From NCBI RefSeq assembly GCF_000150275.1, contig NW_002060944.1:4716123-4780122 (forward strand): a stretch of 64,000 nt of DNA. Reading direction: 5' to 3'. Positions 1 to 64,000 of this stretch are shown here, in pieces; the stretch's first letter is position 1; every line of letters begins with the position of its first letter. The translations under genes were made by a program, and so were the position numbers. The stretch comes from Trichoplax adhaerens. Its lineage: Eukaryota; Animalia; Placozoa. A model generated the notes under the pieces. It did not search any database. It saw only the letters and a program-made list of their open reading frames with translations, and was not told the DNA's origin.

Positions 1-3000
1 AATTAAATTACAATTCAGATTGAATTGATTAAATTGATTGGCACATGTCTAGCGCCCAGTGTGACAACATTATGACAATTACATGTCAAAAAGCACACCT
101 TAACCTATTGTCGCCAACGATTTGCTTACTACTTTACAATCCAATCGTTTCAGTAGCTTCCATTTTTTCATCTCCTCATGCTACTTGAATTATTTCTTCA
201 TCTAATTTCAACAGGCAAATATAGACGCCTTGACGCGACATACATTACACACATATAAATATTAAACTATACATCAAAATAGTGCTTGATGATAAATTTT
301 CGAATACTATTAACCTATGCAATCACTGTTATTCTACTAGTTTATCCTACTGCTAGACGACTCGTACCTTGATTTTGAGTAAATTGGAGCCTTCCTTTCT
401 ATACGGTTATATACGTTATTATTGTTCTAATAGAGAGTGGATCATTTTTTAGTAGCCATGATAGAATAACACTCTCTAGCTTTTATTCTCTCCCTCTCTA
501 GTACCTAGCAAATATAGATAGATACTTTAGGAAATTGCTCTGGTGCAAATGAAATTATGCACCAACTCCAACTTTTTTATTTTTTCAATAACAACAACAA
601 CAAAATAACTTTATTACTCTTATATAAGAAAGGATTCCAATCTATCTTTTCTTTTTCAATCCGATTTTCAACAGTTAATCCAATTGATGTCCGCCTCCAT
701 CTTATTTTACAATTAAGTTCAAGGCGTCAATACTTGGACTTGTTGTCGCAATGGCTAACAAAAGCAAAGAGATCAACTGAATCATGTCTAGTTAAAGCTA
801 TGATTTGATAGATCATCTCCAGATCATAACCCCCTAAGATAACAATCATAATCGTACTATCGAAATAATACATAAAGAAAGGTTAGGACAGCCTTGAAGA
901 TTTTTTCCTTTCTCTATATAGATCAAAGCATTGACACTAAATAAAATATTGCCCAAGGGCAAAAGTGCAAGCCTTGAATAGCAGTATTGACATAATGAGT
1001 AGCTTAATTTTTGCCTACTTCAAATAGCTCTTGGCTACAAATGCCGATTTTATTCTTTCCTTCTATTCTATTCTATCCTCCTTTATTTTATTATTTTTTT
1101 ATTTATTTTTCTCCTCTTCTATTCTATAATTCTTTATCAATTAGAAATTATTTCTCTTCATATCTTAATATTATTTGTTACGCAACAGCAACAATCACCT
1201 GCTTGTATAAATTCAGCTAATTTAGATATATGTTTGCATACTGATTCAATAGAGAATTCATGATGTTGACTATAGCTCATTTCCAATGTTATTGTTTGAA
1301 CCAAAATAATCTCCCTCCCTTCTCCTCCTCCGCCTTTCCTCCCCCCACCCCCTTACCTTCGTCGGCCCCATTTTAAAACTTTTACAACGCCAACGGATTA
1401 TCATAGCATCGTTGTAACTTATCTAAACTCAGTGTATATACATGATGTAACACTCGTTAAATTGCTTTCTCAGGATATCGAGATTGTTGTTGGCAGGCGT
1501 TGTTATGATCCATTGTGATTATTTGAAATAAATAGTCTACTTTATCTTACAGCCGCATGGAATTAATGGTAAAATAGTAGCTAATCATTATCATATAATT
1601 TTATCACGGAAGTGATTATTTCTAAGATTACTACGATTAATAACTAAAGAAAGATTTGTCAATATCATAAATGCGATGCACGACATAGAAAAATGGAATA
1701 AAATGTGGTCATTTTGTTACTTAGCACTATTCTAGATTTTATTACGGAAATTTAAATTATAATTTAACGGATATCAATAGGTACCGTATCGAATAGATGT
1801 TTTTTTTTCTTATTATACGTATTCCGTATCCGCTAAACGATATGTAAAACTATTGGTATAATATATTGCCATTTTAGTAGCATGAACAGTAGTCGCTGAG
1901 TAAATGCAAGTTTTAGTCTTTTATTAATCCTACTAGAGATTGTTGTTGCAATCAGAGTATCCTCATGCAAAAGCTGGAGAAATAAAACATAAAGCAGATT
2001 GCTGCTAACAAGTTTACTCTGTCACTGTAAGATTGCAGATGCCTAATAATGCGACAACAATATTCTAATTTTACATGATCCTGCCAATCTTGCATGCATG
2101 ACTATTGGAAGAACGGTAAATATGTCATCGTGCAACCTATCGATAAAATAAAATAATACAGTGGATTCGTTATATAGATTATATCCTCGTATAATTTAAT
2201 TTTACGAATCTAATGGTATCGATTAAAAATGAATTTCAAAATAGACACTATAAACACTTAACTTTGTATTCACAAGTGCACTTAAGAAAGGTATAGTTAT
2301 AATATGATGGTTTTTATGATGTTTTCTAGCTGCTATCGTCTGTTACATGGAAGAGAACTATATTAGAAATGGCCTATTGATCTAGTTAAGATTTAAAACA
2401 CTAATTAAAATTACGATAAAATAGACTGTATGATATTTGATAATGGGCTATTTCTTGAACTTTATATATATAAACGGTTAAGTACCGATTCGTCATTATT
2501 TTATCCTATTATTGCCTAAAGACAACACTAGCCCAACTCCGAAAGGAATATTGATCTACAATTGATATCAACTTAGCTGAGTAGTAACCTTTTTCCTATT
2601 ATTCGATAGATGAAAGTGTCCTTTAGTAACATGCTGAAGGGTTTTAGGGAACTACCATAGCTTTACCACATAAATAAAATGATCGAAACTACATATCTTC
2701 AACCGATTAGTGGATACAGTTATCACAATCGTTGAACATTGAATCACTTAAATTTGCCAATTATTACTTAAGGCCATTGATAAATTGATGATAATTATGG
2801 TAAGATCCCTCTTTTATATGTAACAAAGAGATATAGAAAGCGAAAAATTAGTTACCGGTATATATTGCGCTCAACTCCATTGCACAGGAAATTTCAATTA
2901 TAATATTATTGAATTTTGTAATTGATTGATTGCGTAATTGATACTTTTTTTGAAGAGATGATGTTTATTTTACTGGTTAAGTCATGCCGTCCGTAATATG

Positions 3001-5549
3001 GCCATTTGTTGTCAGCAAAATGAAGTAAATTAATGGAGGCTCAAGAATTTTGACGCTGTACCATTGCCTCATATGATACAAACTTGATACTTGAGGAAAG
3101 TCAGGATATAATTACACTTTCTCAATACTGAAAGTAATAGTGGGGAGTAATTACATAGATAGCGATGGGATCAAATTTATTTCCAAAACTATCAGTTATA
3201 ATATATTATATTGGCAAGTGTATGTATATGCAAATATCGATAACTTTGTAACCAATATTAATTAATTAACTAATTATTATTGAATATATAGGACTATTTG
3301 TTTGATTTTGTTAATGTTTCAAGTTATCTTATTTATATCGTTATGTCAAGTCAATATGTCTTTTCTTACTACATATCAATTTAATAGTTGTTGAAAATTT
3401 AAACGGTGTTTTAATGCCCGTGCCAATATTTTTAGCCTCAACATACACTAAACGCTATCAGATCAAGTCACTTTAGGATGGCTTGCGATTCTCATAATTT
3501 TAAGGAATATCGTTTTATACAGCTTAAGATCCAATGGTAGGTTATGCTACCATACTTAACGCAGGAATATTGATTCTTCTACATTTATTGATGGAAGTAT
3601 TATATAGTACGGTAAGTAAGCATTTGTTACGGATAGTTTTAAATTCTTTATAGAATATATTCAATAGATAGTCAGCTTAACAGGGATTGAGTTGTCTTAA
3701 ATTCATACAATCTACAATATTTGTTAAGAATGGGGACTTAAAATGTATTTACCAGTAAGAAAAGAGAGTCTTGTATTACATGTTACGCACTCTATTTGTT
3801 GAAGTCACTTGAAAAGTATTTTTTCTAGTAGGAAAGAGGAGCCTTGAGTTGTATCTTATACAGTATCATCTGCATACGCGTATTATAGTCGTGAACTCGT
3901 TTATTGCTTCAAATCCTTTTTATAGTTTACAGACTCATAGATAGTTTGATGAGCAGAACGAAGACTGGTTGCTGTTTTTTTCTTATAGAAAACTCTGTTT
4001 GCCGAGGGATATCGCTTAATAGATTAATTATTTACGAACAAGGGTTCTTCTATTGTCTTATAAGTTACATTGAAAGCAGCGAATTTATTCGCTTTATTGA
4101 TGGGTAAAGGAAAATTTTAATCCGCGGTGAAAATATGTATAAAGGCTTTTTAATCATCTGTCGTGTGAATTCTTTGCATTTTTTTTAATTGATAGTTAGT
4201 AAATTTAACTGAAATTAAAATTTCCTTTCAACTGAGCACTCAATAGTATTAAGAAAATCTCGTTTTTAAAACTTACAACATTTGATAATTAATGGGTAGT
4301 CGAATTTTTTTTCATGCATCCGAACTACAATGACATAAGAATCGATTAAGGAACCTATTTCAACCTATAAGTTGATAAAATTAAAATTTTAATTCATGAC
4401 AATATTGCAGTACTTCATTTACTTGCTCTTAACAGTATTATAATTACATTAAAAGATTATTATTGTAATTCAGTCTTATCATACCAGTTTGGGATAACAT
4501 ATTTATTTTGTGTAGAATTAATAATGAGGCTCTTTTTTGAATTTGATATATTTTATACGTTTCTTTCAGGTAACTTCAAAGCAACTGTAGAAAAATTTTG
4601 TAACGCTAGTGATATCTAATTACTAGTAGTCGAGAAATAGAAATGGTCTAGTAATGCTATCAGTCATTTTTAATGTACTGATAGATATTATTGATTGATA
4701 TAGTATATTGTATAACGTTGATAATTTAAATTTGAGTTAAAAATAAGATTACATAGGATGAATACGATAGATGACTGCGAAATGTTTCAATTAAAATAAT
4801 GTAGTATTTCATAAATATTTTCAACTTGGCATAATTGAGTCAAGTGTATTGAAGTGATAAAAATTCATTACGTGCTGATAAATTAATATTGTACTTTACT
4901 ATATGTGCTAAAGAAAATTTAACCACAACTCTTCTGGTGGAATTACTAATAAGATTATAGCTAATTTAATTGGTCTTATTGGCATTCTTGATGTGAGGCA
5001 ATTTACTGAAACGTAGAAATAAATTAGATAGAGTAAGCTCGTACTCTATTTTATAGTCGCATTTAGGTTTTTATAGGATTAAATAAAAAATATCGCGATA
5101 ATGCATCGCTTAAGTTGTGGCTATCGACATCCCATCACTCGTATGTACGTAAATAGTATCGCAAGAACTTAAATTACTGCCATCTTCTTCGTGCAATTTT
5201 TGTACTACGATAAGATACTATTACCGCTGATAAACATCCATTAGGTAAGATCAATTTGTCACTATTTCACATCATTAATTTAGAGTAATTCTTTTTTAAT
5301 TAGTATTTTAGAATGGAGTAAATGATGAAATGTATCTATTACGACTTAGTGCTATTGATTGTTACATAAGATTAATCAGAGTGAGAACATGTGAATAGTT
5401 TATGGATAGATATTGTGTTAACTTGAATAGTATAATAATCTCATAGGGCTCTAAATACAGAGATGTGTCTGTTTATTTTTATTATCCTCTAAGATAAGAA
5501 AAATTCCGCCGATGCATCTTACGATGCACACTGCTTTACTCGGTATCTG

Positions 5550-6620
5550 CTCAGTGAAAAGTGTGATCCAATAGGATATACTGTATAGTGGAATATCGTA
5601 GTTTTGCCAATTATGTGTATATGTGAGCTATCAATGGTACTGAATAATAGAAATAACAGTTCATCATTTTCATTTTCTACGTCTTTTCGAGTAAAAATGT
5701 TGTAATCATGGACTACTAGAAAAATACGTGTAGCAGTATTTTTGTAGTGGTCTATAGTTTTAACGTAATGCCCGGTAATGGTGAATTTAGAGTTGGATAT
5801 TTCCCAATGACGTTGAAATTTTAAAAGCTAAACAGTTTACTAAAATGACAATCTATATCAACTATACAATAAGTCCGATTGGAATTCCTCTGAATCTGAA
5901 GAGTTCAAAGTGGGATCCAATATGCTTTGCGATAGAATATTGTAGTTTTATCCACTATTAACGGTAGTGAGTGGTAAAAATAGCAGCAGTTCATTATTTT
6001 CACTTTCTGCCTCTTGTCATATGACAACGATGGACCCACTAAAAAAACAGTGATACTTTTGTAGTAGTCCGTGATATTAATGGTAGTGAATAGCAGAAGT
6101 AGTAGCTTATCATTTTCACTTTCTGTGTCTAATTGTGTTACAACCATGAACTGGCTAGAAAAATAGTGATACTTTTGCAGTAGTCTATGGTCCCAAACGC
6201 AATAGTGAATTTAGAGTGGCGTATTTCCCAATGACATTGAAACGTTGAAATTGTAGAACTAAACTACCTATTAACAAGATGATATGTACGCGTATATTTC
6301 ACAGAATCGATTTGCTTCTACATTGATAATATCTATACGCGTAATTGCTCTATAGCTGAAGAGTTAAAAGTGTCATCCAATATGCAATTGCGGATATACA
6401 GTAAAGTACCGTAGTTTTTTTTAACTATTAGCGGTGTTGAGTGGTCAAATTAGTAGTGGATCATTTTTATTTTCTAAGTCTTATCCTATTACAACCATCT
6501 GGCCCACTAGAAAAATAAGTACTTTTATAGTAGTCCGCCATTCCAAACGCAATGGTGAATTAAAAATGGAGTATTTTCCAGTGACATTGCCATTGTAAAT
6601 CTCAACTACCATTTAAGATG
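5550..6620. repeat. Old degenerate tandem duplication built around a short hairpin motif
   Basis: Recurring blocks GAAGAGTT(C/A)AAAGTG..ATCCAATATGC (5900, 6358), TCATTTTCACTTTCT-like segments, CATGGACTACTAGAAAAA..TTTTGTAGTAGTCC-like hairpins (5707, 6030, 6144, 6495) and AATGGTGAATTTAGAGT..TATTTCCCAATGAC-like segments (5777, 6201, 6551). Confidence 0.75.
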
Positions 6621-6730
6621 GCATTTATATAAGAATCTATGGGCTTATCATGGCGAATCTTGGAGATGAATGCGATAGAGTGTGATTGAAATTTCATGGG
6701 TGCCTTGGAGCATTTTTTCAGCTTGCTGCC

Positions 6731-8308
6731 AGTATAGCGCAGAATGATGGGCCTAAATTTTAACGCTTAGCTACTGGCCGCAAATGGAAATTTGCACTGT
6801 ATATATATGAGATATAGAATTGTATTAAACATGTATCGTTTTTGCTTTCGTGTTCATTTCAGTATAGTGACGTATAGAATTGTCAGAGGGGATTATAGAC
6901 AGTATAGCGCAGAATGGTGGGCCTAAATTTCAACGCTTAGCCACTGGCCGCAAATGAAAATTTGTACTGTATATACGTTCATATATATGACATATATAAT
7001 TCTATTATACAAGCATCGTTTTGGCTTTCGTGTTCATTTCAGTATAGTGGCGTATAGAATTGTCAGAGGGGATTATAGACAGTATAGCGCAGAATGGTGG
7101 GCCTAAATTTCAACGCTTAGCCACTGGCCGCAAATGGAAATTTGTCTGTATATATATATGACATAGATAACTATATTATACATATATCGTTTTGGCTTTC
7201 GTGTTCATTTCAGTATAGTGGCGTATAGAATTGTCAGAGGGGATTATAGACAGTATAGCGCAGAATGGTGGGCCTAAATTTCAACGCTTAGCCACTGGCC
7301 GCAAATGGAAATTTGTCTGTATATATATATATGACATAGATAACTATATTATACATGTATCGTTTTGGCTTTCGTGTTCATTTCAGTATAGTGGCGTATA
7401 GAATTATCAGAGAGGATTCCAGATAGTATGAAGCAAGTGGGCCTAAATTTCAACGCCTAGCCACTGGCCGCAAATGGAAATTTGTCTGTATATATATATG
7501 ACATAGATAACTATATTATTATACATGTATCGTTTTGGCTTTCGTGTTCATTTCAGTATAGTGGCGTATAGAATTGTCAGAGAGGATTCCAGACAGTATA
7601 GCGCAGAAAGGTGGGCCTAAATTTCAACGCTTAGCTACTGGCCGCAAATGGAAATTTGCACTGTATATATATGAGATATAGAATTGTATTATACATGTAT
7701 CGTTTTGGCTTTCGTGTTCATTTCAGTAAGGTGGCGTATAGAATTGTCGGAGGGGATTATAGACAGTATAGCGCAGAATGGTGGGCCTAAATTTCAACGC
7801 TTAGCCACTGGCCGCAAAAGGAAATTTGTGCTGTACTGTAGTGTATATATATATGTTATATTATACATGTATCGTTTTGGCTTTCGTGTTCATTTCAGTA
7901 TAGTGACGTATAGAATTGTCAGAGGGGATTATAGAGAGTATGAAGCAAGTGGGCCTAAATTTCAACGCCTAGCCACTGGCCGCAAATGGAAATTTGCCTG
8001 TATATATGAACGTGGCCGTATGCGAAATGACAATACGGCAAGACATTTTGCAAAATGCCCGGTCACTTTGCAAAATGTTAAGCAGTATAGTCATTTTACA
8101 AAATGCTTTAGCTACAGTAGCTGTCATTTTGCTGCAACAAATCCTAAGGGCAGTTTGCAAAATGGCCGATTTCGCATACGGTCACGTTCATATATACAGT
8201 ATGACATAGATAACTATATTATACATATATCGTTTTGGCTTTCGTGTTCATTTCAGTATAGTGGCGTATAGAATTGTCATAGGGGATTATAGACAGTATG
8301 AAGCAAGT
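6731..8308. repeat. Young tandem array of ~170-180 bp units (8 full copies + stub)
   Basis: Units start at 6731, 6901, 7081, 7252, 7425, 7595, 7765, 7937 and a stub at 8295. Core GGGCCTAAATTTCAACGC(T/C)TAGC(C/T)ACTGGCCGCAAA..(TA)n..TATCGTTTTGGCTTTCGTGTTCATTTCAGTATAGTGGCGTATAGAATTGTCAGAG is nearly invariant; variation is mostly in the central (TA)n segment. Confidence 0.97.
7998..8199. mobile_element. MITE-like inverted-repeat element (~200 bp) inside array unit 8
   Basis: 31-bp terminal inverted repeats with one mismatch: CTGTATATATGAACGTGGCCGTATGCGAAAT (7998-8028) and ATTTCGCATACGGTCACGTTCATATATACAG (8169-8199). Internal repeated palindromic CATTTTGCAAAATG-like motifs. No coding capacity; sits in a TA run. 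Confidence 0.85.
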
Positions 8309-11300
8309 CTACTACAGTACTGTATACTGTAGGTGCACGCTGAGTCAAATCTCGTTTCTAGGTCTAAACTTGGGTATAATACACTATTTTCTAGTACAGA
8401 CATGGTACAGTAGATAATGAAAAGATCAATCGGTACCCCTATTGGTATCCAATCTCTGTGCCTTCACTGTACTGTGTATCGTGCTTGTCTGGCGTCATCC
8501 ACAAGTTGATTAGACGCAGCAAGACATCGCGGTAGCAATCGTTCTTGCGATACTTTCCAGCAACATTGGACAGCAATTTATCCCCAAGTTAACCTATTTC
8601 ATGCTACTCTATGGCCAAAAAGGGTAAGAAATAGCATAATACTATATCCTTCCATGAAAACTGGATCGATTATGGCAATCGAAAATTATCTATGTGGATA
8701 AAATGATCACTACGCCAAGATTAATCCAATATTCACCATTTGCATTTTGTTATCCAGTCGTCAAGATACCATAGCTATCTCTGATAAGCCAGTCTACAGT
8801 AGGGTACAGTATAGTCATTATGGATGTGTTTGAACAGCGGGTCTACCGCCCCTAGTCCAATATTTTTTTTTCCGCTTTTTCAATGACTGTTTAATCATTG
8901 AGGATTCAATGGTGTTTTCTTCCTCTTGCATGGAATGATGGAAAAAAAAAAAATAGCAAAGAAAAATCATGCTTTTAGCGCCATACATTGACTGGAATAT
9001 TCTTTCCAATCCATCCTTTCCATAGGCGTATTGACTGTGTGCGTAGTTTCATTTTTTTTTCTCTCTCTTCTTTCATTGTTCTGACACTCTGCTCTATAAT
9101 AATTCATAATATAATATAATTTATTTCTTGACAGAGAGTCATTGGAATATCGTTTGATTCTTTATTGTAAATAGTTTAAAACTATCGAGCAATGAATTAT
9201 TTTACTCTCTGACTACAGATAGATGATCAAGTTAAACCGAATGATTGATCAAGGAAACATTTATTTTAATTTTTTTTGGCCTTACCGATCCATTCTACCG
9301 TATTTATCCATGACAACACACTATCAAGACGAAAAGGCTATTGACGATAGTATTGTAATTCTAATGAACAATGTAATTAAATGATGTGACTGGGTAGGCG
9401 CTAAACGTTTATAGATGCACTACAAGACGTTTACTTAACTTTTATTGGATTGAAGTCAAAGTCAAGGTAATGAGAAGTTAGATCAACTTTTTCCTCATCA
9501 CCTTAAGCTTAACAACTTCAGTCTTGACCAGTGGTTTTGGAGTGGACGCGGTATCATCGATCCAGTTTGCCTACATACGCATACAGTACTGTACAGTATG
9601 TGTTATGTACCGTAATAATATTCGGACGGCACAGCGATCGTCCACATAAAGTTTACTCTGCTAAATAAAGTAAAGAATTGGTAAACGAAGAATGATCAAC
9701 TTCGATAATACACGTTCATTTTAGATATTCAGTGATCACTTTAGCACAGTAATGTGTAACTGCTAAACACTCTCCTCATCAAGGATAACGATTACACTTC
9801 TGGCAATATTGACGCCCATGAATGTTCAATAGTGTACATACATACTGTATTTGAGAGGTTAACTTAAAGAATTTAATACCTACAGGATGTATATGTCATA
9901 TATAGTCCTACGCCAAAGGTAATCACGACAGGCGGAATATTTGTTGTATGTTTATGCATAAATGTAGAATGCTCTTATGTCAATAGAAGTAGCCGTAGCG
10001 CATGATTACATATCGACATAGAAGTTTGAAGTGTTCAACATCTTTACGTAAGCAGATCTTACACGAGATGATGTCAGTAAGACAGATGTTGAAACGTTTC
10101 TTGGTATCATCGTAGACCGCTCCATGCTGCAATGAATTGGAAGACTGATGACTTATTGACTACCACCACGACTGTAGATCAACACCGTAAAATTGTCAAA
10201 TCTTATTAATCACCAGTAACAACTGCGCTCATGTGATATTCCCGTGCGATTGCATGAGAATGACAGACTAGAGATGTTTTAGAACCTGATTTTGGTATCA
10301 AAACAGATTAGGCTATAGCTGGGAGAATTTCTTTTATCTTTTTAAGGTTAGAGCCTGATAGTAAAGTTATTTATCTTCCTGATCAATTTTCATTTTTGCG
10401 ATAGAAAGGGGTGGGGAGGAAAGAGAGATTTGCATGCAGATAAATGTGACAGCAATTCATCAATCGTAGAAATCGAATCGAATGCTGCTTGCATTGGTTA
10501 CAAAGTTATGTTACAACTACAGGGCTTTTACAAGTATCCAGCTTTTGTTAGCTTGATAATTCTTTTCGATCCTGAAACAACAATTGATTCATCTTTTAAA
10601 TAAGCATAGATATCAAATGTATTCGACTGTCAGCCATCTTCATTACCATACTTAATATTTCCCAATACAACATGTCTATTTTACTGTACGGTTGGTACTT
10701 TGTAAGCCTTTTATTATCAGACATCCGTTTTCAGCTATTGTAAAAAGTCACATTTGTATTGATTCTTGATAGCAAAGTACAGGAAGTTAACGTCGTAATT
10801 AATTATAAGGTTATAAAACAAAGATCGATTTGATGAAAAGTATCACGTTACAAGCGTACTATTTAATACTGAGAAGAATTATTATATCACCTATAGTGTA
10901 GACGTGTAAAAGTATCTTGAGAATGGCAGGATCAATTGCGCTACGTCGTAATTATTTTATAACAGCAGTTAAGACCGACTAATAGCGATAAATCATAACT
11001 CAAATAAAGTGGTCAGGTTTATAATACATTATGGACGTTCAAAGTATCTTGAGGATGGCAAAATTAATCGCGCTACTGTTGGATGAACTCACCTTGATTC
11101 AATAGCACTCGATTGTTGACTATGAATACTTGTATTGCGATTAGTGTGATTGAATTTGAATGCATAGCCAGCATTTACATCCCTAACATATTAAATGTAT
11201 GATTAGCAATTAATTTCATTATGAAATTGGATTGTCTCCCAAGGTTCATTATTATATATATATATGTATATGTATATATATATTTATGATTTCATTATGA

Positions 11301-14300
11301 AAACTACCGCTTGATTCATTTTGTACTGTAGTATTGCTTAAATTCTATGGGTCATTCACTATAATACACAGACTAATATGCTATAACTTCCTTCGTAAAA
11401 TTTCTGAATGGATGTGATTCTTGTACTTTATTTCTTGGTGATAACTTCTTAAACTATCATTTATACCCTTGTTTAAGTACATCGATTAATCACCGATATT
11501 CAACATGTATTCATATCATCATTATATTAAGTAACGTTAATACTATAACTTTTCATTGTTGAAAAAAATACCCAATTTGCGCTAATTTTAAGTTTCACAA
11601 GCTGTAATCATGTGCCAATCTCAGCATGTTCTTTTCATTCTACGCCGTATTGATTTTTGCAATCAAAGTACTAATCGATACATACTGATAAAGCGAGGTG
11701 GTTAGTTAAGTCTAAAAAAGTAATATTGATCAGTAAAAATTGATTTTGTTTACACTTACTCATTTTATCTGTGTGATAGTTGACGTAATGAAATTAATTT
11801 ACAGTAGAATTTGATTTATAATACGGTAGATAGTATGGATAAACTTTGGTATCCTATACAGTACATTGGATTAATGTCGTTATAAATTACAGTACTAGAA
11901 GGGCCACAATTGAGTAGTCAATGATATCAAGATTAGTTGGTAAGGATATAGGAAAGCGAAATCGCGCTACACTCTTCCTTTCAGTTTGGATCTGCAGCTT
12001 AGCAATACGTGGACATATTAGAAATGTAAAATTATGAAAGTGATCGTTAAGTCTTGACATTATAATTTTTATTTAAATATACTTTTATCTTCATCTCTTA
12101 AGAAGTTGTACGTAAATTTTAAAACTCCCGAAATGATAACGATGATATCTACACTAATCGGTTTAGTTCTTACATGAAAGAATTTATAATGACATTTTAA
12201 GTTGATAGAGTGAACTCATTAATAGATGATTTCATTAATACATGAATATACAAATCTATCTCAGTATATTAGATCCCAACAAATTTTACGTCGAAAATTG
12301 ATTACTTGACTTGGTAATCTGTGACAAGTAGATATTTTGATTGAAAAAGTACAGCTTCATTACCAATACGCTGGGTTAATTAATAATTTTCGATAGTTAA
12401 TTAAGAAATTTAGATGAGAATATGTGAAATACATACGGTATATTTACCTGTCCTCACTCAATAAAACCTTAGGCCGTATGATGGTGTCATGCCTGATAGT
12501 AAATTATATTTCACTGTAAGTAGATTTATCAAAGATGTCCTTCGTCCTTGTTGTAAAACGGCTTACTGATGATAACTCTTAACTGGTTATATCAGTACTC
12601 CTTAATTTTAAACGCCATTTAAGATGCCCAAGATGTCACATCGCGTTACACTTTGTTGCATAATTCGCACTACAATTTCAAAGTAATCTTTACTTTTAAA
12701 GATTGCAATTTTTTGATTAATTCTGCTGACTTATGCATTGTCTTTTTGGACGAAAACGTGGTATAGCATGTTTGAAGAGCGTTTTAATAAATAAATAAAG
12801 TCAGAAGTAAATTTGAATTGAAGGCACCATCATTTGTTACGTACTCTTTTTACATGGCTAATAGTCATAACGATCAGTATTCAAAATCCTAATCAACAGC
12901 AGTTACAGTACTTATTTCAATGTATTGTTCATTGGATATTTGCAGAAGTAGTTAGATATCATTATTCGTGATTAATATACTACCGTACGATACTGTGCTT
13001 GTACGTACGATGGGCTGAAGAGAAGTACGAAAGAATACAGAATGCATGAATCAGACTCACTAAATCTACTCAGGGCTGCTTAGTAACATTCGTACGTTTT
13101 AATAACTTGGAAAGTTTTGAAAATTTACAAATCCGTGTATATTTGATCTCGAAATACGTAAAATTGAAATCTAAAATCTATTCCTATCCCGAAACAAGAG
13201 TAATTACAGGCCATTTACAATTTTTATACAGTGGTAAATTTTTAAATTACTACCTTGAAATATTACAAGCCGTTACTCAGCTTCAATCATAATACTCGCA
13301 TCCTGTAGAGTATATACCATGTTATATATACCATATCCATTCAATACACGTATGGCCCAGATGTAAATACTCGTAAGAACTTACGTAGAACTTGGAACGC
13401 AACTCTGAAATATGAATGACTGACTGCTTTAGCAAACTCAATACTGACAAGATATTGATATAAGTAAAGATAAACTATCATGTTAAATGGAGTAGATGCC
13501 TAACAATGGAGTCATTATCATATTTCGTTACTAGATGACGTTGGAGATCCCTTCCATTTGCATTGGCTAATATCTTAATGACGTAAAACTAGCTTTTATA
13601 GTACGAGTATTGATGTAATATGATTAAACGCTTCCTTGTTACACCCGTTTTTGTCCTATGTAATGAATTGATCAGTTGATGCTTCTACGATGGCAATAGT
13701 TATCATTATCATCCTGATTTAAGTTTACGACAGCTAAAAAAAAATTGACAATATGAAGTAAGCAGTTTAACTGCTAAATACTCGAGTTTATAATCATCAT
13801 GTTGCATGTTACATTTGCTATTACTAGATGATACAATGATTAAAGCCATGCCTGATTACTATACAGTGCTAACAGTAAACCGGCGTTTTGTTGTTTCGCC
13901 ACAATAATCACCTACAGTTGTGAAATTGTGGCATTCGTTTACAAATCTTAGAAAAGATTAAACTTGATGAAACATGAGTCTCTTATAGTCTATGTTAATT
14001 GAGATATATTATCTGGTATCTCTATACTAATAGTTGAAATTTCTCATAAAGTTGGGAGATTACAATCTAATTCGTATTTGTATTTTTTGCTTTTATTACT
14101 GATTATTGTAGCAGGTTGCTATAGGTCTAATCGTAGATAGTTATTGTGCAGCACTAATTTATATTGTTATTGCTAGTACATTGTGATTTATACAGTATTC
14201 CTTAGTGCTACATTACAGCACTTTTTAGTGCTTTTATAGCAGGCGTGTCAAGTAAACAATTTTACTAATATCGCACAGAAATCATAGATGTACAGTAGAT

Positions 14301-14958
14301 GAAAATAGTGATACATAGCGGTACAGTAATTAAACATGATGATGGCTAGCGCTAATTCTGAACGTTTTCTAACATCCAAGCTATCCAAATACAAACTACA
14401 CGTAGATTAATGAAGTAAACTGTGCTGCCTTATTCCTACTAATCTAGATGTTCATAGATTAAATTACTATTACGTCAAAAGTACTCTTTTTATATTCAAA
14501 TTCGGCTTATTACTCTATGGCGTTAATATTGACAGAGTGCAGTACGGTTATAGGTGGCTATTCATGCATTTATACTCTTTCATATAGTGCGATCGTATGT
14601 AATAGACATAGTTGGTATTTATGAGTGTATCAATCGGGGGGTATCGGGCGTTAACCAGTAAAAAAAGGAAGTACTACGGTACTTAGATTAAACTCTAAAC
14701 TGCAAATATATTATAGGTATAGCGTTCCATACAGCAGTGCAAGCAGTGGAATATAGTACCGTTAACATATTACATAGACGTGATCAAATCTGTTATTCGG
14801 GACTACGATAATCTCTTACGGTATTTTCTTCTGGTCTCTCAAGCGGTCATTTTTCATACTAGTTTTTTGGGCTTTCGAGTATACAGGCATTTTTAACCTT
14901 TTGATAGTAAAACGATAAGTGTTGAAATAGTCGTTAAACGATTAAATTACTGCTAAAT

Positions 14959-17900
14959 ATGGGACAAGATGAGGTAGATGGGAAACACGGTAAGATCGTT
15001 ATTTAATGATTGTGTTTAAAGCAATCGCGATGTTAATCAATTTTTTAATTCGCTATATCATCGAGTCTACTATTAAAGTGTAGAATTTTGATTACGAATT
15101 CATTTGCTAAGTCGCTCTAAATTCGGCTATGATGAGCAAGTAACATAATTAAAAGTGTACAATCATATACGTATATGTTGTAACTTAGTTGCTATTGATA
15201 ACGAATGAATCCTAACACAAACGCTCTCTCTGAGTAAAGCAAAGTACATCGACTTGATGAATTCGCCATCATAAGCAAGATCAATGAAAAAAATTTGATT
15301 GAATCAACAATATGGCGATCATTGAAACTGTAATAGGTTTTTTTGTTGAACTATACCGATCATTGCTATATAATAGTTTTCTCTAGTTGGATAGAATACT
15401 GTACTCTGTACAACAGTTGTTTTGCTGGAAAAAAATAATTCAATGTTCCATAGTTTTACCATTTCGTAACTTTAAATTATAACATTAACGACCGGCAATA
15501 GCATAAAATACAATAGTTGTGTAGGATCTTTAAAATATTGTAGCTGTCTCACAGCAAAATGACTTAAATTTATGTCTAGACAGGATCATATTCATATCCA
15601 TGCTTAACAATTATTCCGTATACTCGTTATGCTGTAGTTGACAGCGGTCGAGCCAGTAATGAAATTAATAGCAAGATTCAATTAACATACAACTAGCGTT
15701 TATCGTTTATTCTATGCAGTTACGTTAATTTATTGTACTGTGTCGTTTCCCTTTCAACTCGGTTAAAAAATCAGACCACTTAGAGAAATTTTAGCAGATT
15801 GTACAACTAGAATTACACCCGTTTATCTTATTTGTTTTAGTTAATTGTAATGTTTTCTTGTTGAATAAAGCTATCGAATCATACATGAAATTTAATCATG
15901 GGTTCATTCCATCGCACTACTAAACACGAAAGATTTTACTTATTGTATTTAAAAAGCTAAAATCTTTAAAATCTTTAACTTAATTCAGCTTCTTAATTGT
16001 TAGTGGTAGTTATTACATTATCCTCTATTTTGATACCATATTACCAGAAATTAATCACGGTCATGTTGCCATGATGTTATTATTCAGACATTTACTATTT
16101 CTAATGTTTCTTGATAAACTGAAATAAAAGAGGATTAACAACATTTTTAATAACTAAATATTCATCCATTATTAGGTAAAGCAAAACAGCATGATCCGGA
16201 CTTTAAAGGCCCCATCGCAAACCGGTAGGATATACGTAAATCGTTGCACTATTACATAACACACTCGTACCATAGAATACTGTAGACAGATTCATCATTA
16301 CTTTAATTATCTTCTGATACTGTAATAAATAAATAATAATTCCACAAGACATTAATTCCTATAATATTTAAGATGAAATTGATACGGTAAGTATTTACTA
16401 CCTGTAACCAAAAATTATGGTATTAAGTACAATATTACTAATCTATCCGTTCTATTATACTACGTAAGTTTTACGCGTAAATGTGTTGCAAATTTCGCTA
16501 CCATCTACCCTATGTACGAGGCTAATTTAATTGCTATTTTATTCTATTTTAGGGGCTGCACTGATATCATTTGCTGTTTACTATTCACGGCTTATGTGTT
16601 AGGATTATTCGTATTGGGTGTATTTGGTAAGAAAACACATCGAAATTAAAATTTGATAGTAATCTTGAATGTATTAATACTATCTGGTTAATTTATATTA
16701 TTGGCACATAAATTCTGTTCGTACATCATATATTTGGATAAATACCTCATTTATATGTAAGTCGTGAATCAATTTTTTTAATTAATATTTATTCCTGTCT
16801 AGCTTTCATTAATGGCAATCCATCACGTTTAATTTATCCTACTGACTCGTATGGTAAATTCACAATGATTATATCTATCTTTATTTGACATAATTATTGG
16901 GGCTTTAGACTGTTAATGATACTTTTAACTTAACTAACTAGGAAACTTGTGCGGTAGCGGAAATATGGCGTAAGTAGCAAAAATATTGTGTTTTGTACAA
17001 TATATTTAGAGTTTTACTTGTTTGATTTACGAATTTCTTATACGTTATTCCATAACAAATATATGTGCTAAAGTAGTTCAGTACTTGGCAAGGCATTACA
17101 GTAAAAAAGTTTGTAATTTCTATTAGGGATAAACCATATCTACTATTTTTTAATATCATGGAGTGTACGAAAGCCAGTGGTGTTTTTCAGTTTCAGTGTC
17201 CAACACAACAGGTCAGACTTCATTATCATGTAGCAATATCCTGGTAAAACACATTTTTTACTAATAAAAGGGTTTTAAACTATCTTTATGATATCCCATG
17301 ATAACAGAAGTGTCTCACTCGATAACTTTTGATTCTTTGTAGATTTGTGTCAAGAGTTGTCCTACGACCAACATGGATGGAATTCGATCACCGGCTAATG
17401 AAACTGTTTGTGTCTATCATGTAACTGCTTCCAGTCCATCTTCAACTGTAAGTTAAAGCTAAAATAGAACTTCCAAGCAATAGGATGTGGTCTTGCTTTC
17501 TTAGTATTTTACCTCTGCTTTAACTGTACTATTGTCATTAAAATATAGGATCGAACCAATCAGGTTCGAGATGGTGTATGTGCACCATTTTATCTCAAGA
17601 GTACTTCACGTAAGTATATAAATACTGTACGATATCAAACGTTTTTATATCCTCAAGCTGTATAATGTCACATTAAATTGAAAACTTATAATTTCGGTTA
17701 TTGTAGAGGTCAGACGCTGCATCCCTGATGTAATACAAAATTCAACAAGTGCAGTGGTAGACTCTACTACCGGGCAAACTTTGAAAACTCCTACAGGTGA
17801 CCCGTTCTCATTGTCAGATATTATAAACGGCGAAAGGTATTATAAATACTTGGATTATTTATGATGTATGCGTAAGTCATGGTTATTCTCTGATGTAACT

Positions 17901-20900
17901 TTCCATTTATTCTTGCAGTGGCGTTGCTAAGTTCTTAAATGCTCGAGTAATTGGTACAGCGGTAAGATTCTTATAATAAACGATTACGCATTTGTCCCTT
18001 TAAAGATAAAGATAATATTACTTGATAAATACCCTATAGGAATGTCGACTTATTATTATTAAAAATTTAAACATATTTTCTTTTTAGGTGGTATCAGATA
18101 TCAACAATACTTGGTACTTAATTCTTGGGTATGTTGCTTTAAATTAAATGAATGATTATATACAGTATTAACGACTTTTTATTGCAGTATTTCGTTACTG
18201 TTAATAAAATGATATTGGTTATATTTATCATGATTAACTATTGATCTTTGTGTATTACAACGTTTAGTGCTGTTGGTGTCGCTATGGCTTGTTCTCTTGT
18301 TTATATTCTTATCATGAGGTAGATATAGGATAGATAATATGTATATAATTAATATTTTGTATAAAATCTTTATAATTAGATTGTAGTGGAATGAAATAGT
18401 ACAGTAATGATTCAATATTCTAACTGATAAGTATGAAATTTACAGATGGATAGCAGGTCCCATGGTATGGTTGAGCATGTTGGGATTAGTTGCAACATTA
18501 TCGTATAGTAAGTAATCATTTTCGTTGTATAGTGACGTATTATTTAATTATTAAAGGAAACAACATAAATAGGTTAGATCTGATATTACAATTTCATTAT
18601 ATATTTATCCCTATTTTGTTGTATAACATAGGTGGTTATTACTGTTTCAATCAGTACAGTATATTAAATGCTTCCAATAGCAGCATCAGTTTTAGTTTTA
18701 CGACAAGCATAAAAGAGTATGGACAAATGAAGGAAACGTGGCTCGCTGGAGGTAAGATAAAGACATCATTAACGTTTTTCTTAAAACTAGATAAAATGAA
18801 AACATTCAATTTTGATATACCTTTGTTATACTTGCAATTGGGTGATAATATCTGTAATCATAGAAAATAAATTAATATTTCATTTTGTGTGCGATAGGAA
18901 TTACCTCTGCTGTTGTAGGTGGCATCATTCTTCTTATTTTAATCTTCTTACGTGATCGTGTTAGCATCGCAATAGAACTAATTGAAGAAGCTAGCCAGTA
19001 AGCACTATATTAATAAGTAGCTTATTTTGGCTACGATTTGACTAATTAACATTATAAAGGGTTTGAAAGAATTCTTACTATCTTTTTAAGTCTAATAATC
19101 TCATTGTTATTAGGGCTGTTCGAGCAATGTGTTCGACTATTTTTTTCCCACTATTTTCATTCCTGTTGCAGCTTGCGACAATTGCCTGGTGGGTTGGCGT
19201 GGAACTGTATCTTAACATAAATTATTGTAGCATGAATACCGATTATAATCTGTGATCTTTTGTTAATGTATTATGAGATTTTTCCTTAATTTGTTGAAAG
19301 CTTTCTTTTATCCGCCGGAACAAAATTGTACGAAGTTACTTTAGTGCCAACGTCGGCAAATAGTAATTACACTGCGGCATCAGTTTGTAATCCTGCCGTA
19401 AGTTAAAATCTTTGTATATATCATTTTCGTCTTGGTATAAGCTTATGAAGGTTAATTAATTTAGAACTAAGTGCTTGCATTTTATATTTTTGATGGTATC
19501 TTAGAATTTCAGCCTTAGTGAGCTAAGTCGGGGAGTAATTTGTCAGTTTGTCAATTATGCTGGTGCCAAGTACGATAAGACAAATGATGTTATGGTTATA
19601 ATTTTTATTACCGTGTTGCGGATACTTGTAGAGCTTATGATATCATAACTATTGCATTTTAGTGCGTACATATACATGCAAATTTATCACCTTTTTGGTT
19701 TCCTTTGGGTGCTAAATTTTGTTATTGCACTGTCTCATTGCACACTTGCGGGGGCATTTGCTTCTTGGTATTGGGCATTTAATAAACCAGAGGTGAAGCC
19801 ATTGCTGTTCTTATCGCGATTTTAAATTATTTACTTCCAAAAAGTGAAGTTTTTCATAAACGCGTTTATTCTTTTATACATTCACAGGACATTCCATCGG
19901 CTCCTTTATTGGGTTCATTATGGCGTTGTTTCAGGTTTGATAACAGTTATAATTTTTATTTTTAGACCATACCTGCTGGGAGTTACAGTAATATAGAAAC
20001 TATCCAATTTGTATCACCCTGTGAGTTAGATATCATATTGGCTCATTGGCTTTTGGAGCACTAATTATCGCTATTGTTCAATTAATTCGAATTATTATTG
20101 AATTTTTGGAAAAACAACTTCGAGGTTGGTATTTGCTAATTATCATAAAATATTTTATTCATTTCGTTTTTACCGATAGTAATGATGATCCTATATGTTT
20201 TACTGTCTTTAAATAGCTGGTCCGCATGACAAGGCAAATCCTATACGAGAATTCTTCTTTAAGTACGTACTAAATTTATTTGCATGCTTTTTATTTATTT
20301 TTGAAGGTTTTTACGATATACTGTATCGTTTATGAGATAACGACAGATTCTAATAGCAAAGTATAATTCATATATAGTTGTCTGAGGTGTTGTTTTTGGT
20401 GCTTGGAAAAGTTTCTCAAATTTATTAACAAGAACGCATATATTGAGGTCTGTATAGTTATTATATTTCATGAATGCTTTGACTTAAATAATAGGTGCTT
20501 TTTGTTAAGCATTGTGGGATTCTGTACTTGATTTAGATCGCCATATACGGCAAGAACTTTTGTATTTCGGCTAAGAATGCTTTTAGTTTATTACTGCGAA
20601 ACATTTTGAGGTATTCGAAAATAATTGTAAGCAAGCCTTACACAGTGATATCATGTTAGCTTTATATTACAAAATTTAGGGTTGCCATCGTGGATAATGT
20701 TACTGCTTTCTTGCTATTCTTGGGAAAGTTATTAATTGTGGGCATTACTGGTAAATTCTTCTCTCTTGACGTGATCTTAAAAGGTATATTTCTTTATACA
20801 AATTCTTCGTATCTAATATTTATATTTACTTTCAGGAATTGCTAGCTTCTATTACTTCAGAAATCGAAGTGACTTAAATTATTACTTGGTTCCTGTCATC

Positions 20901-21317
20901 GTAAGCGTAATAATTATCATTGTCATTACCCTGATATAGTACATAGATTATTATCAGCTAGTAATGATTAATAATGATGCTCTTTTATTAAATATAGATC
21001 ATCATTATATGCGCATATGTTATTGCAAGTGTCTTTTTCGGCGTTTATGATATGGCCGTAGACACACTATTCCTTTGTTTCCGTAAGTTTCGTACGATAT
21101 ATGCTTGTTTGTATGACATTGACTGCACTAGGCCGTAAAATATTCATAAAATATTCTACTTCCGTGCGCAATTATAGTGGAAGATCTCGAAAGAAATGAC
21201 GGATCCACTGAGAAGCCATATTTTATGTCAAAAGATCTCAAAAGGATCGTTCACAAAGAAAATGAAAAGCCTAAAGATGAGGCCGACAACAAAGCCGAAA
21301 TGGCCGAAGTTGCATAA
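14959..21317 (+). CDS. SLC44A: Choline transporter-like protein (SLC44/CTL family, CTL2/4/5-like), 28 coding exons
   Basis: Hand-spliced phase-consistent GT-AG exons: 14959-14989, 16176-16224, 16553-16626, 16803-16853, 16942-16969, 17127-17211, 17343-17447, 17549-17609, 17707-17836, 17919-17961, 18088-18128, 18268-18318, 18446-18507, 18632-18751, 18898-18997, 19114-19206, 19301-19397, 19505-19569, 19663-19792, 19888-19934, 20030-20124, 20217-20262, 20378-20447, 20537-20610, 20680-20750, 20836-20900, 20998-21082, 21178-21317 (TAA). Translation has CTL hallmarks: [128 protein letters not shown]. Confidence 0.95.
19207..19300 (+). other. Probable U12-type (minor spliceosome) GT-AG intron in the SLC44 gene
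   Basis: 5' splice site GTATCTTAAC (U12 consensus RTATCCTT), branch-point TTCCTTAAT at 19282-19290, 10 nt before the intron end, and no polypyrimidine tract (ttgttgaaag). Reading frame WWVGVEL/FLLSAG is continuous across it. Confidence 0.75.
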
Positions 21318-21852
21318 AATTCTACATGCTAATTATAATTTTGACTTAACAATCTCAGAATCATTAAAAGGCTTCATTTGGTGGATTGTTTTTACGTTAC
21401 TTGTGGATTTTAATAATAGCGAAGATCAAAGTGGTTAATGACATCACACGTATTGTATATGTGTGAGTTCACGTTTTCGTAAAATATAGAATATTTGTAA
21501 TTAAGGTAGCTGCGTTATATCAGAATATGTCTTAGATTAAACGCGGATCACATTTTAGAAGATGTGCTAATTTTAATGGTGTTTGTATTGCTGTAAGACT
21601 TTTTAAACGTTCATTCTCATGCTGTTAGTCGATCATTAATTCACTGTAATCAGTATTAATATTACCATTTACCAACCTGCTTGGATAGTTAAGGTGTAAC
21701 TGATCGGTGAGTAATTTTTTTCCGTACGTATACGTTGACGACAATTTAGCAATATGTCATAGATAATTGCAGACCTGGTGTGCTACAATACTTATTCTGC
21801 TAGTGTGTCATTATGAAATACATGTTTTGCATTAATCTTGCTCGGAACGTTA

Positions 21853-21959
21853 AATAAAAATAATTGCCTTTAAGCTAGAATTTCTTTCAATATTAGCTTG
21901 ATTTCATTGGTTCATTTTTTAGTCAATACCAAATTAGTACATAAAAAACGATTTTTATT
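21853..21959. terminator. Candidate convergent polyadenylation signals of SLC44 (+, AATAAA 21853-21858) and ninein (-, AATAAA = TTTATT 21954-21959)
   Basis: Hexamers lie about 500 bp downstream of each stop codon and about 100 bp apart. AATAAA is frequent in AT-rich DNA, so support is weak. Confidence 0.35.
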
Positions 21960-22467
21960 TATGATTTCGTAATTAATTTCTGTATACAGTACAGTATCAT
22001 TTTTTAATGGTAAATTTTTACTTCGGTAAGAAATTGTTTATTTATGAGCTGAGAAATATAATTGATATACTCGCTATATACAGTGCATTATCTTTTAGAC
22101 AAGATATTATATTAACTTATGAATATCGTGATAGAAAACTAGTAAGTGCAATATGCCATAATTTAACCGATGAGTGCGAATCGGTTACTACCATACAATT
22201 TTTAAGTATTAGAGTTATTCGATTTGACCGCACTATTGCTTGCAAATTAATGATTATTTTGCAAATGAAAGTAAAAATAAGTTAAGATATACTGCTTGGC
22301 TAAAATTGATGGAGAAAATCAGTTGAAACATGGAAATCTTATGATTGTAAAAATAATAATGAATTATTCTTGAATAGCGCAGTAAGGTATTTAATAGACT
22401 GTAAGTACACTCACAATCATGGTGGTGATTGCTAATGTGTTGCTGATATATTAATGAAAAATAGAGC

Positions 22468-25400
22468 TCAAATAGTAGCTTTACAGACGCTATTTAACAA
22501 TTTTTGTAATTTGCCTTTTTGAGCAGAAATATTGAAACAATCCTTTTCAAGTTTTTTACGATTTTGTTCCGAATTGTATAGTTGTTTAGATAATTTACAA
22601 TTTTCCAAGTATAATTCGGATACTAAGATGTTATTGCGTTCGGTTTTATTCTCAGCTTCAATAATCTAAATTGAACGAATAGGTAGATAATAGAAGCATT
22701 AGGTTGGTCACTGGTAAGGTAAATATTGAACAGGCATATCGATCTAGTTGAGTTAATTAATAGATATTATTAACAAGACTAGTCTTAAACTGTCATACCT
22801 GTGCTCGCATCAAACTGATGTGACTTTCCATTGCATCGCGCGTTTCCTTTAATCTTAGACATAACTCTTCTTTCTCACGGAGTAAGTCACTTTTATCGCG
22901 TAAATGTTTCTCGATTTCGCGTTGGAACTCTTGCCGTTGCATATAACCTCCTGCTGCATAGCTTTCCATTTCTTTCTTTAATTGCAAATAATTGGTTTCC
23001 TTATCTAGCAGCTGTAATGAATGATACGATAATAGATACCCAGTTCAGTACTGATAAAGAGTTATAGTTATCATAGGTAAGTAAATTAAGCAATAGGTTA
23101 TCTAGCTAGACTGATAATTTATATAAAAGCTTGCATGTCATTAGTTGAAAAATATCAGCTGTGGATATCCTACCTTATTTTTTAAAAGCCCTAATTCTTG
23201 CTGTAAAACATCCAGTTGCGCTTTCTCTTCCCGTTCTTTTTGTTGAATTTTCTCCGATAATTGGGTTACATCTAGTCGATGTAATTGCTTCTCGTTATTT
23301 AATTCCTGGACAGCTTGTTGTATCTAACAAAGATAGAATCAATATGATTGTGATTAATAACAATGATAATATCCCATTGCTTATGCTATGATTATGGACA
23401 AATTTATTTAAAAAGATATTTTTCTCTATTAACCTTATTATTGGATTCTTTCATTTCTTTTTCGGATGATTGTAGTTTGTTTTTAAGTAATTCAATTTCA
23501 TTTTTAGATGCTTCTTGTATAGACGAAATTTGTTCCATAGATGATGCGTTTTGTTGCAATCTTTGCTCTAGTATTTGCCTTTGAGAGGTAACTTTAACTA
23601 TTTCCATTCGCAAGGACTGTATAGTAATCTACAGTAATACAATCAAGAGTAATATAGAATTTTTTTATTAATCCATTAATAGTCTTACAGGATCAATTCC
23701 ATTGAAATAATTACTAATTAATCTAGCAATTTACTTACTTCAGACTTGATGATTTTTTCTCTTACTTCAGTTACTTCCTTTTCACTATTTTGATATTTCA
23801 TTGTCAGCCGATCCATTTCCATCTGATATGCAGTTGTTTTTGCTGATTCTTTTTCAAGGCTTTCCTCTTTAGACTAAATAATTGAAGTATTAATTCTTAA
23901 TCGTCTTATTCTACTATTGAGCACGAGTAAAGTTATGGAATAACTAACTATGTAAGCACGGTAATAGATATTACACTATACCTTTTCAATCTCTTTGATG
24001 GTCATTTCGAGACTATCAATATTATCTACCAATAACTTATTTCGTTCAGATAATTGACGAGTTGATTTTTCCCAATTGGCTTTTTCTCTATAAAATTATA
24101 AAATAATTAAAAAAATAATGAAGTCGATATAGAACTATTTACCTAATAGTATACTATATGAATAATATAGTGAACAAATTATATTGCATGAACTAGAACA
24201 TATATATCGATAGATATCGACAATTAACTTACAGATAGTGCTCTTCAATCTTTTCTTGCAATTTTTTGGTACCTTCTTCAGAACTATTACCAACCAATGC
24301 TAATTTCTCTTCAAATAAGGCAAGTTTAGTCTCTAATTCGATATTTTCTTGCTGCATACGATTTAATTCATTTTGCACTTGTGAGCATTGGTTCATTAAT
24401 GATTCACGTTCCGTATGCATAACTCGCATAATTTCAGCTTTATCTGCTTGATGTTCATCTTTCATAGTTTGATTGTCTAGCATTAATTTTTTCTTGTCAA
24501 GATTTAATTGATCGATTGATTTTTGCAGCTCTTGGCTTTGATGTGAGATAGCATTGCTTTTAGCCTTTTCCAATTCATCTTTATCGCGATAATATTGCTC
24601 CATTAATTGTTGTATCTCAGCACGATGTTCTTGTTGCAATAATTTTTTCAATTCATCTTTATCATGTCCATGCTGTTTGCGTAAATCTTCCATTTCTCTT
24701 TTCCATTTGTTCTCTTTCTCTTGTAATAGTTGTTCAAATTTTAATTTCTCTTTATTAATATTATCCATTAATTCTTTTTGGTGTTTCGCTAACTCACTGG
24801 ATTGATTACGTTCACGTTCTAATTTTATTTTCTCATCCAAAGTTTGTTTAAATTTAGCTTCCAATTGGCTCTTTTCTAATTCCAAACTATCTTTTTGCCG
24901 TTTAAACTCTTCATCTAATTTAATTTTTTCATCCGCTAAGACACGGCTTAATTCCTTTAAATCCTCTTCATGTTGTTGCTCTAAATCTTGACGTTTCTTT
25001 TGAAATAAAGCTTCAAATTCTTCACGTATTTTCTTACCATCTTGATTCATTGATTTCTCTAACACCGATTTCTCGTTATTGAAATTTTGCTGTAATTCAT
25101 TAATTTTCGATTCCAATGATTCTTGATGTTCACTTTCTAGTTGTTCTTTTAATCGATTTTTTTCACGGGCAAATCGATTCTCTAATTCAAGGCGTTCTTT
25201 TTCATAATTTGCTATAACGTCCATTTTTTCTTGATTTTTTTCCTCTTCTAATTTACTTTTATCAGATATAAAAATTTCTTCTAACTGGATCTTTTCTTGA
25301 AGATAGTCTTCTTCAAGATCTTTTCTTTCCTTCTCAAAACGTTTCTCCATAGTTTCTTTTTCATCAGCATATGAATCAATAATTTGACTCCTTTCTTGAT

Positions 25401-28400
25401 CGAATTCGTTCTCTAAATTTTCTTTCTCGATCTCGAAATCTTTCCTTTTTTGCATTAATTCTTTCTTATGAGATTTTATTAACTCTTCACTTTCTTTATT
25501 TAATGAAGCAATTTCATTTTCTAATTCCTCAATTTTGCTATTCAGGTCATTAATTAATTGATTGAGCTCTTCGATATGATGTTGTAATTGCTGCATTTCA
25601 TCAGAATTACGACTTCTTTCTCCTGCTAATTTTTTTAGGTCGTCCATTTCACGTGCTAGAGTTTCACGAAGTTTAGCTGTTTCTCGATCATGAGTCTCAT
25701 AAATTTCAATCTTTTCCTTAGTAAATGCATCATTTATTGAATTATACTTTTCTTTCCATTCTTCTACATCATTCTTTAAAGCTTCGACCTCTGTTAAAAT
25801 GGATTCAAGTAGGGATATTACTTACTGTATTCCTACATCATTATAGTGCAATCTATGGATTTCAAATATCTACTGCTGGCTATTTCTATCAGATCGTTGC
25901 TCACTAATGACAGGGCAGTTGTACTCTTGACAACGAATTGATGTTACTATTGATTTAAAAGTTTTCTCGTACATCAGTTCAATTACATAAGTTTGAATTT
26001 GAATGATTGCTACTCAGGGCCAAAACTGCCCATTTGGGTAATACAGCAAGAAATTATTGACTCTATTGATGAGAAAGATCGATTTGACTACCGCACCACA
26101 TAGAAATTATGGTTACAATTTGTATTCTAACGCTGAGATGATTAAAATTAGATCCTTTGCTCACTTTAGACCTTGGTACTCAATTAAGATTGCCGATTAA
26201 GGCAATTTAAATACTAATTAAACTGGATCATCTATCTTGCAATATCCTATCAAATTACATTACAAGAATCTATTCTAGTAATCATGCGAAATTGACGGGA
26301 TAAACTGTTTGTGGTACTTGAATTGTAGTTTGAATTAAACATAGTAGATCTAATATGATCGAAAGTACATATATATATTTACTTTATATATGTTAAACTA
26401 ACATATACATATGTATTTCTTATACAAACATATTGATTTACTTCATATTTATTTATAATTAGCCAAAATTGATTCAATCTATTGTATCGTTGAAGGATAA
26501 TTAACTTACGTCTTTCAGCTGCACTTGGCTCTCGCTCTTTCTTCAATTTCTTCAAGACATCCGATTCCGCGCCAGAACTTGTTTCAGAGCTAGATTCAGA
26601 ATCAGAATCTGATTCGACAGTTCTTCGCTTAACGATTAATGGCTTAGCATAATCGGATAAGACGGAGCCAACACGACCTACGCCTCTTCCTCCACCAACT
26701 CCACGAGGACCACCACGTCGATTAAATGTATTATTCAACTGAGCAATTTGATCCTGATACTTATCACAGCGTGTTGTTAATTCATCGACTTGATCACGTA
26801 ATTCACGATTTTGTTGCTCTAATTCCCGTAATTCTTGTTGAGCAAAACTGCTTTGTTGTTTATTCAGATCTTCACGTTGAGCATCAAATTCAGCCAACTA
26901 AAAGAGCAAAAATGCAAATAAATAGAAATGATCGATTAAGCGATGGTATTAAACGCAATAAAATCGGCTACTGATTAGAGTGATAGCGATGGGGGAATAT
27001 ATGCATTATAACTTGTAGACTTTGTCCTCATCAACATACCTTAGAGGATAACTCTGAAGCTGACTCTAATTCCTTGGTTAATCGAAGGATATTTCGCTGA
27101 GCATCGAGTAATCTGCCTTGCGTTGATGCTAATTCAGCACCTAAACGACTGTTTTCCTACAATGGATGTGATAAAAGGAGATGTTATTCTGCATGTAGGC
27201 TTAACTTGAATCAGGATAAAGGAAAAGTTATAATTATCCTCCAATCCATTATTGTGGATGGTGAGGGATTAAATCGTCTCATTAACCTATCAGTATTCTT
27301 ATGAATAAAAATGGGATAGCCTGATGTTACTCACTCTGGTCAAACTATCCCTGATCTTACAAGTAGAGCAAGAAAAGAGTAAATATGATATACTACTAGC
27401 TCGCATAATTCAAGACTAAAATTTATTGACGCTCATTTATTAAGTGAAGTATTTCATCAAATAATGTTGCTGAAGTGAGAGAGAGAAAGTAATTTAATTT
27501 TACTGCCTAGCTTAATTCAAGGATAAGGATTGTTATGCTCATTTATCGATAGAATTATCGGATTAAACAGCCATTTAGAAGGGAAAGGGGTGTAATTTAA
27601 TCCTACTAAATCGTTTAATTTAAGATTGAAAACACGATTGCTCGTTCTCTTATTCTTTAAAAACATCTAATTAAACCTATCAGCAGCTGCTTAGAAGAGC
27701 AGAAGAGTCATTTAATGCAATTCACTGGACTAATCCATAGCTAAGGATTATTACACTCGATTACGGAATGAAATAATCGAATCAAAGTATCAACAGCCTG
27801 TTCGAAAGAGTAATTTGATGCTAGTAACTAGTTTTAATTCAAACTAAAGGTTTGTCGATTTTCAATCACCTAACCAAGTTACTTATTAAAGAAAGAAAAG
27901 AAGAGAGGGAGAGATAATTGGATGCTATTTAACCATTCTGATACAAAATTAAAAGACTAAATTATTCGGCTGGTTTGTTAGCAGAATCTTTCTAATTTTT
28001 ACTATCTTGTCGTTCTAGCAAAGGCTATTCTTTACCTCTTCTGAGTCGGCTAATTTATCTTTCAAATTTTGCTCCTCATATCTCTGCTGACCAATAGAAT
28101 TTTCCATTTTCTGGATCTGTTTGGTAGTCTGTTGATTCCATTTCTCTCGTTCGACTTCCATCTCCTTATGTAGTGTTTGTAATCGACTTTGGAATTCTCG
28201 TTCGGCATTTCTATTGATTAATCAATTCAAAATTTATTTAGAATCATAAAGCTTGGACTGACTATTATGTATACGATATAATTTTAACAATTAAGTATTA
28301 TACAGCGGATAATACGGACTTTAATATATTTTGATGTGTTCGATCTTGATCAGCGCTTCTTTCTTCTGATTCACGAATTAGCATAGTTTGTTCCTCACCA

Positions 28401-31400
28401 GCTCTTGCTAAATCACCCTTAAGTCGTTCTTTTTCAGCAATGTGTTCCTCAATGGTAGATCTAGAAGTAGTGAATCAATATAATTATATACTGCTCGTAA
28501 ATTCCTTTACAATCTTAGAAATTTACAATACTATTTCGATCGAAGACTGGACTAAAATGACAAGTAAAAGATCATATTAGCACGAGATTATTTTTATGAT
28601 ATCCTTAAAATTAGCATATTACCAACCTAAGGAATCCAACTTCACTTTTATATACACTTAAAATGGCTTGTGTAACAGCTATTGAAGAAAGATTAAAATT
28701 ATTTTATGATGGGAAATTCGACTCCTATTACTATCTTATGAATAAATTTTTTCATATTTTAAAGGGATCATCGAGATAGAATAGACCGATATAAAAAATC
28801 ATATTGGCTTAAACTAACGTGGATCTTGACTCGTTTCAAGAATAATATGTTCTAATGTTTCGGATAGTTGGCGAATACTAATTTTATTATCGGCATCCAT
28901 TTCAAAGCTCTATAATTCATAATTTTCAATTAGTAATTTAAATTTCATGCGTTAAAGGTTATTGAGATTAATTCAAAGGTCTTAAACCTGAATAACTTCT
29001 TGTGCATTAGCTAATCCTTCCTGAGCCAAAATATCACTAACGGCTTCAGCCGGAACATAGCTGCAAGTTATACATTATTTTGATGATCATTAATTGTAAA
29101 CATACAGGAAAATATTGTTTCAGTCGTAACGGAAATTGCAGATTTGATTTTATAATAGAAGCGAGTACTAACCCACTATGGTTAGGATCTAACGAACTGA
29201 AGAGATCAGCAGTTTGATTAAAGGAATAGGGTGTTGGTACTCGACTGGTTTGAGAAGTAAGCTCCTCAGGTCCAAGGCGATTAATTGAAGCACGTCTCTG
29301 CAAAATTATTACAGCATTAAATCGAATTGAATAACGGCTAAATAGATTCTTTTCTTCTTCTAACTGTTATCCTCCAATTACATAATCTATGACTTAAAAA
29401 ATGAAATATTAATTTAAATTATAGACCTTGAGCGATGCCGGTAGACGTAGTGTTTGTGGTGGAGTTCCGGGTAAAGATATCGGAGGAGAATTGGCAAAAG
29501 CGCCTAACTCTTTCACGATGGATAACCCATGTAAAAATTCGTCAAAACTAAGTGTGCCATCTTTATTTTCATCCAGTTCTTCAAAAAGAAAGGATAATTC
29601 CTAGGAGTTGAGAGGTATAAGAAAAGATTAGGATTAATAGGAAGTAGCCTGGAAATATCCTTTCATCTTGAACGGTCGAATAGAATATTAAAATTCTTGA
29701 TTGAAAGTGCGTTGGTATAAATTAACTGTGCCTAGAAATACCTCTTCATTTAAATTTTCCATTCCAATATGTTCGCAAACTGTTTTTAACTCGTGAACGT
29801 CAAGAAAACCTGCTTGACCCACATTGACTTCTTCCAAGATTGCTTTTAATCTTTCCCTTTCCTCTGCTGCTGCGAGTTCATCATCACTTGTGTAAGATCC
29901 TGGCTCGATTCGTGTACTATTTAGCGACATATTCCATTGTTGGTTGGCTGCAGTACTCTATTTCCAATGAAATTACGAACTATTTTACATCAATGCACTA
30001 GAAATTTGGCGCTATTTTAAACCAGAGTCTATTTTGCAGTTGATAACGGCATAAACTAGTCATTATGACGACATTTTAAATTCCTCTAAATTTGGTATAG
30101 AACTCCTACTCCACAAACTTACCGGAGCTGGCGATCCCGATCTTTTACTATCACTGTAGCTATCAAAATCGTTGTCAGAATAAGATGTATCTGCTTCCGA
30201 ATCCGGCCTTGATCTTCTTCCATATCGTTTCGCTCTTGTGCTTAAATGTCGAGTGGTTTCTATATGGATTAATGAAACGCTTAATGAGCCTTACAAAGTC
30301 AATTTACTGAAGGTGTCTGTGAACGATACAGTTAGGTTCTATTTCAAATTAGCCTTCTATAGAAACTTAGGTTACTATAACTATGATCTAGTCTATCATA
30401 GGCCAGTTCAATTCAGTTGGCTAGGGTTATATAGGATCATTTATTACTATGCTTGTGCTATACCATAGATTTATGATCCTATCTTTCAGCTTGATGAGCT
30501 CTTTATGTTATCATGTTATTGTACATGCAAATTCAATCCAATGAACGTTATGCAGAATCATTTGCGTGTATTACTATACTTGTGTTATGTTGTAGATTTA
30601 TAATACCATCTTTCAACTTTATATAAGTTTTTTAAAATTATAATATCCCAAGCGAAGTCTATCCAAATATGAATAAGTATGTATTACTATACTTGTGCTA
30701 CGCTGTAGATTTATAATGTTATCTTTTAGCTTTAGAAGCTTTTTAAAAGTTTAAAATCACACGCAAATTCTGTCCAACTATGAGTAAGTGTTTATACGTA
30801 TTACTATACATGGGGTATGCTGTAGATTATAATACCATCTTTCAGCCTTATAAGCTTTTTAAAGTATAATATCACTTGCGAATTCTATCCGATTAGCCAT
30901 ATGGAGAAAATCAATCGCTGTGCTTGTAATTAAGCAGATCAATGGTAGTAATCTCTACTACTATATTGCATATCTTGTAAATATCCGTATAGTCAAAATC
31001 AAAACAATCAAGAATTTTACGGTAATATTCATATTTACTCTCATCCTAATAAACAGTTTGGATTGACAATAGTCTACTTTGGATTACTTTAATAATAGTA
31101 TTGCAAAGGAGATTCCATTAATTTAATGATTTATTTATTTAGGCATAGTGTACAGACAATAAAACAGATAGCAATAATAACTTCTGTTGGACTTGATAGA
31201 CTTACGTGATTCCGATTCGCTTTCACTAGTATCTGTTTCAGTAGCGCTTGCAACGCGAGATAAAACTTCTACAAATCCACTTTTAAATTGCTCGAAAGAA
31301 ATCTAAATATAATATCAGTAAAAGAAATTAGCTAAATGTATGATAGTAATTAATAAAATTAGTAAATTGTGGAAATGAAAGAGACTAAAACTGTAAAAAT

Positions 31401-32756
31401 CAGCGACAATCAAGAAATCATAATCAGGTTGAGAATTTACTAAGGGATACAATTAATCGATATAGAATTTTGAAGAAATCATAATCAGGTTAAGAATTAA
31501 CTATTGCAAACAATTGATCGATATAGAATTCTTTACGTAATTGTCTAAGGAAGTAGGCAAATGATAATAATCAAACTTTAAAATTTGGGAATGTTAGAAG
31601 CGAAAGAGACTCAATAGTAAAATCTGCGACTTTAATATTATTAAGAACTATGGAAGGCGATCAATAGATATAAAGTTCTTTTACTTCTTGCCACGGCTAC
31701 TCAAGAATGGGCATATATTTGATAACAAATGAAAGCCTTTTGATGTGAACATTAAATATGCAACAACAGATCAAAGTCTTACTAGGTTCGCTAATTTTAC
31801 TATTGTTGACGACTAGATATGAAAAGCGATGGATAAGTATAAAATTCTTTTGCTTTTCACCGAGGTTACTCGAGAAAGGGTAGTCAATTTTATGAGCTAA
31901 GAAAGTTTCTGATCTAAATATTAAATAGGCCACAACAGATATAAGGCATATTCTGTTTGCTATTCTTGATCATATAAAGAACTAATTATGAAAGGCAACG
32001 GATAAATATAAGATTCTTTTACTTCTCACAACGGCCACTCAAGAAAGAGCAATAATTTTAATGACAAAATGAAAATTTCTGATTTTCTTCCAACACTCAA
32101 TATACTACAATACGTATAAGCTCCGTTTTGTTATACAAATTATATACGTCGAATTTTTAAGCTATCTTGAGGCTGTATCATGATCAATTTGATGGAAAAA
32201 TGAACACTTTTGATTTCACTACCAACGCTTAATGTGCTATAAATTATAATGGATAGAAGCTCTATTATTCTAATTAAGTCGAATTTTTAAGTTCTTATGA
32301 CGACGATGTATTATGATCAATTTCGTGAAAAAAATGAACACTAGATGTACTGTAATGGGTATAAATTCTGCCATCTTGATTAAGCCGACTTTTTAAGCTA
32401 TATTAGAGCTGTATTATGATATATTTCATGGAAAAAATAAGCACTTTTGAATATACTTTAGGGATTCAATATGCTATAACAAGTATGAAATCGGCTTAAT
32501 CTTTCAAGTTATTATTTTTCCTATTTTGAAGCTATATCTTACCAAGAACAGCCGAAAATCAACAATGATAATGGATACTTACATGACCAGAACTACCTCG
32601 AGGCACAAGGACATTAACAATTTGCGGTGCTTGTTCGTCTAGTTGCAGTTTGTGGCATAGCGATATCAATTCTTCTTTCGTTAAAAAGCCATCGCCATCA
32701 TGATCACAGGTCATAAAGACTTCGTGTAACTGGGCTTCATAAGCTTCTTCATCCAT
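22468..32756 (-). CDS. NIN: Ninein / ninein-like centrosomal dynein adaptor (EF-hand head + long coiled coil), 20 coding exons, ~1504 aa
   Basis: Exons (minus strand): 32583-32756, 31206-31302, 30123-30259, 29742-29957, 29427-29600, 29173-29297, 28988-29060, 28819-28909, 28627-28678, 28320-28460, 28036-28210, 27040-27156, 26510-26897, 24233-25790, 23982-24087, 23739-23873, 23434-23628, 23174-23323, 22799-23011, 22468-22665; all phase-consistent. N-terminus MDEEAYEAQLHEVFMTCDHDGDGFLTKEELISLCHKLQL..ISFEQFK, motif KRYGRRSRP, EF loop DENKDGTLSFDEF and C-terminal LVSELYLENCKL all resemble vertebrate NIN/NINL as recalled. Confidence 0.9.
30444..30895. repeat. Degenerate ~115-bp tandem repeat in ninein intron 2
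   Basis: GTATTACTATAC(T/A)TG..TGTAGATT(T)ATAAT..ATCTTT(C/T)A(A/G)C.. recurs at 30568, 30681 and 30798, with a partial copy at about 30444. Confidence 0.8.
31380..32480. repeat. Degenerate local duplications in ninein intron 1
   Basis: AAGAAATCATAATCAGGTT(G/A)AGAATT..ACAATT(A/G)ATCGATATAGAATT occurs twice (about 31412 and 31474). TTCTTTT(A/G)CTT..ACGGC(T/C)ACTCAAGAA-like blocks at about 31677, 31845, 32013. GAATTTTTAAG..TGTAT(C/T)ATGATCAATTT-like blocks at about 32151, 32281, 32388. Confidence 0.65.
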
Positions 32757-33819
32757 TTCTGCCTGTAGAAGATGAATATATTATTACATCGGATAGCTAT
32801 AACCAATTCTATATGGTTAAGATCGTATAAAGATATTAATAATAAAAGTTTTAATTGTTTATTCCTTGAATAATGTCTATCGATTATTAATAGCGTCACA
32901 ATAATTAAAGGTTAAAAAGCATATTATTCTGTCGTTAATGATCTCTACTGTCGGATAAGATCCATTTCAATCAAGGAAATCGGAATCACCATTGCTAAAT
33001 GGATACACTATCCAGTTGGGTATCGTTTAGAAAGAATCGATTCTTCTAGATTGATACTTTGATGAAAATTGATGTCTATGTAATTAATGATGATTCCTCG
33101 CCTAAGTTATTTCTGCTGGCAGACAGTACTCGAATGAACTCATTTCTCCATTTTAAACTTTCTCTTGAAAAGGATTAAATGTTAAGCGATAGGTAGGGTA
33201 GGTGAGAAAACGATACAATCATTGCAGGAAAATGATAAAATTGAACAGAATTTTTACACTGATGGACAACTGTGTCAAGATTCTCGAGACTGCTACATGG
33301 GAAATAGGATTTTAAATCAATAGAAATCTTATATAATGAGTTCAATAAATGGTTAATAAAATCTTGTGAATACTAATGATAACAATGGATAAGAAAGTTA
33401 TATTTAAATGTAGAATAAATAACATTCAAGGGCGAAAATGGATTCAAAATGGGTGTTTTTTATATCATAAAATAGAGAAGATTGTAATTTGAGTTAGTAA
33501 GGCCCATGGGATCGATGGATATTTGAACTAATACAGTGGTAGTTCATGGGCAATTAAGGAAGAAAGTAAATGGGGTATGATGATAGCGGGTAGGATAGGC
33601 CTAGCTGAAAAATGATCAATACCCAATAAAGCAGGAGTATGGATATAGAAATAAAATAGGTAAACGATCATAGATGGAAATAGACTACTCCATTATGATT
33701 ATATCTCGATTATATTGATGACATGATGATTGGATTTAGAATTCTATGGTAGCAAGTTATAGGTAAAGAAATCAAAAATAAGCAGGTCCACAGCAAAACG
33801 AATAAGATAGAAAGAAAAT

Positions 33820-34280
33820 AACTATGTAGACGATTCTAGACAGGGTTTAAGGTTTGGAGGAACATCGTCAACGTTTGACAGTTGGTTACTTTTTCTTTTA
33901 AAGGACTATTTTCGTGTACAGAAGGTGAAAAATTAATGAGGCGTAATAAAACATTGGAGACGGAAGTTTTCGAAGGTGGTCCACTCCAAAATGAACTAGA
34001 AGGAACTATATTGATAATTCTAGATAGGAGGTGGGAAATTAATGAGGCACAATAAAACAGATAAATATTATATGTAGACGATTCTAGATAGGGTTTGATG
34101 GAGCATTGGCAGCGTTTAATAGTTAATTACCGTACTTTCTTTTTTAAGACTATCTCTTCGACAGGAGGTGAAAAATTAATGGGGCGTAATAAAAAAGATG
34201 AGATAGAAGTATTTAAAGACGCAAAACTCCAAATCAGCAAGACGGAGAGAAATGAAGAAAGCGTATGGAGACAATTCTAG
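33820..34280. repeat. ~250-bp direct duplication upstream of the ninein ATG
   Basis: TATGTAGACGATTCTAGA(C/T)AGGGTTT..ACAG(A/G)AGGTGAAAAATTAATG(A/G)GGCGTAATAAAA at about 33823 and 34071. Confidence 0.7.
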
Positions 34281-37200
34281 CTAGGATGAAATAGAATAGT
34301 ATATTACTCTAGTCCATTAGTTTTCATTCTTTAAGTGCTTTAGCAAATTTCATAATTCTGATGATGATGGTAAAATCTCGATTGAATTTGAATCACTCTA
34401 GCCATGCAAGAGCGATCAACCGTTGCAAGAGCTATGCAAAGTTTACTTATCCTGATTTATATGTTTAGATATTCATCTTTGAACTCTTTTATATACAGTC
34501 TTAGTCAAATAGCAGCGGCAAGACGCTAATCATAACAAACTATCAAGATTGCCCCAAAAGACAGAATACTTCCGGCAAAGTAGATTATAAATACAATCGT
34601 AGCCTATTTCAACTGTTTTAGAATTTTTGTAAGGGTTGGCAAGTGGAAAATGATGGAGCTAAGTAAATCTGTGGGGAGCAATGTTGCAAATGGGTAGCTG
34701 GATAGGTTTAAAGTGCTTACTCTTGAGTACGATATTTTCTACAAATAAAAGTACCGCGAACGTGGAAGTACCTAAAAGACATCCTTGGATTGCATTAGGG
34801 TTTATTATGGAGATTAGAATCTGTTATAGACAAGGTAGAAAGATTGCCACTGTGATAGTGAATTTGGAGGTAGAAAGAAGAGATTTTGTTACTGCTAAAA
34901 TGATGTTGGATATCATAAAACGGAACCCATCAGTATAACTAGAGTAAAGCTTAGGCAAAGTCTACACTTCCTTTTTTTAACTTTATCTATCAAATTGCAA
35001 CTACGGAGGATGGAAGAAGAAGTAACTCTTTCTTGATTTACAAGATATAGAACGATTGTGAATATGAAATTTGAAATAATGAAAGGATTTATATCAATCG
35101 ATTGCTTGCAATCGGAAATCATCACTTATTTTAACATAGTTGTACTTTAATAAAGTGACAGAAGAATGAATCATTAAAATCCATTTGGTGAAAGAGAAGA
35201 AATGGAAGTAATGGCATTCCAATTTTTCCAGTTGAGAATATGAAAATGTAGCCTTTTGAGGCATTAACCAGGACAATAGAATAAGTATCTAAATTGATTA
35301 GAATATGCTTAATGATGAACTATTAGCTGGAACATGTAGGAAAAGATTGCCTTGACCATCCATGCTAGGCGTATATAATTTTTATAGCCGTCAAAAGAAG
35401 TAGGGTATTGGAAGTAGAAGCATCGATCATGACAGGAATTAAAAGAATATTTCCATTCATCTTTGATTAGATAATCGTTCTAGTTCCCCTTTCCCGATCG
35501 CTGTGTCAGGCTATTTTAATTTTTCCTATCTTAGCCGCGACCTATGTACCCACTGGATATAAAAGTATTTATCGCATCGTAGCTTATGAATACATTTTAG
35601 GGTTAGCGTCCTTAGCTGGTATAACTAGATACTCGTTCCCGATTATGTAAGCTGATAAAGATGATGTACCGATTGCTGATCCATCTCTAGCTTAATCTAT
35701 CCACACTTACTTCTAGCCACAGAAAGGATTAACCCTTAACTTGCGGGAAATATTCTCTTTTTTTGCTGCCTAGGCCAATTCAAGTTGAAGTTGATAATTT
35801 GATTCGTTGTTCACTCAACGAGTAGAATATTCTAATGGCTTGTCGAGAAGAAGAATTGAATAGATTTAATGTATAGAAGTCAATGTTAGAATCATTATTT
35901 GTTCAATGTCAATACAATGTAGAGACAATCGGATAGCAATGTCTTTCTCCTTCCATCGTCTCCAACTCGCTAGTTTGTAACCACTTTTCTTGCCTACTAT
36001 GTTGTATCCTTCATTTCATCGACTGTAGGGTATAAGTAGAGCAGTGTATTTAGCTCACCACAGTAGACAAGATTGAAAATGGAAGCTGCAATCCGCGATC
36101 TGGGTTAACGCCTTGGATGATTACTATAGTAACGGTGGTTAGGGACGCTGACTCATCGATTGCAAGATGGAAGAAGAGAAAAGAGATAGGATAAAACATA
36201 CAATTCATCAATAATTCAATCTTAATTAATAACCATAATCATCATTGTCATTAGAATAATAATTATCATGTTATGCTAATCCTGTGGATGCTGGATCACA
36301 TGATTTGCCCACTTTCTTCAATAGATGAAATCAATTCAACAGTTGTTGATGCCACAATCAACAGCCTATTAATTCAAGCTGGAACTAGAGAAATAATATG
36401 CAGGACAATGCTCTAGCTTGGCTCAAGGTTGTTTATTCAAAAATCATTCTATCAAGACGATAAAGAACATGGTCAAGCTGTCATCATACAATACATTCAA
36501 TACTATTTTTCAACCTGTCAATTATTTCAATTCTTATTATGGTAAAAATAACATGAAATCAAATCGACTTTTTTAGCTTGTTATATGATTGAATTGATTA
36601 TATTAATTATGCTTGGATATAGGATAATTGGTTGATAAAAATACAATTTGTATTAGGTTACGATAACTTGAATACGGAATACAACAATAAAGAGGAAAGA
36701 TGGCGGTAGTCATGTTATTCGCTATGAACGGGGGTTATACTATATAGTGGCAGCTCATTCAATTAGAGTAGCATCTATTTTCGTCAATGATAGCGATAAA
36801 TAAGCCAACGTTTTTTTCCCTTAATCGCTCCTAAATGCTTTCAATTAAAGTATAATTTTAATCGGAATGACCCATTTGAAATATGAATGGTATGTTTGTT
36901 ATGGATTGGTATTTTAGAACAACTTATTATTAAATCGAATATTTCATACTCTATTATGCCTATAAAATGCAAAGTCTGAATGGAAATAAAATAAGATGAA
37001 TAGGGTGGACTATAGACATTCCATAATACTATATGAATGGAATAAGTTTCTAACTCTAGTCTTATTAATATAGAATAACATATCGTTTGACAGTATAAGG
37101 CCATCAATTGGCTAAAGAGAGAGCTATAAACTACTGGAAATTTTTTACCTAAAAATTTCCAGTAGTTCATGGAAGGGGCCATGATTAATTCAATTGAATA

Positions 37201-37499
37201 TGATTTCATCTATGATGACTAGTCCTAACTATGAATGGTATAATTGTTATTTATAGGTGATTGATACTTGATAAATGAATAACAAGTGGCTATTACAATG
37301 CTTGAATACGAATATAGCATTCTTTCTGGACGATTTATTCTCTGTTAGACGTACGATTTCATAGTTTGAATGAAATAAATTCTTGTAATAATAAATTTGG
37401 TCATGGTAGTCGTATTAAGTTATCCTGGTATAAGATATAACATTGCTGACGTTATTGCCCATCCATCGTTCATTGATTAATGCAAATTAACATAGTCTG

Positions 37500-39050
37500 A
37501 TCCATCAATTACCAATTCTAACTATTAATGACATATTTGTTGTTTATACATATGTGGTCTCTATATGAAAACAATCTTTTAGGCTTTTCATATTCTATTT
37601 ACTACGTATATTTTTAAATACTGCCACAACTACTCTTGCGACACAAGAAACAACACACTGCTTATAATAAACTTTGCTTTAATCCGCAGAACTACTTCCC
37701 TAGCCTACAGTATAGTAACTGGAATCCTTGCGAAGTACTAACTCGCTTAACACAATACGCGTATACGATATATAACTATCATACAACTTAGACTTAACCT
37801 GAATCACTTTTTATTGATCACACTCCTTCCAATATACTCTTTCAGTGGTTATAAACATATTTCGATAACAAACATCTTGTTACGATTGAATTATGAAATA
37901 CGGACATTCGAGGTAATAAACAATTTCATACGTAAATCTACTTCGACCATAAGCCCTGTCAAGCTCCTATGTTCTCGATACTTACTTGTACCATAATAAC
38001 TTAGGTTATTACTAACAATAACAATTCCTAAAGTAGTGGTTCATACTTCTTAAAAGTTCAAAACAAACTGTTATCATAAACTACACATCCATATCAAAGC
38101 TATTTTGATGACTGTGACAATACATAGCTCGAAAGAGAAGGAAATAATATGCGTTTCATGTCCTATTAAAATTTACATAATTCTAATCATACATATGTGG
38201 CCAATACTTACTCATATTTTTATATATACGTGTATATGTTATTACTACTTAATAACAAGTTGTTAATGACAACTCTCCTTTGGACTTTCCATTCTCTATT
38301 TATTACGCATATTTTAAAATGCGTAGCTCGAATGGAAAGAAAATTATATATATTTCATATGCTCTTTAGCCTTACCCAACTCTAACCATGAATGACATAT
38401 TTGTTCTTTATACATAAGTGATCAATACTTAATAACAAGTTGTTATGAAAATACTCTTTTGAACTTTTCATACTCTATTCATTACGAATATTTTTAAATG
38501 CATAGTTTAACTGTGAATGACATGTTTGCTATTTATACATATATATGTATTATATTTTAAAATGCGTAGCTGGTATGGATAGAGAATTATATATATATTA
38601 CATGTGCTATTTAACTTTACCCAATTCTAATCGTGAATGATTTATTTATTATTTATACATATATGATCAGTACTTAATTACAAGTTGCTATGAAAACTTC
38701 CTTTTGTGCTTTTCATTCTCTATTTATTACGTATATTTTAAAATGCATAATTTGAATGGAAGAAAGTAATACACGATTCATATGCTATGCTTTACTTTGG
38801 CTTTACATAATTCCATCGATGAATGACATATTTGTTGTTTATACCTACGTGTGTTCAGTGCTTACTCATGCATATGTTATGGTCAACGTCGATAATCATA
38901 ATATTCCTTTAAACTTTTCAATCTCTATTTATTATATTTTAAAAAGCATAGTTCGAATGAAAAGATTACTAGCACTACATCAATTATTTACTCGTCAATG
39001 CAATATAAGATAATTTGATCCATAATTACCAACTCTAGCTCTGAATAGCA
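37500..39050. repeat. Degenerate tandem repeat cluster
   Basis: ATGACATATTTGTT(G/C)TTTATAC..TACTTAAT(A/T)ACAAGTTG..CTTTTCAT..CTCTATTTATTACG..TATTTTAAAATGC(A/G)TAG recurs about five times between 38190 and 39050, with a further copy at about 37527-37620. Confidence 0.75.
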
Positions 39051-42000
39051 TGACTACCATTCAGGCCTGATAAACTGAGAATAAATTTCTCTTTGTCACG
39101 ATACTTGTACTGTAACGAGTATTATTACATACAGTATGTAGATTCTTAGTAAATATAAAACTAATTCATTTTCGGGTAAGGGCAAATAAATTAGTTAGAT
39201 ATCTAATCCATAAGAGAGTTTAAAGATCAAGTCGTGTTTTGATCATGGTTAATCTCGTGTTATATGCGTGCTCTAACCCATCTTTATCAACGATTTTGTC
39301 GCCGGGCCAATACAAGAAGCTTTACGAGGACTACCTTGTCAAGAATTTATTTATAGTATATGAATGAATATAATACTCATATTTCTAAGAATTTGCATTA
39401 TCAATGAATGATATGTTATGTTAATTATTTTGATCGATTAGTGCTAATGAAATGGTCCTATTACAATAATTGTTAACATCTAAACATAGGTTTGTTGCTC
39501 TGTATCCATATATATTCCAATTTCTACTTGATTGTTCAATCATTATTTATGATATTAACTTTCTGATTGCTCCTAGCTGTGATGTTCGTTGAATAACTTG
39601 TGAAAAATTGTTATTTCTGTCTAAATTTCAATATACTAGATGGTAATCTTGCCTTTTATGATGTGCTTAGAATATTTTATGCACGTCACTAAGCAAGATT
39701 ACATTCATGCGTAGGCATTAAATAGCAATATCACGTGCACCATCAAATACTTGGCATTTATTGGAAATTAGAGTAATAAAGTTTCGTTACCTTGCATATC
39801 AAAACGTATTCCAATTTCTAAAATATCTGGTAAGGATGTCATTGCTTTCGTAAGCTGCGTTACGAATATCAGAGTCGGCTAGCTAATATCAGAAAAATGT
39901 TTGTCGTAAAAAGTAGCTATTACATCGATCTAAGCTTGGAATCTTACATATTCTAATTAAGCTATAAAAACTTGAAAGCATTTAAATATCCACAATAATG
40001 TCGTAGCTGTATGGGCATCGTTCAAATTAATTTAAACTTAATTTATTAGAGTTGAAAAAAAGGCTAGGTCCAACTAAAATAATTTAAGTATTAAGATTAT
40101 CGGTATTAGATAAGGTAGAATTTTTGTTATTGATTTAAATCTAAAATGCGCTCTATTTTCTAAAGTAAAATGTTATCTTATGGAGTTGGCTAATGGTATT
40201 ATTACAAATTTTGATACCAATATTGATCGAGAATGGACGTAGAATAATACCTACTGTTTTAGAAATATTAAAAATATTTAATCCAATTTTCAATTACGAT
40301 ATCAGGTATAAAATCATTTTATGAATTTCGTCCCAAAATAATCGATGTGAAAGGGTCAATTCTATTGATTGGAAATTGACCTTATAAAGTTTGGCATTTC
40401 ATCTGCATCAAATTCTAATCATGCTATCGGCGTTGGGTTGATTCATGAATTTAATTGTAGATAAATTAACGTCATAACACTAGAATAAATAAATTAAAAT
40501 TGCGTTTCCATAAATTGATTAGTTTATAATTGCATTAAAATTTTACTATTGTTTTTAATTACAAAGCGTAATAATTATAGAAATCAAAGAATGTAATTTA
40601 CGTAATCTTACTTATAAATTTTCATCTAAGCTCATGTACGTTAAAACTTACGATCGTATTAATGCAGTTGTTGTAAAGCCTACACGCATTTTCTTAATAA
40701 TTTTCGTAAAATATTTATCTCTCAGTCAATAAAAGATGGCAATAAATACAGTATTGCTTTTAGTTCACTAGTTACTAATGTAATTGAGACATAAGTTCTT
40801 TATTTTATCTAAGAAATGATCATATTGCTATTTCAGTTCTATCGCACTTTAAATTTTTGATCCCGTATCTGATAGCACATTTCCGTTCAGTAAATAGTGT
40901 TTAAGCTTATTTAGATACCACCAATATTTCCTTATTACATGCTAGATAAGATTCGCTGCTTAATTAAATTAAAGCTAGATTTAATTCTTTTCCAATCGTT
41001 TTTTCGTACGCGAATAGCGATATAGAGAATACTATCTAATTATAGTTCTAATCACGTTAAGGCATTAATTGTAGCTCATATCGTAAATACTGACGTAGAT
41101 TTAATAAAATTAGGATAACAAAAAATCACTACTTGATTTGTTAAAAAATTAAATCATTTAGTATTGCTTATCAATTTACTTAGCTATTGATTACATAAAT
41201 TGCCGACGGTATGTTATGATTATATTATCGGCATAGTAACGGTTTTCTTGTAACTAGACAAAAATATAAGTCTCGGCTTTGATTGCTGTTAATCTATGCC
41301 TATAGCTATATCAAACTCACGTTTTATTCATCAAAGCTACTAACTATGATAACAGGCGGGGTCTCTGTCATCATTATCGTTGTATTTCTGTCATTAACGC
41401 ATTAGTCTTGCAAATAAAAGTAGAAAAATCCACCTACTTAAGCTATTGATAATTTTATCATTATTTTAGTAAGGTTTTCTGTCTATCAAATAATATAGTT
41501 TTATTATTTTGAAGCAAAAATAATCCATAGTAATACTTTTGAATCGATTAACTGTACGCAGTGCTATTTCCTAGAAAGATGCGATCAAACTATTTATAGC
41601 CCAGAGACAGAAGGATTAGACCGAATTGTTTCCATACTTATAATCATAATTAATTAGAATCAATAGGCTCACATATTATATAACAGAATAGGAAATAACA
41701 TCGCTCTCAGGACAGAAAGTAACAGCATTTTAATAAATAATAATCCTACTATTAGTTTATATAGACACTTAGCTATAGCAGTGCCTCATAGCCAATTTAT
41801 GAATACCGTTGATAGATTGATTTGTTTCTGCTTTAGGAAATAAAGAGTTAGAGCTACAATTTATCAATTGTTTTCCATATGCTATTGGTTACAATGTCAG
41901 TAAATAGTAAGGAGTTTGGGAAAAGAAAAACTTATTACGAGAAAGTCTAGAGAGGATAATAACACTGACATCAGTAATCTGAAAAAAGATTGCACGTTAG

Positions 42001-43935
42001 CTGTCAGGAATTAAGAATTGTTTATTTAATTATTCAGACGTAGCTCATACAGATTTCAATATATGGAACGCAAAATAAGTCTCGATATATATAATTATAA
42101 TAAGCAATAGTGATAATAAGAATGAGACTTGTATAGCTATTAATTCCGCTAATAAGCATCACTGTTTCAATCTGATATGAAGTTACGATCTAGTTAAAGT
42201 TCCTTGGCAAAATAATCATGAATTATCGTACCAAGCTAATAACTACAATATGATGATAAGAGCAACAATAGGAGCTAGGGAGTAAATATATCAAATAATC
42301 TCGTCTTATGAAATATCAGATCGTATGGGGCAGTTCATGTTATAAACACAGAATAATTCTACCGTTTCTTTAAATTTCTGATTAAAATATCGGTAATTTT
42401 ATCAATTACAAACAGGATAATGATGAAATCTAACTTATAATAATTAAAAAATATAACTAAATTTAAAGGTTTAGCTGTAATTGTTAAAGATAGATACGAG
42501 TAGGTATTTGCAAATCTTTCGTGTTTTAATATCGAAGAAAAGTTCAAGAACGGTCAGCTATAATCATTTGTTGATATTTATAATTTACTTTTCGGGTCAA
42601 TGAACTCAGAAAACACTAAATTACTCAGTTGTATAATTTTAATACAATCTTGGGCGTTTTAACTCCTTTCTTGCAATTAAATTTCTATTTGCTATCTAGA
42701 TTAGAGATAATTTATATACGAATATAAAATTTAAAGCGGAGAACGCCTTTCATTAAGATTAGAATTTTAGTTACCCTGCATGCAAGCAAGTAATGGTTTG
42801 TTGGACTAAAATTAAAAGCTAATAAGATCTTTTAGTCAAATAATTGTTTAACTGTTTACTTGTGGCATTCATACTCGTATTCTAAACTTGAGTGATCATA
42901 TTGATCAGTATCACAAGTTACGACTACTATGCCGTATAGTAACAAGATAGCTAAATTTGGCTTAATAAGCTTGAGGGAAAGTCTGGGTTGAATAGAAAGC
43001 AGATTTTATACCTATATAGTACTGCTGCTTTAAAATTAGACCATATTAGCTAAAAATAATTTTAAAGTAATAGTAAACCTATTTTAAAATTCTACATATT
43101 GTAAAATAGGCTTCAAAATCGCGCAAATAGTTAAAAATGTGATTTTTTTAGTAAAGATAAGTAAGGCAATAATTATACTGTAGTGGATCTGAACTTTATT
43201 CCGTTGCTTAGTAAGACATGATTGTGGTGACATATTTCGAAATAGGCAATAAATCTTAGTGAGATTAGTTTGCATGCTCAATAGTGGTACACTTTTAACC
43301 TTTACTGTATTATTTTGTGCAGAGAGAAATAATAATTGATTAACATCAATTATCAAATAAATCAAAATAATAGATTATATAATTGAATGCCGCTAATGAA
43401 ACAGCATTCATGACTATATTTGATGATCTAGATAAGCTAGGAAAGATTAATATAACTTAGTAAAATTCTTCATTAATCATAAATAGCGTCTACTATACAA
43501 TACCATGACAACTCAAGCTATCAATCATTAAAGCTATAGAAATAGATTAATTATGTGTAATGATTAATGATTTATGTATATTTATAAGCGTGATCTAGGA
43601 TAGCTTACATCAAAAGAGTAATCTAACATTGAATTATTGAATTCTATGCAGATGCAGTTCAGGGCTATACGTGCAGGATAAAAAACTATTTTTATTTTAT
43701 TTTCATGTTTATGGGCTACTGCTTACCAAAGATGAGCATATCCATATCTTTTCGATGCTGCTTACTTAATTTAACATGGACGTAAGATAAGATGTGAAAT
43801 GATGTAGTCTGAAGTTCGTTTTCGACTTAATTTAGCTTAAATTTGTAGCCTTAATTAAATTTGATAGCCAAATTCATATGCCGCACAGTCGAATATGGAA
43901 AAGAATTATAAAGTAGAATGAAGACAATAATTGTT

Positions 43936-45898
43936 TTAGACAAGTTGGATTGCATCTAATCCTGACAGAAATTCTTGAAAACTTAATAATCCGTCATGGT
44001 TGCTATCCAATTCTTCAAAGAGTATACGAAAATTCTATTGACAGAAATATAAATATTTGTATTAATGAACATTTATCTTGGGATCACGATTATATTGATT
44101 AATGGAATAAATCATAAATTTTTACTTTAGTTATTCATATTAAGAGAGTGTTAGAAGATAAAAAAATTGATCATAAAAGCAAACTACTGAACATATTAGA
44201 AAATGAAGGCCAACTATATAGTCAAGGGGGTTGATAAAACGCATACTACAATAATTTGGCATTCAGTTCGTTATCTACTAGTTCGTTTACGAGAAGAAAT
44301 TTGAAGTTAGTTTTAATTTCTTCTTTTATTGATTTCATTATATACTCAGCACAATACTAAAGTGGAATAGTAACTGGTCTTTGCTACCCTCCGTAACATC
44401 TTATTTATTAACGATTACTTAATATCTCGTCTACATGATTAAATTACCTCATTGATGTCTTTCATACCGAAGCGTTGGCATACATCACGAAATTCATTTA
44501 GCTCTAAGCATTGACTTTCATCCGATTTAATTTGTAACCAAACACCTCTTAGAACGTCATGTGCTTGAATTTTTGTTATATTGTCGTCCGAGTAAATCAA
44601 AATTTCGGAGTCATTGTCGTCATCAGATTCAAAGTTCGTCTGAGTGCTGCTGATTGAGACTCTGCTAGAACTTCCTCTCTATTAATAAATAATTATAGAG
44701 TAACATTACTTGTTATTATCAATCCAGGGAAAGATTATATTGCGATATTTAAAATAACTCAATCTTATTTTTACGTTGCACTAAAGATATTGATTTTGTA
44801 GCAATTTATTATAAATAGCATTAAATTTAGGGACCTAAATTTATTCAATTCGAAATGTATCGAGCTTGTACTTATTGAATTAAGGATTTCTATATTATAT
44901 TTGTATATATAAAATGATATGTACGGGTTATACAGTTTAAGTTCATAAGTTTATTGGCTGCTGACTGTCTTTACAGCAATCACTCACCAAGTAGACAGAA
45001 GGACATAGACTATGTCGTCTTGTCAAGGCTATAAGAAGCAATAATCAAGGATGGGAATAATTAATCATCTGTGCTAACAGAATTTTAAATTCTTATATCG
45101 AACACATCCTATCTTTAATATGCTAATAAGAATATATACGATTATATCTATAGATTTCAAAACCTTTATCCAATAACTCCTTAGTATGGAAATAAGTAAT
45201 CATCTGCACTTATAGTATTTTGAATTTTTACATGAAATCTATCCTATCTTTAACATACTAATAAGAATATATTCGTATATATCCATATATATTTTACAAC
45301 ATCTAAATAATAACTCTCTAACTATGGAATTAAGTAATCATCTGCAGTTACAGAATTTTAGATTCTTACGCAGAATCTCTCTTATCTTTAACATTCTAAT
45401 AATAGACATATATACTTGTATACTCGTTTATCTATCTATTTCATAGCATCAAAATGATAACTCCTTACCCGAGATTGAATCAGTGCTACTAAATTCACTG
45501 CATGTACTACATGTAACAGACTGATCATCATTATGAAAGTACTTATGCATTAGTACGCTGACAAAGGCATCCTGAAATTGTTCATATGTAATCTAGCGAA
45601 TTATAGAGAGTAAGATATGTCAGTTCTCAAACTGCTGTGAGCTGAAACAGTTTAATTTTCACTTAAAATATATATTTAACTAAGCGTGAGTATGATGTTT
45701 AGTCGAAAATTATAAACGAACTTGCTGATCCGCTGTCGAGAATAATAGACGATCTTCCAATTGAGGCCATTGCTGATTGACATCTAGCATTTCGCATAAA
45801 TGTTGGCATTCTTCAAGACTGATTAATCCATCGTGATCCCGGTCACATTTAGAGAATAAATCTTCAAGCATGATTTCTTTTTCTTCTGTTTCAGTCAT
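43936..45898 (-). CDS. Truncated ninein paralog encoding only the N-terminal EF-hand head (5 exons, 223 aa)
   Basis: Exons 45722-45898 (MTETEEKEIMLEDLFSKCDRDHDGLISLEECQHLCEMLDV..), 45469-45592 (ITYEQFQDAFVSVL..), 44988-45028 (LTRRHSLCPSVYL), 44448-44678 (..LRGVWLQIKSDESQCLELNEFRDVCQRFGMKDINE), 43936-44034 (NFRILFEELDSNHDGLLSFQEFLSGLDAIQLV*). Open frame, canonical GT-AG, and the same intron positions and phases (0,1,0,0) as ninein exons 1-5. Confidence 0.85.
45055..45468. repeat. Three ~136-bp tandem copies filling intron 2 of the truncated ninein paralog
   Basis: TAATCATCTG..AG(A/T)ATTTT..ATC(C/T)TATCTTTAA(T/C)AT.CTAATAA.. at 45062, 45197 and 45334, each ending in ATAACTC(C/T)... Confidence 0.8.
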
Positions 45899-48565
45899 AT
45901 TGTTAAAATTCTTCAGCAAATAAAGACAAATTAATAATAAATATAATCAATTCCCTTTTTTATCGTACGTAGCATCTTTTTTGATGGTGTATACTGCAAT
46001 AGACCATACATGTTCTGATATAATATTTACATAAGTTAATCATGCGCTGGATAAAAAAGCCAAATGTAATTAAACTAGTAGTAATAATAAAACAATCAAC
46101 AAGGTTATCATCACTGCGATAAAGATTATCTTCGTTAAAAACTATCTACTGTATTATTGCTAAAATTAATAATTAGGGATATTAGCCTATATTCTGTTAC
46201 ATAATTATTAATGCAGCCTGATAATAAAATTGCTATAGTAATATTTATGCATGTCATAGAAATAAGGAGATATTGCACGTATTGATAACCGGTAACTTTG
46301 ATTGGTGATATGGTAATTGGTCAATTACTCGTATAATAGATTGATCTAACCATACTTAAATTAAGTTAGAGTAGAAATTTATTCAAATTTAAAGGTTATA
46401 AAATTGAAAATAGAAGACTATTTTATTTTAATCCTTCACAAATCTTAATCCTATTGCGTCAGTGTCATCTATTTATGATCAAAGATGTTAGTTATTGATA
46501 CATAAAGAACAAATAATAAAATTTATAATGATTTAAATTATCAACAATAATATTTCTATAAAATCTTGCCCTTATTCAATAACATTCCTTAGTAAATATA
46601 ATATAATTTGACTCTTTCCATAACTATTAAATGCCAAGCATGTTACTGGAATGAGAGCTTTTGAGCACCTTTCTTATACTAAAATACTGCATTTTACTTT
46701 AATTTCTTCTGAATTATAGCAATAAGTATAGTAGTCAAGATTGTATAACATGAAAAAGGATCACTATCAACCATTATTTGTATTGTATAAAATTTGTATA
46801 CATACGAATAGACATTTTTTTTATAATATTAGACGTTGAAACTTGTATCATTATGTGAATATGACGATAGTTTTACGTTATCTTTCCTAATTTAAAGTGA
46901 TCCACTTTTAACACTAAGTCTATCTTAATGTTTTAGTATTTTAGCTAGAGTTTCAGCTACAAATGTACTAATATAAGATACGAATGTGGTTCGTAATGCT
47001 TGCGATAGCAGCCAATGATACCACTAGTATAAATCGGTGCTAGATTTTTCTTTAATTTTTCGTTTTGTAATGTTTAAATGCTGTTCTTTATCACTACAGT
47101 AACCGTTATTAATCCTACCTATATCAATATGCAACCTGTAATTTAAATTACGATTTTTGTTGCTTGATATGATTTCGTTCATTAAATGTGTATAGATACT
47201 ATACTTTTCAATAAATTGCCAGCTACAATAATGCTGCTTTGTAACAATAACTAGTAGTTAAAATTTTCGCTAAAGTGTAAGTGATTGAATTAATGCCAGC
47301 AGTATGAATATTTTAGATAATATTATAGATATGAATTACAGCTAAAACTTGATAGTTAGACGATTGAAAATTTTCATTCGGTAATAAACATAACCGTATA
47401 AACTGAGATAGGAGGAACAAAGCTTAGTGGTCAAGTATGTACGTGATCAAGTACGTACTTTCGTTCTTAAATAGTCCCTTGTAGGATAGTTTAAAGCACT
47501 TCAAAGCTTGAGTACATTAGTATTTCTTTTCAATCAACAACAGAGATAAAAAAGTAATAGAATAGATTAAATAGTGAGTTAATCCATTTTATAGTTACGT
47601 AGTTTGTTTAAGTAGAATTCGATCGTTGAGTCTTGAGAGTAGTATTAATTACAAAAGAATTGCTCCATAGTTATTACGTTCGCTAAGGATGAGGGAATTG
47701 AACTTATTATTGTAATATAGCAAAATATCAGCTCGTTATTGAATAAGCAGGGAATGAAATGAAGATACAATCTCGCACGTAAGTAATTTCGATATTTGAT
47801 GAGATTGCACTGATTAAAAATCGATTATTTGGCACTATTGCGGTACGTTTATAAATCATTGATAAAATTATATTACTTATTACCAAATTCGAAGTATTTA
47901 ACATGTAAATTATGTTGTGGGAAGAAATGAAAACTTTGATAATGTCAACGGAATAAGTGATAAAAATTATAATGAAAAAAATGAGAATTTTAGTAAATTA
48001 GAATTAGAATTTATTCTAACGAAAATCCTGTTTAATTACTTACATTTACCCTTAGACACTAGGCCAATATTGAAAAATTTCAACCCTAAAAATGGACACG
48101 TCTAGTTGTGATTTGATTTGGCAGGCGCTTGGATTTAATGAAATCAGGGATATGAAATTGAATTTATATTGTGTTGTATAGTGGTCAACAAAGCGTCGAG
48201 GCTTAAACGAGGCGTCTAATGACATGCAGCAATTGACGAATTGAGATTAGATATGGACTTTTTCTTCATCTCCTTATATGTAAGCTACGGTACTTGTTGA
48301 CTCTAATCGTGACTTATCGTAGTTTCGCTTAAACGCAATTATTGATTTGGTTTGATAATAGCTTTTGATTAATATGTTCGCCTAATCAATCAAGAATAGA
48401 TTGAATGTCAACAGACGTAATCGATCAAGAGAAATCAATGACCGATTGTCTATAACATACTGTATTGTGTACATTGGACTGCCCATCGCGAGTAAAATGC
48501 TAGATATGATCTCATGCATTTTATTTATTTTTTTCCACTAGTGATTCACTAATCCCTAACGGCGA

Positions 48566-48635
48566 TGACGTCAATAAAGGAAGTCGAGAGGGTTATTCAA
48601 AACTATTGTCGTGGTAGTTTTAGCTCCCATATTGG
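48566..48635. promoter_or_regulatory. Perfect CRE palindrome TGACGTCA (48566-48573) with nearby ATTGG/CCAAT box (48631-48635)
   Basis: Motifs read directly in a locally GC-richer stretch about 2.7 kb upstream of the truncated ninein paralog ATG; target gene unknown. Confidence 0.3.
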
Positions 48636-51600
48636 CTAATGGATTACCACGACTTTATTATCAATAGTGTGCGGTAATCTTTTGAGATAGCTCCTTTCTT
48701 TTGATTTATGTATTCTACCATGTTATCGAAGGATGAGTTTCAAAAGAATATAAAGAAGGAGCGATTAATGTTTATATTTCAGGCTACCTATAAACGCTTC
48801 GCTGCTTGAAATAGTCGATAACTGATTCGTTTTGATTTCTTCAATTGCCGTCATCAATGGAATTATTTTATAGCATTTGTTCTGGCTTACTCATTATTCA
48901 TTGTCGATGGTATAGCAACCTTATCGATGATGATTGCCGTTAGTTGCTTGTTCTATAAATTCTTTATCTACATGATTCATGGATAATAATTGTTTCATGC
49001 ATCCCTCAAGATGATCAGTTAATAAATGAGGCGTGAAAAATAAAATAACATTTCCGCTATCTTTTGATCTAGCTTTACCTATTGATGTAATAGTGATCGA
49101 TTCTATTAGCTTATATTCCGTAGTCTTAAGGCTACTCTATACCATAATCAAGACAAATAACGGTCATCTTATGCTTGGTTTATCATTCTTTACTTCTTAT
49201 GCTCATGGTATAATAAAGCTATCCTAGAAGAAAATCTTCCCTCTAGCCATGCAAAGTACCTTTTATAACTGTTTACTCTCAATCAGCTAGATATAGTATT
49301 GCTATCAATTAGACTGAAAAGTCTGACTTCAATATCATGTTTTTTAAATGAACTATCGCTGATTTCTGTAATGCATAATTCATGACATCATCTTATTCGT
49401 TGTCAAGAAGGGTCCGATATTTATGCGAATGAAATACTTTATTGGATAAATAATAAATAAAAATACCGACATGGAGAGTTACTACTGGCTTTGATACCAT
49501 TCTGTTAGCTCATCTAATATCTTCTTGATCATTAATCGCGATAGTTTGCTTATAGTATAAAGACATCTAGAAAGGGGTATGTTGTATTCTAGACAGGAAA
49601 TATTTCTTTACACTTACTTTCATTGAACGATTATTTATTTCTTTTATTCTATTTACATCGAAATAACCCCATCCTATAGAGAATTCGACCGATACATCTT
49701 AATCATAATTTCTTGCAATTTATAATGTTTCAAATACGAATTGAATAGCCAAACAAAAAGGAATGCATCTATCTCATATTATCCAGACTATTGAATCATT
49801 TTGATTCCTTTCATGTAATCATCCATGACATCATCTTCGTTGCAAAGAATGACCGGATATATACAAATGAAATACCTTATAATATCAAGTAAAATTCTGA
49901 AATACCGATATATAATATTTCCGCTGTCTTTTTATGCTTGCATATTTTTAATACAATCGAGTACTTAATAGCTGTGTGACTATCTTATTTACGTAATGAC
50001 CCATCGTAGGCCATGAAACAAAATACTAATAACGTTGTATTAAATGAAATGTACCCACAATCTTGTTCATCTTTGCATGTATCGTTTAAATTTCTATATA
50101 AAAATTTATTTATAGTAGACTATAAATCCTGGACAGAAAATCGTTTGATATTATACAATATGGATGGAATCAGTTTCGCATATGCCTCTTGGTTATCCGT
50201 AATGAATCATCGAGAAGGAATTTTATCTATATCTTACCGATAAAAGCCACGTATAATGTAGGACTGTAGATTAATTTATTATATTCTTTGTATTGGCTAG
50301 ATATCTTACTCCTTATATTCCATACTGTTTTTTCGTAGTATAATAATGTAAAACGCCCGCCTTTTCTCTAATCATTAATAGATACTCATATAACCAATAT
50401 GTACCCACATTACTTTAAGTTATAATACGGTATGATATATATATCAATAGCACTTTAATCCCAATGTCGGATCACTAATAAGTTTGGATCCGCATGACCT
50501 ATTAAAACTGATCCCGTATGTCGAATCTGTCCTAGTTTATTGTGGTTCAGGCTATGAGCCAAATAGTAACCGTTGTTTTGGAGTTGAATTACAGCCGGAT
50601 CACAACAGTAACGGATTTTATAAGTGTAATTTACAGGTAGTAAGCTGTAGCGTAGCCCTAAATATAGCTTAATAGATTATGGGATAGTTAGTTAGTACAG
50701 CCCTCGGTAGCAGACTTAATCCCATGTAATAAAGTGAATTAAGTGAATTATTTTCCTAAGATACAGAGGTTTCATTTTTTATTGAACTTAGAATAGACAC
50801 TTTATCATGTTAGCATGCAAGTGTATAAGAAGACCCTTAAGCTAAAAGGTATTTATAATATCGAAATTATTCAATGAAGTGAGATATACATACTCGTACA
50901 TAATTAATTCCACATTATGCTATACTGTGTTATTGAACGTTGACGTTAATCTTTCTAAGTTTAATTTATCAATACTATGCATTCTGAACAACCTCATATA
51001 TATATATAATATTTTAATAATTGTAATCAGCGTAATGCTAGTTATAGGTAATTATTGTCTCATCCAACTAATATAGTTCCGTCTCAGTGCTAGTACATTC
51101 TTGATTCTTAAATCGATAATGTGGCTATTCTCTATAGTAGATAGTGCAATACTGTGTTGTATATTGCAGCGTTGTTTGTATATACAGAAGGATCTCTCGT
51201 GCACAATAAGAACCCAGAGATTTTCACTATAGCCACACTAAAGGGACTTATTGAGAGAGATTAGAAGTTCTTAATATATTAATCGTAGAAAGAGTGATTT
51301 CAATCAATCAAGGACCACTGTTACTATCTGTACTACTATTAGAAAGGAGTAATAAAAGTTTCTATCTAGTCGTCCATGACTGAGACTCACTTGCATAATG
51401 TCAACCATATTTTAATTAATCATCATTATCTGATGTATATCTCACGGAACCTAAATCATATTCGTGTAGTAAAAAAATGGTTAGATACAATAGGATTTTG
51501 AGTAGCGGTATAGTATAGCTTTGTAATTTTTTTACCTTAGTACAATGCAATGACAATAATTCTAATCAAAATGGAGTTCATCTTATTTTGGTTGTTACCA

Positions 51601-52867
51601 TTAATATGCAGAAATATTATACAATGTATATATCTGTGTTACGGAGCCATGCTCCGAAATATTAACTGCTATGTTAATTAAATATCTCATTTAAATTATT
51701 GTTTGCTCCAGTAGCTTATTAGATATTAATGTTTATTAATAAGTACTTGTTATTGCCAAGGTATCAGAAAGTTCAATATTGTTGACGTGTCGGAGCTAAC
51801 ACGCTTAGTCAGTAAACGTTAATTAATAACACCTTAAGTGTAAGGTACAATTACTTTGCAGAGCCTTGAGGCTCTCGTTGCTATACTAGGATATGTATAC
51901 TGTACGGTGTAAGTCGCTATGTCAAGAATATTCGCAAGTGCACCATCGGCGTTGGCCGAGACTCTAAAAAGCCGAGCACTAGCTTAGCTGCTCAGTTCCA
52001 GTTAGTCACTTGCAGTATCTTTTGACCATTATTGCTAGAGTATTCTTACGTTTTTCTTTAGTCCATTTTACGACGAAGATAAACGAAAATAAAGTGAAGT
52101 ATTGAAACCTATTACTCATAAGTAGCCTATTTGTGTAGCTGAGAGTTAGTTCAACTACGATGGTCCCTAAGTTAGTTGGGAACACGAGTACTAGTGAAGA
52201 TAGTGTTTAAGACCCGTTTTCTAGTTACAAAGGAGATTTGTAACAGTCTGCTACACTATAGAAGTCAAATGGAAAAATCGTTAAAATGGATCAATTCTAT
52301 TATCAATTGGATTAATCGAAATGATCTCATTTTAGTCAGGGAATAACAGAAAAAAGCTTACTAGTCCATGTATTAGTTTATTAAAATTAGACTTCGCACT
52401 GTAATAGCTTGCACTATTACGTTAGTACTTCCTTATAGTTAGCACAGTACGATGCAAAACGCTATGTGTACAGTACTTATTATGAGCAATCAGACCGGCA
52501 GTCAGTTACGATAATAGAGACTGTATTACTTTAGCTACACCAGTATAGCACATACGCCAATAGACGGCATCATCTTGTACCCCCATGGACTACTAGATAT
52601 TACCGGTAAGATTGAGTAGTTGATAAGTGCTCATCAAATTTATTCTTTCTCCGTACATCTGCGTGTTAGTGTTAATATAACTTAACGTCACTTGCCGACA
52701 CTCATATCGGTTCTATCTCTTCAAAATGTTCTTTAGAAGGTTTCGTTAATAAGTTAAAATTGGAAATTTAGTAAGGATCGATTGGACAATTAAAATCGAA
52801 GCTAGTAATCCATTTAATTATTATCGAGACACCGTGAAAGCATTTGCTTTTAAAAAAATCTAGAATT

Positions 52868-57086
<4,219 letters not shown>

Positions 57087-58078
57087 AACTACTAGCTAAT
57101 CGTAAAATTGATAACATCCACATGTTTGCAACGGGGTTACTTGATCTATAGCGGGGAGATCACAATTATCATTTATCATACATTATGTCAGCTACATGCA
57201 TGTAATCCAACTTCATATTGATATATTAGTATGTATCGGTAGATATTTATTTTATTTATACTAATTGAAAAAAACTTGAAAATTTATCAAGTATATTTAT
57301 GTCGTTAAAATAAATGAAAGCAGCAATATTGACAAAATTCTGCTAGATATTTCAATTGATTTTTGATAAATACCCAAGTGGAATAATATTGTTCCATTAT
57401 CCTTTAATTTTATGTTAGCACCTATTTACAGTTACTATATGGGGCTTACTGATCGCAATCGGTCCGAGTCTTTTAATGGCATAATAAAATAAAATGTACG
57501 GCTGGGTCAGCCTTGTGTTAGATAGATTTGCAAATCGACTTTGTAATTCAGAACTCTATCATACACCGTCTTCGCTATATACTTCATAAAATCAACAACA
57601 GTCATAAATCCTATGGCATTCACCTTTAAATTGTGCGTGACTGTTATTAAAGCTTAGATTATCAAATTACATATAGCAATATACATATGTTTCATCGTCA
57701 AGATCTCTAGTTTTATTATTTTGTAACAGGTACTTGCACAAATTAAGCTTACTGTATATCATCCGATTCTTCTACTAATATGAAGATATAAGGTCATAAA
57801 CAGCAGTATAGAAGACGAAAACTAGGTCTACGTATTTCCAAACTTTCGATATAATGACTGCTACATAATCTGCATTCCTGACAGTAATCACGACACTAAT
57901 CACTATAGTAATCATTTTTGCATCTAACTCGATTTAGACTGCACACCACCATGAACTACTAAATTAGTAAGTATTTATTTAGTAGTCCATGATACAACTG
58001 GTCAGTTCACTGTAATATCACAACGTCTACTCTATTATGGCTACTAGATGTAATTTAGTAATGCATGACTTTTTGCGT

Positions 58079-58189
58079 ACCAGTTGTTGGGATTATAATT
58101 CTAAAATCGTATACCTATACGCTATACAGTACTGTACCTGGCAGATTAGTAAGGTATACGATTTTAGTATTATAATCCCAACAACTGGT
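58079..58189. mobile_element. Short MITE-like fold-back element (111 bp)
   Basis: 38-bp inverted arms with one mismatch: ACCAGTTGTTGGGATTATAATTCTAAAATCGTATACCT (58079-58116) and AGGTATACGATTTTAGTATTATAATCCCAACAACTGGT (58152-58189), with a 35-bp spacer. Target-site duplication is not clean. Confidence 0.75.
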
Positions 58190-59698
58190 TATACACTACT
58201 ACAGAAATAAGAAGTAAAAAAGCTTTCGTAACTTAGTATACGATTGCAGACCTTCCATACAGTAAAGTTCAATAGACCAGGCCCTCCGAGCATTGTATTG
58301 CCACTATATTTTCAATGCTCTCTCCCTTATTTTAGGCTAAAAGGAAGGAAAGAAACCAGAAATGGTTGTACAGTGTAATAAAAATTTCTATTTTACAGAT
58401 CTTGTGCTGCGCACAGCCATTCACGGATGTAGTACAGTATGTAGTAAGATTTACCTCTACACGTGACTAGCATCGAGATAAAAATCTCTACGACCCTGAG
58501 AGAAAAAGATAGTACAGTCATGGACTACTAGAAATACCTTCTCGTATATTATCCTTAAAGTTATATTGTGCAGTAATGGCGAACCTAAATACTTTAAATA
58601 CGCATTGATTGACAGCGGGAAGAGTTCAATTTTCAACTAGTAAAGATTTTCATATTAAAGACTTTGGTTCTTATTTTTTGGTAACGTTTTGGCATATTTC
58701 TTAAAATGCAGCAAACATAGGTACAACATTGGATATGACCGTTATATTTTTAAGGAATATTCTTAGAAAGTTAACTCTCATTACTAGAATCTTTTAACTC
58801 TACCGAATTTTTTGAAGATAGGTATTGTAGTTATTCATTACTCACCACATCAAAAGTAATGATAGGCCTACAACTTGCTCTCATCGTTTCGTCTAATTTC
58901 TGCTTATTACTTAGGGCATTTGATATCAAGTAACGCTAATTCTATAACATTTCTAACGGGTTGCAGTAGGTCGGTTCGAGACGCCTTGTTGTATAATGTT
59001 CTAATGATATACATGTGCGATCATCTGGCAGAAGGTTACTTGACATACCGTTACATTTCATTCGTGGCTATTGTAATACTAAAGTCGCTCGAAATAGTTT
59101 AGGAACTCACTTTGTTGGAATACTTCCTAGGATAACGAACATGTCTTAACCTAGCTCACTGAAAGATTAATAATCAGAATTTAGTGATCATAATGGACTG
59201 TAAACCTGGGTTATGAATTAAAACCTGTAGTGGTTGATACTAGATCGAAAGGTCATAGCAAAATGTCATCAATTTAATTAATGTATCAACAATAATGATG
59301 AATAATAACATTTTATTACTATCGTTTAGTAAAGTATCTTAGTTTTCCAACAGAGCGTCACTTCCCAATGAAACTTTAAAAAAAAAATCCATAACCTCGC
59401 TCAAAAAATATTTACAACCCATACTATCAATTAAATTCAAATATATACTATTAATGCAGATAACATTACTTAATAGGTAAATTAAATTGAAATCGCCATA
59501 TAGCATATGTTTAAAACCGATATAATATTTTCATGAATTTATACGTTGTACTGTAAACTTGAATAAAATTCCTCGAATAGTAAATAAATCTTCTGGTACC
59601 GCGATTAAACATCGAATTAGCGGAATCCGGAAAAGTGTTGCTAGAAAAGCCAAACAAATACCACATACACGTGTGGACATAAACAACCGTAATTTAAT

Positions 59699-62600
59699 TT
59701 AGTAATAAGCTCCACCTAATGACAGTGGCGGTCTTTTTTGACGATTAAAACTGGATGTTCTAGAATGACTTCCGCCTTGATTTTGGAAACCAATAGGGAA
59801 TGGTTGCTGATATATGTCCTGGGGCTTAGTATTAGTTTCATTCTATGAAAACGAGTATGACATTCTATTTACTATACATTCTCATTATGAAATAAACTTA
59901 GCATATAACTTAATAACATTTGTGATGTCTGTACCTGATATTCAGATTGTCTGGGCGTCGATTGCACCGAGTCGCTCACCCTAGAGTATTTTTACGGTGA
60001 AAGTACCCGCATAACACTATTAGTTATAAACTAATGCAAATAGAACCAGTAGATAATAGCTGCATATCTTACCCGGTATCGGATGCAGAAAATCCAAGAT
60101 CGCTAACGTTACTCTCCGTGCCATAGGAAGAGGTTAAATCATGAGAATATCTATTTTGCATATCCGGAAGATTTGAACTGAACGGCTGAGATGTAGACAT
60201 ATTTGCAGCAGCATATCCACCAAGTCTACCTTGGGCATATGAATCGTGTGTTCCAGTATGTGCTGTAACATCAACACCTTGAATGAGAACATAAATAGAT
60301 TTTACATTGAAAGTATCGTTGAAAGCTTGATAACGCTTGAATGTTACCTTGTTGCGAACTATCATACAATTGACCCGATGGATCTTGTGCAATATTCCTG
60401 TTTTGGTTACCTATGAGATGATGCAGTCGCTTACTTAAATTAAAGTTCAATAACAAAAATCATATAACTAGATTTTCATATTTTATTATATACCATGCAC
60501 ATTGGATTCGTACGGTTCTTGGCGATTCATTGCTTGCTGCCTATTTTCACGATTAGATCGCATTTCTGCAGTTTGATATCTTCCATGGTCATTGTCAGAG
60601 TGTTCTTGCAACCCTTCATTAGAGTTATTATTATTACTTGAACTCGTAAATGGATCTGATACGTCATCTTGATCTTAAAAAAGTTCATTCCAAATTACGA
60701 GCCTTAAAATAAAAATACATACACGTACATCTATGGTAGCTTAAAATCTACATCATGCGTTTGAACATACTAGCTGTTGGAACGAAAAATTGTCCTGTTG
60801 CTTTAGCTGGAGTTGTATTATTTTGTACAGGATTGAGGAAGTTTGGAGGAAGAATTGTCTTTTGGCCTGAGGTTGTTTCACTTTTTTTTCCGCCGAAAAC
60901 ATCGACATATTGGCTTCGACCACCTGATGATCAATGGATGAAGTCAATAGCGTCCAATTGAAGAGGTTATGAGTTAACAATCTTAATTTCGTATACACAG
61001 TAAGGCTAAAAAATTTACCCATTTTCCCACCGCGCCCTTTAAAGATAGAATAACTGTTAGTAGCTGAAGCCCCGGCAGTGGATGTTGTCGTAGATTCCTG
61101 TTGCTGGGAAAGCGGTTGCATAGGATTGTTTGCAGAATTATTCATCGGCTGCTGATATGTTGGGATGCCTACGTCAACAGTTGGTCGATAATTAGCTATT
61201 TTTTATACATAGATTGCATTGAGTACGTGATTGTAAAATGTTGCAAATACTCACTAGGTTGAGCTGTGGAAGGCTTGGTTAATTGTGTATCTGATGGGGG
61301 CGGAGCAGCAGCTTTTGTTGTCTTATACGTCCAAATAATTAACAATCATCAAATTATAATCTAGCCTAACTAACTGCAGATAAAGGCTACTGTAATTCTA
61401 AGTCGCAGTTTTTTCTTACCTCTTCTGGATTATCGTTATCAACCCACTTTTTTAAATTTTCATCATAGTAAATCTGTTAACATGTAAAAATAGCGCATAG
61501 ATAAAAATTTAACTAACAAGATCTAATCGTAGCAAAACGTCATAATATTAATGCTCGAAAACATACAGTTGGCTTTCTGTCATCGGGCAAATGCATTTCA
61601 TTTTTTCCTCTAAAGATCATACTACTGACGGTAGATAACCAACCCTTTGATAGCAACAATTACGAAAAGTCATTGATTCCATATTAGAATAAGACTTTAG
61701 CAATTGAAATGTTTAATGCAAACCTTTTGCTTAACTTTCCTTCCAGGTGTTTTAGCCGGTGAATCTTGACTCTTTTTGGCCATATCTTTTTATATGAAAG
61801 ATATATATATATATATATACTAGGTTAGCGATTTTTAATATACCTATTGCTATAAGTAGTAATTATTACGCTACCATCACTTGGTGCTTTCACTGTGTCC
61901 CTATTGGGTTGAAACTTATCGACGATATTAGGACCTTGTTGATTTTCCTAACATTAAAAATAAATTTCTTTAAATAACAGCTGTTAATTCTTCTAATTCT
62001 AACTATATGATGCAGTATTAATTGATATATCTCTACTTCTGGCTTATAGGTATTTGCACGGGGAACTGTGGTCTTGCTGCTAGCAGGTTCATACATTGCA
62101 GCGCTGTTGCCCGCAGGTTCATATATTGGATTTAATGGGATATTTCCACCAGTAGGTTGGCTTTGTGAAGTACTATTGGGATTATAAAATAATTTAGGAC
62201 TGTCTTGTCTTTGATGACTGGTTGGAATTGTTGGGCTGTACAATCCAGGCTTATTTTCAGGTTGTGCACGGTTATACAATCCAGAATTATTTTCAGATTG
62301 TGTCGGGGTATATAATCCAGGTTTGTTTTCATGTTGCCTATTAATTTCTGATTCATCAAAGGTAAACTGATGAACAGATTTATTTGATTCAGCTGGTGTG
62401 TGCACAAGAGACAGATTGCCGCCTCCAGAATAAGATTGTATGGGTGAAGCTGGATTTTGATACGTGTAGTCATCCTCCACTTTTGGAGCTATCACATCAT
62501 TGTTATCTGTTGATGTACTGTTATTAAAACGATATAAATTATTATTATAGTCAAGGTCGGTCAATGAGTGAAGATTAGCTAGCCATTCCGGTTCATCTTC

Positions 62601-63936
62601 GTCTTCATTGCCACTATCTTCAGGATTGAAATATGTAGCACGAGAAGCGAAATTTGCTACACATTTAATAAATGATTTAGAATATAGTTTTGGATTAGAA
62701 TGAATAGTGTAAGCCAAGGATTCTAAGTACTGTAAGGCCTCGTCCTTCCCGCCAAGCTCGCTTAAAAGTGCTGCGTACATAAATTTATACGGCTGAAATT
62801 TTGGGAATGCGTCACCAGGTCTTTGTAACGAGCGAATATACTCACATATTTCAGTACGATGAATATCGACAATATCTAAATACTGTAATGATTTACTTGC
62901 AGAATTTTGACCAACTAATATAAAGTCCTTTTTTTCACTATCAAAACGGCCAGGGATTACTCCTGCAATCAGGTAACATAACTGTCCAGCGAATATATCA
63001 CCATTTTGCATCAACTGATTTCCAAGAGAAATTATATTGTCTTTATCAAACTTCGAATTAGATGTTGTATTAGACAATAACATTGCCAAATGCGATTTCC
63101 AATTTGTATTTATGGTACGTTTATTAGTTATGGCTGTTGGTAGTTGACCATCTAATACTTGGTATAGTGTTAGTAAAGTATCTCCTTCCATCATCGACAG
63201 AAAGAACTTGTTAATAACCATTTTGTACATTCGAGAATCTAATCTATTGGATAATATCATAGCATGGCCCCATAAACCATTACCGATTGCAATTTCTAAC
63301 GCTTCCCTTTTTTTCCCTTGTAATAGTAATTGCCTAAATTCTTTTTCAATAGCTTGCATATTAAATGAAACTTGCGGAGAACTTTCTAGTTCTGCTTCAT
63401 CGTGGCACTCAGATTCGAAATCATCATTAGTGGCCAATTTATTACTACTTTCATTACATAACTGCTCATCGTTTAACAGTAGTTCAGAAATATCAGTATT
63501 TAGTATTGTTCCATTTTGGCGAATTCCCATCAGTAGATACTTCCACAGTAAACGCGATGACGATGTTTCCATTCTATCAGTCGTATTAGCAATTTTAGTC
63601 TCAATATAACTTATTATATCACGTTTGTGTGTATCGTCACACATTAGAGGCCCAGGAAAATCTTTGATATCATGCTGCAGCTTCTGTTCCGATACGCTAT
63701 TCTGAAATTAGTATATAGAGTGACGTAATGATAGGTATCAGTATTTCCTTAAATTTCTAATATGAATATGTATAATAGGTATAATAGTGAACGCATTCTA
63801 AGGCTTACCTGTAGCTGAGATATAGTTACCATGTTAGGGTTACTGGCTGAGGTCATAACCACTACCCCACCAAAGCTAAAATTACATCTAACATGAGGTG
63901 CAACGTATAACGGTGGAGGTTTCTGATCTTCTTCAT
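59699..63936 (-). CDS. SEC16: SEC16 (ER exit site scaffold), 5'-partial; gene continues beyond the window end
   Basis: Exons include 63809-63936 (PHVRCNFSFGG), 62037-63701 (FPGPL; central conserved domain LLWKYL..RQNG..DISELLL, FRQLLLQGKKREALEIA..GLWGHAMIL, WKSHLAMLLSN, FQPYKFMYA..LSELG), 61875-61947, 61724-61785, 61567-61644 and 61420-61473 (GW..KNEMHLPDDRKPT/IYYDENLKKWVD), 61255-61321, 61019-61195, 60771-60923 (GRSQYVDVF). Further small exons were not all delimited; the last exon ends GGAYY* with TAA at 59699-59701. Confidence 0.92.
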
Positions 63937-64000
63937 CTATATGTTGTAGTAGTGAGTTTTATTAAGCGAATTATTTCAATTGTTTCCTCAGTAATGATAA

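Follow-up and report, generated by a model that had tools for sequence, protein, structure and literature searches.

Introduction

The main control over dynein lies in the choice of the coiled-coil adaptor that captures the helix of its light intermediate chain (LIC), and adaptor autoinhibition, LIS1 and phosphorylation are the known layers of its regulation. In ninein, the N-terminal region has also been assigned the docking of the gamma-tubulin complex. Inhibitors that arose as truncated paralogs, the so-called microProteins, include the Id proteins among HLH factors and LITTLE ZIPPER in plants. To our knowledge, no natural free LIC-binding module is known, and a literature search returned no example of such a module or of a natural truncated-paralog decoy of dynein adaptors, nor any description of a head-only ninein or of ninein in Trichoplax.

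The LIC1 helix is bound by residues 1-87 of human NIN with a KD of 5-12 uM in a Ca2+-independent manner (Lee et al. 2020, PMC7655957; 2026 preprint). This binding is confined to the first EF-hand pair, the second EF region being unable to bind the helix, and the EF pair of human NIN binds no calcium (PMC7655957). EF-hand pairs that bind LIC have no residues that set them apart from pairs that do not (Lee et al. 2020, PMC7655957), and LIC binding is thus not readable from EF-hand sequence. Binding of the LIC helix by adaptors is mutually exclusive (PMC7655957), while the coiled coil is required to activate the motor (2026 preprint). Soluble KASH5 without its membrane anchor, in which the coiled coil is kept, sequesters dynein and fragments the Golgi.

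Here, a gene of Trichoplax adhaerens is described that encodes the EF-hand head of an adjacent ninein-like gene as a separate protein. Its existence had been proposed in an earlier note made from the letters of the DNA. The window, that is the whole stretch of 64,000 nt that was analysed, covers positions 4,716,123-4,780,122 of NW_002060944.1, and all coordinates are given within it.

Methods

RNA runs holding approximately 30-44% of the sampled words of the window, as expected for exons only, were used, and the contigs of four runs, belonging to four studies and two organism labels, were compared with positions 42000-47900. Relatives were sought through a phmmer search of the whole library with exon 4 and a word-indexed search with exon 1. 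The contigs of the relative derive from marine-biofilm sample SAMN08714533 (PMC6355793). Substitutions were counted by the Nei-Gojobori method, summed exon by exon over 222 codons with the single split codon dropped, all comparisons being made exon-wise. An EF-hand loop was regarded as canonical when, among its 12 residues, positions 1, 3, 5 and 9 provide oxygen ligands, position 6 is Gly, position 8 is hydrophobic and position 12 is Glu. In the model of the parent gene, the acceptor of exon 4 was placed 10 nt upstream to keep the frame.

Results

Gene structure and transcripts of the head-only paralog

The coding sequence of the head-only paralog extends on the minus strand from 45898 to 43936 and comprises 223 codons distributed over five exons of 177, 124, 41, 231 and 99 nt (E1-E5; Table 1). 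All introns are of the GT..AG type and the phases are 0,1,0,0. The five-exon arrangement and the 223-residue product previously read from the letters were borne out at every coordinate, with GT/AG at the splice sites. As the GC content of the window is approximately 30%, a frame of 223 codons running over five correctly phased exons is far from chance. E1 contains EF-hand 1 with its canonical 12-residue loop, while in E2, which ends in phase 1, the exiting helix of EF-hand 2 (degenerate) is followed by the first part of a Ser-rich linker. The micro-exon E3 is followed by E4, which encodes the acidic, Ser-rich part of the linker and then the degenerate EF-hand 3. E5 carries the canonical EF-hand 4 and is continued by a 3' UTR of 760 nt up to the poly(A) site at 43176. 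Each of the EF pairs is interrupted by an exon junction, EF2 lying across the E1/E2 joint.

Table 1. Coordinates of the head-only gene and of its ninein-like neighbour within the window
Feature	Coordinates	Strand	Evidence and remarks
Non-coding 5' exon	48044..48274	(-)	contig match; at least 231 nt, the upstream end being a minimum with no mapped start
5'-UTR intron	45911..48043, 2133 nt	(-)	loose end at 45910, match at 48044, GT..AG ends
Coding exon 1 (E1)	45722..45910 (coding 45722-45898)	(-)	12 nt of leader, ATG 45896-45898, 59 codons
Coding exon 2 (E2)	45469..45592	(-)	joints 45028/45469 and 45592/45722 in RNA contigs
Coding micro-exon 3 (E3)	44988..45028, 41 nt	(-)	RNA joints; basic RRHS motif
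Coding exon 4 (E4)	44448..44678, 77 codons	(-)	joints 44678/44988 and 44034/44448, in all four runs
Last exon (E5 and 3' UTR)	43176..44034 (coding 43936-44034)	(-)	32 codons, TAA 43936-43938
AATAAA poly(A) signal	43195..43200	(-)	19 nt before the cleavage site at 43176
Parent head exons 1-5	32583-32756, 31206-31302, 30123-30259, 29742-29957, 29427-29600	(-)	frame continuity and splice consensus; model without RNA
Parent coiled-coil ORFs	26379-26897, 24229-25647	(-)	same strand, after the head exons

The four predicted junctions are all present in spliced RNA contigs. The two joints that flank E4 were recovered in every run, and those at 45028/45469 and 45592/45722 in three of the four, all reading CT..AC on the plus strand. 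A single 1597-nt contig (run X13) crosses all five coding exons, and the coding sequence is free of indels and stops in each of the four runs, in agreement with the absence of frameshifts and internal stops reported before. The contigs of the four runs hold no joint or loose end that leads from exon 4 or exon 5 to elsewhere. A chimeric transcript joining exon 4 of the paralog to ninein exon 5 was considered and set aside, as no such joint or loose end occurs in the four runs, although rare forms may escape contigs. The predicted TAA, a few residues past the last EF-hand and ahead of any coiled coil, is in place, and the transcript continues from it unspliced to the poly(A) tail. The tail is marked by 23 untemplated T preceding 43176 on the plus strand in a contig of run X10. 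The poly(A) site had been expected near 43.9 kb, and this expectation failed, the actual site being 43176.

At the other end of the gene, the sequence past 45910 matches 48044-48073 exactly in contigs from each of the four runs, the longest loose end measuring 231 nt. The intron thus delimited has its AG acceptor at 45911-45912, 12 nt before the ATG, and its GT donor at 48042-48043. The gene structure proposed earlier therefore stands for the coding exons and falls short of the complete transcript, having missed a sixth, non-coding 5' exon. An in-frame TAG at 48059-48061 of the 5' exon lies nine codons before the ATG when read across the junction, which makes the ATG at 45898 the first possible start in that frame and rules out a coding extension upstream of it. 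The leader also holds at least two upstream ATGs, at 48267-48269 and 48223-48225. The head-only paralog is a genuine stand-alone protein-coding gene of six exons, five of them coding, with a 5' exon and a poly(A) site of its own. The observation that just one exon appears in the ORF track, so that the gene is easily missed, holds as well, and the gene merits annotation because ORF-based views reveal only one of its exons.

Some further features of the transcribed region were recorded. Transcribed single-copy DNA lies within the 5'-UTR intron, at 46307-47900. Retention of intron 2 is observed in low-depth contigs. RNA and genome differ at 43953, where Ala is replaced by Thr in the C-terminal tail, and another difference is located in exon 4, in three runs.

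EF-hands and protein layout

The 223-residue product displays two EF-hand pairs, each combining one canonical Ca2+ loop with one degenerate loop. The loops of EF1 and EF4 fit the canonical pattern, while those of EF2 and EF3 do not and represent degenerate partners, an arrangement likewise found in the parent. With the Pfam EF-hand_1 model, E1 and E5 score 27.4 and 28.6 bits, above the cut-off of 25.4, which places the protein in the EF-hand superfamily (PF00036 / PF13499) and agrees with the two canonical-looking loops noted before. When compared with solved structures, E1 matches calmodulins only, with 33.5 bits (phmmer). The two pairs are separated by a linker of approximately 80 residues, rich in Ser and Asp, that carries conserved basic phospho-type motifs and looks disordered.

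The protein ends a few residues past EF-hand 4 and lacks the pseudo-EF pair, the coiled coil, the heavy-chain-binding site and the Spindly motif. Ninein and NINL are defined by a pseudo-EF pair that precedes a long coiled coil and by a centrosome-targeting region at the C-terminus, and the head-only paralog has none of these. Similarly, activating adaptors of the EF-hand class possess a coiled coil that occupies the dynein-dynactin groove, a heavy-chain site and a Spindly motif, whereas two EF pairs and a linker in 223 residues offer no room for a coiled coil. The head-only paralog is thus neither a ninein nor an activating adaptor, because the coiled coil that defines both classes is absent. 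Its two N-terminal EF-hand pairs are nevertheless homologous to those in the head of the neighbouring gene, which is a probable ninein by its architecture. In having a larger parent, keeping the interaction domain and having lost the effector domain, it displays the features of a truncated paralog.

Origin from the neighbouring ninein-like gene

The parent gene lies on the same strand, with its ATG at 32756, preceded by an AG acceptor 6 nt before, and the distance from the stop of the paralog to this ATG is 11.2 kb, in line with the 11 kb given previously. The gene encodes two EF pairs, after which come more EF-like exons and a coiled coil. The neighbour is taken here to be a ninein on the strength of this architecture and of motifs known from ninein, none of the matches carrying the ninein name. 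A search with its 472-aa coiled-coil exon found nothing, and the comparison of this exon with solved structures gave nothing meaningful. In the ESM Atlas, parent exon 4 matched generic EF-hand clusters, none of them named ninein. In NIN, two EF pairs are similarly followed by a further EF-like region and a coiled coil (2026 preprint), an architecture that the neighbour matches.

The correspondence between the exons of the paralog and ninein exons 1-5, which had been claimed in position and phase, is retained in the parent model. The two genes agree in their phases, 0,1,0,0, and junctions 1 and 4 coincide in the protein alignment. By exon-wise BLASTP the paralog and the parent are 38% identical over 48 aa in E1 (E-value 1e-10), 25% over 48 aa in E4 (1e-8) and 65% over 26 aa in E5 (1e-10). 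E2 has no BLAST match to the parent, though both exons begin with a similar helix, and the exiting helix of EF2 has the same hydrophobic pattern in the two proteins. In the 105.6 Mb genome, E1 matches only two loci, the paralog itself and the parent. From the adjacency, the matching phases and the exon-wise similarity, we infer that a partial tandem duplication, covering exons 1-5 of the ninein-like neighbour, gave rise to the paralog.

Conservation in a diverged relative

The phmmer search with exon 4 identified one true relative, an 83-residue exon ORF of 74% identity from a marine-biofilm metagenome. Two other matches were discarded as repeat proteins that have a short word in common with the exon. 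The word-indexed search with exon 1 retrieved the same metagenome relative only. A 2223-nt contig of this relative (L003) holds the complete orthologous gene, with exons of 177, 124, 41, 234 and 99 nt and GT/AG at every junction, so that the exon lengths equal those of the paralog, one codon aside. An AG acceptor precedes the ATG of the ortholog by 8 nt. The position of the stop and the final residues are the same in both genes, while the stop codon itself differs.

The paralog and its ortholog are identical at 183 of 222 residues. Synonymous sites are saturated (pS 0.706) and nonsynonymous sites are little changed (pN 0.094), resulting in a dN/dS of approximately 0.05 (upper bound 0.09 by bootstrap). 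When the two species are compared by blastn, the exons, the short intron 1 and a few exon-flanking bases align, while the long introns do not. In the same sample, 53 of 62 residues of parent exon 4 are identical, with a dN/dS of 0.08, and the paralog is thus constrained almost as strongly as ninein. Conservation is highest in E5 (31/32 residues) and in E3, the micro-exon encoding the RRHS motif (12/13). Positions 1, 3, 5 and 12, which hold Ca2+ ligands, and Gly 6 are unchanged in both EF1 and EF4. Similarly, all hydrophobic helix positions of the first EF pair are unchanged, with the exception of Met10, which is replaced by Leu and remains hydrophobic.

Judging from these substitution patterns, the paralog has been maintained under strong purifying selection by two or more diverged lineages, which are probably placozoans. 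By the same comparison, the duplication took place before the two lineages separated, and the head-only form has a long history. The earlier description of the gene as intact agrees with the low dN/dS, the intact ortholog and the conserved stop. A lack of spliced transcripts, a dN/dS near 1 and inactivating mutations in relatives had been named in advance as grounds for refutation; each was looked for and none was found.

Discussion

Candidate function and alternatives

That an EF-hand module from ninein has turned into a free protein is supported by the data above. Thus, of the earlier proposal that the head-only paralog is a LIC decoy, the part describing a stand-alone derivative of the neighbour stands, on the RNA and on the dN/dS, while LIC binding and inhibition we infer. 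With respect to function, the reading placed first, tentatively and with somewhat more doubt than belief, is that the head-only paralog acts by analogy as a competitor for the LIC helix and a tuner of dynein adaptors. A free ninein head would occupy the LIC helix without activating the motor. Having no coiled coil, a head-only protein could not bridge dynein and dynactin and would hence be a rival of ninein and the other adaptors that activate the motor. Calcium and phosphorylation would then tune the competition, through the conserved Ca2+ ligands and through basic Ser motifs in the linker, respectively. Tuning by Ca2+ is possible, the case for it being the canonical loops of this lineage. 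Only one DLIC gene is present in the genome, and its C-terminal exon includes the L..FF..L motif of the helix. A decoy of micromolar affinity would need to be highly abundant, and the two upstream ATGs in the leader, which may limit translation, speak against it. The similarity of E1 to calmodulin (33.5 bits, phmmer) is also nearly that of E1 to parent exon 1 (37 bits, BLASTP), which counts against a decoy as the cleft could have acquired a new target. The fuller proposal, that placozoans possess a natural and selected inhibitor or tuner of dynein in the form of a free ninein head that would cap the LIC helix in a Ca2+- and phosphorylation-dependent manner and limit the dynein available to adaptors, is considered unlikely.

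Next in rank after the competitor reading, possible if somewhat improbable, the paralog would be a neofunctionalised, calmodulin-like calcium sensor or buffer with a target unrelated to dynein, in which case its ninein ancestry would be uninformative on its present partner. The canonical and conserved loops of EF1 and EF4 are consistent with this, the EF pair of human NIN binding no Ca2+, as are the nearly equal scores of E1 against calmodulin and the parent, the deep divergence from the parent (25-38% identity in E1 and E4) and a linker with conserved motifs of its own. However, the loops of the parent are canonical too, so that Ca2+ binding is probably ancestral here and not a sign of a new role, and the exiting helix of EF2 still has the hydrophobic pattern of the parent. 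A regulator of other partners of the ninein head, such as gamma-tubulin-complex docking or ninein itself, acting as a competitor or co-factor at microtubule-anchoring sites, is quite improbable. It would account for the retention of both EF pairs and of a linker motif related to that of the parent, and the conservation of the second EF pair (E5 31/32), when the first suffices for LIC binding in human NIN, suggests a further function.

Two other explanations concern the nature of the gene itself. The paralog could belong to a single large ninein transcription unit, in which it provides an alternative head cassette. Both forms would then use the 5' exon near 48.1 kb, with splicing either to the paralog exons (poly(A) 43176) or past them to ninein exon 1, or else from exon 4 to ninein exon 5. 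The two genes lie on the same strand, and ninein exon 1 has its AG acceptor 6 nt before the ATG, so that a leader exon must lie upstream. In contrast, exon 4 joins exon 5 only in the four runs, with no loose ends at 44448 or 44034, the transcript has its own poly(A) tail, and the relative keeps both the position of the stop codon and the C-terminus; the cassette is given a slightly lower rank than the regulator of other head partners. A transcribed pseudogene, or a decaying duplicate without protein function, would fit the strong divergence from the parent and the upstream ATGs of the leader. It is rejected, with next to no probability left to it, by the intact ortholog with its stop at the same position and by a dN/dS of approximately 0.05 where synonymous sites are saturated and the long introns can no longer be aligned; 223 open codons in a genome of 30% GC also stand against it.

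The head-only gene represents an evolutionary experiment in which the EF-hand head of ninein was isolated and remained intact across a divergence that saturated synonymous sites. If the LIC helix is bound, the protein would provide a natural competitor for studying competition among adaptors, as well as a ninein head with probable calcium binding, and would show how early-branching animals tune a single dynein. A true dynein tuner would constitute a layer of motor regulation undescribed in any animal. If the target is another, the gene would offer a clean case of a scaffold domain converted into a stand-alone calcium sensor.

Comparison with known systems

The head-only paralog resembles NIN and NINL in its two N-terminal EF pairs and in their order, and its linker motif is related to that of the adjacent ninein-like gene. 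In contrast, it has no pseudo-EF pair, coiled coil, heavy-chain site, Spindly motif or centrosome-targeting tail, and its EF1 and EF4 display the full sets of Ca2+ ligands that human NIN lacks. An EF-hand pair is also the LIC-binding fold of CRACR2a, Rab45, RAB11FIP3 and KASH5, with which the paralog has the EF-hand fold in common. These adaptors are activators of dynein equipped with a cargo module and a coiled coil, both of which the paralog lacks. In CRACR2a, LIC binding depends on Ca2+ through one canonical loop (PMC7655957), a behaviour proposed here for the head-only paralog.

As in microProteins and in engineered dominant-negative adaptor fragments, the duplicate keeps only the interaction domain and could titrate a partner, the competition being putative in the present case. 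It is larger than typical microProteins, with 223 residues and two domains. With calmodulin-like proteins the paralog has in common four EF-hands arranged in two pairs, and the best matches of E1 among solved structures are calmodulins. In contrast to these proteins, only two of its four loops are canonical, a Ser/Asp-rich linker of approximately 80 residues replaces the short central helix, and the structure and location of the gene point to ninein ancestry.

Leader and introns of the paralog

The non-coding 5' exon of the head-only ninein paralog holds two upstream ATGs, which open reading frames of 17 and 57 codons. Both are out of frame with the main paralog ORF and may contribute to the control of its translation. 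Contigs from RNA runs X6 and X10 cover a segment lying within the 5'-UTR intron at a depth of 8–51. This segment is single-copy in the genome and contains no long ORF, and its RNA could stem from intron retention, from an independent non-coding transcript or from alternative leader use. Further downstream, intron 2 consists mostly of a tandem repeat and is retained or read through in contigs from three runs, at low depth in X6 and X8.

Coordinates of features in and around the two ninein-like genes
Feature	Position	Strand	Details
Parent head exons	29427-32756	minus	
Parent exon 4	29742-29957	minus	
61-nt repeat, parent introns 1 and 2	31412-31530		
245-nt tandem repeat, paralog-parent spacer	38309-38753		1.8 copies, 84% match
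135-nt tandem repeat, paralog intron 2	45054-45402		2.6 copies, 77% match
Transcribed segment, paralog 5'-UTR intron	46307-47900		
57-codon upstream ORF	48052-48225	minus	
Upstream ATGs	48223-48269	minus	two
Exon ORF	53830-54126	plus	
ORF	61890-63644	minus	584 aa

Surrounding sequence and parent gene model

A tandem repeat lies in the 10 kb that separate the paralog from its neighbouring parent, a spacer in which no gene was recognised. Introns 1 and 2 of the parent (about 30.4-32.5 kb) appear internally repetitive by eye; there the repeat finder returned only the 61-nt repeat. Comparison of parent exon 4 with a 536-nt metagenome contig (L007) from a diverged marine-biofilm relative revealed that the relative has no phase-0 AG acceptor before this exon, so that the two species may not share the same junction of exons 3 and 4, or the parent exon model may be imperfect at this point. 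Elsewhere in the window, the plus-strand exon ORF carries a motif resembling, by eye only, that of pyridoxal-phosphate enzymes of the cysteine-synthase or cystathionine-beta-synthase type, and the minus-strand ORF appears, again by eye only, to encode a conserved domain of the Sec16 type with a low-complexity tail after it.

Calcium loops of the parent

Judged from its loop sequences, ninein may be calcium-sensitive in the Trichoplax lineage. The EF1 and EF4 loops of the parent both display a full set of calcium ligands, whereas the first EF pair of human NIN does not bind calcium (PMC7655957).
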